A stretch of 64,000 bases of DNA from the NCBI GenBank assembly GCA_026770705.1, contig JANJGN010000121.1, positions 62,001-126,000 on the forward strand, written 5' to 3'. The position numbers were made by a program, and so were the translations under genes. The DNA comes from Isurus oxyrinchus (lineage: Eukaryota). Positions 1 to 64,000 of this stretch are shown piece by piece (position 1 is the stretch's first letter; every line of letters begins with the position of its first letter). The notes beneath the pieces are model-generated. The model had not been told where the DNA came from and made no database searches. It saw nothing but the letters and a program-made list of their open reading frames with translations.

Positions 1-449
1 ACACCAGATTGGGTGTGAGGGGACCTTAATAAAACTGTGCCAGACACTTCAAAAATCTCTTCAATTCAACCTTGTAAACGCAGTAGGAAAAATCCCAGGG
101 GGCCATTGTATCTTAGCAACATCGTAAACTTGGCCAAAAGAATCTCCCTGGTCACCCCTGAGTGTTACTCATATTGTAAACACAACGTATACAGCTCCTC
201 CATTCTCTGAGAAGCAAAACTAGGACACTAGAGCACCACCACTGGCAGGAGGCTGTAATTACAGTGTGACATGTTTACATGGGAATGTTCCATTACCAAT
301 GACACAGGAATTTAAATAATCAGAAGGGCATGTGACAACAGGAAGTGGTGCCTTGGAGAATGGAATTATTCACTAGAGTACGTATTTAATTTGATAAAAA
401 TGTACAGAAATGTCAGGGCATTTTAATTGTTTCTTTTCTGTATTCATTC

Positions 450-2506
450 ACTGACACTGGCTAGGCCAGAATTTATTGCCCATCCCTAATTGTCCTTGAG
501 AATATGGGGGTGAGCTGCCTTCCTGAGCTGCTGCAGTCCCTGTGATGTATGTACACCCACAGAACTGTTTGGGAGGGTGTTGCAGGATTCTGACCCAGCG
601 ACAGTGAAGGAACGGTGATATATTTCCAAGTCAGGATGGTGAGTGACTTGGAGGGGAACTTCCAGGTGGTGGTGTTCCCATGTGTCTGCTGCCCTTGTCC
701 TTCGAGATGGTAGTGATCATGTGTTTGGAAGGTGCTGTCTAAGGAGGCTTGGTGAATCCCTACGTTGCAACTTGTAGATGGTACACGCACTGCTGCCGCT
801 GTATGTCAGTTGTGGAGGGAGAGAATGTTTGTGGATGGGGTGCAAATCAAGCGGGGCTGCTTTGTCCTTGGCGGTCTCGAGCTTCTTGAGTGTTGTTAGA
901 GCTGCACTCACCTAGGCAGGTGGAGAGTATTCCATCACACTCCTGACCTGTGCCTTGAGGTTGATGGACAGGCTTTGGGGAGTCAGGAGGTGAGTTACTC
1001 ACCACAGGATTCCCAGCCTCTGGCCTGCTCTTGTAGTCACAGTGTTTATATGGCTAGTCCAGTTCAGTTTCTGGTCAACGTTAACCCCCAGCGTGTTGAT
1101 AGTGGGGGATTCAGCAATGGTGATGCCATTGGACATTAAGGAGAGATGGATATATTCTCTCTGGTTGGAGATGGTCATTGCCTGGCACTTGTGTGGCATG
1201 AATGTTACTTGCCACTTGTCAGGCCAAGCCTGGATATTGTCCAGGTCTTGCTGCATTTGGACATGGACTGCTTCAGCATCTGATGGGTCATGAATGATGT
1301 TGAACGTTGTGCAATCATCAGCGACCATCCATAATTCTGACCATCTGATAGAATGAATGTCATTGATGAAGCAGCTGAAGATGGTTGGGCCTAGGACACT
1401 ACCCTGAGCAACTCCTGCAGTGATATCCTGGAACTGAGATGACTGACCTCCAACAACCACAACCACCTTCCTTTGTACTTGGTATGAATCCAACGAGTGG
1501 AGAGTTTTCCCTGTGACATGACATGGCAGATGATGTGTGCTTGGTGCTCCAAATCCACAAGGGAAAATTAGTCATGCTATCACAATAGTTTTGCAATTTT
1601 TATTTATTACAAGAAGTGTGCACTGAATTCAGGAGTAATGAGTTGACCACAACCTTTAGACATTTTAAAAATTCGATTAAGATATTTATTAACAAAATAA
1701 AATATTTCAAGCACAGACATAATACCACGGTTAGTTACAGCTAAAATATATTCTCAAATTCCTAATTAACCTGACTCCCAGTTACAGAGCCCGTTTAAGG
1801 CAACAGTCCAAAATAAGATTTTAGATTAAAAACAAACCCAGCGAGTTAACACAGCACACACTTGACACTGGAATTCTAAATGGATTTCTCCAACTTTATT
1901 TACTGAACATAACAGACTTATGCACAAATGCCTGGAGTCTTCTTCAAGCCTGTTTCACACACTCCTGTTAGATCTTACATGGCCCCCAACATAGCCTTTC
2001 ATTCTCCTTTATACATGTTTCTCTCTCTTTGATGTGTAAATTCTTTGGAACTGTACCTTTCCCATAATATAAACTTTCATGTTGCCAATATTGTCAATGA
2101 AGTTTGGGAAAAATTAAAAAAAAAACTCCTCAGCTTTGCTTATTGGGCTTGTCCTAAACAGACCAACATCCCTTTGAAATCTAAACAACCCCTTCACACC
2201 TTACATGTTAACACAGCCTCCAGGTGTTCTCATTAGCATTTCAAGTACATTTCTACATCTAGCTTCTTTTGATAATCTCAAGCTTGCAGTCTACCTGTCT
2301 CCAGATGTAATTAAACCACACAGACAGACACATCTACACTCACACCCATAAACCTAGTCTACAACAAACCAGGAAAATATTATGCAAATTATTATACTTT
2401 CGTACCACCCCTGATTCCCATTGATTGCAGTTATGCTCGGGCTCCTAGAGGCCACACTCGGTCAAATGCAGCCTTAATGTTAAGGGCAGTCACTCTCACC
2501 TCACCT
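450..2506 (-). mobile_element. CR1-like LINE 3' fragment (RT C-terminus and tail), split by a solo LTR
   Basis: ORF 999-1493 GVAQGSVLGPTIFSCFINDI...ADDC...QQDLDNIQAW; LINE sequence resumes at ~2407. Confidence 0.85.
1512..2406 (-). mobile_element. Solo LTR inserted in a LINE
   Basis: TG...CA ends, interrupts LINE text ttttccc|cctgattccc; its end matches the reverse complement of 53020-53141. Confidence 0.6.
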
Positions 2507-2697
2507 TGTATTAACAGATGTAAAATTATACATAACCCATAAGCTTCTCGCAATCTTTTACAGCATGGAAAAAGGTGCAGCATTCAGAAAGCTCACTCAG
2601 AACCAATAAAAAAAGTTGAGCAACATCATATTTGTGTTCATTACTATTTAGCCATGTTGGCTGCACACACCCCACAGCCCCGCTCCCTGTTTCACAC

Positions 2698-2946
2698 TCA
2701 GTTTTTCTGGAACCTGATCTGTGTGTATTCCGTGTCCTCGCTCCTGTGTACAGTCCTGTCACCGCTGGGCAGCTTTGAAAAGTTGATGTTGGCGTAGAGA
2801 AGCTCGTCGGTATTGTCGGGGTTCCCATGTCCAACATCGCCTCCCACTAGACCTTCAGAGAGACCCCGGGGAGCTGGGGTCTCCCCCTCGCTAGTTGTGT
2901 CTCTGGTTGTGTTCCGGGGCTCAGTAATCAGCACGTTCTGTTTACC
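2698..2946 (-). CDS. Gene 1 last exon: cytoplasmic tail with ITIM (LLYANI) and ITSM-like motif (TEYTQI)
   Basis: Acceptor tctctgtag|GGT AAA CAG; translation ...DELLYANINF...EDTEYTQIRFQKN*, the two-tyrosine layout of CD33-related Siglec tails. Confidence 0.9.
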   Translation of the reverse strand, partial: GKQNVLITEPRNTTRDTTSEGETPAPRGLSEGLVGGDVGHGNPDNTDELLYANINFSKLPSGDRTVHRSEDTEYTQIRFQKN

Positions 2947-5900
2947 CTACAGAGAAATGGAAACAGAAGACATCCTCACATCATTTACTGGCACTGATAG
3001 GGTTAAATTATTGTGCAGCCTCATTAGTGTCAGTCGTGTCTCAGTGGGTTTAAGCCTTTTTTTCACTCTCTTTCTCTGTCTCTCTTTCTCTCTCGTTTTC
3101 TCTCTCTCTTTATAATTTAATCTCTATCGCACTCCAACAGTGCAGCATTCCCTCAGTACTGACCCTCTGACAGTGCAGCACTCCCTCAGTACTGACCCTC
3201 TGACAGTGCTGCACTCCCTCAGAACTCACCTCTGACAGTGCAGCACTCCGTCAATACTGACCCTCTGGCAGTGCAGCACTCCCTCAGTACTGACACTCTG
3301 ACAGTGCAGCACTCCCTCAGTACTGACCCTCTGTCAGTGCAGCACTCCCTCAGTACTGACCCTCTGACAGTGCAGCACTCCCTCAGTACTGACCCTCTGA
3401 CAGTCCAACAATCCCTCAATACTGACCCTCTGACAGTGCAGCACTCCCTCAGTACTGACCCTCTGACAGTGCAGCACTCCCTCAGTACTGACCCTCTGAC
3501 AGTGCTGCACTCCCTCAGAACTCACCTCTGACAGTGCAGCACTCCGTCAATACTGACCCTCTGGCAGTGCAGCACTCCCTCAGTACTGACCCTCTGACAG
3601 TGCAGCACTCCCTCAGTACTGACCCTCTGACAGTGCAGCACTCCCTCAGTACTGACCCTCTGACAGTGCAGCACTCCCTCAGTACTGACCCTCTGACAGT
3701 CCAACAATCCCTCAATACTGACCCTCTGACAGTGCAGCACTCCCTCAGTACTGACCCTCTGACAGTGCAGCACTCCCTCAATACTGACCCTCTGACAGTG
3801 CAGCACTCCCTCATTACTGACCCTCTGACAGTGCAGCACTCCCTCAATACTGACCCTCTGGCAGTGCAGCACTCCCTCAATACTGACCCTCTGGCAGTGC
3901 AGCACTCCCTCAGTACTGACCCTCTGACAGTGCAGCACTCCCTCAATACTGACCCTCTGACAGTGCAGCACTCCCTCAGTACTGACCGTCTGACAGTCCA
4001 ACAATCCCTCAGTACTGACCCGCTGACAGTGCAGCACTTCCTCAGTACTGATCATCCGACAGTGCAGCACTCCCTCAGTACTGACCCTCCGACAGTGCAG
4101 CACTCCCTCAGTAATGACACTCTGACAGTGCACAACTCCCTCAGTACTGACCCTCCGACAGTGCAGCACTTCCTCAGTACTGACCCTCCGACAGTGCAGC
4201 ACTCCCTCAGTACTGACCCTCCGACAGTGCAGCACTCCCTCACTACTGACATCAGGTGCCTTGTCATTATTGTGTTCAGGTTTCTGGTCAAAGAGCGAGT
4301 GATGGAGGGTGACAGAGGCTGGGAGCGAGAGACAGTTCTGACCACTGAGCCATTGCTTCACAGGGAGATATCTATGTGTAACCCGGCTGGGAATCTGGGA
4401 CATGTGTTGTCTACACACTGAGGTTGAAGCTTTGAAGTGAGTGTAAACAGCTCCTGTACCTGGTGCTTCACAGAGAGTGACCTGGGGGTCAATGCAATGT
4501 CACTGGTCCCTGAAACTCTCTCCTGCGTCGCTGTCTTTCTCCTGCAATAACACAATATCATACTGTGGTTATCATATAGCAAAGAGTCAGTGCAGCACAG
4601 ACACAGAGCCCACTGTAACCTTACACCAACGACTGGACTGTCTCTAGTTCCAACAAGGGGTATCAGCGTGACATCACTATAATGGAAGTGTGACATGTGA
4701 TCCAATCTTAGTTTCACTTTTGCTTTGAGCAGAGCACACACTCACAGCTCTGATACCTTCAAGCTTTCTCCGTATGTATCACTGTTCTCGTGCCGAGTCT
4801 TGATAAACAAACCGACAACATTCTCACCCAATCCCTGTGAGCGATTGGTGCTTTGTTTCTTGTACAATAAATAAGCCTAAGGTATAATATCATTATAATG
4901 ACACGCCATATCTTTTACCCCCCCTCCACCCCTGCTCTTCCCCCCGTAGCCCTTCAAATGTTCCCCCTTCAAGTATTTATCCAATTCCCCTTTTGAAAGA
5001 TCCTATTGAATCTGCTTCCAGCGCCCTTTCAGGCAGCACCTTCCAGATCACAGCAACTGATTATTATTCATCTGGATAACGGGCAATGAAAAACACTGGA
5101 TCGTAAGGGATAAAGAGACCAGTTACGGAGAGGCATCTGGCGCTTAACACAAGGGAAACAATCACCGACTTCAGGAAAGAACATTGAAGCAAATGTTTAT
5201 ATTAAAATCAAGTTAAATCTTCAGACTTACTTTCTCACACAGATGAAGATGAAGATTCCAGCCAGGAAAACACTCAGCATGATCCCAGCCGTGAACAATC
5301 CTACTGTCCATTTACTGGAGTCTCTACCTGTAAAAACAGCCATTAATTACTGCACTACAGGTTTACAATGATGCTCCGATGTATCTCGAGAAGCGATACA
5401 CTCACTCAGTGTTTAAATACTCATTCTCGGGCAATGCTGACATTTATTGTCCATCCCTAGTTTCCCCTTGAGAAGGTGGTGGGGGGTCTTCCTCCTGAAC
5501 CACTGGTTTGTCCCAAACTGGGAGACCAGTTCAGAGGGCAGGTAAGAGTTAACCATGTTGGTGTCTGAGACTGGAGTCACATCCACACCGAGACATGCTT
5601 CCCTCCCTAAAGGGTATGTAGTGTCTACACATGTAACAACCAACCTCACTGAAATAATCGACTATCAGGTCATTATCACACGGTGGTTTGCGGGATCTTG
5701 CTGTGCACAAATCAGTACCTGTGTTTCCTACATTTCAACAGTGAGCTCACTTCGATAATGCTTCACTGGCTGTTGAATGTTTAGTAATTTCTAAGCAATT
5801 TATGAATACAAGTGTTGCATTTCAAAGTAATCCATGTAACATTTATATATAATATTTATCAATTAAAGAATGAGAAGTTCAGCAATTAAAAGGGTTGTTC

Positions 5901-7914
5901 AGGACAGTTAGAGAGAGAAAGGTCGTCAAGTATGGAGATTGGAAACAAAGACCTGACAGCCTTGTCCTGACAACCATTGAAGGAGAAACTGAGAGCAAAA
6001 ACAGAAAGGGAGAGGAAAAATTGGATGTGTGGATAACGTGGACTGAACGAGGATTGAAGAAAACTGGATTAAAAACAACACGATCCCAATGGCTCCACGG
6101 AGACCACGGAAACAACAAACAAACAAATGTATCTCCACACTCACATTCCACAGTGATGGTTATGAACCCCTCCACTGCTCCATGTTCATTCTCTGCCACA
6201 CACTGATAGTCTCCAGTTTCCCTGGATGTAACGTGAGGAATCACCAACCACAGCTCATTGTTGGAACTTGTTCTGTTCATTGGGACATTAAGATGTCGCC
6301 ACGTCAGGTTAGAAGCTGGGAAGCTCTCGACAGAGCAGATTATCACTGCAGAATTCCCCTCAATTATATTGATCGATGAAGCATTAATCATTTCAAGAGA
6401 AGTAAATAAGAGGTTCTGTGGTGCATCTAAGAACAAATCAAGTGTTTAATGTGAGCAAGCACAGTTTACAGCTAGACTCCATGCATCATCTCTCTGTATC
6501 TGATGTCTGTATGCATAGCCAGGTCCCTCCACTCCATATAACTTCCATTGTCAAATTTATAATGGGCACTGCCTATGTAAACAGTCAAACTGCAGCTACG
6601 TTCTCCCACCAGTAGAGGTGCTGTCCACCTAGAATGAAAGGAACTTCCTTTCACATCCTCAGGATGTCCCCAAGGGCTTGACAGGCAATGTTTGATCGAT
6701 GGAGCACTGAGGGGTAAATATACAGTTCTCTGTTCAGGAGGTTGCTCATCCAGTTCAGGGACTTGTTGATCTGTAGTTTACCTTCGTTCCATCCAGAATT
6801 GGAGCTGATACCGAGACTCCAGTGCAGTGAGTGCTTGTGTGTGCGTGTGGATGTGCATTGGTGTATATGTGTTCAAATCTGAGAGAGATGTTGAAGTCTG
6901 TGTACACTCACATTCCACAGTGATGGTTATGAATCCCTCCACTGCTCCATGTTCATTCTCTGCCACACACTGATAGTCTCCAGTGTCCCTGGATGTAACG
7001 TGAGGAATCACCAACCATAGCTCATTGTTGGAACTTGTTCTGTTCATTGGGACATTAAGATGTCGCCACGTCAGGTTAGAAGCTGGGAAGCTCTCGACAG
7101 AGCAGATTATCACTGCAGAATTCCCCTCAATTATATTGATCGATGAAGCGTTAATCATATCAAGAGAAGTAATTGAGAGATTCTGGGTGCGTCTAAAAAT
7201 AAATAAAGATTTTAATGTGAGCAAGCATAGTGCACAGCAAGACTCCATGCATCATCTCTCTGTATCTGATGTTGGAATGCCTTTCCAGGTACCTTCCCTC
7301 ATGAAAAATTACTGTCACATTTATAATGGGCATTTCCTATGTAAACTGTCACACTGCAGTTGCATTCTCCCACCAGTAGAGTTGCTGTCCATCTAGAATG
7401 AAAGAAACATTCTTTAACACTCTCAAGATGCCCCCAAGGGATTGAAAGCCATTGAATTGTATTTGATTGATGGAGCACTGAGGGGTAAATATACAATTCT
7501 CTGTTCAGGAGGTTGCTCCATCCAGTTCAGGGTCTTGTTGATCTGGAGTTTACCTTCCTTCAACACAGAATCGAAGCTGATACCGAGACTCCAGTGCGGC
7601 CCTGAGAGAGAAGAGGGGCCTCACGCGTGTTTATGTGTATGTGTTTGTGTTTCTACATATGTGAGTATGTTTGTGTGAGTATGCATGCATGTGTCTGTGT
7701 GTGCATGTGTGTATGTGTTTGGGCATATGTGAGTGTGTCTTTGTGTATATTTCTGTGCATGAGTGAATGTGTGTACATGTGTATGTGTATGTGTGTGCAT
7801 GTGTGAGTGTGTGTGTGTGAGTTGAGTGTGTGTATGTTTCTGTGTATATTTTTGCATGCGTATGTTTGTGTGTGTAAATGTGCATGTATGTGTCTACACG
7901 AGTGCATGTGTGTG

Positions 7915-7976
<62 letters not shown>

Positions 7977-10900
7977 TGTGTGAGAGTGATGTTGAAGTTT
8001 GCATTAACTCACATTCCACAGTGATGGTTATGAATCCCTCCACTGCTCCATGTTCATTCTCTGCCACACACTGATAGTCTCCAGTGTCCCTGGATGTAAC
8101 GTGAGGAATCACCAACCACAGCTCATTGTTGGAACTTGTTCTGTTCATTGGGACATTAAGATGTCGCCATGTCAGGTTAGAAGCTGGGAAGCTCTCGACA
8201 GAGCAGATTATCACTGCAGAATTCCCCTCAATTATATTGATCGATGAAGAGTTAATCATACCAAGAGAAGTAATTGAGAGATTCTGTGGTGCATCTAAAA
8301 ACAAATAAACATCAATTAACTTACACTGACTGTGAAACACTTTGAGAGACACTGAGAATGTGAAAGGTGTGATATCAATATAGGTTCTTTCACCACAAAG
8401 CCCATAATCCAGCCAGACACCTCAGTTCAGTACTGAGGGAGTGCTGCATTGTCGGAGGGTCAGTACTGAGGTAGTGCTGCACTGTCAGTGGATCAGTACT
8501 GAGGGAGTGTTGCACTGTCACAGATTCAGTACTGAGGGAGTGCTGCACTGTCGAAGGGTCAGTACTGAGGGAGTGCCGCACTGTCGAAGGGTCAGTACTG
8601 AGGGAGTGCTGCACTGTCAGTGGATCAGTACTGAGGGAGTGTTGCACTGTCAGAGGTTCAGTACTGAGAGACTGCTGCAGTGTCAGAGGTGAATTTGTAT
8701 CAGTTAAAGACGATTGATTTGTAGCTAAACACAATGAATTTGTGGGATCTTGCAGTGTACTATGTGGAGCTCTCTAGCTAATATAGAATGAAAGGTGTAT
8801 GTAATTACCTTGCACAGTTAGTACGAGGGTCCGCTCCGATGAAACAGATGGATATCTCACTCTGCAGCTGAGAGTGTGTCCGTGGTGTTTGAGTGATGGG
8901 AACAGGGTCAGAACAGAAGTATAGATCAGAGAGACACCATGCTGAGTTACAGTGTTTGAGACTGATCCAGGTACGTCAATGGGAGTGTCCCAGGTTAAGA
9001 CAGGTGCTGCTGTTCCATTGCACGTTGTGTTGAAGGTGCAGCTTACATCCACACGCTTTCCTGCAATAATTTCAGCAGGGAATATCGTGGTTTTATCTGT
9101 GAAATCTAACAGACAGAGAATGGATCCTTTTAGAGAAATATAACGTGAAGCATCAGTTCAAATAGAAATCACAGTCCCACAAGAGAAAGCACTTTTACAA
9201 GGATGATATCAGAACTGAGATGTTTTAACGATCCTGATAGACTGTTAGACACGATTAGAAAGATCGATGGGAGTGGAATACATTTAATCATTGATATTAA
9301 AGTGAGTATTAAAGGTTGCTTTAGGACTGAACTGGAAGCGATCACCAGGTTATTGAGAATCAGACAGTGTGTTATAATAAGCTGTGTTTTGTGTTAATAT
9401 GTAAACGTCACAGTTTGTGTTATTTCCCATCGAGTGTTGAATGTGAATTGTTGAGTAATTATAACACAGCACTTACCAGAAACGTGAAGCTGGGTTACAG
9501 GGTAATAGTTATGGCTCGGACCATTGTCAAATTCTATTCTGAAAAAATAAGGTTCTGCATCATCCCGTCTGATGTTGTTTATAATCAGGGAACAGTCGCC
9601 ATCTTTCAGGTCTCCAGACAGCCGGGTCCGATTGTGGAACCGTGGTAACTCGTGACTGTGATCCTTGGAGTGAAAGGCAATGGGAGCCCAGGGAATCTGT
9701 TTCTCATTATTAAACCAGACTCCACCTCGTTGTTGGTTTTCAAATTTTGCTGGATAACTGTAATGACATGGAATCTGTACACACGAACCTTCCTGCGCTG
9801 ACACCTCTCGTGGAGTGTCACCTTTCCACTCTTGTGACAGTCCAACTGGGGAGAGAAATCTCAATATTTAACTCTGGAAGGTTTGTAGATCCACTAGACT
9901 CGATATCCACCCCCTCCATCACTGGGGCACAGTGGCTGCAGTGTGGACCATCTGCAGGACACACAAGGAACTCCCCAAGGTTTCACAATGGATGGAAGTG
10001 AATCCTGGACACAGGAGTGGACAAGTTCATTCTACATTGGCTCATGGTCCTCAGGACCCTGTTTAATGAAGCCAGTCTTCCTCCCAACACAGTGTCTACA
10101 AGACACACCAATTGAGATCCATTCAGTGCTGATTTACAAGACAGGACAATGGATTAGGAGCCCTCAGAACTCCCCCCATTATCACCGTCATGAATCACTA
10201 ATTAGCCTAACATTCCTGTCTGCTCTTCAACACAGCTGATTGGCTAATCTGATTCAATCTGATTGGTGTTCATTCCCTCTTCAATGTTTAAGAAATCACC
10301 AATCACTCGGCCTCTAGTTATTCTCCTCCCCACAAGGGGAAATATTCTCTGTCTACCCAGTCAACTAAAAACTTTCCTCTGAACCTACCATCATACCCCT
10401 ATGTTCCTTTCTCCCTCATGTGTTAATCCAGGTTCCGTCTTAAATACATCAATACTATTCACCCCAGCCACTCCCTGTGGGAGCGAGTTCCACATTCTCC
10501 CCACTCTCTGGGTAAAGACGTTTCTCCGGAATTCCCCATTGGGTTTATCAGTGATGATCTCATATTGAGGGCCCCTAGTTCTCGTCTCCTCTCCCAACAA
10601 GAGGAAACACTCTCTCTGTATCCACTCCATCGAAACCTTTCTCAGTTTTAAACACCTGGATTAGGTCATCCCCTCAGCCTTGTCTCTTCTAGGGAAGAGA
10701 GACCCAGCCCGTCAGTCCTGTCCTCATATGTTTACCCCCACATTTCTGGGATCATCATTGTCAATCTTCTCTGCGCCCTCTCCAGTGTCTCTATATCCTT
10801 TTTATAACACGGTGACCAGAACTGCAGGCAGCACGGTCAATGTAGACTGACCAAGGTTCAATACAGGTTTTCCATCACTTCCCTGCTTTTCAATTCACTC

Positions 10901-12998
10901 CCTTTCGGAATAAAGTCTAGCGTTTGGACTGCTATTTTTCTGACCTGGTTAATGTGTGGTGTAACTTTTGGTGAATGATGTATCTGTATCCGTTCTCCCT
11001 GTGTTCCTCCATCCCACCTTGGCCTGAGATCCAGACTGACCTCGTGCATCGTGAGCAGAGAGCCGGAACGCCGAGTCCTCACAGACCTCGGGACGTTCAC
11101 ACGTGCGCGGGGGGCTCGCAGCACAATTTGCTGCTTCTGTCATTTTTGGGGGGGGCCGAGGCAGACCCCAGGGTGTCTGTGCAAAAATGGAATCTTGTCA
11201 CCTTATTCTCTTAGCAAGTGTCTTGAATCTCAAACAACGTCTACTTGAAACAAAACGTTATTGGTTCCTGACTGAACTTCACCAAAAAAAAAATTGGGTG
11301 CCTGTTCCTCCATCAGCAACTCTTCAGAATCCTGCTGAAGTCACGGATATTTCAGAAGGACAGGGAACAAGAGGTTTCTGGTATCAGCGTTTTGTGTGGG
11401 GCCCAGTTCAGTTTGAACAAATAAACAGCACCATCTTTGAAAGTCATGAACCCAACCCACCTTTCCCGTTCTCTCCAGTGTTTTTCTCTCTCTTGCTCGA
11501 TAATTTGATTCTGCCAAGGACCCCTTGGAAAATCATGGACCACAATTAGACAACCAATGGAATAAGAAATCTCTTTGGATGCTCATTGTCTAAGGAATCT
11601 CTTTGGATCTTCATTGTCTAAGGAATCTCTTTGGATCCTCATTGTCTAAGGAATCTCTTTGGATCTTCATTGTCTAAGGAATCTCTTTGGATCCTCATTG
11701 TCTAAGGAATCTCTTTGGATCCTCATTGTCTAAGGAATCTCTTTGGATCCTCATTGTCTAAGGAATCTCTTTGGATCCTCATTGTCTAAGGGATTATTTC
11801 TGATCCAAACCCCATATTGTTGTATTGTTGATTCCGATGCAGCATTGTAGACTGACTTGTCCCCAAGCTCAGCACTGACCCTACTCCAGCAGACACTGTG
11901 AAACACACTAACAAAGCGCCTCTAGCCTGAGCTCTGCATGTGTCGGAGGTGCCACTGTGGTGGGTTCATGACTTTCAAAGATGACGTTGTTTATTTGTTC
12001 AAACTGAACTGGGTCCCATATGAAACGCTGATACCAGAAACCTCTTGTTAACTGTCCTTCTGAAATATCCATGATTCAGCAGGATTCTGAAGATTTGCTG
12101 ATAAGGATCTAAAATTCTCTGATTGTTGAATGATACAGCACAGGAGGAGTTCATTTGACCCATCGTGCATGTGCTGGCTCTTTCCCAATTCCTCTCCAGC
12201 ACCTTTCACACATCCCTGCAAATTTCCCTTCAAGTATTTATCCAGTTCCCCTTCTGAAAGTTCCTGTTGAATCTGCTTCCACCGCCCTTTCAGGCAGTGA
12301 GTCAATGGTCTCTCTCTGAGCTGCAAAGTGCTCAGATTCTGTGAAATTTAAACTCTGCAGCAGATCAGAGACACTCATGATAACTCAGAATACACAGACA
12401 GCTTTGCCTCCCTTCTCTCTTTCAGTTATCTTGCTCCCTTATCAAAGTTTCTGGCATGGTGAGAATGGACAGGAAGTGTGACACTGAACAGCCTGTCTAT
12501 TCTAGGAGCTGCTGTGTTGTCTTCATGGGAAATTCTGTCTAATATCAGCAAAAGACACAAATTTCAGGATATTGCTATCAGAATCCTAGCACCTGGATAG
12601 ATTTCATCCCCCAGGTTCTTTCCCTGATTTTCAGCTCAACCCATCACTCCCCATCTATCACTGACCAACAGCCGACATCACCTGAAGTTTAAGATTCTGC
12701 TCTAGCTGCTACAATCCTGCCTAATTGTGTAACCGTCTCCAGCCCCTACAACGCTCTGAGATCTCTATTCTTCTCCAATTCTGCTGTCAGACAGGGAGTC
12801 AGTGTATATCAGTGAGCACAGGGGTGATGGGTGAATGGGACTTGGTGTCAGTTTGTACACTGGCTCACTGCTGAATTAGTTCCCAATCACAGCTCAATAA
12901 GAATGATCTTTACAAAGACACTTTACCATAAATCTGTCCAAGCTGACGATCATATTACCTTGGAGAAGTGACAGGAGGAAGTAAGATTTCCTGATCAT
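2698..12998 (-). CDS. Gene 1: inhibitory Siglec/MAG-like receptor (multi-exon: leader-V-D2-C2x3-TM-cyt1-cyt2)
   Basis: Exons 12959-12998, 9477-9845, 8809-9105, 8013-8294, (6912-7192 frameshifted), 6145-6426, 5231-5327, 4460-4541, 2698-2946 have GT-AG ends. They join in frame if 6912-7192 is skipped. Confidence 0.88.
3137..4250 (+). repeat. 33-bp minisatellite (CACTCCCTCAGTACTGACCCTCTGACAGTGCAG)n
   Basis: Direct inspection; source of the VQHSLSTDPLT/RECCTVRGSVL pseudo-ORFs. Confidence 0.95.
4460..4541 (-). CDS. Gene 1 first cytoplasmic exon (RKTATQERVSGTSDIALTPRSLSVKHQ)
   Basis: ttattgcag|G...CAG|gtacag; 82 nt, phase 2 to 0, fits both neighbours; paralogous copy at 27758-27839. Confidence 0.8.
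4645..4910 (+). mobile_element. Gypsy solo-LTR fragment
   Basis: Similar to 53143-53205 joined to 54457-54647 (gacatcac...ggaagtgtg.catgtgat...gtttcacttt...cattataa). Confidence 0.55.
5231..5327 (-). CDS. Gene 1 transmembrane exon (RDSSKWTVGLFTAGIMLSVFLAGIFIFICVRK), uncharged TM
   Basis: tttttacag|GT...AGAAA|gtaagt; hydrophobic stretch followed by basic residues; not in the ORF track. Confidence 0.9.
6145..6426 (-). CDS. Gene 1 Ig C2/I-set exon, copy a
   Basis: 282 nt, phase 1-1; C..W..DYQC Ig signature (IICSVESFPASNLTW...GDYQCVAENEHG). Confidence 0.9.
6912..7192 (-). pseudogene. Gene 1 Ig C2 exon, copy b, with a 1-nt deletion near its 5' end
   Basis: 281 nt vs 282 in siblings; ag|ACGCACCCAGAAT vs ag|ATGCACCACAGAAT; splice sites intact. 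Confidence 0.75.
7620..7982 (+). repeat. (TG)n-rich microsatellite
   Basis: Direct inspection; similar tract at 33308-33440. Confidence 0.95.
8013..8294 (-). CDS. Gene 1 Ig C2/I-set exon, copy c
   Basis: 282 nt, phase 1-1, nearly identical to copy a. Confidence 0.9.
8428..8690 (-). repeat. 33-bp minisatellite, reverse orientation
   Basis: Direct inspection. Confidence 0.9.
8809..9105 (-). CDS. Gene 1 Siglec domain-2 (C2-set) exon
   Basis: 297 nt; FTDKTTIFPAEIIAGKRVDVSCTFNTTCNGTAAPVLTW...LSCRVRYP; has the extra Cys that Siglecs use for the D1-D2 disulfide. Confidence 0.9.
9477..9845 (-). CDS. Gene 1 Siglec V-set exon with essential Arg (YFFRIE)
   Basis: 369 nt, cccag|TT...TCTG|gtaagt; Siglec Cys pattern GSCVQIPC...GDCSL with no F-strand Cys; Arg at the sialic-acid-binding position. 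Confidence 0.92.
10380..10940 (-). mobile_element. CR1 LINE 3' fragment
   Basis: RRNVFTQRVGRMWNSLP motif typical of the CR1 ORF2 C-terminus. Confidence 0.75.
11568..11791 (+). repeat. 28-bp tandem repeat (AATCTCTTTGGATCCTCATTGTCTAAGG) ~8 copies
   Basis: Direct inspection; a shorter array in the same context lies at 60722-60876. Confidence 0.9.
12959..12998 (-). CDS. Signal-peptide exon, cassette 1 (MIRKSYFLLSLLQ)
   Basis: ATG...CAAG|gtaata, 40 nt, phase 1; G+TT joins the V exon to give ...LLQVGLSQEW. Confidence 0.85.
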
Positions 12999-13448
12999 TG
13001 TCTACTCCCAGATATTACATTCACTTCTCAATCTCAAACTCTGAAAGAGAAAGGAGTTAATGAGACCTCACCTCTTGTCCGACAGCTCTCAAGAGATCAG
13101 AACTCCTTTTAGACAATGTCTTCACTGACTAATTTGATTCACGGTGGGATGATAGGTGCTCTGCAGAGAGTTACAAGGCTTTAAGGAAGAAAAACAATGA
13201 AGGATTTGCATTTGTATAGCACCTTTCACCACCTCAGAGCATCCAAAATCTCATGTCACTCCACTTCCCTCATCCCTTGAGCTAGAAAGATGTTCTGTAC
13301 AACAGACTTGACCCTCACACCCAGATCTCAATAATCAGTAGAAATCTTTCAAAGGCATCAATCATTGGAATCTGTCTTTATAAAGTCACAACATCAACAA
13401 AGTACGGTGTTGGCGGTGGAAGTGAATTCCAATCGTTCCGTTACTTAC

Positions 13449-13590
13449 CCAGGACCTGTCCGACTGCTCGCCTGGGGAGGAACTGCCCACACGCTCTGCT
13501 TGGGCTGAATGACCTCTTCCTGTGCTGCTCCCTCTGTGTATTTAATTAGAAAGAGCTGATGTGTCTCTGTGAGACAAAATGAGGAAGTTG
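13449..13590 (-). promoter_or_regulatory. Putative promoter and non-coding exon 1 with PU.1/ETS site, repeated in all seven cassettes
   Basis: Strong donor CTGG|gtaagtaa at 13449; AAATGAGGAAGT at 13577-13588 (AAAAGAGGAAGT at 15337; also ~17096, 18860, 37795, 60150, 62274). Similarity between genes stops shortly upstream of this site. Confidence 0.55.
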
Positions 13591-14725
13591 GAACAAAGTG
13601 AGTGAACAGCACTTAGCTGTGCACTGTTAGCAAACCCTGTGTCTGTATAAGAATATAAGAACAGAACAAGTAGGATCAGCTGGACACCCTGACATTTTCA
13701 TTCCTTACATGCCAGCCACTCATTTTTTTATCCACTCACTGAAACTATTTATCTTCCTCTGCAGCCTCTTTGTGTCCTCCTCACAACTTGCTTTCCTGCC
13801 CAGCTTATATATTTCCTACCTATCTTCACCATACAGTCAGAAAATCTGCCTACAGTACAGTCAGTCCCTTCATCCAAGTCACTAATGTAGATTGTGAATA
13901 GTTGATGCTTTGAAATATCTGTCTAATTATTCCCACGCTCAGCTCTACTCTCTCCTCCAAAGCCCTGCAAAATTTGCCCTTCAAGTATTTATCCAGTTCC
14001 CCTTCTGAAAGTTCCTGTTGAATCTGCTTCCACCGCCCTTTCAGGCAGTGAGTCAATGGTCTCTCTCTGAGCTGCAAAGTGCTCAGATTCTGTGAAATTT
14101 AAACTCTGCAGCAGATCAGAGACAATCATGATAACTCAGAATATTTGTCACCTTTACACACGGACAGCTTTACCTTCCTTCTCTCTTTCAGTTATCTTGC
14201 TCCCTTATTGAAGTATCTAGCATGGTGAGAATGGACAGGAAGTGTGACACTGAACAACCTGTCTATTCTAGGAGCTGCTGTGTTGTCTTCATGGGAAATT
14301 CTGACTAAAATCAGCAATAGACACAAAATTACAGCGCATTGTTATCCGTGTCCTAGCATCAGGATAGCTGTCATCCCCCTGTTTTTTTCCCTGATTTTCT
14401 GCTCAACCCATCACTCCCCATCTATCACTGACCAACAGCCGACATCACCTGAAGTTTAAGATTCTGCTCTAGCTGCTACAATCCTGTCTAATTGTGTAAC
14501 CGTCTCCAGCCCCTACAACGCTCTGAGATCTCTATTCTCCTCCAATTCTGCTGTCAGACAGGGAGTCAGTGTATATCAGTGAGCACAGGGGTGATGGGTG
14601 AATGGGACTTGGTATGAGTTTGTACACTGGCTCACTGCTGAATTAGTTCCCAATCACAGCTCAATAAGAATGATCTTTACAAAGACACTTTACCATAAAT
14701 CTGTCCAAGCTGACGATGATATTAC

Positions 14726-14765
14726 CTTGGAGAAGTGACAGGATGAAGTAAGATTTCCTGATCAT
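14726..14765 (-). CDS. Signal-peptide exon, cassette 2 (MIRKSYFILSLLQ)
   Basis: Intact ATG and donor in the second tandem unit. Confidence 0.75.
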
Positions 14766-16477
14766 TGTCTACTCCCAGATATTCCATTCACTTCTCAATC
14801 TCAAACTCTGAAAGAGAAAGAATTTAATGAGTCCTCACCTCTTGTCCGACAGCTCTTGCAAGATCAGAACTCCTTTTAGACAATGTCTTCACTGACTAAT
14901 TTGATTCACGGTGGGATGATAGGTGCTCTGCAGAGAGTTACAAGGCTTTAAGGAAGAAAAACAATGAAGGATTTGCATTTGTATAGCACCTTTCACCACC
15001 TCAGGGCATCCAAAATCTCGTCACTCCACTTCCCTCATCCCTTGAGCTAGAAAGATGTGCAGTACAACAGACTTGAGCCTCACACCAGATCTCAATAATC
15101 AGTAGAAATCTTTCAAAGGCATCAATCATTGGAATCTGTCTTTATAAAGTCAACATCAGCAAAGGACGGTGTTGGTCGTGGAAGTGAATTCCAATCGTTC
15201 CGTTACTTACCCAGGACCTGTCCGACTGCTCGCCTGGGGAGGAACTGCCCACACGCTCTGCTTGAGCTGAATGACCTCTTCCTGTGCTGCTCCCTCTGTG
15301 TATTTAATCAGAAAGGGTTGATGTGTCTGTGTGTTTAAAAGAGGAAGTTGGAACAAAGTGAGTGAACCGCACTTTGCTGTGCACTGTCAGTAAACCCTGT
15401 GTATGTATAAGAATATAAGAACAGAACAAGTAGGATCAGCTGGACACCCTGATATTTTCCATTCCTTCTATGCCAACCACTCATTTTTTTATCCACTCAC
15501 TGAAACTATTTATCTTCCTCTGCAGCCTCTTTGTGTCCTCCTCACAACCAGCTTTCCAGCACAGCTTATATATTTGCTACCTATCTTCACCATACAATCA
15601 GAAAATCTGCCGACAGTACAGTCAGTCTCTTCATCCAAGTCATTAATGTAGATTGTGAATAGTTGATGCTTTGAAATATCTGTCTAATTATTCCCACGCT
15701 CAGCACTACTCTCTCCTCCAAAGCCCTGCAAAATTTCCCTTCAAGTATTTATCCAGTTCCCCTTCTGAAAGTTCCTGTTGAATCTGCTTCCACCGGCCTT
15801 TCAGGCAGTGAGTCAATGGTCTCTCTCTGAGCTGCAAAGTGCTCAGATTCTGTGAAATTTAAACTCTGCAGCAGGTCAGAGACACTCATGATAACTCAGA
15901 ATATTTGACAGTTTTACACACAGACAGCTTTACCTTCCTTCTCTCTTTCAGTTATCTTGCTCCCTTATCAAAGTGTCTATCATGGTGAGAATGGACAGGA
16001 AGTGTGACACTGAACAGCCTGTCTATTCTAGGAGCTGCTGTGTTGTCTTCATGGGAAATTCTGACCAAAATCAGCAAAAGACACAAATTTCAGGTTTTTG
16101 CTATCAGAGTCCTAGTACCTGGATAGATTTCAGGTTCTTTCCCTGATTTTCTGCTCAACCCATCACTCCCCATCTATCACTGACCAACACTCGACATCAC
16201 CTGAAGTTTAAGATCCTGCTCTAGCTGCTACAATCCTGCCTAATTGTGTAACCGTCTCCAGCCCCTACAACCCTCTGAGATCTCTATTCTCCTCCAATTC
16301 TGCTGTCAGACAGGGAGTCAGTGTATATCAGTGAGCACAGGGGTGATGGGTGAATGGGACTTGGTATGAGTTTGTACACTGGCTCACTGCTGAATTAGTT
16401 CCCAATCAGAGATCAATAAGATTGATCTTTACAAAGACCCTTTACCATAAATCTGTCCAAGCTGACGATGATATTAC

Positions 16478-16517
16478 CTTGGAGAAGTGACAGGAGGAAG
16501 TAAGATTTCCCGATCAT
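16478..16517 (-). CDS. Signal-peptide exon, cassette 3 (MIGKSYFLLSLLQ)
   Basis: Intact ATG and donor in the third tandem unit. Confidence 0.75.
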
Positions 16518-18243
16518 TGTCCACTCCCAGATATTCCATTCACTTCTCACTCTCAAACTCTGAAAGAGAAAGGAGTTAAATAGACCTCACCTCTTGTCCG
16601 ACAGCTCTCGAAAGATCAGAACTCCTTTTAGACAATGTCTTCACAGACTAATTTGATTCACGGTGGGATGATAGGTGCTCTGCAGAGAGTTACAAGGCTT
16701 TAAGGAAGAAAAACAATGAAGGATTTGCATTTGTATAGCACCTTTCACCACCTCAGAGCATCCAAAAGCTCATGTCACTCCACTTCCCTCATCCCCTGAG
16801 CTAGAAAGATGTTCTGTACAACAGAATTGAGCCTCACACCCAGATCTCAATAATCAGTAGAAATCTTTCAAAGGCATCAATCATTGGAATCTGTCTTTAT
16901 AAAGTCACAACATCAACAAAGGACAGTGTTGGTGGTGGAAGTGAATTCCAATCGTTCCGTTACTTACCCAGGACCTGTCCGACTGCTCGCCTGGGGAGGA
17001 ACTGCCCACACGCTCTGCTTGGGCTGAATGACCTCTTCCTGTGCTGCTCCCTCTGTGTATTTAATTAGAAAGAGCTGATGTGTCACTGTGAGACAAAATG
17101 AGGAAGTTGGAACAAAGTGAGTGAACCGCACTTTGCTGTGCACTGTCAGTAAACCCTGTGTCTGTATAAGAATATAAGAACAGAACAAGTAGGATCAGCT
17201 GGACACCCTGACATTTTCATTCCTTCTATGCCAACCACTCATTTTTTTATCCACTCACTGAAACTATTAATCTCCCTCTGCAGCCTCTTTGTGTCCTCCT
17301 CACAACTTGCTTTCCTGCACAGCTTATATATTTCCTACCTATCTTCACCACACAGTCAGAAAATCTGCCTACAGTACAGTCAGTCCCTTCATCCAAGTCA
17401 CTAATGTAGATTGTGAATAGTTGAGGCTTTGAAAGATCTGTCCAATTAGTCCCACGCTCAGCTCTACTCTCTCCTCCACAGCCCTACAAAATGTCCCCTT
17501 CAAGTATTTATCCAGTTCCCCTTCTGAAAGTTCCTGTTGAATCTGCTTCCACCGCCCTTTCAGGCAGTGAGTCAATGGTCTCTCTCTGAGCTGCAAAGTG
17601 CCCAGATTCTGTGAAATTTAAACTCTGCAGCAGGTCACAGACAATCATGATAACTCAGAATATTTGACAGTTTTACACACAGACAGCTTTACCTTCCTTC
17701 TCTCTTTCAGTTATCTTGCTCCCTTATTGAAGTATCTAGCATGGTGAGAATGGACAGGAAGTGTGACACTGAACAGCCTGTCTATTCTAGGAGCTGCTGT
17801 GTTGTCTTCATGGGAAAATCTGTCTAAAATCAGCAAAAGACTCAAATTTCTGGTTTTTGCTTTCAGAATCCTAGCACCTGGATAGATTTCATCCCCCAGT
17901 TTTTTTCCCTGATTTTCTGCTCAACCCATCACTCCCCATCTATCACTGACCAATAGCCGACATCACCTGAAGTTTAAGATTCTGCTCTAGCTGCTACAAT
18001 CCTGCCTAACCCTGTAACCTCCTCCCGCCCCTACAACCCTCTGAGATCTCTATTCTCCTCCAATTCTGCTTTCAGACAGGGAGTCAGTGTATATCAGTGA
18101 GCACAGGGGTGATGGGTGAATGGGACTTGGTATGAGTTTGTACACTGGCTCACTGCTGAATCAGTTCCCAATCACAGCTCAATAAGAATGATCTTTACAA
18201 AGACACTTTACCATAAATCTGTCCAAGCTGACGATGATATTAC

Positions 18244-18283
18244 CTTGGAGAAGTGACAGGAGGAAGTAAGATTTCCCGATCAT
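18244..18283 (-). CDS. Signal-peptide exon, cassette 4 (MIGKSYFLLSLLQ)
   Basis: Intact ATG and donor in the fourth tandem unit. Confidence 0.75.
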
Positions 18284-19169
18284 TGTCCACTCCCAGATAT
18301 TCCATTCACTTCTCACTCTCAAAATCTGAAAGAGAAAGGAGTTAATGAGTCCTCACCTCTTGTCCGACAGCTCTTGAAAGATCAGAACTCCTTTTAGACA
18401 ATGTATTCACTGACTAATTTGATTCACGGTGGGATGATAGGTGCTCTGCAGAGAGTTACAAGGCTTTAAGGAAGAAAAACAATGAAGGATTTGCATTTGT
18501 ATAGCACCTTTCACCACCTCAGAGCATCCAAAATCTCATGTCACTCCACTTCCCTCATCCCTTGAGCTAGAAAGATGTGCAGTACAACAGACTTGAGCCT
18601 CACACCCAGATCTCAATAATCAGTAGAAATCTTTCAAAGGCATCAATCATTGGAATCTGCCTTTATAAAGTCAACATCAACAAAGGACGGTGTTGGTGGT
18701 GGAAGTGAATTCCAATCGTTCCGTTACTTACCCAGGACCTGTCCGACTGCTCGCCTGGGGAGGAACTGCCCACACGCTCTGCTTGGGCTGAATGACCTCT
18801 TCCTGTGCTGCTCCCTCTGTGTATTTAATGAGAAAGGGTTGATGTGTCACTGTGAGACAAAATGAGGAAGTTGGAACAAAGTGAGAGAACAGCACTTTGC
18901 TGTGCACTGTCAGTAAACCCTGTGTCTGTATAAGAATATAAGAACAGAACAAGTAGGATCAGCTGGACAATCTGACGTTTTCATTCCTTACATTCCAACC
19001 ACTCATTTTTTTGTCCCCTCACTGAAACTATTTATCTCCCTCTGCAGCCCCTTTGTGTCCTCCTCACAGTTGAAGGGTCATGAGGACTCGAAACCTCAAC
19101 TCTTTTCTACTCCGCTGATGCTGCCAGACCTGCTGAGTTTTTCCAGGTAATTCTGTTTTTGTTTTATAT

Positions 19170-21950
19170 ATTTCCTACCTATCTTCACCACACAGTCAGA
19201 AAATCTGCCTACAGTACAGTCAGTCCCTTCATCCAAGTCACTAATGTAGTTTGTGAATAGTTGAGGCCTCAGCACTGATCCCTGTGGCTCTCCACTAGTT
19301 ACAGTTTACCAAGCTGAAAATCACCCATTTATCCTGGCTCTCTGTTTCCTGTCAGTTAGCCAGTCCTCTATCCATATTAATATATCCCCCCCAACACCAT
19401 CCAATTTCACCCTGTGCAGTATCCTTTGATGTGGGGCCTTATCAAAAGCCTTTTGGAAATCCAATGTCATGAAGAGATATTTGTGTGTAAAATGTGCTTG
19501 GAAATTATTATTTAAAATAGAATTCTAGTGGTGGTCCATGTATAGGTGTGTGTCTGGGTGTGTCTTAATTGGAATAAAGCCAGTGGGTTTGTCTGCTTTG
19601 ATGTTTAGTAGTTTTGAGATGTTAATTGGGTGAATTGTGAGGAGAACAGTAAAGTGTTCATTTGCAATTGTTGAATAAACCATTCCAGACTGGGGGTAAA
19701 ATCTTGCACCTAGTTAGACGGATCCAAAAGATGTGTTTTTTCTTGAACTTACTAATGAAATTGGTGCTATGAAAGGGGGTTTTATTGTTCGAAGAGCTGG
19801 AGTTCAGAAGACCGAGTGATACAATGGAAAATTTACATTCAAAGGGAAAGCTAGCTATATAAAGGAAGGAGTTTGTGTGTGTGAGGCAGGAGCATTTCAG
19901 ACCTAACCAGCCTGTAGCCTCCAACCAACTTGCAAAGGAACCTCATTCAGAATTCGTAATGTCAAATGTGCTTTGCCTGGTGTCTGTATTATGTCAATGG
20001 TTCATTGTTGCCTTAGTAGAGATTTACGTGAGGTTGATTAATTGGGGGATTTGTTAAAAAGTTTTTATAATAGTTATTTGTAGCCAATGTGTATATGTTA
20101 AATTTGTTGTTAAATTAATAAATGGTTTATTTAGTTTTATATAAAAAACCCACAATCATCGGTGGTCTTATTCCTACTGAATTCAAAGTCTTCATCTCGA
20201 AATTACAAACAGCAAAATTGGGTTATGACAGTTGTTTCAAATTTCCCTCTGGGATTTGAACAACTCAGCCTTTACCCTTGGCTGTGTCATAGTCCCTAAT
20301 ACACCACATCTACAGGTTCCCCTTTATCCAATCCACTTGTTACATCCTCGAGGAAATCTAATTATTTTTTCAAACATGATATCCCTTTCACAAACCCATG
20401 TTGACTCTGTCTGATTGAATTATGGTTTTCTAAATGTCCTGCTGCTCCCTCCTTCATAATGAATTCTGGTATTTTCCCAATGACAGATATTAGACTATCT
20501 GACCTGTGGTTTCTTGCTTTCTGCCTCCTCCCTTTATTGAACAGATGTGTTTCATTTATGTTTTTCCAATCCGCTGGGACCTTCCCATAATCTAAGGAAT
20601 TCTGGAAGATTACAACCAATGCATCCACCGTCTCTGCAGCCATTTCCTTTCAGACCCTCACATTCAGGCCGTCTGCTCCATGGGACTTGTCAGCATCTGT
20701 CTCATTAGTTTTCTTAATACTTTTTCTCTGGTGATAGTGATTGTTTTATGTTCCTCCCTCCTTGTTGCACCGTGACTTTCTCCTGCTATTGGGATGGTTT
20801 TAGAGATTTTTACTGTGAAGACAGACACAAAATTCTTGTTGAAAGTCTCTGTCGTTTCCTGTTTCCCATTATTAATTCCCCAGTCTGATTTTCTATGTGT
20901 CCCATTATTACTGTAGCTTCTCTCTTATTTTAATGTACAACATCTCACTGTCATTGTTTATGGTTCTTGCTAGTTTACTCTCATATCATCATTTCTGCCT
21001 CCTTATATTTCTCCCCTCACTTTTCTGGTTTCTCAAATATTCCCAATCTCCAGCCTATCACTAAGCATCCCAACATTGCCGGCTTTATCTCACAATTGGA
21101 TACTGTCCTTAGCTTCCTGAGTTAGCCGCCGATGCTCCATCCTCCTTATAGATTCTTTCTTTCTTACTGGAAAATATCTTCATTGGAATTTATGAAAGAT
21201 CTCTTTAGATGCCTGTTACTCCTCATCTACCCCAATCCCCCCTTTAACCTGCTGTCCCACTCCACTTGGGCCGACTCTGCTTTTAACCCTTGTAATTGTC
21301 TCTAGATAAGTTTATGACACTAGTTTCAGAACCAAGTTTCTAATTTGAATATTAAATTTCAACACCGTAGGATTACTCTTCCCTTGAGGGTCCTTTACAA
21401 TGAGATGTTAATTAGTCTTGTCTCATTAAACATTGCCAGGACTAAAACAGCCTCTTCCCTGGTTGGTTCCACATTGCATTGTTCTAAAATACTGTCCTGA
21501 ATACAATTGCTGAAAGCTACATTTGCTAATTTGAGTTGTCTAATCTGTATGACGATTGAAAACTCCCATGATTATTGTGGTGCCTTTCACACAAACCTCC
21601 GCATGTATTGATTTATAATCTGTCCCTGCAGTGTAACTACTATCAGGGGGGAGTGTAAACCAACCCATCAGAGATTTCTTTCCCTTGCAATTTCTTATAT
21701 TCACCCAAACTGACTGTGCATCTTGACATCTGAGCCAAGATCATTTCTCACTACTTTACAGGTCTCATCTTTTATTAAGAGAGCTATCCCACCTCCTTTT
21801 CATTTTTCCTATCCTTTCAAAGATTCCAAATATCCTTCAATTTTCAATTTCCAACCTTGGTCACCTTGCAACCAACTCTCTGCAGTGTCCATCTTATCGT
21901 ACCCATTAATCTCTATTTGTGCTATAGCTTCATTCATTTTGTTCCAAATT
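19170..21950 (-). mobile_element. Decayed CR1 LINE ORF2, interrupted by a solo LTR
   Basis: IFQNSLDYGKVPADWK...QHGFVKGISCL (ORF 20362-20643). Confidence 0.8.
19465..20292 (+). mobile_element. Solo LTR
   Basis: Starts TGTCATGA, has AATAAA, ends ...gctgtgtcata; homologous to 26897-27622; splits the CR1. Confidence 0.7.
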
Positions 21951-21959
21951 AATGTTTTA

Positions 21960-22700
21960 TATATTCATTCTTCCATGGGAAGTGGGCATCACTGGCTAGG
22001 CCAGCATTTATGGCCCATCCCTAATTACCTTGAGAAGGTGGTGGTGAGCTGCCTTCCTGAACCTCTGCAGTCCATGTGGTGTAGGTACACCCACAATGCA
22101 GTTAGAGAAGGAAGTCCAAGATTTTGACCAAGTGGCAGTGAAGGGACGGCGATATATTTCAAAATCAGGATGATGTGTGTCTTGGAGGGGAAATTCCAGG
22201 TGGTGGTGTTCTCCTATGCCTGCTGCCCTTGTCCTTCTCAATGGTAGAGGTCGTGGGTTTGGAAGGTGCTGTTGAAGGAACCTTGCTGAGTTGCTGAAGT
22301 TCATGTTGTAGATGGGACACACTGCTGCCACTGTGCATTGACGATGGAGGGAGTGAGTGTTGCTGTGATTGAGGGGGAGCCAATCATGTGGGGCTGCTTT
22401 GTCCAGGGTGGTGTCGGGCTTCTTGAGTGTTGTTGGAGCTGCACTCATCCAGGCAAGTGGAGAGTATTCCATTCACACTCCTGCCTTGTGCTATGTTGAT
22501 GATGGACAGGATTTGAGGAGTCAGGAGGTGAGTTACTCACCACAGGATTCCCAGCCTCTGAGCTGCTCTAACTGTCATAGCATTTATGTGGCAGGTCCAG
22601 TTCACTCTCTGGCCTATGGTAACCCCCAGGATGTTGATATTCGGGGATTCAGTGATGGTGCTGCCATTGAATATCAAGGAGAAATGGTTAGATTCTCTCT
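21960..22700 (-). mobile_element. CR1-like LINE 3' end, same family as 450-1500
   Basis: MEYSPLAWMSAAPTTLKK...AAHHHLLK; plus-strand copy at 27970-28400. Confidence 0.8.
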
Positions 22701-36300: not shown

Positions 36301-37216
36301 CTTGTGACAGTTCAACTGGGGAGAGAAATATCAATATTTAACTCTGGATGGTTTGTAGATCCACTAGACTCGATATCCACCCCCTCCATCTCTGGAGCAC
36401 AGTGGCTGCAGTGAGGACCATCTACAGGACACACATGGAACTCCCCAAGGTTTCATAATGGATGGAAGAGAATCCTGGACACAGGAGTGGACAAGTTCAT
36501 TCTACATTGGCTCATGGTCCTCAGGACCCTGTTTAGTGAAGCCAGTCTTCCACCCAACGCAGTGTCTACAAGATACACAGGGAAACTGTGTAAATATCTC
36601 ATCTCTCTAAACTGACTGGCTTGGCTTCGGTTTAACTTTCAGTTATTTTACTTCCTTATTGTGGTTGCTATGGTGAAACTGTGCAGGAAGTGCGAGGGCT
36701 GGACTCTCTGTCTATTCTGACTGCAGCTGTGATGTGGTCGTTGTGGTTTTCAGTAAAATGAAACCCTCTGAGCTCCTCCATCCCCGAGGTTTAGGGAGTG
36801 AATTCCAGAGCTCAGGCCCCAGGCAGCTGAAGGCCCAGCCGCCAGTATTGGAGTGATGGGAATCGAGGGATGGTCAAGAGGCCGTATTGGGAATAACACA
36901 GAGATCTGGGACGTTGGTTGGGAGAGTTGCAGGAGGTTACAGAGATAAGGACGCAGTGTGAGGCAATGGATGCATTTGAACAAAGAGATGTGAATTTTAA
37001 GTTTGAGATGTTGTAGGACCAGGAGTCAGATAGTTTAGGGGTGATGGGTGAATGGGACTTGGTGTGAGTTTGTACACTGGCTCACTGCTGAATCGGTTCC
37101 CAATCACAGCTCCATAAGAATGTTCTTTTACAAAGACTATTCACCATAAATCTGTCCGAGCTGACGATGATATTACCTTGGAGAAGTGACAGGAGGAAGT
37201 AAGATTTCCCGATCAT
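24325..37216 (-). CDS. Gene 2: Siglec/MAG-like receptor (leader-V-D2-C2-D5like-TM-cyt), possibly with impaired tail
   Basis: Exons 37177-37216, 35947-36315, 34792-35088, 32352-32633, 30028-30321, 28537-28633, 27758-~27839, 24325-24573; an assembly gap lies inside. Confidence 0.85.
24718..25311 (+). repeat. 33-bp minisatellite at the intron position equivalent to 3137-4250
   Basis: Direct inspection. Confidence 0.93.
25440..26810 (+). repeat. 36-bp minisatellite (CCCTCCCTATCTCTGTAACCTCCTCCAGCCCCTACA)n within an L2-like 3' end
   Basis: Direct inspection; shorter arrays at 30636-30825 and, reversed, 50470-50900. Confidence 0.93.
26897..27622 (+). mobile_element. Solo LTR, same family as 19465-20292
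   Basis: TGTCATGA start, shared internal sequence, flanked by (a)gagac-like duplication; absent from the gene 1 intron. Confidence 0.7.
27758..27839 (-). CDS. Gene 2 first cytoplasmic exon with mutated acceptor
   Basis: ttattgcaa|G where gene 1 has ttattgcag|G. Confidence 0.7.
28537..28633 (-). CDS. Gene 2 transmembrane exon (GRDSSKWTVGLFTAGIMLSVFLFGMFIFICVRK)
   Basis: 97 nt, paralog of 5231-5327, splice sites intact. Confidence 0.9.
29165..29680 (+). repeat. AT-rich ~40-bp minisatellite
   Basis: Repeats of taatctatgtaacatttatatataatatttatcaatg. Confidence 0.9.
30028..30321 (-). CDS. Gene 2 membrane-proximal Ig domain, MAG domain-5-like
   Basis: 294 nt, phase 1-1; KPEISQQSECTRRSEGVTCVCVATSNPAGDLTWHLPSANIS resembles the MAG D5 pattern S.C......CxC...SNP.....LPS.N. 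Confidence 0.85.
30930..32020 (+). mobile_element. Penelope-like element 3' fragment with GIY-YIG endonuclease
   Basis: ORF 31177-31506 LIYCIHCSQCGLLYMGQTKHRLGDRSDEH...CHFN...LNIEF. Confidence 0.8.
32022..32300 (+). mobile_element. RTE-like LINE 3' fragment
   Basis: MLRISWMDRKTNEW...TIEGEIESK pattern; truncated copy at 5875-6090. Confidence 0.55.
32352..32633 (-). CDS. Gene 2 Ig C2/I-set exon
   Basis: 282 nt, nearly identical to the gene 1 C2 exons. Confidence 0.9.
33048..33307. other. Assembly gap inside gene 2
   Basis: Run of N adjoining a TG repeat. Confidence 1.
33980..34420 (+). mobile_element. CR1 LINE 3' end
   Basis: ttcttcactcagagggtggtcaatctgtggaattctc...tttctatgt tail. Confidence 0.75.
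34792..35088 (-). CDS. Gene 2 Siglec domain-2 exon
   Basis: 297 nt; paralog of 8809-9105; extra Cys in TLCCRV. Confidence 0.9.
35947..36315 (-). CDS. Gene 2 Siglec V-set exon
   Basis: 369 nt; YFFRIE Arg present. Confidence 0.92.
37177..37216 (-). CDS. Gene 2 signal-peptide exon (MIGKSYFLLSLLQ), single cassette extending to ~37810
   Basis: Same 40-nt leader; exon-1 donor at 37667; PU.1-like site at ~37795. Confidence 0.85.
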
Positions 37217-38029
37217 TGTCCACTCCCAGATATTTCCTCAGCATCTAACTCTGAAGTTCTGAAAGAGAAAGGAGTTAATGAGACCTCACCTCTTGTCCAA
37301 CAGCTCTCGAGAGATCAGAACTGCTTTTAGACAATGTCTTCACAGAATAGTTTGATTCTCTGTGGGATGATAGGTGCTCTGCAGAGAGTTACAAGGCTTT
37401 AAGAAGGTAAAACAATGAAGGACTTGCATTTCCATAGCACCTTTCACCACCTCAGGATGTCCCAAAGCTCATGTCTCTGCAATTCCCTCATCCCTTGAGC
37501 TAGAAAGATGTTCTGTACAACAGACTTGAGCCTCACACCCAGATCTCAATAATCAGTAGAAATCTTTCAAAGGCATCAATCATTGGAATCTGTCTTTATA
37601 AAGTCACAACATCAACAAAGGACGGTGTTGGTGGTGGAAGTGAATTCCAATCGTTCCGTTACTTACCCAGGACCTGTCCGACTGCTCGCCTGGGGAGGAA
37701 CTGCCCACACGCTCTGCTTGGGCTGAATGACCTCTTCCTGTGCTGCTCCCTCTGTGTGTTTAATTAGAAAGGGTGGATGTGTCACTGTGAGTCAAAATGA
37801 GGAAGTGGGTAATGAGTGAGAAGTTCGAGGATGTTTTGTGCTCTCAGCAAAACGTTTACCATGTGTGATCTGTCAGCTCATATTTGGGCAGCTGTAGTCA
37901 TCAAGCTTCTCCATTGGCTCCGTGGGATTAGACCCCTCCCCCTCATCTCAGAGGCTGAAGCGCAGGCGATAGAATTCCCAAATCAGGTCTCTGGCCGTAT
38001 GATACATGTTGACAATCCCTGATATCATT

Positions 38030-39680
38030 ACTGAAGGAGTGCTGCACTGTCAGGGGTATAGTACTGAGGGAGTGCTGCACTGTGTGAGGGTCAGTACTGA
38101 GTGAGTGCTGCACTATCAGAAGGTCAGTAATGTGGGATTGCTGCACTGTCAGAGGGCCAGTAGTGAAGGATTGCTGCAATGTCGGAGGGTCAGTACTGAG
38201 GGAGTGCTGCACTGTCAGAGGGACAGTAATGTGGGAGTGCTGCACTGTCAGAGTGTCAGTAATGTGGGAGTGCTGCATTGTCAGAGGTTCAGTAATGTGG
38301 GAGTTCTGCACTGGAAGAGGGTCATTAATAAGGGAGTACTTCACTATCAGGAGTATAGTACTGAGGGAGTGCTGCACTGTGGGAGGGTCAGTACTGAGCG
38401 AGTGCTGCACTGTTAGTGGGGTCAGTACTGAGGGTCTGCTGCACTGTCAGAGGGTCAGTAAAGTGAGAGTGCTGCACTGTCAGAGGGCCAGTAGTGAAGG
38501 AATGCTGCAATGTCGGAGGGTCAGTACTGAGGGAGTGCTGCACTGTCAGAGGGACAGTAATGTGGGAGTGCTGCACTGTCAGAGGGTCAGTAATGTGGGA
38601 GTGCTGCACTGTCAGAGGGACAGTAATGTGGGAGTGCTGCACTGGAAGAGGGTCCTTAATGAGGGAGTGCTGCACTGTCAGAGGATCAGTAATGAGGGAG
38701 TGCTGAACTGTCAGCGGGTCTGTACTGAGTGAGATTTGCACAGTCGGAGGGTCAGTATTGAGGGGGTGCTGGACTGTGGGATGGTTACTACTGAGGTAGA
38801 GAGGAGTGTGAGAAGATATCCTTTCATGGCAATGTTTAACTGGAATTTATTTAAACAGAGATTCTAGTACTGTGTGTTATTGCTAAAGAAAGGATATGAG
38901 GAACTAAGTCTTGTTCCCCTCAGCCTAAAAATAATTTTCACCGATTTCAATGATTTAGCATTGAAACCTCCCTCTTTGGGCACCAGTCTTGATTTAAACA
39001 ACTCGCACAGCACTGTGGGAGGGTGAGTACTGAGGGTGTGCTGCACTGTGGGAGGGTGAGTACTGAGGGAGTGCTGCACTGTGGGAGGGTGAGTACTGAG
39101 GGAGTGCTGCACTTTGGGAGGGTGAGTACTGATGGAGTGCTGCACTGTGGGAGGGTGAGTACTGAGGGTGTGCTGCACTGTGGGACGGTGAGTACTGAGG
39201 GAGTGCTGCACTGTGGGAGGGTGAGTACTGAGGGAGTACTGCACTGTGGGAGTGAGAGTACTGAGGGATTGCTGCACTGTGGGAGGGTGAGTACTGAGGG
39301 AGTACTGCACTGTGGGAGGGAGAGTACTCAGGGAGTGCTGCACTGTGGGGGGGAGAATCCTGAGGGACAGCTGCATAGTGGGAGTTTGAATACTGATGGA
39401 ATGCTGCCCTGTCAGAGGGTCTGTACCTAGGGAGTGCTGAACTGTTGGAAAGTCATTAGTGATGGAGGGGTACAGTATCAGAGGGTCAGTGTTCAGGGAT
39501 TGTTGCACTGTCAGAGTGTCAGCCATGAGGGAGTGCTGCACGGTCAGAAGGTCAATGATGACGGGGTGCTGCACTTGAAAAGGGTCAATAATGAGGTAGT
39601 GCAGCACTGTCAGAGGGACAGTAATGAGGGAGCGCTGCACTGACGGAGGGTCAGCACTGAGGAAACGCTGCACTGTCAGT
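38030..39680 (-). repeat. Degenerate 33-bp minisatellite block between genes 2 and 3
   Basis: Direct inspection; interrupted at ~38800-39005; a further short block at 60390-60570. Confidence 0.9.
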
Positions 39681-40327
39681 TCTGAGTGTGGTCTGCACTG
39701 TCCTATGTGCATTCTAGGCACTGCCCAAGATTCCGCCTGATGTCTGTGTAACAACAACATCATGTACACATCGAGAATATTTCTTACTGTGTCTGTGCAG
39801 CAAGACAGCTTTGGAATGGCAACACCACTGGCAGGAATGTGAAACTACAATGTGACATGTTTACATTGGAAATTTCTATTATAAGGATGGGCACAGGAAT
39901 TTATATAATAGAGAAAATGTGACAACAAGAAGCTTTTCTTTGAGGCAAGAATCTGGCAGCAAAATAAGAATTTTAATCTATAAGTATCTACAGAACAGGC
40001 TGAGCATTTTAATCACTTGTGTTAATCAATGTAATTTTATTCATAACCCAAATGCTTCTTACAATCTATCACAGCATGAAAAAGGTGCAGCATTCAGAAA
40101 GCACATTCCAATCAGAGAACAGAGTTTAGCAACGTCACATTTCTGTTCATTCCTATTCGACCATGTTGGCTGCACACAGCCAGACAATGCCGTGGTTATG
40201 ATGTGTCCACACAGCAGGACTGGGGAGCACCAGGTATAAGGAAAAGTTTCAGCTTGCTGAGGAGAAGAAGGAGAATCTCTCGTTCCAGGTTACTCTCCGT
40301 ACATTAAGAAGCAGGCATGCCGATGTT

Positions 40328-40378
40328 TCATTGCACTCTGTCTGCTGATGGGAGTCCGCTTGGAAATTGCTGTTTGTG
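40328..40378 (-). CDS. Possible gene 3 terminal exon (HKQQFPSGLPSADRVQ*)
   Basis: Acceptor ttattctttccatcag|CAC, in phase 0 with the damaged donor AAA|ggaagt at 41044; followed by 3' sequence shared with genes 1 and 2. Confidence 0.4.
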   Translation of the reverse strand, partial: HKQQFPSGLPSADRVQ

Positions 40379-40391
40379 CTGATGGAAAGAA

Positions 40392-41003
40392 TAAGCTTTT
40401 CATAAATCGAGGGATTGAGTACAAACACAGGGAGGTTATGCTGAACATTTATAAAGCTCTGGTTAGGTCACAACTAGAGTATTGTGTCCAGTTCTGGTCT
40501 CCTCACTTTGGGAAGGAAGTGAGGGTCCTTGAGAGGTTAGGGAGGAGATTGAGCAGAATGGGTCCAGAGATGAGGGATTTTAGCTACAAGGTTGGGTTGG
40601 AGAAGCTGGGGTTGTTCTCCTTGGAGCAAAGGAGATTGAGGGGGGATCTGATCGAGGTGTACAAGATGATGATGCGTTTAGATCAGGTAGACAAAGAGAA
40701 GCTGTTGCCATTAGCTGATGGTACAAGGACTGGGGGACACAGATTGAAGGTTGTGGGCAGAGGGGGGATGTGAGGAGGAACTTTTTTACACAGCGAGTGG
40801 TAATGAGCTGGAACTCGCTGCCTACGAGGATGGTGGCAGCGGAGACGATGAACGATTTCAAAAGGAAATTGGACGGACACTTGAGGGGAAATAAACTTGA
40901 AGGGCTACGGGGATAGAGCGGGGGAATGGGACTGACTGTATTGCTCTACAGAGAGACAGCATGGAGTCGATGGGCTGAATACCGTCCTTCTGTTCCGTAA
41001 TAA
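40392..41003 (+). mobile_element. CR1 LINE 3' fragment, antisense to and just 3' of the gene 3 TM exon
   Basis: YKALVRSQLEYCVQFWSPH...LEKLGLFSLEQRRLRGDLIEVYK. Confidence 0.85.
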
Positions 41004-41023
41004 GATTGTTGCTGCACAAAGCT

Positions 41024-41163
41024 TCAAACAGTCTGTCGACTTCCTTTCACTGTTTGTCTCTCCCAGACACAGACTCCAGCGATAGTGATAACCACAGCCA
41101 CAAGGAATATCACAGCTCGTATTCCCAGGATCAGGATCACGTGCAGAATCTCTCCTCCACTGT
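41024..41163 (-). CDS. Gene 3 TM/tail exon (SGGEILHVILILGIRAVIFLVAVVITIAGVCVWERQTVKGSRQTV*)
   Basis: Acceptor ttctgtgtgttctctag|AC, phase 1; hydrophobic helix containing Arg; no Tyr; this frame is absent from the ORF track. Confidence 0.8.
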
Positions 41164-44100
41164 CTAGAGAACACACAGAAAGAAATCATCACTGACTCTC
41201 CGCTTTCAATCTCTCACTCTGGCTGAACAATCAAGCTTCATATCACTGCAACATTTGCTGTAATATTGACCCATCCACTGGGATTCAATGTGGAATGAAT
41301 GTTTTCATTGTAAACACTCTAAGAGTGGACAATCGGAACTTTCCCCTTAGCGTGGAACATTGGTGCGAATGGATCATTGTGCTGTTGGACTCCCTGTCCA
41401 ATGTTTCTCTCCATCGCTGTGTACAGGATTGTGCTGTAGAAAATTCTGGAAACGTTTAGTGCCGGGTGGAAATCCATCTCGGACGCGTGTGCGAATCGGG
41501 CAGGATCGAGATGGACTCCCCCACGGACTTACACCCCCCGCTTAATAAACAGTTCCAATCTTTACCCAGAGAGAGGGGAGAATGTGGAACTCGCTCCCAC
41601 AGGGAGTGGTTGAAGTGAGTAGTAGCAAATTGGGAAGTGAAATTGCTTGAAAAGCTGGGAGATGCAAGGGTTAAGTGCTACCATGCCACCACTGGTGGCA
41701 GAGTGTAACTGCAGCGTGACGTTTACATAGGCAATCCCCATTATGAACTTGGACATTGGACATCATGTGCAAAATGGGCTCTGGAAAGGTGAGAACATGA
41801 TGTAAGCTTTTCACCAACAGAAATTCCTTCATAAACCTCTCCATCTCTCTCTTACTGTCAGATACTCAAACAACATTTCACACAGAATTACATAAGGAGG
41901 AGTTGGGACAGGTGACTGGTCAAAGGGTTAGGTTTCAGGAAGCTTTTTAAAGGAGGATAGAGAGTTAGAGAGGCAGAGAGTATCTGTGAGAAACTCTGTG
42001 CATCTGGGTGTCTAATAGACTTTGCAATTTCCGCGTTCTTCCATAAACTTGAAAGGGAATACAACTCCCAGAATCCATGTCAACTCTCCGGTGCAGCACT
42101 GAGGGAGGTCAGGTAACCCACGGGGGAGAATGTGTTAGTGTGTTTGTTTGTGAGTGTGTCCTTTTGTGTGCTCATACATGTGGGATTGTGTGTCTGCACG
42201 TGTCTATTTAGGTTTGTATATTTGTGTGTGTTTGTGTAGTGTTTGAATCTGAGAGAGCTGTTGAAGTCTTTGTACACTCACGTTCCACAGTGATGGTTAT
42301 GAAACCCTCCACTGCTCCATGTTCATTCTCTGCCACACACTGATAGTCTCCAGTGTCCCTGGATGTAACATGAGGAATCACGAACCACAGCTCATTGTTG
42401 GAACTTGTTCTGTTCATTGTGATATTCAGATGTCAGGGCAGGACTCAATATGACAGATCACAGGTTTACCAACAGGAAGTGAACAACAATTTATATTTAA
42501 TGGGAAGAGAGTGCTGATTGATTGGCAAGTGGTCTCTGATTGGAGGAGGTGTTGCCATGGAAAATAATGTGTGCGAGCTGTAAAGTTTTGGCAGATTGTC
42601 TCTTCATTCAGCAATAATCATATAAAGATCAGTTAACTTCTATCGACTGTGAAGCACTTTGAGAGGTCTGAGAATGTGGATACTGAGAACGGGCTGCACT
42701 GTCAGAGGGTCAGCGCTGAGGGAGTGCTGATGTAGAATGAAGGGTGTCCGTTCTTACCTTGCACAGTTAGTACGAGGGTACGCTCCGATGAAACAGATGG
42801 ATATCTCACTCTGCAGCTGAGAGTGTGTCCGTGGTGTTTGAGTGATGGGATCAGGGTCAGAACAGAAGTATAGGACAGAGTGACACCATGCTGAGTTACA
42901 GTGTTTGAGACTGATCCAGGTACGTCAGTGGGAGTGTCCCAGGTTAAGACAGATGCTGCTGTTCCATTGCACGTTGTGTTGAAGGTGCAGCTTACATCCA
43001 CACGCTTTCCTGCAATAATTTCAGCAGGGAATATCGTGGGTTTATCTGTGAAATCTAACAGAGAGGGAATGGATCCTTTTAGAGAAATATAACGTGAAGC
43101 ATCAGTTCAAATAGAAATCACAGTCCCACAAGAGAAAGCACTTTTACAAGAATGATATCAGAACTGAGAGGTTACAATGATCAGGATAGAATTTCCTGCT
43201 TAGAGACTTTGGTGTTTCTGTCTCTCAGCTTAATACACGTTCACTCCGAGACACTTGAACTGATAATAGTGGGTGAGGGTGGAGGAGCAGACCAGAGTTT
43301 GGAGTGCACTACCCCATCATTCACTCAGCGATCTGGGCCATTTATTACTTTGCAATTTGTGGGAGCTTGCTGTGTGCAAATTGGCTGCTGTGTTTCTCAC
43401 ATTATAACAGTAAATACAATTCAGGAATCAGCTCATTGGCTGTGAAGTGATTTTGTAATTGCTGAGGTGGTGAAAGGCCCTATAGAATTGGACAGAATTC
43501 GAGAGATCGATGGGAGTGGATAACCTGATAACATTGATGGACACAGTCAATATACTTAATCATTGATATTAAAGTGAGTATTAGAGGTTGCTTTAGGACT
43601 GAACTGGAAGCTATCATCAGGTTATTGAGAATCAGACAGTGTGTTATAATATGCTGTGTTTTGTGTTAATATGTAAACATCACAGATTGTGTTATTTCCC
43701 ATTGAGTGTTGAACGTGAATTGTTGAGTAATTATAACACAGCACTTACCAGAAACGTGAAGCTGGGTTACAGGGTAATAGTTATGGCTCGGACCATTGTC
43801 AAATTCTAGTCTGAAAAAATAAGGTCCTGCATCTCCCCATCTGATATTGTTTATAATCAGGGAACAGTCGCCATCTTTCAGGTCTCCAGACAGCCGGGAC
43901 CGATGGCGGAACCGTGGTAACTCGTGACTGTGATCCTTGGAGTGAAAGGCAATGGGAGCCCAGGGAATCTGTTTCTCATTATTAAACCAGACTCCACCTC
44001 GCGGTTGGTTTTCCAGAAACGATGGATAACTGTAATGACATGCAATCTGTACACACGAACCTTCCTGAGCTGTCACCTCTCGTGGAGTGTCACCTTTCCA

Positions 44101-47100
44101 CTCTTGTGACAGTCCAACTGGGGAGAGAAATCTCAATATTTATCTCTGGATGGTTTGTGGATCCACGAGACTCAAAATTTACAGATGAGGCTGAATTGGG
44201 GGGATGGTCAATACTGAGGAGAATGGCAACAAATTATTTTGGCAGGAAGAATAGAAAAACAGAATATTATTTAAATGGAGATAGGCTGCAGAATGCAGTA
44301 CAGAGGGATCTGGGTGTCCTTGTACATGAATCACAGAAAGTCAGCATTCAGGAACACCACGGAATGAGGAAGGCAAGTGGAATGTTGGCCTTTATTGCAA
44401 AGGGATGGAGTATAAAAGGAGGGAAGTCTTGCAACAGCTGCACAGGGCGTTAGTGAGATTGTAACAGGATCATTGTGTACAGGCAGTTCAGAGAAGCTAC
44501 ACTGGACTGATTCCTGGGATTAAAGGGTTTGTCCTGTGAGGAAATGTTGAGCAGGTTGGGCCTGTATCCATTGGAGTTTAGAAGAATGAGGGGTGACCTT
44601 ATTGAAACATATCCGATTCCGAGGGGGCTTGACAGGGTGGATGCTGGGAGAATGTTTCCCCCTCGTGGGGGAATCTAGAACCAGGGAGCACAGTTTCGGA
44701 ATGAGGACTCTCCCATTTAAGACTGAGATGAGGAGGAATTTCCTCTCTCAGAGGGGCGCTAGCCTGTGGAATTCTCTTCCCCAGAGAGCAGTGGAGGCTG
44801 GGCCATTGAATAGACTCAAGGCTGAGTGAGGCAGGTTTTTGATCGACAAGGGAGTCAAGGGTTTGGGAGACAGGCAGGAAAATGGAGTTAAGGCAACAAC
44901 CAGATCAGTGAGAGCAGGCTCGAGGGGCCGAATGGCATTCTCCTGTCCCTATTTCTTATGTTCTTACATTCTTACCATCTTAAAATATTAAAGCTGCAGA
45001 ATAAACATGCAAGTGACTGACCCGCTCGACCCACCTTCCATCTGGGGGTCCCATGGGGAGGACCCTTCCTGAGCCAGATCCACCAGCCAACATGGTCTGG
45101 ATCCGAGCACAGGAGACACTGGGGGGAGTGACTAACAGGCTCCTTGTGACAGGCCCCGTCTGTCCAATGGCTGGCTTTCAGCTGCCAAGGCCAGAGTGGT
45201 CCTTGCTAAAACCGGCTCAGGACAGGCCAGGACCCCTGTGCAGACCCCCTCCAGCGCTGCAGCCTCTGTACAAACCCCTCATGCGCTTGTGGAGAGACAC
45301 AAACAAGGCTGCACATTACCGAGGAGAATCCCCTCTATGGACTAAGGGGCTGACTCATCACCTTAAACTCAGCAAATGAGGAGGCTCTCGTTCGGTATCG
45401 GGGCTTGGCATTCGCTCAATAAAAATAATCAAATGACATTTTGGTCAGAAATCTAAGGAGGTTGTACATTCCCTCAAAAATAAGACTCGATCTGGGGTCG
45501 AGGGTCAAAGGGCAACAACTTATATTTTCACAACAACTTTAACATGACAAATCACTCCAAGGTGCTACACAGGAGCGTCATAAAACAAAGTATGTCACCC
45601 AGACACATGTGGAGATATTAGCGACAGCTGGCCAGAAGAGGTCGGTGTTATGGAAAGACAGAGAGAAAGAGACAGAGAAACACAGCGAGAGAGAGAGAGG
45701 GAGAGGGAGAGGGAGAGGGAGAGGGAGAGGTTTAGGGTGGGAACACTAGGGTGGTGAAAGGCGCTGTAGAAATTTAAATCTTTTTTCTGTCGATATGTCA
45801 GACTTCAAGACAGGATTTGAGAGATTGATGGGAGTGGATAAACTGATAACATTGATAGACACAGTCAACACATTTAATCATTGATATTAAAGTGAGTATT
45901 AGACATTGCTTTAGGACTGAACTGGAAGCTATCACCAGGTTATTGAGAATCAGACAGTGTGTTATAATAAGCTGTGTTTTGTGTTAATATGTAAACATCA
46001 CAGTTTGTGTTATTTCCCATTGAGTGTTGAATGTGAATTGTTGAGTAATTATAACACAGCACTTACCAGAAACGTGAAGCTGGGTTACAGGATAATAGTT
46101 ATGGCTCGGACCATTGTCAAATTCTATTCTGAAAAAATAAGGTCCTGCATCTTCCCGTCTGATGTTGTTTATAATCAGGGAACAGTCGCCATCTTTCAGG
46201 TCTCCAGACAGCCGGGTCCGATGGCGGAACCGTGGTAACTCGTGACTGTGATCCTTGGAGTGAAAGGCAATGGGAGCCCAGGGAATCTGTTTCTCATTAT
46301 TAAACCAGACTCCACCTCGCGGTTGGTTTTCCAGACACGATGGATAACTGTAATGACATGGAATCTGTACACACGAGCCTTCCTGAGCTGTCACCTCTCG
46401 TGGAGTGTCACCTTTCCACTCTTGTGACAGTCCAACTGGGGAGAGAAATCTCAATATTTATCTCTGGATGGCTTGTGGATCCACTAGACTCAAAATTTAC
46501 AGATGAGGCTGAATTGGGGGGATGGTCAATACTGAGGAGAATGGCAACAAATTATTTTGGCAGGAAGAATAGAAAATCAGAATATTATTTAACTGGAGAC
46601 AGGCTGCAGAATGCAGTACAGAGGGATCTGGGTGTCCTTGAACATGAATCACAGAAAGTCAGCATTCAGGAACAACACGGAATGAGGAAGGCAAGTGGAA
46701 TGTTGGCCTTCATTGCAAAGGGATGGAGTATAAAAGGAGGGAAGTCTTGCAACAGCTGCACAGGGCGTTAGTGAGATTTTAACAGGATCATTGTGTGCAG
46801 GCAGTTCAGAGAAGCTACACTGGGCTGATTCCTGGGATTAAAGGGTTTGTCCTGTGAGGAAATGTTGAGCAGGTTGGGCCTGTATCCATTGGAGTTTAGA
46901 AGAATGAGGGGTGACCTTACTGAAACATATCCGATTCCGAGGGGGCTTGACAGGGTGGATGCTGGGAGGATGTTTCCCCCTCGTGGGGGAATCTAGAACC
47001 AGGGAGCACAGTTTTGGAATGAGTGCTCTCCCATTTAAGACTGAGATGAGGAGGAATTTCCTCTCTCAGAGGGGCGCTAGCCTGTGGAATTCTCTTCCCC

Positions 47101-50100
47101 AGAGAGCAGTGGAGGCTGGGCCATTGAATAGACTCAAGGCTGAGTGAGGCAGGTTTTTGATCGACAAGGGAGTCAAGGGTTTGGGGGACAGGCAGGAAAA
47201 TGGAGTTAAGGCAACAACCAGATCAGTGAGAGCATGCTCGAGGGGCCGAATGGCCTGCTCCTGTCCCTGTTTCTTATGTTCCTACATTCTTACCATCTTA
47301 AAATATTAAAGCTGCAGAATAAACATGCAAGTGACTGACCCGCTCGACCCACCTTCCATCTGGGGGTCCCATGGGGAGGACCCTTCCTGAGCCAGATCCA
47401 CCAGCCAACATGGTCTGGATCCGAGCACAGGAGACACGGGGGGGAGTGACTGACAGGCTCCTTGTGACAGGCCCCGTCTGTCCAATGGCTGGCTTTCAGC
47501 TGCCAAGGCCAGAGTGGTCCTTGCTAAAACCGGCTCAGGACAGGCCAGGACCCCTGTGCAGACCCCCTCCAGCGCTGCAGCCTCTGTACAAACCCCTCAT
47601 GCGCTTGTGGAGAGACACAAACAAGGCTGCACATTACCGAGGAGAATCCCCTCTACAGACTAAGGTGCTGACTCATCACCCTAAACTCAGCAAATGAGGA
47701 GGCTCTCGCTCGGTATCGGGGCTTGGCATTCGCTCAATAAAAATAATCAAATGACATTTTGGTCAGAAATCTAAGGAGGTTGTACATTCCCTCAAAAATA
47801 AGACTCGATCTGGGGTCGAGAGTCAAAGGGCAACAACTTATATTTTGACAACAACTTTAACATGACAAATCGCCCCAAGGTGCTACACAGGAGCGTCATA
47901 AAACAAAGTATGTCACCCAGACACGTGTAGATATTAGCGACAGCTGACCAGAAGAGGTCGGTGTTATGGAGAGACAGAGAGAAAGAGACAGAGAGAGAGA
48001 GAGAGGGAGAGGAAGAGGGAGAGGGAGAGATTTAGGGTAGGAACTCTAGGGTGGTGAAAGGCGCTGTAGAAATGTAAATCTTTCTTCTGTCGATATGTCA
48101 GACTTCAAGACAGGATTTGAGAGATTGATGGGAGTGGATAAACTGATAACATTGATAGACACAGTCAACACATTTAATCATTGATATTAAAGTGAGTATT
48201 AGACATTGCTTTAGGACTGAACTGGAAGCTATCATCAGGTTATTGAGAATCAGACAGTGTGTTATAATAACCTGTGTTTTGTGTTAATATGTAAACATCA
48301 CAGTTTGTGTTATTTCCCCTTGAGTGTTGAATGTGAATTGTTGAGTAATTATAACACAGCACTTACCAGAAATGTGAAGCTGGGTTGCAGGATAGTAGCT
48401 GTAACTATTACTGTTGTCAAATTCTATTCTGAAAAAATAAGGTCCTGCATCTTCCCGTCTGATGTTGTTTATAATCAGGGAACAGTCGCCATCTTTCAGG
48501 TCTCCAGACAGCCGGGTCCAATGGTGGAACCGTGGTAACTCGTGACTGTGATCCTTGGAGTGAAAGGCAATGGGAGCCCAGGGAATCTGTTCCTGATTAT
48601 TAAACCAGAGTCCACCTCGCGGTTGGTTTTCCAGACACGATGGATAACTGTAATGACATGGAATCTGTACACAGGAACCTTCCTGCGCTGTCACCTCTCG
48701 TGGAGTGTCACATTTCCACTCTTGTGACAGTCCAACTGGGGATAGAAATCTCAATATTTATCTCTGGATGGTTTGTGGATCCACTAGACTCAAAATTTAC
48801 AGATGAGGCTGAATTGGGGGGATGGTCAATACTGAGGAGAATGGCAACAAATTATTTTGGCAGGAAGAATAGAAAATCAGAATATTATTTAACTGGAGAC
48901 AGGCTGCAGAATGCAGTACAGAGGGATCTGGGTGTCCTTGTACATGAATCACAGAAAGTCAGCATTCAGGAAAACCACGGAATGAGGAAGGCAAGTGGAA
49001 TGTTGGCCTTTATTGCAAAGGGATGGAGTATAAAAGGAGGGAAGTCTTGCAACAGCTGCACAGGGCGTTAGTGAGATTTTAACAGGATCATTGTGTACAG
49101 GCAGTTCAGAGAAGCTTCATTGGGCTGATTCCTGGGATTAAAGGGTTTGTCCTGTGAGGAAATGTTGAGCAGGTTGGGCCTGTATCCATTGGAGTTTAGA
49201 AGAATGAGGGGTGATCTTATTGAAACATATCCGATTCCGAGGGAGCTTGACAGGGTGGATGCTGGGAGGATGTTTCCCCCTCGTGGGGGAATCTTGAACC
49301 AGGGAGCACAGTTTCGGAATGAGGGCTCCCCCATTTAAGACTGAGATGAGGAGGAATTTCCTCTCTCAGAGGGACGCTAGCCTGTGGAATTCTCTTCCCC
49401 AGACAGCAGTGGAGGCTGGGCCATTGAATAGACTCAAGGCTGAGTGAGGCATGTTTTTGATCAACAAGGGAGTCAAGGGTTTGGGGGACAGGCAGGAAAA
49501 TGGAGTTAAGGCCACAACCAGATCAGCGAGGGCAGGCTCGAGGGGCCGAATGGCCTTCTGCTGTCCCAATTTCTTATGTTCCTACATTCTTACCTTCTTA
49601 AAATATTAAAGCTGCAGAATAAACATGCAAGTGACTGACCCGCTCGACCCACCTTCCATCTGGGGTTCCCATGGGGAGGACCCTTCCTGAGCCAGATCCA
49701 CCAGTCAACATGGTCTGGATCCGAGCACAGGAGACACGGTGGGGAGTGACTAACAGGCTCCTTGTGACAGGCCCTGTCTGTCCAATGGCTGACTTTCAGC
49801 TGCCAAGGCCAGAGTGGTCCTTGCTAAAACCGGCTCAGGACAGGCCAGGACCCCTGTGCAGACCCCCTCCAGCGCTGCAGCCTCTGTACAAATCCCTCAT
49901 GCGCTTGTGGAGAGACACATACAAGGCTGTACATTACCGAGGAGAATCCCCTCTACGGACTAAGGGGCTGACTCATCACCTTAAACTCAGCAAATGAGGA
50001 GGCTCTCGCTCGGTATCGGGGCTTGGCATTCGCTCAATAAAAATAATCAAATGACACTTTGGTCAGAAATCTAAGCAGGTTGTACATTCCCTCAAAAATA

Positions 50101-53100
50101 AGACTCAATCTGGGGTCGAGGGTCAAAGGGCAACAACTTATATTTTCACAACAACTTTAACATGACAAATCACCCCAAGGTGCTACACAGGAGCGTCATA
50201 AAACAAAGTATGTCACGCAGACACATGTGGAGATATTAGCGACAGCTGACCAGAAGGGATCGGTGTTATGGAGAAACTTAAAAGAGGGATGAAATGGTTA
50301 GTGAGAGAGAGAGAGTGAGTGTGAGGGATGGAGAGGGCTTAAGGGAGGGTATTACGGAGCTCGGTCCCCAGGCAGCTGAAGGCATGGCCACCGATGTTAG
50401 AGTGTTGAGATCGGGGGATGGTCAAGAGGCTGGAATTGGAGGAGCGCAGAGACCTCTGAAGGTTGGTGGGTCTGGAGGAGGTTACAGAGATAGGGAGGGT
50501 TGTAGGGGCTGGAGGAGGTTACAGAGATAGCGAGGTTTGTAGTGATTGGATGAGTTATAGCGATAGGGAGGTTTTTAGGGGCTGGAAAAGTTAAGAGAGA
50601 TTGGGAGAGTGTAGGGTCTGGAGGAGTTTGCAGAGGTCGGGAGGGTTGTAGTGACTGGGGCAGGTTACAGGGGCAGGGAAAGTTGTCGGGACTGGAGCAG
50701 GCTACAGAGATAGGGAAGCTTTTAGGGGCAGGAGGAAGTTACAGAAATAGGGAGGGTTGTAGTGGCTGGAGGAGGTTGCAGAGATTGGTAGGTTTGTTGG
50801 GCAGGATGAATTTACAGATATAGGGAAGCGGTAGAGGCTTGAAGAGGTTACAGAGAATGGGATGGTTGTAGGTACTGGAGGAGGACGAGGAGATTACAGG
50901 GATAATGAGGAAACAAAGATGAAAATTTGGACATTGAGACTTTGCTTGACCAGGAGCCAGTCTCGGTCATCGAGCAGAGCGGGTGATAAGGGAACGGGAC
51001 TTGGTGTGAGTAAGGACGTGGTCAGCAGTTTTGGATGGCCTCAAGTTTATGGAGTGTAGAGCGTGTGTTGGAACAGTCGAGACTGGAGGTAATGAAGGCG
51101 TGGATGAGGGTTTCAGCAGCAGATGAGCTGAGACAGAGTGATGTCGTGCGATGTTAAGGAGGTGGAAATAGACGGTGTTAGTGAGGGCGCAGATATGAGG
51201 CCGGAAGCTCATCTCAGGATCAAATAGGACAACAAAGCTGTGAACAGATTGGCTTCAATCTCAGAGAGCAGCCAGGGAGAGGAATGGAGTTGGTAGCGAG
51301 GGAACAGAGTTTGGAGCGGGGAATGAAGACAATGGCTTCAGTCTTTCCAATATTTAATTGGAGGGAATTTCTGCCCATCCAGTACTGGATGTCGGATAAG
51401 CAGCCTGATAATTTAGCAGCAGTGGAGGAGTCGAGAGAGGTGGTGGTGAGGTAGAGCTGGGGATCCTCAGTGGACAGGTGAAAACTAACACTGTTCAGAT
51501 GATGCTGCAAAGCCATTGCAAGTGATTCTCTGGCTACGATGAGATGGATAAGAATGGAGCCAGGGGAGAGCAGTCCCACCCAGCTGGACGACAGTGGAGA
51601 GGTGTTGGAGGAGGATGGTGTCGTCGAGCGTGTCAAAGGCTGCAGACAGATCGAGAAGGACGAGGAGGGAAAGTTGACCTTTGTCACAGTCACACAGGAT
51701 GCCATTTGTGACGTTGATAAGAGCTGTTTCAGCATAGTGGCTGGGGTGGGAACCTGATTGGAGGGATTCAAACATGGAGTTGCGGGAAAGATGGGGACGG
51801 ATTCGGGAGATGGAAACACGTTCAAGGACTTTGGAGGGGAAAGAGAGGCTGGAGATGGGACGGGGGTTTACACGGACAGTGTGAGGGGTGAAAGGTGTAG
51901 TGAGGAGGAGACACTTCACTCAGGGGGGAAGTGTCATCACCCCTCAGCTCGGTTTATGTTACAGCTATGATGTGGATTCAATCACACACAATAAGCTCAT
52001 GGATCTGGGAGCAGAAATAGACAAATCATTAAAAATAGTGACGCTGGTTAACATGGCCAAAAAACAAGCAAATCAAACACTATTATTTCCCATTGAGTGT
52101 TGGATGTGAATTGTTGAGTAATTATAACACAGCACTTACCAGAAACCTGAAGCTGGGTTTCAGGGTAATAGTTATGGCTCGGACCATTGTCAAATTCTAT
52201 TCTGAAAAAATAAGGTGCTTCATCTTCCCGTCTGATGTTGTTTATAATCAGGGAACAGTCGCCATCTTTCAGGTCTCCAGACAGCCGGGTCCAATGGTGG
52301 AACCGTGGTAACTCGTGACTGTGATCCTTGGAGTGAAAGGCTATAGACCATTTAGACCATTTGTTCTGTATGTACCTCCTCATATACCAGATTCCGACAT
52401 GTGTTTTCTTTACCAAATGTGATGAGTAACTGTAATGACATGGAATCTGTACACATGAACCTTCCTGCGCTGTCATCTCTCGGGGACTGTCACCTTTCCA
52501 CTCTTGTGACAGTCCAACTGGGGAGAGAAATATCAATATTAAACTCTGGATGGTTTGTAGATCCACTAGACTCGATATCCACCCCCTCCATCACTGGGGC
52601 ACAGTGGCTGCAGTTTGGACCATCTACAGGACACACAAGGAACTCCACAAGGTATCACAATGGATGGAAGAGAATCCTGGACACAGGAGTGGGCAAGTTC
52701 ATTCTACATTGGCTGATGGTGCTCAGGACCCTGTTTGTGCACAAGCCTGCTATCCAACAGAACTGATGTTGGGGAAAATCCATTTGGAATTCCACTGTCC
52801 AGGGCATTGTGTTAACTTGCTGAGTTTGTTTTAAATCTAACATCTATTTTTGGTCTGTTGCCTTAAAGGGAGTGTAACTGGGAGTCAGGTTAATTAGGAA
52901 TTTTAGGAGTTATTATAGCAGTCATTGTAGTCTTATGTATGTGCTTAAAATCTTTTATTTTGATGACAAATATTTTAATTTATTTTTTTAAATCTCTAAA
53001 GGTCTTGGTGTAATTATTGCTTCTGAATTCAGTGCACACATCTCATAATAAATACAAATTGCAAAATCATTATGATCGTGTGACCACCTTTCTCTCATGG

Positions 53101-56100
53101 ACTTGGTCTGCCTGGCACACATCACCTGCCAAGTGATAACACTGTTGTAATATGCCTTTCAGGGACAGCAGCATGACATCACTCGAGGGGAAGTGTGTCA
53201 TGTGATTTTTAGGAGTTGGGCTTGGCTAAAGGAAGTTCTCTGTGTATTTGTGTGCGTTAGGCATAAGGTATATCTTTCAGTTCAAGTTTAGTTTGTATTT
53301 CTGTATTTGAGTGTTTTGAAAAGGGGGAACTTGAGTTTTGGTTTCACTTTGGAAGAAGCCGCCTATCTAATGCGTTTTTATGACTCTTGAAGGGAAGTCA
53401 AAACAAACACAAGGTAGAAGAAACTGTGCTGTTGCCTAGTAACAATGATCCAGAGGGAAAGACCCACAGAGACCGAGAAAAACAGAAAAGTACTTTCAGT
53501 TCTGTTGAAAGGAGTTGCCAGGAGAAGCAGCAAAGGAGCGGGACAGATAGTCAGTCCCAAAGTAAAGATGAAGCAAAAACCATCAAGTGGAACAGGAGAA
53601 AGGGCCCAAGAAGACCTTCTAGTCAAATCTGGAAAAGGCCCTGTTAAGTGAAGTTAAGAGTGAGGAGCAGAAGAAGGCTCCAAACATAAAGGGAGAAAGA
53701 AGCAGGACACAGACCTAAAGCAAAATAGGCTTGTGAGAAGCCAGAAGATCCTAGGAGACACCACAGGTTGGTGACTCATTACTACGGCCATGTGAAGCCA
53801 TGGTGTTCCATTGACACGGCTGAGCATTGGAGAGACAGGGCGTGGAAGGAAGGCTGAATACACGTGGCGATCCAGGGGGCAGGAACATGGGAAGGAGAGT
53901 TTGAAATAGTGAAAGTGGACCCTTGTGGAAGGTGTCTGAGTGAAAGTGTCATGTTGGAGAAGATTCCAAAGTGAGTTCTTGGAGAGTGGAGATTGGAAAC
54001 TCTCATATGAAAGAAGCTTTTCAGTGAGACTGGTTGGCTCACAGTGTAACAAGCGTCTGGGGTCAGATGAGGAGGGAGACATAGCATTTGTTTCAAGTGG
54101 GTTCTGTCAGTTTCTTTAAGAATGTGGTGTCCCTGACCACAGGTCGTCTATTGGTTTACATCGACTGTGTACTTAGTGTGAACATGAGAGTATAAGATAG
54201 CTATTGTAACTTGTGTTCTACTTATGAATCTGTAAAGGTATAGGTCTGGGTGAAGGAGTAATGTAATATAGTTTGTCTTTCCTAGTTTAATAAATGTTTT
54301 ATTCTTTTGTTAGAAGATCATCAGATGACTCCTGTGACTCTGTTCAGTAGCCGCACTCCACATTCCTAAATAATAAATAAAAGTTAGGACCTATCAAGCT
54401 GAGTTCCACCCTGGGATCTGACTTGCCCAGTAGTAACATCAGCTGGGATGATAACACCATCCAGTCCAAGTTTCACTTTGGCCTGTGAGCAGAACACAGC
54501 TCACACAGTTTGGCCGCAGGTGTCTTCCAGCTTTCTATCCTTGTATATCTGTTCTCATGTCCCTGTTCTAAATAACTGAACCCACAATGTGTTTACCCAA
54601 ATCCGTATCAGTGGCTGGTGCCTTTATATCATTATAAAAACACAACATGGTGATCAGCGGTGGCCAAACATTCTGGCAGCAAGATTCAGTACAGGTATGA
54701 CGTGGTGAACAGCCTTAGATCGAGCTACATGACATGAGACGACCCTCGACGCTTTGGTCAGACCACAACAGAGACACAGCATCAGAGAGGGTTGAAATCG
54801 CAGTGTACTGACTGCTCAGGAAACCTTTGAAGACACAGTGACGGGAAAGAGCTCAAGTAAAGAGCTGGGGAGCAGACGGATCCCTCGTGGTGAGATTACA
54901 GCACACGGCCTGTAGGTCAGTGAGTGGGACAGTGTGTATCGCCAGGACCAGCAGCGGGTTAGCTCAGTCAGGGAAGGCGAGTGACCAGGGTGTGGGCTGG
55001 ATCGCTAGTGAGCGAGGGAGAGTCAAACACACAAAAACCATTATAAAAATCAGCCCAGAGAAGTTAGTGATTATAACGGGCGGCTTCGAGATTGCTGAAC
55101 AGCAAATTGAATAAAAAACAAAGACTCCATTACTCCGTGGTGTGTTCCTGCCACAACCCGTCTTCGTGGGCAGAGCTTCGGAAAAGCGCACGAAAGGGGC
55201 TAAAGCGACACTCATCCCAGGTCCTGTAGGAGAAGGAAGGTCAAAGGAATATTGTCAGAATGTCCACGAAATTCCCCAGTTTGAACTGGGATGTAGCTGA
55301 CCGACTATCTGAATTCAGAATGTTTAAACAGCGTACAGAGCTCTGGTTTCCTGATTCAGCTGTGACTGAACCAGACGAACAAGCCATAAAAATTCACCTC
55401 GCGATTGGGAATGAAGGTCTACACAGGCTGAAGACATCAGGATTAACAGCAGAAGAGCGAAAGGATCCCCAATAGATATGTACGATATTGGAAGACAGGT
55501 TCAGAATCAGTGAAACTCCATATTCATCAACTAGAGTTTATGTCATTTCATCAGCCTACACAATCCATAGACCACTTCATCAGCCGATGTAGAGAAAAGG
55601 GTACGCACTGTGATTTCAAACACAGAGCCTGCAGACACAGTTGTTGAGTTGGCGATCGCATCCACTCCCATGGAAGCCTTCCAGAAAGATCTGCTAGATA
55701 AGACCAAAACCTATAGCATTGAAGATCTACTCAAGGATGGACATAAATACAAAGTGATCCTCGCAGGTCAACGAAGCTTACAGGTCCTCAGTACAACATC
55801 AATTGTTGACACACTCACTAGAACATCCAAACCTAGTGAGACGTGTGGAAGGTGTGGCCTTCTGCAGGCACCAAGGAAATGCCCAGCTTTCCACCAATCC
55901 TGCAAGGCTTGTGGCAGAAAGGGCCATTGACAGCGGCAGGGAACTAGAGCAAAGGCTGATGCAGCTACAAAGAGCCGTGGGCTGATCCAAACAGACCCTA
56001 CACAACGGGGAACCTTCAAGCAATAAGAATGACCATCCGCTATCCCATCAGGAACATATACATGTGGTGACTGACAAACCAGGAAATGGCGATGATGTGC

Positions 56101-59100
56101 ACGGTGAGACGAGGAGCGGTGATCGATATTCCACCTCTCACACATATCCTAATGTGGCTTGCCAATAAATTATGGATTGTTGTCCTTAATGATCTCTCTG
56201 GTCACATCAAATAAACTGAAAATGTCCAATAGGGGTGGGATTTTCTGGCCCCACCCACTGCCAGGATTGTCCGGTCCAGCCGAAAGCCAATGGATTTATG
56301 TCTGTCCCATTCTCCCACGGCAGGTCCCACCATGACTGGGCCGCAAAACCCCGGCCTAGAGTTTGTGCAACACTTGTGCTCAACGTATTTTGCAATTGTA
56401 GAACAATTTCACACCTTTTACACCATCAATCTCACGGAGAACAGATGCTGTCTCATCACCCGCACTATTGGCCAAGATTCCAATTATCTGCCCTGAGAAA
56501 GTTGCTACCTCCCCTTTATTGGCCAAGATTGACACAGGGGCAAGTGCCAACATTCCCCTCCCCCAGCTCAAACCAGCAAATTTTCAAAGACATGTATCCA
56601 AGGACATGGAAGGCAATGGAAAACCTACTGCTGTGTACAACACTTCACCAACTCCATGTGCGGAATACATAGTCCTGGGGTGCAAGTACAATCAATCTTC
56701 CTGGGTGTCACAGATGTTCTACATTGTGGAGACTAAACGCTGAGCAATTACAAGTCTACCGTCATGCGGTGACCTCACACTAGTGACAATCCAGGAATCT
56801 GTCAGATCTCACATGGGTCAACCTCAGAAACTACCCCATCACCTCAGTTCATGCCATAACATTGAAATATGCAGAAAGTTTCAACAGTATTGGCAGTTTC
56901 AAGGGAGCTGCAACATTACAGCTGCAGGAGAATGCAAGTCTGTCAATTGATCCAGTATATTTAGCACAACAGAAATGATAGCAGCTACAAGAGGGAACAG
57001 TGAAAAATTCTACAGGAACTGTGGAAATATCATTGAAAGGGTGGCCTGATTCAACTTGACCTCATCGGGATAAGCGAGGCATCTCCCAGGGAGTCATTTT
57101 TAATGGCAGGCATCGCATCATACCGGAACATTTGTGATCCTATATTCTTCAACAACTTCATCCCTCACACATGGGCACAGATCAGACAAGGAGACTCACA
57201 AGAGATACAGTCACTGGCCGGGTATGAACAATGACCTTGAAGTTGTTGTAGGGAAGTACGAGGCTTGTCAAGAGGATGAGCCAAGTCAACACAAAGAACC
57301 ACTGATTCCACAGGAAATTCCTGCCCATTCTTAGTCCAAAATCACATCTGAATCCTTTCATGTCCATGTCACTGACATCATCGTCATCGTCGACAGCTTT
57401 ACCAGATATCCCGTTATTCAAAAATAGCACAACACACCAAGCACAACTGGTGCACACACTCTAAGCACTATTTTCAGTTTATGTGGTGAAACTAGGGACA
57501 TGATTACAGATAATCTGGAATATCAATCACACTACTTCTTCTCCTCATTACCCCAGATCTAACAGCCTAGCTGAATGAATGATTCACACAGTGAAATCCC
57601 TAATTCTCAAATGTAGACAGACCAAGCAAGATCCACACATTGCAATGTTACATCTGAGATCGACACCTACAACTGCAACTTTGTTAAATTCATTCATGGG
57701 ATGTGGGAGACACTGGCCAGGCCAGGATTTATTACCCATCCCTAATGTAAGAGTTAACCACTTTGACGTGGAGTCTGGAGTCACATGTCGGCCAGACAAT
57801 TTTGTTCCCTAAAGGGCACTGGTGAACCAGGTGGGATTTCCAACAATGGTTTTGTGGTCATCACTAAACTTTGAATTTCATATTTTTATTAAATTCAAAT
57901 TCCATCATCTATTATGACAGGATTTGAACCCATATTCTCAGGACATTACCCTGGGTCTCTGAATTACTCATCCAGCAGCAATACCACTACACCATCACCT
58001 CACCTTATTCCGTCACTGACAGAGATCATGTTTGGTGGGCCAGTAGTGACCAATTTCGCTACTCTTACCCATTCTAATCTCTCAGAAACCAGAGGGCAAC
58101 TTTTAAAACTACAAGAGAAGATAAGGAATGTTCATGATAAAAATGGAGGTGCAGAGTTGCCAAGTTTACAGTTGGGACAAGTTCACATCCAGGATCCCAC
58201 AGAAGGTTCATGATCACCAGCCGAGGTGACAAGGATTTGTTCAGAACCAAGGGCCTATGGAGTCAAACACACAAGGGCACAGCGGTGAGGCGGAACCGAG
58301 GATAAATCAGATCCATTCCCGCTCCTATTCCATCGAGGAGAAGATTCCACATGAAATCAGGAACAACATCCAAGGGTGACAATCCCACAGATCACGGTGA
58401 GCAGTTAAAGACACCTCCAGACAAGGTAACCAGCACAAGATCTGGGTGTACCAGAAGGTTAAATCCACACTTTAGAGACTCAAATATTCAACAGTTCCAT
58501 GCACTTATGTAATTGTCAATAAACATGAACATGATATGAGAAACCGCTTGCTCCCTGTCCTTCTCAAAGATCCATTCCTGCAGCAGGAGCCTGAAGAGTT
58601 ATTGAAAAGGGACTTAATTTATCGGATTGTAGAATGATCCGGAACAGAAGGAAGCCATTTGGCCCATCGAACCTGTGCTGGGCCTTTGAAAGATCTGTCC
58701 AATTATTCCCACTCTAACCTCTGCTCTCTCCTCCACCGCCCTGCAAAATATCCCCTTCAAGTATTTATCCAGTTCCCCTTCTGAAAATTCCTGTTGAATC
58801 TGCTTCCACCGCCCTTTCAGGCAGTGAGTCAATGGTCTCTCTCTGAGCTGCAAAGTGATAAGTTTCAATGAAATATAAACTCTGCAGCAGATCAGAAACA
58901 ATCATGATAACTCAGAATATTTGACAGTTTTACATACAGACAGCTTTGCCTCCCTTCTCTCTATCAGTTATCTTGCTATCTTATCGAATTTTCTAGCATG
59001 GTGAGAAGGGACAGGAAGTGTGACGCTGAACTGCCTGTCTAATCTAAGAGCTTCTGTGTTGTCTTCATGGGAAATTCTGATGAAAATCAGCAAGAGAGAA

Positions 59101-59571
59101 AAATTTCAGGGCATTGATATTGGAGTGCTTGCATCAGGATAGACTTCATCCCCCAGTTTTTATCCCTGCTTCTCTATTCAGCCAATCGCTCCCCTGTCAC
59201 TCGCTGTCCTCCACTGGCTCCCAGTCCAACAATGACTCAATTTTCAAAATCTCTTCATTGATTCCTTATCCCTCCATCCTCCCTCTCCACTCCCTATCAC
59301 TGTCACCTCCTCCAGCCCTGAAACCCTTTGAGGTCTCTGCTGTCCTGCAGTTCTGCTGTCAGACAGGGAGTCAGTGTATATCAGTGAGCACAGGGGTGAT
59401 GGGTGAATGGGACTTGGTGTGAGTTTGTACACTGGCTCACTGCTGAATCGGTTCCCTATCAGAGCTCAATAAGAATGTTCTTTTACAATGACTATTAGCC
59501 ATAAGTCTGTCCACGCTGACGATGATATTACCTTGGAGAAGTGACAGGAGGAAGTAAGATTTCCCGATCAT
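41024..59571 (-). CDS. Gene 3: putative activating Siglec-like receptor (leader-V(x4)-D2-TM with Arg, short tail)
   Basis: Leader 59532-59571, V exons at 52140, 48367, 46067 and 43749, D2 42758-43054, TM 41024-41163; all junctions phase 1. Confidence 0.75.
42282..42434 (-). pseudogene. Gene 3 5'-truncated C2 exon remnant
   Basis: Only the HLNITMNRTSS...ITVE half remains; acceptor and first Cys are lost, with an in-frame TGA at the breakpoint. Confidence 0.8.
42758..43054 (-). CDS. Gene 3 Siglec domain-2 exon
   Basis: 297 nt, intact, CAAG|gtaaga. Confidence 0.9.
43749..44117 (-). CDS. Gene 3 V-set exon a
   Basis: 369 nt open frame, AG/GT intact, YFFRLE. Confidence 0.88.
46067..46435 (-). 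CDS. Gene 3 V-set exon b
   Basis: 369 nt open frame, AG/GT intact, YFFRIE. Confidence 0.88.
48367..48735 (-). CDS. Gene 3 V-set exon c
   Basis: 369 nt open frame; divergent DNSNSYSYYPAT segment. Confidence 0.88.
50280..51870 (-). mobile_element. L2 LINE fragment
   Basis: SLLVLLDLSAAFDTLDDTILLQHL and WMGRNSLQLNIGKTE. Confidence 0.85.
52140..52517 (-). CDS. Gene 3 V-set exon d (divergent C-C' region, +3 codons)
   Basis: 378 nt open frame; SSHLVKKTHVGIWYMRRYIQNKWSKWSIAF. Confidence 0.88.
53143..58613 (+). mobile_element. Decayed Ty3/Gypsy LTR retrotransposon with a second LTR nested in its 5' LTR
   Basis: 5' LTR TGTTGT(53143)...ACAACA(54647) followed by a TGG primer-binding site; gag Zn-knuckle CGRCG...CPA...CKACGRKGH; protease KIDTGASAN; integrase remnants (HWPGMNND, HYPRSN.LAE); many stops; most RT and the 3' LTR are missing; insert ~53205-54456. 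Confidence 0.85.
59532..59571 (-). CDS. Gene 3 proximal signal-peptide exon (MIGKSYFLLSLLQ)
   Basis: Intact leader within a cassette at ~58690-60170. Confidence 0.82.
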
Positions 59572-61661
59572 TGTCCACTCCCAGATATTCCTTTAGCTTC
59601 TGACTCTTAAACTGTGAAAGAGAAAGGAGTTAATGAGACCTCACCTCTTGTCCGACAGCTCTCAAGAGATCAGAACTGCTTTTAGACAATGTCTTCACAG
59701 ACTAATTTGGTTCTCTGTGGGATGATAGGTGCTCCGCAGAGAGTTAAAAAGCTTTAAAAAAATAAATCAATGAAGGACTTGCATTTCTATAGCACCTTTC
59801 ACCACCTCAGGACACCCCAAAGCTCATGTCCCTGCTCTTCCCTCATCCCTTGAGCTAGAAAGATGTTCTGTACAGCAGACCTGAGCCTCACACCCAGATC
59901 TCAATAATCAGTAGAAATCTTTCAAAGGCATCAATCATTGGAATCTGTCTTTATAAAGTCACAACATCAACAAAGGATGGTGTTGGTGGTGGAAGTGAAT
60001 TCCAATTGTTCTGTTACTTACCCAGGACCTGTCCAACTGCTCAACTGGGGAGGAACTGCCCACACGCTCTGCTTGGGCTGAATGACCTCTTCCTGTGCTG
60101 CTCCCTCTGTGTGTTTAATTAGAAAGGGTGGATGTGTCTCTGTGAGTCAAAATGAGGAAGTTGGATCAAAGTGACAGAGCAGCTCATGTTTTGAGATGTT
60201 GGTGAACTGTTAACCCTTTGTGTCCTGACCCTGTGGTGATATTTCTGCTCACAGGTGGACAGTCATTGACCAGGAATTTCTCCTGTGGGTCAGTGGGTTT
60301 CACAGCCAAATTCAGGGGGTCAGAATGTTGTGGGGTTCAAGACCCGATTCAGGGGACATCTGCCCCACAGAGTAGACTGAAACTCCCCAGTGTCAGTACT
60401 GAGGGAGTGCTGCACTGTCGGATGGTCATTACTGAGCGAGTGTTGCACTATTGTAAGGTCAGTACTGAGGGAGTGCTGCAGTGTCAGAGGGACATTAATC
60501 AGGGAGTGCTGCAATGTTGGAGGATCAGTACTGAGGGAGTGCTGCACTGTTGGAGGGTCAGTATTAAGGTGCTGATTTACAAGACAGGACAATGGATTAG
60601 GAGCCCTCAGAACTCCCGCCATTATCACCGTCATGAATCACTAATTAGCCTAACATTCCTGTCTGCTCCTCAACACAGCTGATTGGTTAATCTGATTCAA
60701 TCTGATTGGTGCACTTTGTATGTTCATTGTCTAAGGAATCTCTTTGGATCCTCATTGTCTAAGGAAACTCTTTGGATCCTCATTGTCTAAGGAATCTCTT
60801 TGGATCCTCATTGTCTAAGGAATCTCTTTGGATCCACATTGTCTGAGCAATCTCTTTGGATCCTCATTGTCTAAGGGATTATTTCTGATCCAAACCCCAT
60901 ATTGTTGTATTGTTGATTCCGATGCAGCATTGTAGACTGACTTGTCCCCAAGCTCAGCACTGACCCTACTCCAGCAGACACTGTGAAACACACTAACAAA
61001 GCGCCTCTAGCCTGAGCTCTGCATGTGTCGAGAGAAAGACAAATATACAAACTGAATATTGACCCATTTACACACGGACAGCTTTACCTTCCTTCTCTCT
61101 TTCAGTTATCTTGCTCCCTTATTGAAGTATCTAGCATGGTGAGAATGGACAGGAAGTGTGACACTGAACAGCCTGTCTATTCTAGGAGCTGCTGAGTTGT
61201 CTTCATGGGAAATTCTGATTAAAATCAGCAAAAGACACAAATTTCATTCCTTTGCTATCGGAGTCCAAGCATCAGGATAGACTTCATCCCACAGTATTTA
61301 TCACTGTTTCTCAACTCAGCACCTCACACCCTCCGCCACTCGCTGACCTGCACTGGCTCCCAGTCCAGCAGAGCCTCGAGTTTAAGATTCTCATCCTCAA
61401 TTTCCATGCCCTCCATTCCTCTTCTCCAATCACTTTCTCCTCCAACCATGCAAACCTCAAAGTCCTCTACTCTCCTCCAATTCTGCTGTCAGACAGGGAG
61501 TCAGTGTATATCAGTGAGCACAGGGGTGATGGGTGAATGGGACTTGGTGTGAGTTTGTACACTGGCTCACTGCTGAATCTGTTCCCAATCAGAGCTCAAT
61601 AAGAATTATGTTTTACAAAGATGATTAGCCATAAATCTGTCCGAGCTGACAATGATATTAC

Positions 61662-61701
61662 CTTGGAGAAGTGACAGGAGGAAGTAAGATTTCCTGATCA
61701 T
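61662..61701 (-). CDS. Distal signal-peptide exon (MIRKSYFLLSLLQ)
   Basis: Intact leader within a cassette at ~61070-62290. Confidence 0.75.
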
Positions 61702-62379
61702 TGTCCACTCCCAGGTATTTCATTGGTTCTCAAGCTGTGAAAGAGAAATGAGTTAACGAGACCTCACCTCTTGACCGACACCTCTCGAGAGATCAGAACT
61801 GCTTTTAGACAATGTCTTCAGAGACTAATTTCATTCTCTGTGGGATGATAGGTGCTCTGCAGATAGTTACAAGGCTTTAAGAAAGTAAAACAATGAAGGA
61901 CTTGCATTTCTATATCGCCTTTCACCTGCTTAGGACACCCCAAAGCTCATGTCCCTGCTCTTCCCTCATCCCTTGAGCTAGAAAGATGTTCTGTACAACA
62001 GACTTGAGTCTCACACCCAGATCTCAATAATCAGTAGAAATCTTTCAAAGGCATCAATCATTGGAATCTGTCTTTATAAAGTCACAACATCAACAAAGGA
62101 CGGTGTTGGTCGTGGAAGTGAATTCCAATCGTTCCGTTACTTACCCAGGACCTGTCCGACTGCTCGCCTGGGGAGGAACTGCCCACACACTCTGCTTGGG
62201 CTGAATGACCTCTTCCTGTGCTGCTCCCTCTGTGTGTTTAATTAGAAAGGGTTGATGTGTCACTGTGAGACAAAATGAGGAAGTGGTTAGTACCAAGTGA
62301 GAAAGCAGCTCTTTGCCTCGCACAGTTAGAAAACTGTTAACCCTTTGCGTGCCAAGAATGTGGCTGAAGGGCCATCGAC

Positions 62380-63030
62380 TGTTCACATGCAACAAGCTCG
62401 AGGGGGTTGAACGGGCCTCCTCCTGTTCCTGTGTAACAGGCTTGAGGGGCTGAATGGACCTCCTCCTGTTCCTGTGTAAGAGGCTTGTGTGGCTGAATGG
62501 GCCTCCTCCTGTTCCTTTATAATTGCCTCGAGGGACTGAATGAACCTCCTCCTCCGCTTCTTGTGTAACATGCTTGAGGGGCTGTTTGGGCCCCCTCATG
62601 TTCTTATATAAGATGCTCGTGTGGCTGAATGAGACTTCTCCTGTTCCTATGTAACTGACTTGAGGGGCTTAATGGACCTCCTCCTGTTCCTGTTCATCAA
62701 GCTCATGGGGCTGAAATGACCTCATTCCGTTCTGGTGTTAGAGGCTTGAAGGTCTGAATGGGCCTCCTCCTGTTCCTGTGTAACAGGCTCGAGGGGCTGA
62801 ATGGGCCTCCTCCTGTTGCTGTGTAACAGGCTCGAGGGGCTGAATGGGCCTCCTCCTGTTCCTGTGTAACAGGCTTGAGGGGCTGAATGGCCTCCTCCTT
62901 TTCCTGTATAACAGGCTTATGGGGCTGAATGGCCTCCTCCTGTTCCTGTGTAACAGGCTTGAGGGGGCTGAATGGCCTCCTCCTGTTCCTGCGTAACAGG
63001 GTCGAGGGGCTGAATGTCCTCCTCTCATTA
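62380..63030 (+). repeat. ~42-bp tandem repeat (GAGGGGCTGAATGGGCCTCCTCCTGTTCCTGTGTAACAGGCT)n resembling a CR1 tail
   Basis: Direct inspection. Confidence 0.88.
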
Positions 63031-64000
63031 AAAATAAATACTGCAGATGGTGTAAATCTTAAATAAAAACGGAAAATGCTGCCTTAACTCAGCAGGTCTG
63101 GCAGCAGCTGTGAAGAGAGAAACAGAGTTTTTGCTTTGAGACTCTGAAGAAGGGTCATACGGACTCAAAATGCTAATTCTGTTTATCTCTGCACAGATGC
63201 TGCCAGACCTACTCAGTTTCTCCAGCATTTTCTGTTTTTATTTCAGGTACTCTCTTGTTCCTGTGTAGCAGGTTCGAGGGGGCTGAATGGCCTCCTCCTG
63301 TTCCTATTCAATGGGCAGTGAAAGCATGTGTATGATTTGGACCTCAAACCCAATTCTGTCCTCAGGACATTGACAGATGGAGAGACCAGTTACAGATCAA
63401 TGCAGGAGGATTATTTATTTTCCCAATCTTTTATCCAAGAATGTCATCAAACATAGAGCAGAACCAGGATCAAGGATGTTGGTCTCTGTAATCTGTAACA
63501 GATCGAACAGTCCACCCATCCACTCACCATCAGGATGGATGCAAATTGTACTCTCCAAGTGTGAAAGACTAAAATGGTGGTTTATTGCAGCTATATCTCA
63601 TTCTGTTATCAAAGCTGTCTCATCCATCCATGACATATTGAAGAAGATAAACCTGCAACCAATTTTTCACATCATAATTTCCAATGTTCATTGGCAACAT
63701 CAATGTAAACATGTCACGCTGAAATGATGTCCTCCTACCAGTGGTGGCACTGTAGCACATCTGTTATCCTCTGAGCTGCAGAGAATTTCTCAAATCTCCA
63801 AACAAATTGTTTCCCTGTTTCTGGGATTGCAGTTAGTTTTGCTGTTTAACGATGAAGTGTAAAATCCAAATATATATCTGAAAATACATTTGATTACAAA
63901 ATGCTGAGTAAATTATGCCAATCTCCTCTGCTCCAATTATCCACCGATCCTGCATTTCCTGAAGTCTACACTGGCTGATGAATATTCTGTAAACACTGAC

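Follow-up and report, generated by a model that had tools for sequence, protein, structure and literature searches.

A putative promoter-leader macrosatellite upstream of Siglec-like receptor genes in the shark Isurus oxyrinchus

The window that we analysed, 64,000 nucleotides of Isurus oxyrinchus DNA, contains a receptor gene (gene 1) whose 5' end is present four times over, and it raises the question of what a gene does with several copies of its own start. The initial annotation had answered that the copies are alternative promoters which yield the same protein. We favour, on balance, another reading, in which a 1.76-kb promoter-leader macrosatellite has formed, the receptor comes mainly from its proximal unit and its other units are mostly passengers.

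Gene 1 and its repeated 5' end

Judged by its exons, gene 1 appears to be a Siglec-like ITIM gene, with a V-set exon followed by four exons of C2 type, one for the transmembrane segment and a tail that bears tyrosine motifs (Table 1). The V exon matches Pfam V-set (3.5e-10) and Ig_CD22 (5.1e-08), and the top 18 of its best 30 PDB matches are Siglecs or MAG, led by Siglec-5, MAG and Siglec-7. It also contains a YFFR motif, the arginine of which we take from its position to be the essential F-strand arginine of Siglecs; the tail motif was likewise named from what we take to be the ITIM-type consensus. CD33-related Siglecs and MAG resemble gene 1 in combining V-set and C2-set domains with a transmembrane segment and a tyrosine-motif tail, but they form a far smaller family than the one found here, whose leader motif has 319 exact matches in the genome. 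One C2 exon of 281 nt, common to the related locus C121c, introduces a stop after residue 341 if it is included, and the frame is kept, and open as far as the transmembrane exon, only if it is skipped; production of a receptor from gene 1 therefore requires that this exon be skipped.

Table 1. Features of the window and of related genes; positions are those of the window unless a contig is named.
Feature	Position	Strand	Details
Unit A (proximal)	12178..13908	-	start approximate, left end altered; holds a probable promoter, the non-coding and leader exons and the first part of the leader-V intron
Unit B	13909..15669	-	1761 bp
Unit C	15670..17427	-	1758 bp
Unit D (distal)	17428..19267	-	1840 bp
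PU.1/ETS-like site GAGGAAGT, putative	A 13581..13588; B 15341-15348; C 17100-17107; D 18864-18871	+	sequence match
Non-coding exon 1, unit A	13449..13533	-	RNA joins, frame analysis
Exon-1 last bases	A 13449; B 15211; C 16968; D 18732	-	donor GG/GTAAGT
Leader exon A	12959..13040	-	82 nt; ATG 12998; acceptor of its own; RNA joins
Leader exon B	14726..14807	-	ATG 14765; out-of-frame upstream ATG
Leader exon C	16478..16559	-	ATG 16517; out-of-frame upstream ATG
Leader exon D	18244..18325	-	ATG 18283; out-of-frame upstream ATG
V-set exon, Siglec-type, gene 1	9477..9845	-	Pfam V-set, Ig_CD22 and PDB matches
C2-set exons, gene 1	8809-9105 and 8013-8294	-	
C2 exon, 281 nt, gene 1	6912..7192	-	short by one base; frameshifted
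C2 exon, gene 1	6145-6426	-	
Transmembrane exon, gene 1	~5231-5327	-	hydrophobic run without charged residue
Last exon, gene 1	2701..2946	-	ITIM-like and second tyrosine motif
Single cassette, gene 2	37037..37820	-	leader exon 37177-37258
Two cassettes, gene 3	58604..62350	-	leader exons 59532-59613 and 61662-61743
Genes with long C2 runs	G000:C150:1001900-1052200; C121:1323800-1358900; C557 ~336000-353800		L025-L029, L041-L046, L055-L057

The 5' end of gene 1, which lies on the minus strand, consists of four head-to-tail units of about 1.76 kb that span 12178-19267, have boundaries set by a junction motif and share 93.8-95.5% pairwise identity. Unit D holds a repeat fragment of ~95 bp (at ~19069-19163) that units A-C lack. 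The initial annotation had recognised this repeat as the start of the gene, and it was right that every unit retains a PU.1-like site, a strong exon-1 donor and an open leader: GAGGAAGT, which we name PU.1/ETS-like after a consensus that we assume, the donor GG/GTAAGT and a leader open over 13 codons are each present in four of four units. The three leader peptide variants that it listed are likewise all there, and the peptides of the window units differ by one or two residues. It had placed the leader within exon 1, and here we find otherwise: the leader lies 408 bases from the exon-1 donor, on a separate internal exon of 82 nt that has its own acceptor, a 42-nt UTR and the 13 leader codons, and that is spliced to exon 1 in RNA contigs from four studies. 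Exon 1 of unit A can itself be entered by RNA arriving from upstream, through AG acceptors at 13533 (giving 85 nt) and 13566 (118 nt).

At unit A the upstream ATG, 22 nt 5' of the leader ATG (13017-13020), is an ATG-stop. An out-of-frame upstream ATG at this site is found in 110 of 120 array units, as against 2 of 20 single-cassette controls, an association that is due to shared descent and does not count as independent support. We also note that the leader-V intron of gene 1 contains an inverted repeat of 143 bp (92% identity, at 11312-11454 and 11961-12102) enclosing a 28-bp minisatellite, which has 3-9 copies among 17 loci.

The count of seven cassettes in the window stands, but the pair at gene 3 is not the 1.76-kb unit. 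The pair is a separate rearrangement: its members share 86% identity, the array junction is missing, and leader-V intron sequence of the gene-1 type lies between them, so that it is probably what is left of an upstream gene whose body has gone. Double cassettes with a spacing of 2.1-2.3 kb recur in the family, with at least nine pairs among the matches listed on contig C52 of the genome (G000), and they likely derive from similar losses of an upstream gene body; on the same contig a hand count of exact matches, among the matches listed, gives more than one cassette in 13 of 69 leader groups. Gene 3 itself (42279-52520) has four V exons, three of them in 2.3-kb repeats, and one C exon; a C2 exon was matched only in part there, and no match to the transmembrane exon was found.

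Arrays across the genome

The junction between units recurs well beyond the window. Its motif has 84 matches in the genome and none in a reversed control, and fetching the sequence around every junction yielded 24 arrays on 8 contigs, with 2-29 units each and 120 units in all: twelve arrays have two units, three have three, five have four, and there is one each with 8, 10, 20 and 29. No further units were found upstream of the long arrays. A 'unit-end' pattern, with 191 matches spread over many contigs, turned out to belong to an interspersed repeat and served only to pick the 20 single-cassette controls, all on C52. The genes behind the 29-, 20- and 10-unit arrays have very long runs of C2 exons after the V and first C domain (at least 20, 17 and 14 matches, respectively), so that the 5' cassette and the stalk are both amplified in these genes. 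Six other array-bearing genes (L001-L002, L014-L015, L030-L031, L032-L033, L048-L049 and L050-L052) have a different transmembrane exon, ~77% identical to that of gene 1, and no match to the ITIM exon was found in them before the next gene. The array thus appears, from these exon matches, to be attached to more than one kind of tail.

In a tree, units cluster by position across loci, and array units are separate from 19 of the 20 single-cassette controls. Each window unit shares 98.9-99.6% identity with its counterpart at another locus, C385a, compared with only 94-95% among the four themselves. When units are written as types, the strings RNOM, RNONONOM, RPM and RM have fixed ends and a variable core, the 10-, 20- and 29-unit arrays read HYZ...(TVGB)n...UF, and higher-order repeats of two and of four units are apparent; conserved end units with variable middles are the pattern expected of unequal crossing-over. 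Incompatible site patterns form tracts inside the window units. The junction fuses two repeat fragments at a microhomology of 4-5 bp, where, on this sequence evidence, the array would have arisen once; we infer that it then spread through whole-gene duplication, and a single origin followed by growth and shrinkage through unequal crossing-over is likely. The window gene (4 units) and C121c (3 units), which lie on one contig, are 98.3% identical over 14 kb.

The same junction in 24 arrays on 8 contigs, with conserved ends, also bears on whether the array is real, the initial annotation having named an assembly artefact as one thing that would refute its reading. That it is an artefact, or reflects collapsed or expanded haplotypes, seems to us very improbable, given that the window units differ by 4.5-6.3%, that the same ordered units recur at other loci, one of them on the same contig in the opposite orientation, and that an RNA contig from run X7 bridges an array junction (18 differences in 197 nt, depth 2.9). 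A junction contig from run X2 was left out, with 30 letters on one side where the limit was 31. Exact lengths could nevertheless be off in the 20- and 29-unit arrays, where the most similar units are only 0.4% apart, and loci assigned to different contigs may in some cases be alleles. The flanks of the 10-, 20- and 29-unit loci are ~98% shared, an identity which implies that at least two of these loci are separate genes. Copy number varies widely among the related genes of this one genome.

We take the arrays to be a real, family-wide promoter-leader macrosatellite, a class assignment that their sequence supports: kilobase-sized units stand head to tail, in variable number, at 24 loci of one genome. 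The units of the D4Z4 macrosatellite are CpG-rich, and in this respect the array unit differs, being CpG-poor (15 CpG, observed/expected 0.18, GC 44%). In the published account of D4Z4/DUX4, a kilobase-sized unit likewise holds a promoter and first exons, and the last unit, beside unique downstream exons, gives the stable productive mRNA (PMC4351184). The D4Z4 unit described there holds a whole open reading frame and is silenced by heterochromatin, whereas the shark unit holds the leader only and is present at 24 loci.

Splicing into and between units

RNA contigs give evidence on splicing at the level of the family, and the joins are not assigned to single loci. Exon 1 is joined to the leader exon in contigs from five runs and four studies, and the leader to the V exon in contigs from two runs. 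Further joins run from the leader donor to an exon-1 acceptor: we find them in run X1 (both acceptors) and run X4 (13566), which come from two studies with two organism codes, and hence in two of the eight runs compared and two of the six with any splice join. The join was not found in X2, from the same sample as X1; because contigs lose rare forms, its absence from X2, X6, X7 and X14 is uninformative. The X4 leader has 6 differences from unit A, within the range of 4-7 at which many array-lineage units lie and below the 11-15 of the 20 single-cassette controls, so by this measure it appears to be of the array type. The X4 contig is 230 nt long, the length of one exon-1-plus-leader cycle plus the k-mer overlap, and could stem from tandem splicing or equally from a circular RNA; in both cases, use of the acceptor at 13566 needs transcription that starts upstream of the proximal promoter.

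Runs X19 and X22 were rejected as RNA evidence, having even unspliced cover and no splice joins. Contig ends near 13510-13535 give a weak hint of a transcription start site. Loose ends of RNA at 13533-13535 show that in some family members other upstream exons, one of them derived from a repeat, are spliced to the exon-1 acceptor, and other loose ends indicate, again in some members, a further exon downstream of the exon-1 donor (13449).

What a distal transcript could encode depends on its path through the units below it. Among 96 adjacent pairs of units, 81 were testable (15 were skipped, the leader being missing or without an ATG), and in 0 of these 81 is the passage from leader to next unit open in frame under any of three splice paths. 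For the pairs in the window, the upstream leader becomes an ORF of 19, 43 or 54 codons that ends before the next ATG. Every downstream unit also has an acceptor-bearing leader exon and cryptic acceptors ahead of exon 1, so that a distal transcript would have to skip every one of these units in order to yield the normal protein. If a distal unit fires, then, we would expect RNA that is mostly spliced through the downstream units, an upstream ORF of 19-54 codons in place of its leader and little receptor from such RNA. The unit adjoining the V exon is likely to make most of the receptor.

In the protocadherin and UGT1A clusters, too, tandem promoter-exon cassettes stand ahead of shared downstream exons. 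Each cassette there is a genuine first exon, codes for a distinct protein and is spliced directly to the constant exons. The shark array does not fit this type: its leader, by contrast, is an internal exon whose acceptor is used in RNA of four studies, its copies are nearly identical (1-2 residues), and joins from unit to unit break the frame. That each unit instead starts a transcript whose own leader is joined directly to the V exon, so that all units make one and the same mature receptor and their output is additive, we regard as improbable. Leaders are intact in the four units of the window and in all 40 distal units of short arrays, and leader-to-V splicing does occur in the family; however, up to 28 units with good acceptors would have to be skipped, joins into the next exon 1 are found, distal leaders are unconstrained and leaders decay in long arrays. 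Alternative promoters with one product, as originally proposed, are accordingly not the default outcome to which the 81 closed pairs and the leader-to-exon-1 joins in RNA contigs point.

Maintenance of the extra units and its meaning

Whether the extra units are kept by selection is a question on which our evidence is mixed. Isolated single-copy mutations in the promoter, exon 1, acceptor and leader number 25 in distal units, against 27.8 expected, and 1 in proximal units, against 7.7 expected (Fisher p=0.03); recent changes are by this count neutral in distal units and under constraint in proximal ones. We used isolated singletons in place of raw ones (Fisher p=0.004), as the raw figure was inflated by clustered differences. 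The singleton test is weak, since the 20 single-cassette controls themselves show no constraint by it (10 against 9.5 expected). Broken leaders are found in 13 of 56 distal units of the three long arrays, whereas none occurs in the 24 proximal units, in the 40 distal units that belong to short arrays or in the 20 single cassettes; the 13 comprise 6 deletions, 3 lost ATGs, 2 stops and 2 donors, and represent few independent events. A count of broken acceptors was discarded, since a second AG two bases further along can stand in for the altered one. None of the 140 units has lost the exon-1 GT.

The promoter (0.51x) and exon 1 (0.61x) show a depletion of variants private to distal units, most of which are older and shared, and the acceptor (1.71x) and leader (1.15x) show none; the counts are 34 over 177 nt of promoter plus exon 1 versus 32 over 70 nt of acceptor plus leader (p=0.0005). 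This depletion is gone among the most recent mutations (17 vs 19.9 expected), and by parsimony exon 1 is low (0.44-0.61x) and the promoter unconstrained (1.2-1.4x). The older variants hint at some constraint on promoter and exon 1. Their depletion fits a degree of selection for promoter retention; it also fits gene conversion, which among hundreds of copies could mimic such maintenance.

These data also bear on the idea of a regulatory rheostat, in which the extra units would be retained for promoter or enhancer activity and not for their leaders, and their number would set the level or frequency of expression. The initial annotation had suggested that copy number could tune expression, and that upstream promoters could cause transcriptional interference or variegated expression. 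By analogy, a rheostat might work in two ways: stacked PU.1 sites might make the proximal unit fire more, much as spacer promoters act in rDNA, or distal transcripts laden with upstream ORFs might repress or prime it, in the manner of LUTI and of KIR distal transcripts. For rDNA intergenic spacers, PMC1215480 describes a core promoter that is copied in tandem ahead of the gene promoter, in a number altered by unequal crossing-over, and reports enhancement. The shark array is most like these spacer arrays and D4Z4 in layout and turnover, but rDNA is transcribed by Pol I and lacks introns and an ORF, and what is copied in the shark is a Pol II cassette that includes a start codon and two spliced exons. 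In KIR genes, an expanded immune-receptor family (PMC10651540), and in LUTI-type regulation (PMC6469420), transcription from an upstream promoter passes across the proximal promoter and makes RNA that is poorly translated, which the predicted distal RNA of the shark array would resemble; the KIR or LUTI distal promoter is a single distinct element with its own control, unlike the near-identical upstream starts of variable number found here.

Besides these three precedents, the depletion of private distal variants in promoter plus exon 1 agrees with a rheostat, as does a leader-less unit, with promoter and exon 1 kept, that was copied six times in the long arrays, and as do the RNA joins, which reflect transcription across exon-1 acceptors. 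Against this, the depletion is absent for the most recent mutations, the promoter is unconstrained by parsimony, copy number drifts between 2 and 29 among close paralogues, and gene 1 of the window has a frameshifted exon. We therefore think the rheostat rather unlikely, if still to be taken seriously. Under the favoured reading of a macrosatellite with passenger units, any effect of copy number would act through added PU.1 sites or read-through interference and not through extra coding starts.

Our literature searches turned up no description of such arrays in sharks, and a complete Pol II 5' cassette repeated in tandem, with up to 29 copies before one coding body, is unusual. We consider it unlikely, yet worth stating, that the array is a heritable expression dial, with array length (1-29 units) setting the amount of each Siglec-like receptor or the number of cells that bear it; upstream units would then be retained as promoters, their leaders would decay or turn into upstream ORFs, and length would be reset by unequal crossing-over. 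Near-identical genes with 1, 2, 3, 4, 8, 10, 20 and 29 units stand side by side in this genome as a natural series, which allows a direct test of whether promoter copy number adds, interferes or has no effect, and which bears on how a family of hundreds sets its expression. Even if the extra units are passengers, the arrays would be a trap for gene annotation and a clear case of satellite-like turnover creating 5' ends laden with upstream ORFs.

What the first reader, a model, noticed from the sequence alone, without database searches (positions are those of the whole stretch)
41024..41163. Hidden Arg-containing TM exon: gene 3 looks like the activating partner of a paired-receptor system
Seen: a phase-1 exon missed by the ORF track encodes ILHVILILGIRAVIFLVAVVITIAGVCVW plus a short Tyr-free tail. 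It is unrelated to the neutral TM of genes 1 and 2, while V and D2 are nearly identical across all three genes. Established: a basic TM residue recruits ITAM adaptors (Arg in LILRA, GPVI and OSCAR with FcR-gamma; Siglec-14/15/16 with DAP12). Siglec-5/14 and 11/16 are paired receptors homogenised by gene conversion. Inference: a paired Siglec-like system in a cartilaginous fish, possibly evolved independently.
Basis: partly seen in the sequence, partly recalled or inferred. Interest (0 to 1): 0.8.

Follow-up and report, generated by a model that had tools for sequence, protein, structure and literature searches.

The report
Shark Siglec gene's arginine membrane-anchor exon
A small exon in a shark Siglec-type immune receptor gene is real and spliced as predicted, giving an arginine-bearing membrane anchor of the "activating" kind next to inhibitory twins, though automatic shark gene annotations already contain it.

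Summary
Observation confirmed. On the minus strand, 41163..41024 reads (D)SGGEILHVILILGIRAVIFLVAVVITIAGVCVWERQTVKGSRQTV-stop. It has an AG acceptor in phase 1 that fits the D2 donor at 42758.

- **RNA:** the exact joint 42758>41163 (GT..AG) lies in one contig in each of 4 of 4 runs laid, from 2 samples and 2 studies.
- **Public annotation:** great white shark RefSeq models carry the same ...LTVQDSGGEILHV... junction.
- **Conservation:** 17 of 17 copies of this anchor (the window plus 16 proteins from 8 named shark species) keep ILGIRA with the Arg. All but one chimeric model have a short Tyr-free tail. The exon also ends CD22-like and SLAM-like receptors.
- **Inhibitory neighbours:** genes 1 and 2 have a neutral membrane span and an LLYANI / TEYTQI tail.
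- **Concerted evolution or repeated cassette capture:** V and D2 are 94-97% identical in DNA, but the 3' ends only 73-86%. V and D2 trees reject a single clade of activating forms.

So the paired-receptor reading is supported structurally. Adaptor coupling is inferred, not shown. This scan noted the same design on at least 8 other pieces of this genome. I found no paper on it in sharks. Verdict: new member of a known kind.

The parts
41024..41163 (-). Coding part of the terminal exon of gene 3. It encodes a stalk (DSGGE), a membrane span with Arg (ILHVILILGIRAVIFLVAVVITIAGVCVW), a 12-residue Tyr-free tail and a TGA stop. The exon runs on as 3' UTR below 41024.
   Evidence: The joint to 42758 is in 4 of 4 runs. 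16 database proteins carry the same cassette.
42758..43054 (-). D2 (C2-set) exon of gene 3, phase 1 at both ends.
   Evidence: Pfam C2-set_2, E 6.3e-8. Joints 43054<>43749 and 41163<>42758.
43749..44116 (-). Proximal V-set (Siglec-type) exon of gene 3 (Va).
   Evidence: Pfam V-set and Ig_CD22. Best PDB hit is Siglec-7, E 3.2e-15. Joint to D2 in 4 of 4 runs.
42274..42434 (-). Relic of a third Ig (I-set type) exon. Only the 3' half is present (NRTSSNNELWFVIPHVTSRDTGDYQCVAENEHGAVEGFITITVE). The donor is intact, but there is no 5' half and no in-frame acceptor.
   Evidence: 95% identical to 6137-6297 and 32344-32504. Sequence. Pfam I-set positions 51-90 of 90 only. Contigs laid there carry paralogue letters at 42370 and 42382 in all 4 runs.
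40380..41002 (.). LINE-like fragment in the 3' UTR (reverse-transcriptase-like ORF on the + strand, 40348-40773), starting 21 nt below the stop codon. One X3 contig skips it with non-canonical ends, and an X2 contig also breaks at 41003.
   Evidence: ORF. Joint 40379>41003 (TG..TA) in 1 of 4 runs, and record 12 of X2. No Pfam hit for the ORF, so 'LINE' rests on my reading of the peptide.
40016..40233 (-). 3'-UTR-like segment homologous to the DNA just below the tail exons of genes 1 and 2. AATAAA lies at 40041-40036.
   Evidence: 80.4% identical to 2505-2672 and 73-79% to 23449-23682. Sequence.
5231..5327 (-). Neutral TM exon of gene 1, the inhibitory type.
   Evidence: 95.9% identical to the gene 2 TM exon.
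28537..28633 (-). Neutral TM exon of gene 2.
2698..2934 (-). Tail exon of gene 1 with LLYANI (ITIM) and TEYTQI (ITSM-like).
   Evidence: ORF. Same tail as great white shark P0076...LLYTNINFSKL...TEYAQIRFQKN.
24325..24561 (-). Tail exon of gene 2 with LLYANT (degenerate ITIM, Thr at +3) and TEYAQI.
   Evidence: ORF. 86.4% identical to the gene 1 tail exon.
8810..9828 (-). D2 (8810-9103) and V (9478-9828) coding parts of gene 1.
34793..36298 (-). D2 (34793-35086) and V (35948-36298) coding parts of gene 2.
46068..52500 (-). Three further V-set exons upstream of Va (46068-46418, 48368-48718, 52141-52500). They may feed the same D2-TM end.
Evidence: 97.4, 92.0 and 84.2% identical to Va. 2.3-kb repeat units.

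Best explanation
Gene 3 is a transcribed Siglec-type receptor gene. Its last coding exon (41163..41024, minus strand) is spliced directly to the D2 exon. It supplies a type-I membrane anchor with one conserved arginine in the outer third of the span and a short tail without signalling tyrosines.

The most likely working is that of an activating partner. The ectodomain is about 90-95% identical to that of the linked ITIM-bearing genes 1 and 2, so it should see similar sialylated ligands. The buried Arg would pair with the two aspartates of a dimeric ITAM adaptor. By its position and its being Arg, an FcR-gamma/zeta-type adaptor is favoured, and a DAP12/DAP10 type is possible. The adaptor would be needed for surface expression and would signal through Syk-family kinases.

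**Shown:** the exon, the splice, the conservation, the linkage to inhibitory twins, and the identity step along the genes.

**Inferred:** ligand sharing, the adaptor, and the sign of the signal.

The anchor is a conserved terminal exon that sharks attach to several IgSF ectodomain families. Gene 3 looks built on an inhibitory-type gene frame, because it keeps a relic third-domain exon and a homologous 3' UTR. Its V-D2 part was later kept alike with its neighbours by gene conversion or re-duplication.
For: - **Sequence and phase:**
- **Splice:** the joint 41163<>42758 (skips 1594, CT..AC on + = GT..AG on -) is in 1 contig in each of 4 of 4 runs. X1-X3 are one sample and X5 is another organism label and study. 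The V>D2 joint is also in 4 of 4.
- **Topology:** acidic DSGGE lies before the span and net +2 (ERQTVKGSR) after it. The Kyte-Doolittle score of 2.95 is the highest on the strand.
- **Conservation:** phmmer of the 45-aa exon against 1.84 billion representatives gave 10 proteins at E <= 1e-3. Nine carry the cassette, 8 of them at the very C-terminus.
- **Invariants:** with later searches, 17 of 17 copies (the window plus 16 proteins) keep ILGIRA.IF...CV. Sixteen of 17 have 22-30 residues after the Arg and no Tyr.
- **Species:** Scyliorhinus torazame and canicula, Carcharodon, Chiloscyllium punctatum and plagiosum, Hemiscyllium, Rhincodon, Mustelus.
- **Same junction in public models:** P0018, P0019, P0021 (Carcharodon), P0001 and P0012.
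- **Inhibitory neighbours:**
- **Identity step, gene 3 vs gene 1:** V 94.0%, D2 97.3%, V-D2 intron 93-95%, D3 relic 95%, but the 3' UTR only 80%.
- **Trees:** activating-type D2 (9 of 30 rows) and V (16 of 36 rows) are not one clade (p-AU 0.0009 and 0.008). S. canicula activating P0013 and inhibitory P0022 have sister V domains (100/99).
- **Assembly rule:** Arg in the top half of the span goes with zeta/gamma, and a central Lys with DAP12 (passages of PMC13107469).
Against: - No adaptor, surface-expression or signalling data exist. I could not inspect shark adaptor sequences.
- The runs are labelled RNA only by guess, and all evidence is from assembled contigs. The shorter side of the joint is 28, 31, 22 and 28 letters, so only X2 reaches the tool's 31-letter bridging rule. 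Three of the four runs are one sample. The table of the joined form in DNA runs was not given, so a processed DNA copy is not formally excluded.
- Contigs that run unspliced from the exon into the upstream intron (41111-41618) are present in 4 of 4 runs.
- Gene 3 shows wear: a truncated third-domain exon and a LINE fragment 21 nt behind the stop.
- Mammalian activating Siglecs use DAP12, so the gamma/zeta guess rests on position alone.
- dN/dS between the V copies is unremarkable (0.19-1.2, small counts).
- No protein marked as encoded by this window appeared, so I saw no annotation of this very gene.
Confidence: 0.7

Rival explanations
1. Non-signalling decoy or ligand sink. The short-tailed form sits in the membrane (or is retained and degraded because of its Arg) and merely competes with the inhibitory Siglecs for ligands or pathogens, without an ITAM adaptor.
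For: The tail has no motif. No adaptor was tested. Paired-receptor theory allows decoys (passages of PMC13358205).
Against: An Arg kept in 17 of 17 copies across three shark orders and several ectodomain families, inside an otherwise variable hydrophobic span, is hard to explain without a partner. By the review's account, a buried unpaired Arg is costly and causes retention.
Confidence: 0.13
2. The Arg couples to a non-ITAM or unconventional partner (a DAP10-like YxxM adaptor, or a shark-specific acidic-TM protein). The output would then be co-stimulatory or even inhibitory rather than classically activating.
For: A central Arg pairs NKG2D with DAP10. Siglec-15 binds DAP10 and DAP12 (passage of PMC7226832). 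Earlier notes of this scan list unusual ITAM-bearing proteins in this genome (unchecked).
Against: The Arg lies in the outer third, not the centre. By the review's rule, that position goes with zeta/gamma.
Confidence: 0.12
3. Decaying gene. It is transcribed and spliced but makes no useful protein. The exon is a leftover, and the RNA signal comes from a paralogue elsewhere in the genome.
For: There is a truncated D3 exon, a LINE insert in the 3' UTR and unspliced contigs. V and D2 contigs cannot be told from paralogues at 95% likeness. One X2 contig (record 13) has 9 differences in 508 letters and departs from the window at 41618.
Against: All coding exons seen are open. The splice sites are canonical. 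The TM exon is unique in the window. It is identical over the 28-residue core to Carcharodon P0021. The relic exon is simply skipped, as the joint shows.
Confidence: 0.05

Closest known systems
Human paired Siglecs: Siglec-5/Siglec-14 and Siglec-11/Siglec-16
   Same: These are closely linked genes whose first two Ig domains are kept nearly identical. One partner has an ITIM plus a second tyrosine motif. The other has a basic residue in the membrane span and a short tail. Gene conversion is invoked for the pairs (passages of PMC13358205; abstract of PMC4042635 in the listing).
   Different: The shark anchor is a separate terminal exon with no detectable likeness to the inhibitory partner's TM exon. 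It is shared with non-Siglec-V receptors. Gene 3 has several V exons and a relic third-domain exon. The adaptor is unknown, and the Arg lies in the outer third. I did not compare it with mammalian Siglec-14/16 sequences, because none came from a tool.
Automatic RefSeq models in sharks: Carcharodon carcharias 'sialic acid-binding Ig-like lectin 12' (P0018, P0019) and 'myeloid cell surface antigen CD33-like' (P0021); Scyliorhinus canicula 'Siglec-14 isoform X2' (P0013) and 'Siglec-13' (P0012); S. torazame XP_072325011.1 (P0001)
   Same: They have the same V-D2-anchor build and the same ...VQ/DSGGE... junction. The TM core is 96-100% (Carcharodon) and 82% (Scyliorhinus) identical to the window.
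   Different: They are other genes or species. The window differs from P0018 by 2 residues in the exon. The names are given by similarity only. I found no paper that describes them.
Receptors that assemble with FcR-gamma / CD3-zeta through an Arg in the upper half of the span (CD89, NKp46, NKp30, TCR-alpha)
   Same: There is a single Arg in the outer part of a type-I span and a short tail without motifs (passages of PMC13107469).
   Different: There is no sequence relationship. The PDB search with the exon gave 0 hits at E <= 10. Association is untested.
Fish multigene activating/inhibitory IgSF families (skate and zebrafish MDIR, teleost NITR, LITR)
   Same: They are families of activating and inhibitory receptors in cartilaginous and bony fish. 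The stimulatory forms carry a positively charged TM residue and a short tail (passages of PMC3031540).
   Different: Their ectodomains are CD300/TREM/pIgR-like or KIR-like, not Siglec-type. No sequence comparison was made here.

Membership tests
Siglec (sialic-acid-binding Ig-like lectin) family | N-terminal V-set domain of the Siglec type | tested here: met
   Pfam V-set (E 1.8e-10) and Ig_CD22 (E 1.6e-7), both above their cut-offs. The 17 best PDB sequences are all Siglecs: Siglec-7, -5, -8, CD33, -10, MAG, sialoadhesin.
Siglec (sialic-acid-binding Ig-like lectin) family | Conserved arginine of the sialic-acid site on the F strand | tested here: met
   YFFRLE of the window aligns with YFFRME of Siglec-7 and YFFRVE of Siglec-5 (alignments). 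That this Arg is the ligand-binding one is recalled, not from a call.
Siglec (sialic-acid-binding Ig-like lectin) family | V-set domain followed by C2-set domain(s) | tested here: met
   The D2 exon matches C2-set_2, E 6.3e-8. The V>D2 joint is in 4 of 4 runs.
Siglec (sialic-acid-binding Ig-like lectin) family | Binds sialylated glycans | not testable with these tools
   Needs glycan arrays with a recombinant V-D2.
CD33-related Siglec subgroup (orthology with the mammalian cluster) | Orthology or synteny with the mammalian CD33-related cluster | not tested
   Only hints exist. The best PDB hits are CD33-related members, and the tail of genes 1/2 has an ITIM plus a second TxYxxI motif. The RefSeq names are automatic. 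Bony fish are said to lack this subgroup (passages of PMC7226832).
Activating member of a paired receptor system | Basic residue inside the predicted membrane span | tested here: met
   There is one Arg in the span: the 8th residue of the stretch VILILGIR..., or the 12th of the 29-residue stretch. It is invariant in 17 of 17 copies.
Activating member of a paired receptor system | Short cytoplasmic tail without tyrosine motifs | tested here: met
   The tail is 12 residues, ERQTVKGSRQTV, with no Tyr. 16 of 17 copies have 22-30 residues after the Arg. The exception is the chimeric model P0010.
Activating member of a paired receptor system | Linked inhibitory partner with a near-identical ectodomain and ITIM | tested here: met
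   Genes 1 and 2 lie in the same window and on the same strand. V is 94.0-95.4% and D2 96.6-97.3% identical in DNA. The tails carry LLYANI / TEYTQI.
Activating member of a paired receptor system | The anchor exon is actually used in mRNA | tested here: met
   The joint 41163<>42758 is in 4 of 4 runs (2 samples). Caveats on contigs and run labels apply.
Activating member of a paired receptor system | Physical and functional association with an ITAM adaptor through the basic residue | not testable with these tools
   Earlier notes of this scan report an FcR-gamma gene in this genome (s1-863553). I did not check it.
Activating member of a paired receptor system | Ectodomain homogenised with the partner (gene conversion) | tested here: inconclusive
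   There is an identity step from 93-97% (V, D2, intron, relic) to 73-80% (3' UTR). The trees group by lineage, not by type. Repeated capture of the cassette by new duplicates would give the same picture. No formal conversion test was run.

The most novel reading that the evidence does not exclude
Galeomorph sharks own one portable 'activation exon'. This is a terminal exon encoding ...ILGIRA.IF...CV... plus a short tail, and it is attached to quite different IgSF ectodomains. These include Siglec-type V-C2, multi-V Siglecs, CD22-like chains of I-set domains, a lone CD22-type V domain and SLAM-like receptors.

The exon would be spread and kept alike within each genome by exon shuffling and gene conversion, so that many receptor families are wired to one adaptor. 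In the bamboo shark, the copies on 'Siglec-13' and 'CD22-like' proteins are 96% identical in the core. The Siglec copies of catsharks are only 75-78% like them.

Mammalian paired receptors are, as far as I recall, usually made family by family through changes in the family's own TM exon.
Probability: 0.4. Interest if true: 0.6.

Novelty: new member of a known kind. Interest (0 to 1): 0.42.

Why it matters
The fish Siglec paper I read covers teleosts only (it mentions no sharks). [quoted passage not shown] The reviews and papers I read illustrate paired Siglecs with human examples.

This window, with its RNA-supported junction, shows that a lamniform shark has linked inhibitory and activating-type Siglec genes. 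They show the same signature of an ectodomain kept alike beside a divergent signalling end.

That moves the paired-Siglec design, or an independent invention of it, to cartilaginous fish. It also gives a concrete construct (V-D2-anchor, Arg to Ala) to test which ITAM adaptor the oldest jawed vertebrates used.

The wider point is that the same anchor exon serves several receptor families. This would make it a handle for finding all activating receptors of a shark genome by one motif.

Tried and rejected
- **** translated the wrong frame. I corrected this.
- **** failed because one of four references held stop codons (my coordinates). I corrected them after reading the sequence and ran the search again.
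- **Pfam on the TM exon** gave only sub-threshold noise (DNER_C, SPAR).
- **The PDB sequence search with the exon** gave 0 hits at E <= 10.
- **The RT-like ORF 40348-40770** has no Pfam hit. 'LINE' is therefore my reading of the peptide.
- **A stingray short-tailed Siglec with an Arg in its span** (P0094, Hypanus sabinus) looked similar by eye. It scored E 5.6 against a profile of the cassette, so I do not claim the cassette outside sharks.
- **P0008** (678 aa, 10 short stretches, 47% identity) was set aside as a repetitive chance match.
- **The word-based searches on the TM region** found little: 3 of 5 and 2 of 11 candidates.
- **I considered that the D3 relic might be an exon of gene 3.** I rejected this because it lacks its 5' half and any in-frame acceptor, the contigs there carry paralogue letters, and the D2>TM joint skips it.
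- **I considered the 623-nt skip 40379>41003 as an intron.** I rejected this because its ends are TA..CA on the gene's strand and it appears in 1 of 4 runs only. An insertion difference between individuals or species fits better.
- **Adaptors:** the two searches aimed at adaptors brought no paper on shark DAP12 or FcR-gamma.
- **Shark or skate paired receptors and fish Siglecs:** five further searches brought none that describes activating or paired Siglecs in cartilaginous fish. The whale shark genome paper mentions Siglecs once, in a list. Its Supplementary file 9 may hold more, and I did not ask for supplements.
Full report
**What is in the sequence.**
- Read on the minus strand, the window has ...tttctgtgtgttctctag|AC AGT GGA GGA GAG ATT CTG CAC... 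from 41163 downwards. In the frame set by a phase-1 junction this gives SGGEILHVILILGIRAVIFLVAVVITIAGVCVWERQTVKGSRQTV and then TGA at 41026-41024.
- The D2 exon of the same gene ends ...CTA ACT GTG CAA G|gtaagaac at 42758.
- The mechanical ORF is only 50 aa, which explains why a long-ORF list does not show it.
- The stretch is the most hydrophobic 19-residue window of all three minus-strand frames of the 64 kb (2.95). Six stretches reach 2.2, and two of the others are the TM exons of genes 1 and 2.
- Acidic residues precede the span and net-positive ones follow it, which fits a type-I anchor.
- The exon's DNA is unique in the window.

**RNA.**
- The look-up of sequencing runs listed 22 runs. 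None holds half of the 3.3-kb stretch. X1-X4 (one sample, 'organism A') hold 0.20-0.39 of the words.
- I laid X1, X2 and X3 (one sample) and X5 (another organism label, sample and study) on 40300-44300.
- In 4 of 4 runs one contig joins 41163 to 42758, skipping 1594 letters with CT..AC ends on the + strand. This is GT..AG for a minus-strand gene, at exactly the predicted bases.
- In 4 of 4 runs the V exon is joined to D2 (43749 to 43054).
- **Limits:**
  - The runs are 'RNA' by guess and the data are contigs.
  - The shorter side of the D2-TM joint is 28, 31, 22 and 28 letters, so only X2 meets the tool's 31-letter rule.
  - The table of the joined form in DNA runs was not given.
- Against a simple picture, all four runs also hold contigs that run unspliced from the exon into the upstream intron as far as 41462-41618 (records 3, 13, 18, 30). 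There they stop at a repeat shared with 10453-10518. This may be pre-mRNA, retained intron or DNA carry-over.
- Contigs over the relic exon (42274-42434) carry other letters at 42370 and 42382 in every run. They therefore come from paralogous third-domain exons, not from gene 3.

**Anatomy of gene 3 and its neighbours.**
- Gene 3 has the following parts (minus strand):
  - V exon Va, 44116-43749;
  - D2, 43054-42758;
  - one unit of the 33-bp intron satellite, 42681-42729;
  - the 3' half of a third-domain exon with an intact donor but no 5' half, 42434-42274 (95% to the third-domain exons of genes 1 and 2);
  - the anchor exon;
  - a 623-bp LINE-like fragment, 40380-41002, which one X3 contig skips with non-canonical ends and at which an X2 contig breaks;
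  - a segment, 40016-40233, that is 80% like the DNA just below the tail exon of gene 1 and 73-79% like that of gene 2, followed by AATAAA at 40041-40036.
- Three more V exons lie upstream. Here I saw only a contig end that shows a V-to-V splice of some paralogue (loose end at 44109 in X2) and Carcharodon models with a partial V plus a V.
- Genes 1 and 2 on the same strand have a neutral TM exon (5231-5327 and 28537-28633).
- Their tail exons end ...LLYANINFSKL...TEYTQIRFQKN (gene 1) and ...LLYANTQVF...TEYAQISFKRN (gene 2). Gene 1 thus has a canonical ITIM plus a TxYxxI motif. In gene 2 the first motif is degenerate.

**The ectodomain is Siglec-type.** The V exon hits Pfam V-set and Ig_CD22 above threshold, and D2 hits C2-set_2. 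The 17 best solved-structure sequences are all Siglecs, led by Siglec-7 (E 3.2e-15), with YFFRLE aligned to YFFRME.

**The anchor exon elsewhere.**
- A 45-aa query cannot reach full-length proteins through the length-limited word search, so I spent the one exhaustive search on it.
- That search gave 10 proteins at E <= 1e-3 among 1.84 billion representatives. Nine carry the cassette, 8 of them as their last residues. P0010 has it internally in what looks like a chimeric model, and P0008 was set aside.
- The names given by NCBI are:
  - 'CD33-like' and 'Siglec-12' (Scyliorhinus torazame);
  - 'Siglec-13' and 'B-cell receptor CD22-like' (Chiloscyllium punctatum);
  - 'CD22-like' (Hemiscyllium ocellatum);
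  - 'sialoadhesin-like' (Rhincodon typus);
  - a hypothetical protein (S. torazame);
  - 'SLAM family member 9-like' (Mustelus asterias).
- Further searches added S. canicula 'Siglec-13' and 'Siglec-14 isoform X2', a 987-aa S. torazame protein and three Carcharodon carcharias models among 94 relatives of 512 candidates.
- P0018, P0019 and P0021 of Carcharodon read ...TLVLTVQDSGGEILHVI(Q/L)ILGIRAVIFLVAVVITIAGVCVWEGQT.... This is the window's junction, and P0021 is identical to the window over the 28-residue core.
- Across the window and 16 proteins, ILGIRA.IF and CV are invariant (17 of 17). Sixteen have 22-30 residues after the Arg and none of those tails has Tyr.
- Pfam shows that the ectodomains differ. 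P0004 and P0005 have 4-8 Ig_2/I-set domains and no Siglec V. P0006 has a lone CD22-type V. P0007 and P0009 have an I-set/Ig_3 domain. P0014 has six V-set stretches.
- Core identity groups by taxon: lamniforms 96-100%, catsharks 85-100%, and orectolobiforms 89-100% across 'Siglec-13', 'CD22-like' and 'sialoadhesin-like'. The SLAM-like copies stand apart, at 50-71% to the others and 75% to each other.

**Paired and kept alike.**
- Between gene 3 and gene 1:
  - V exon 94.0%;
  - D2 97.3%;
  - alignable V-D2 intron 93-95%;
  - relic 95%;
  - 3'-UTR-like segment 80%.
- Between the two inhibitory genes:
  - V about 95.4% (16 differences in 351 nt);
  - D2 95.9% (12 differences in 294 nt);
  - TM exon 95.9%;
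  - tail exon 86.4%;
  - 3' UTR 73%.
- In a D2 tree (30 rows; poorly resolved, 4 of 26 inner branches starred) the activating label needs 7 changes, no fewer than shuffled labels (mean 8.1). Forcing the 9 activating rows into one clade is rejected (delta lnL 60, p-AU 0.0009). The lamniform rows plus the window fall on one side of a weakly supported branch.
- In a V tree (36 rows) one clade for the 16 activating rows is rejected (p-AU 0.008). S. canicula activating P0013 and inhibitory P0022 are sisters (100/99). The window's three genes mix with Carcharodon activating and Cetorhinus inhibitory V domains in starred clades.
- I dropped rows before these trees. Proteins typed neither activating nor neutral-TM by my regular expressions were left out (68 of 104, mostly models without a recognisable TM). 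Batoids were left out of the V tree.
- The anchor exon and the ITIM-type tail are each shared between lamniforms and catsharks, while V and D2 group by lineage. Either the ectodomain exons are homogenised within genomes, or new duplicates repeatedly capture the anchor exon. I cannot tell which.
- dN/dS between V copies is 0.19-1.2 on small counts and proves nothing.

**How it most likely works.**
- Shown: a spliced mRNA encodes Siglec V-C2 domains on an anchor with one invariant outer-third Arg and a motif-free tail. It lies next to ITIM-bearing twins.
- From established knowledge as given in the Chem Rev 2026 review (passages), a basic TM residue docks onto the paired aspartates of a dimeric signalling module. 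[quoted passage not shown] Unassembled chains are retained.
- The review also says that Arg in the top half of the span goes with zeta/gamma, whereas DAP12 partners use a central Lys and NKG2D-DAP10 a central Arg.
- Inference: gene 3 couples to an FcR-gamma/zeta-type adaptor and delivers the opposite signal to genes 1 and 2 on similar ligands.
- Earlier notes of this scan report an FcR-gamma gene in this genome (s1-863553, s1-869613). I did not check them.

**Known or new.**
- The reviews and papers I saw illustrate paired Siglecs with human examples (passages of PMC13358205; listing).
- A fish Siglec paper states that only Siglec1, CD22, MAG and Siglec15 are regularly present in fish and that fish genomes lack CD33-related Siglecs. 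It does not mention sharks (abstract in the listing, passages).
- Activating/inhibitory IgSF families as such are known in skate (MDIR; passages of PMC3031540).
- Seven literature searches found no paper on activating or paired Siglecs of cartilaginous fish.
- The gene models, however, sit in RefSeq for at least eight shark species. This scan has already noted the same design on at least 8 other pieces of this genome, 7 of them followed up with the same verdict.
- This exon is therefore a new member of a known kind. The part that goes beyond earlier notes is the anatomy of gene 3 (relic exon, homologous 3' UTR, identity step) and the use of one anchor exon by several receptor families.

**Limits.**
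- The window's exons were handled apart and never joined for a search, fold or tree.
- No supplements were read.
The closest proteins are from Carcharodon carcharias.

Noticed in passing
window 3238-4421, 8390-8734, 24574-25315, 37943-39769, 60218-60682; one unit at 42681-42729: There are long arrays of a 33-bp tandem repeat that reads as ...LSTDPLTVQHS... in one frame. They lie in or beside introns of all three Siglec genes and on both strands of the ORF list. Gene 3 keeps only one unit between D2 and the relic exon.
   Followed up: partly
window 43491-45000 vs 45809-47318 and 48109-49618: A tandem unit of about 2.3 kb carries a V exon plus a repeat-derived ORF. Copies are 97% and 95% identical.
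   Followed up: no
window 40379/41003: One X3 contig joins 40379 to 41003 with non-canonical ends, and an X2 contig breaks at 41003. The LINE-like fragment 40380-41002 may be absent from the 3' UTR in the sampled animal.
   Followed up: partly
window 41111-41618: Contigs in all four runs continue unspliced from the anchor exon into about 450 nt of the upstream intron. They end at a short repeat also found at 10453-10518. Depth drops to near zero from 41640 to 42175. A start inside the intron or a retained intron is possible.
   Followed up: no
window 44109 and 44119 (loose ends): Contig ends at the Va acceptor show two upstream partners. One is the end of another V exon followed by a start that reads AEPSQEW (not the window's VGLSQEW, so a paralogue). 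The other is an exon reading ...ILLPPVTSP, like the N-terminus of Carcharodon P0076.
   Followed up: partly
window 41027-41035: The protein ends ...RQTV. S. canicula models end ...RRTV. A C-terminal T-x-V fits the class I PDZ-binding pattern as I recall it. Orectolobiform models end ...KGS instead, so it is not universal.
   Followed up: no
window 24325-24561: Gene 2's membrane-proximal motif is LLYANT (Thr at +3), which is not a canonical ITIM. Gene 1 has LLYANI. Gene 2 may be a weakened inhibitor.
   Followed up: no
window 23953-24137 and 33048-33307: There are two runs of N (185 and 260 bases) inside gene 2, one below its tail exon and one among its third-domain exons. I left them untouched, so the domain count of gene 2 is uncertain.
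   Followed up: no
window 52048-52566: The most distal V exon sits in an ORF that begins with ATG and a leader-like MDLQTIQSLILIFLSPVGLSQ directly in frame. This is unlike the other V exons.
   Followed up: no
P0094 (Hypanus sabinus): A stingray short-tailed Siglec has an Arg in its span (...LAVRGVLFLL...). It is not significantly like the shark cassette (E 5.6). It may be a separate activating anchor in rays.
   Followed up: partly

Follow-up and report, generated by a model that had tools for sequence, protein, structure and literature searches.

Four V-set exons in an activating-type Siglec-like gene of the shark Isurus oxyrinchus, probably spliced in series

The window, the whole 64,000-nucleotide stretch of Isurus oxyrinchus DNA that was analysed, holds three Siglec-like genes (A, B and C), and an array of four V-set exons belongs to the third of these, gene C, on the minus strand. 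The likeliest reading, to which we give a probability of about 0.55, is that the four exons are spliced serially into a multi-V activating receptor. Gene annotations of sharks and rays already contain many multi-V Siglec-like receptors, and gene C is a variant of this known design. The searchable open-access literature presents Siglecs as lectins with a single V and names one exception, Siglec-12, which has two (PMC6288428). Fish are said to lack the rapidly evolving CD33-related Siglecs, in work that covered teleosts only (PMC7226832), and a search of the open-access literature returned no papers on shark Siglecs.

The order of elements in gene C is two leader copies, V4, V3, V2, V1, D2 and a transmembrane (TM) exon with an arginine. 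These elements, and the repeats that lie among them, are as follows.

61662-61701, minus strand: leader exon, distal copy, MIRKSYFLLSLLQ, with the phase-1 donor AAG/GTAATA
59532-59571, minus strand: leader exon, proximal copy, MIGKSYFLLSLLQ, with a phase-1 donor
52140-52517, minus strand: V4, distal-type V-set exon, 378 nt, phase 1-1, Arg kept
51488-51919, minus strand: reverse-transcriptase fragment (Pfam RVT_1, E 2.3e-7), transposon debris between V4 and the repeat array
50437-50916, no strand assigned: 37-nt satellite between the repeat array and V4 (repeat family D6)
43491-50337, minus strand: tandem repeat, period 2300-2318 nt, 2.96 units, with one V exon and about 1.9 kb of intron per unit
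48367-48735, minus strand: V3, proximal-type V-set exon, 369 nt, phase 1-1, Arg kept, extra Cys (YPSC and WKC)
46067-46435, minus strand: V2, proximal-type V-set exon, 369 nt, phase 1-1, extra Cys (YPSC)
43749-44117, minus strand: V1, proximal-type V-set exon, 369 nt, phase 1-1, adjoining D2
42758-43054, minus strand: D2, C2-set exon, 297 nt, phase 1-1 (Pfam C2-set_2; borders also from RNA joints)
42187-42434, minus strand: 5'-truncated remnant of a further C2 exon, a pseudo-exon skipped in RNA (passed over by the D2-to-TM loose end of run X2)
41024-41163, minus strand: TM exon, Arg in the membrane span (ILHVILILGIRAVIF...), short tail, stop

A tblastn search of the whole window found six V exons, three D2 exons and one Arg-TM exon in total, and no further V, D2 or Arg-TM exon amid the four V exons of gene C; a leader search found no leader within the array. 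The sequence that separates the V exons consists of repeats and transposon debris only. Thus the layout claimed by the sequence-only reading is upheld: four intact V-set exons, whose open frames, AG/GT borders, phase 1-1 and essential Arg are all confirmed, with no leader, D2 or TM exon amid them, flanked by the leader cassettes and a single D2. The distal leader sits inside a duplicated 2.1-kb cassette (repeat families D8-D10), and the proximal leader is identical in type to that of shark homologues P0002 and P0163.

Upstream of each V exon stands ...CCCCAG, and GTAAGT comes after it; the exon itself is one open frame whose length is a multiple of three. For all four, the matches to Pfam V-set (E 1e-10 to 7e-12) and Ig_CD22 lie above the cut-off. 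The closest PDB sequences are those of Siglec-5, -7 and -8, CD33, MAG, Siglec-10 and sialoadhesin (E 1e-15 to 2e-12), and the scores are slightly higher for Siglec-5/7/8/CD33 than for MAG. In Siglec V-set domains, the essential F-strand arginine (YFFRxE) contacts the carboxylate of sialic acid, and the V-set domain is joined to the first C2 domain by a disulfide between an extra Cys in each (PMC11011055). In the alignment, the YFFRIE or YFFRLE of V1 to V4 lies opposite Siglec-5 YFFRVE and Siglec-7 YFFRME, and binding of sialic acid by the four domains is predicted from sequence. EGSCVQIPC and GDCSLI, which supply the intrasheet Cys pair (..PC.. and ..DCSL..) and the further Cys, are common to all four V exons, and D2 has VSCTFNTTC, whose extra Cys (TTC) is the counterpart of the V-pairing Cys of Siglecs.

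The earlier description of an activating stalk is borne out by the TM arginine, by a short tail that carries no signalling motifs and by a D2-to-TM splice in RNA. The span ILHVILILGIRAVIFLVAVVITIAGVCVW is followed by the 13-residue tail ERQTVKGSRQTV and then a stop. The arginine should recruit a DAP12-type ITAM adaptor, and we presume that the gene C receptor pairs in this way. The two neighbouring genes are inhibitory (ITIM), with V and D2 domains nearly the same as those of gene C; identities between gene C and genes A and B are 92-97% for V and 94% for D2, with signs of sequence exchange. This resembles the pairs Siglec-5/-14 and Siglec-11/-16, in which the activating member, short-tailed and with a charged residue in its TM, lies beside inhibitory members with near-identical outer domains (PMC6288428). 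Those mammalian pairs, however, have a single V, whereas gene C has four V exons.

Relatives of gene C with two to four V domains are found among NCBI models, which are automatic predictions, from Scyliorhinus, Mustelus, Cetorhinus, Carcharodon, Hypanus and Mobula; the protein searches returned none from the window's own species. The elasmobranch models, lamniform ones included, share with gene C the leader, a distal V, a proximal V with an extra Cys, D2 and the residue at the V-to-V junction, at identities of 96-98% for the proximal V and 94-96% for D2. In the Carcharodon models P0168 and P0169, a distal V, a proximal V and D2 are followed by the Arg-TM and tail of gene C (...TVKGSRQTV), which also occur in S. 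torazame P0006. The V-to-V junction of P0168 and P0169, ...HVS-V-GLSQEW, with its valine, is the predicted product of splicing V4 to V3, V3 to V2 or V2 to V1. In the tree, V4 groups with the first V of two-V models of Carcharodon and Cetorhinus (96/83), and V1 to V3 group with the second V of two-V Siglec models. V4 still has the ancestral leader-V intron flank; V2 is nearest to the ancestral sequence, with 98% identity to the second V of Carcharodon P0169.

A cysteine pattern points in the same direction. Among the homologues, an extra Cys seven residues past the B-strand Cys occurs in 25 of the 51 V domains placed immediately after another V, against 2 of 267 others, although these rows are related to one another and the significance is indicative only. 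V2 and V3 have this extra B-C loop Cys and V4 has none, as expected of a first domain; the V-pairing Cys of D2 occupies the corresponding place. V1 has lost it: a C-to-F replacement is among its six private amino-acid changes. It is tempting to propose that successive V domains are chained by disulfides, but since V1 lacks the extra Cys, the interdomain Cys of V2 would be unpaired in a four-V chain.

We envisage gene C as one of the multi-V Siglec-like genes that are widespread in sharks and rays, in this case for an activating paired receptor. The ancestral gene would have had a leader, a distal V of the V4 type, a proximal V, D2 and an Arg-containing TM exon. A 2.3-kb tandem duplication in this lineage would then have brought the proximal V, together with about 1.9 kb of the intron upstream of it, to three copies, V3, V2 and V1. 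Because the splice signals and phase are common to all four exons, the default would be serial splicing, which we infer for gene C, into a receptor of as many as four consecutive lectin domains of the sialic-acid type (653 aa).

RNA contigs, which give neither levels nor isoforms, were compared over 42700-48699, that is, D2, V1, V2 and part of V3. Runs X1 and X2 of organism A are taken as RNA because spliced joints are present. Both runs contain a GT..AG joint between 43054 and 43749, linking D2 to a V1- or V2-type donor; it is assigned to V1 or V2 because only 18-23 nt lie on the V side, and the first difference between these two exons is 25 nt from the donor, at exon position 344. V3 is distinguished by exon positions 349 and 363 and, towards its acceptor, by position 24. 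A 30-nt loose end in run X2 carries the D2 donor to an exact and unique match at the start of the TM exon. Copy-specific sequence of V1, V2 and V3 is transcribed in organism A, and the exon bins of all three are about 10 times deeper than intron bins. Another loose end, at 46427 in run X2, shows a V donor spliced to the V acceptor of a close paralogue (the 'AEPSQEW' type). Among the 15 joints listed of 27, there is no V-to-V joint of gene C itself; contigs that span such similar junctions may have been discarded as repetitive. The tandem-V receptor, one of the options put forward in the sequence-only reading, is the best supported of them, though indirectly (lamniform layout, junction Val, extra Cys in V2 and V3, paralogue V-to-V splice). 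A 258-nt contig from RNA of organism B has a V2-like exon spliced straight to D2; provided that this species has a V1 too, V1 is skipped there. Nothing specific to V1 or V3 was found in its RNA over the same interval.

V1 to V3 lie within the 2.3-kb repeat and are copies from a fairly recent tandem duplication, while V4, of an older type, lies outside it. Each unit also holds an interspersed-repeat fragment: the ORFs borne by the units match no Pfam family and are called interspersed repeat on the ground that contigs from the RNA of another species accumulate over them. Outside the exons, the units differ by 3.4-4.9%, plus indels. Divergence among the V1-V3 exons is about that of the introns, with dN/dS of 0.5-0.6, and both measures, like the indel expectation, are compatible with weak constraint as well as with neutrality. 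The chance that no frameshift would have arisen at the age of the array is about 0.69 (P), so the intact frames are as expected by chance and do not prove function. The rate of change in the extra copies since they arose is close to neutral, and thus there is no sign of selection keeping the triplication.

These figures also agree with a recent neutral duplication, which the sequence-only reading had allowed for. Neutral amplification of the exon would leave the protein unaffected: the receptor would contain V4 and one proximal V, or a single V, and the other copies would be skipped or unproductive, and decaying. We regard this as a real though doubtful possibility. It accommodates the exon and intron divergence, the dN/dS, the frames kept by chance, the private replacements and lost internal-type Cys of V1, the two V domains of the ancestral layout and, in organism B, the V2-like joint to D2 with nothing specific to V1 or V3. 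However, the splice signals are identical for at least 80 nt upstream in all copies, so that there is no obvious cause of skipping, and the V1-, V2- and V3-specific exon sequence of organism A stands at about 10 times intron depth. Nor do we favour an assembly artefact, with the 2.3-kb units as mis-joined haplotypes or an over-expanded repeat, which is extremely improbable. The tandem repeat is indeed about 95% identical, but the differences between units, with their indels, are far over the allelic level, the units are three and not two, and there is no N gap within 40-64 kb. Moreover, independent RNA contigs of organism A fit the unit-specific introns at 47296-47444, 48045-48178 and 44306-44526 with 0-2 mismatches, as well as copy-specific exons.

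Alternative choice among the V exons, as cassettes or in a Dscam-like way, would instead yield one-V or two-V receptors that differ in specificity on one activating stalk. The exons do differ in ligand-facing Siglec loops (C-C' in V4, F-G in V3), the organism B joint could represent V1 skipping, and 17-nt complementary sites tie the V1-D2 intron to each unit. These sites, however, are 82-88% complementary, about four such pairs per 10 kb are estimated to arise by chance, and one chance match has been copied by the repeat; a search for docking and selector pairing gave only pairs of 17-27 nt with 78-88% complementarity, at chance level and inside repeat fragments. As in the Dscam clusters, similar Ig-domain exons are arrayed between constant exons, but those of gene C are few, nearly identical and frame-compatible, their introns are long and nothing enforces exclusivity: introns of about 1.95 kb impose no steric block, and frame compatibility removes an NMD filter. 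V2 and V3 are covered as deeply as V1 in organism A, yet no V2-to-D2 or V3-to-D2 joint is among those listed. Finally, the differences among V1 to V3, at 5-10% of residues, are too small, and their pattern too neutral, for a selected repertoire. Choice among exons is therefore rather improbable, and the Dscam-like form suggested earlier finds no support in the long introns, compatible frames and chance-level complementarity. It is very unlikely that the main role of the V exons is that of spares which give sequence to, or take it from, the neighbouring Siglec genes by gene conversion. Two conversion-like patches, and only two, occur in the array: in V3, ten changes in 19 nt of the F-G region give the ...SSNSYSYYP... 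version of Carcharodon P0170 and P0163, and in V1, three changes in 12 nt (RWGD) are as in the first V of P0163 and P0164. The likeness among the three genes in their V and D2 exons (92-97%) also fits conversion. But paralogues in clusters of this kind commonly trade short patches without any exon being set aside as a donor, and the patches seem to show the array as recipient, not donor.

A bolder extension of the serial multi-V reading, which we consider unlikely, is that the 2.3-kb V unit is a copy-number-variable module (three here) from which sharks would build activating Siglec-like receptors with a variable number of disulfide-chained sialic-acid-binding domains, whose avidity and specificity would be tuned by variable inclusion and by conversion patches. 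If so, it would constitute an innate lectin-array receptor system with no described counterpart in other vertebrates. Should the V domains be chained in one protein, gene C offers a natural test of what valency and reach contribute when an activating receptor recognises glycans; otherwise it is a clean case of exon amplification giving still-neutral raw material. This locus and its many shark and ray relatives make up a large, fast-evolving Siglec-like family, with inhibitory/activating pairs and with lectin-domain arrays that come from exon amplification.

A described counterpart is primate Siglec-12 (Siglec-XII), which has two V-set domains in series from an exon duplication (PMC6288428), so that the earlier statement that characterised Siglecs have one V-set domain is wrong. 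Siglec-12 is inhibitory, recruits SHP-2 and has two V domains, whereas the TM of gene C is of the activating type and its V exons number four; the likeness implies no orthology, and the NCBI name is a best-hit label. Gene C departs from the closest lamniform models, which have two V domains, in that its proximal V is present threefold through the lineage-specific 2.3-kb tandem duplication, and V4 has only 72-79% identity to any annotated first V.

Three Siglec-like genes (A, B and C) lie on the minus strand of the window. Both gene A (about 2.7–13 kb) and gene B (about 24–37 kb) comprise a single V exon, D2, additional C2 exons, one TM exon and an exon bearing LLYANI/TEYxQI motifs, by which both are predicted to be of the inhibitory type. 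A pattern search with a common acceptor and donor found six V exons in the window, four of them in gene C, numbered V1 to V4 from the side of its C2-set exon, D2.

Exons of gene C and leader exons of its neighbours (positions in the window)
41024-41163, minus: gene C last coding exon, TM span with arginine (ILHVILILGIRAVIF...), tail ERQTVKGSRQTV, stop
42187-42434, minus: gene C further C2 exon, a 5'-truncated remnant of the same exon type as the triple C2 of gene A
42758-43054, minus: gene C D2, 297 nt, phase 1-1
43749-44117, minus: V1, 369 nt
46067-46435, minus: V2, 369 nt
48367-48735, minus: V3, 369 nt
52140-52517, minus: V4, 378 nt
59532-59571, minus: gene C leader, proximal copy, intact, phase-1 donor
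61662-61701, minus: gene C leader, distal copy, intact, phase-1 donor
12959-12998, 14726-14765, 16478-16517, 18244-18283, minus: leader exon with cassette upstream of gene A, four intact copies
37177-37216: gene B leader exon, single copy

All four V exons are open and in phase 1-1, with ...CCCCAG before and GTAAGT after, retain YFFR[I/L]E, and score above the Pfam V-set and Ig_CD22 cut-offs. By sequence, their closest relatives of solved structure are Siglec-5, -7, -8, CD33, MAG, Siglec-10 and sialoadhesin, with which the essential Arg and the Siglec Cys pattern, described in PMC11011055, align. Homology and leader searches of the window found no other V, D2, TM or leader between the four exons; the spacers contain repeat fragments, a 37-nt satellite and a reverse-transcriptase fragment. 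Since the exons were found again and nothing of the kind lies between them, the sequence-only reading, which had described four intact V-set exons carrying the Arg and uninterrupted by leader, D2 or TM exons, was correct in coordinates and description. The leader copies encode MIGKSYFLLSLLQ and MIRKSYFLLSLLQ. The predicted split codons are Val at the leader|V and each V|V joint and Asp at V|D2 and D2|TM, and the computed coding sequence with all four V exons is 1962 nt.

V1 to V3 lie in a tandem repeat (43491-50337; period 2300-2318 nt, 2.96 units) whose units, outside the exon, diverge by 3.4-4.9% with two internal indels. V4 is outside this repeat and shares 86-88% DNA and 73-77% protein identity with V1-3. 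Of the intron flanks common to genes A and B, the upstream one is kept by V4 and the downstream one by V1-3. In a V-domain tree, V4 groups with the first V of the Carcharodon and Cetorhinus two-V models (support 96/83), and V1-3 fall among second V domains, of which that of Carcharodon predicted protein P0169 shares 98% identity with V2. By the flanks and the tree, the ancestor carried a distal (first) V and a proximal V nearer D2, the latter triplicated here. The triplication is lineage-specific.

Multi-V relatives, all automatic NCBI predictions and named as there, are numerous: an exhaustive protein search with V2 as query returned a large number of predicted proteins that each hold several V-type stretches. 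Three V domains occur in Scyliorhinus canicula Siglec-8 X3 and in Mustelus asterias models, two in Cetorhinus maximus Siglec-12 X3 and in Carcharodon carcharias Siglec-12/-13/-10 models, and four, followed by D2 and TM, in a partial Hypanus sabinus Siglec-12. The Carcharodon predicted proteins P0168/P0169 consist of a (partial) distal V, a proximal V and D2 (96-98% and 94-96% identity to the window for the latter two), with an Arg-TM and tail identical to those of gene C. Their V|V junction, ...HVS-V-GLSQEW..., is the product predicted for serial splicing of gene C. Gene C is an activating-type member of this cluster of paired Siglec-like genes and belongs to a multi-V type common in elasmobranch annotations. 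The earlier premise that characterised Siglecs have a single V-set domain is wrong, as Siglec-12 has two in tandem (PMC6288428); such an arrangement is already known. Fish are described as lacking CD33-related Siglecs in PMC7226832, which concerns teleosts only, and shark Siglecs are not covered in the literature searched.

An additional Cys (YPSC) follows the B-strand Cys of V2 and V3 at a distance of seven residues. The additional Cys of D2, which in Siglecs is the partner of the V domain, follows at six. Among all fetched homologues, a Cys at the YPSC place occurs in 25 of 51 V domains directly following another V vs 2 of 267 others (Fisher P = 8e-21, indicative only because the rows are related). 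It is absent from V4 and from the lone V domain of gene A and of gene B. We infer that an internal V may take the interdomain disulfide of the preceding V, as D2 does. V1 has lost this Cys through a change of TGT to TTT, a loss that sits uneasily with a V2-V1 disulfide link.

Read runs X1 and X2 (organism A) are not on record as RNA and were treated as such owing to their spliced contigs. Two contigs in each run carry a GT..AG joint, 43054|43749. Its V side is only 18-23 nt and the last 25 nt of V1 and V2 are identical, so that the joint is V1 or V2 to D2; V3 and V4 are excluded by the V-side sequence. At the D2 donor (42758), the 30 letters of a loose end are an exact and unique match to the beginning of the TM exon (41163); the C2 remnant 42187-42434 is therefore skipped. 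Exon bins of V1, V2 and V3 are about 10 times deeper than intron bins, copy-specific 3' halves included. No V2|D2 or V3|D2 joint is listed among the organism A contigs. Nor is a V|V joint of gene C among the 15 joints listed, where contigs with near-identical junctions fit several places and were perhaps dropped. In an X2 loose end at 46427, the donor end of one V is spliced to another V starting AEPSQEW, as in Cetorhinus predicted protein P0160, so V|V splicing does take place in a close paralogue. In organism B (runs X4 and X5), a V2-like exon is linked to D2 in a single 258-nt contig that has one mismatch, and the V1- and V3-specific halves have no coverage; a species with a single proximal V is the simplest reading.

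We consider serial inclusion of the V exons, giving a receptor with up to four lectin domains, somewhat favoured (probability about 0.55). That the extra copies are neutral and unused is a less probable but serious alternative. Given two indels in 1949 non-exon columns, the exons would escape a frameshift with a probability of about 0.69, and the intact frames are thus not evidence of function; dN/dS among V1-V3 is 0.5-0.6, from 9-28 changes. Exon and non-exon divergence are 2.4% and 3.4% for V1-V2, 5.7% and 4.3% for V2-V3, and 7.6% and 4.9% for V1-V3. The excess in V3 is one F-G-region patch (10 changes in 19 nt), and V1 has 3 changes within 12 nt. Since both patch versions are present in Carcharodon paralogues, they look like conversion tracts; a role of the V exons as conversion donors is nonetheless very doubtful. 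The Dscam-like choice among V exons raised by the sequence-only reading is unlikely. The only complementary pairs that link each unit to the V1-D2 intron or to the V4-side spacer measure 17-27 nt at 78-88% complementarity, which is chance level (about 4 estimated per 10 kb; the repeat multiplies one of the hits). The introns are long (about 1.95 kb) and the exons frame-compatible. Nothing enforces exclusivity. An assembly artefact, for an array whose copy-specific exon halves are matched by RNA contigs of organism A, is the least probable of these explanations.

Downstream of the gene C stop, 39824-40233 shows 73-80% homology with the sequence 3' of the last ITIM exon in genes A/B, and no ITIM exon remnant was found after its TM exon, which suggests that activating gene C may descend from an inhibitory-type gene. 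In gene A, a C2-set exon is present in three near-identical copies (5882-8421, minus; about 5.9-6.4, 6.8-7.25 and 7.9-8.4 kb), a further tandem exon amplification within the same cluster.

An insertion relative to genes A and B occupies 43191-43548 of the V1-D2 intron, and the 2.3-kb array has its proximal end (43491) inside it. RNA contigs of the two shark species show the insertion behaving like a multi-copy interspersed repeat, with many differing loose ends at 43356-43396. The 7-kb leader-V4 intron contains an ORF (55571-56150) with a CX2CX4HX4C-like zinc knuckle (…CGRCGLL…CKACGRKGH); it has no Pfam match and is probably retroelement gag debris. A 43-nt satellite (62373-62930) lies upstream of the distal leader cassette. 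A minisatellite with several open frames on either strand (…STEGVLHCQRV… / …DPLTVQHSLST…) is present at 3200-4500, 24577-25323, 38000-39850 and 60320-60640. It recurs within or behind the 3' portion of all three genes; in A and B it separates the TM exon from the ITIM exon.
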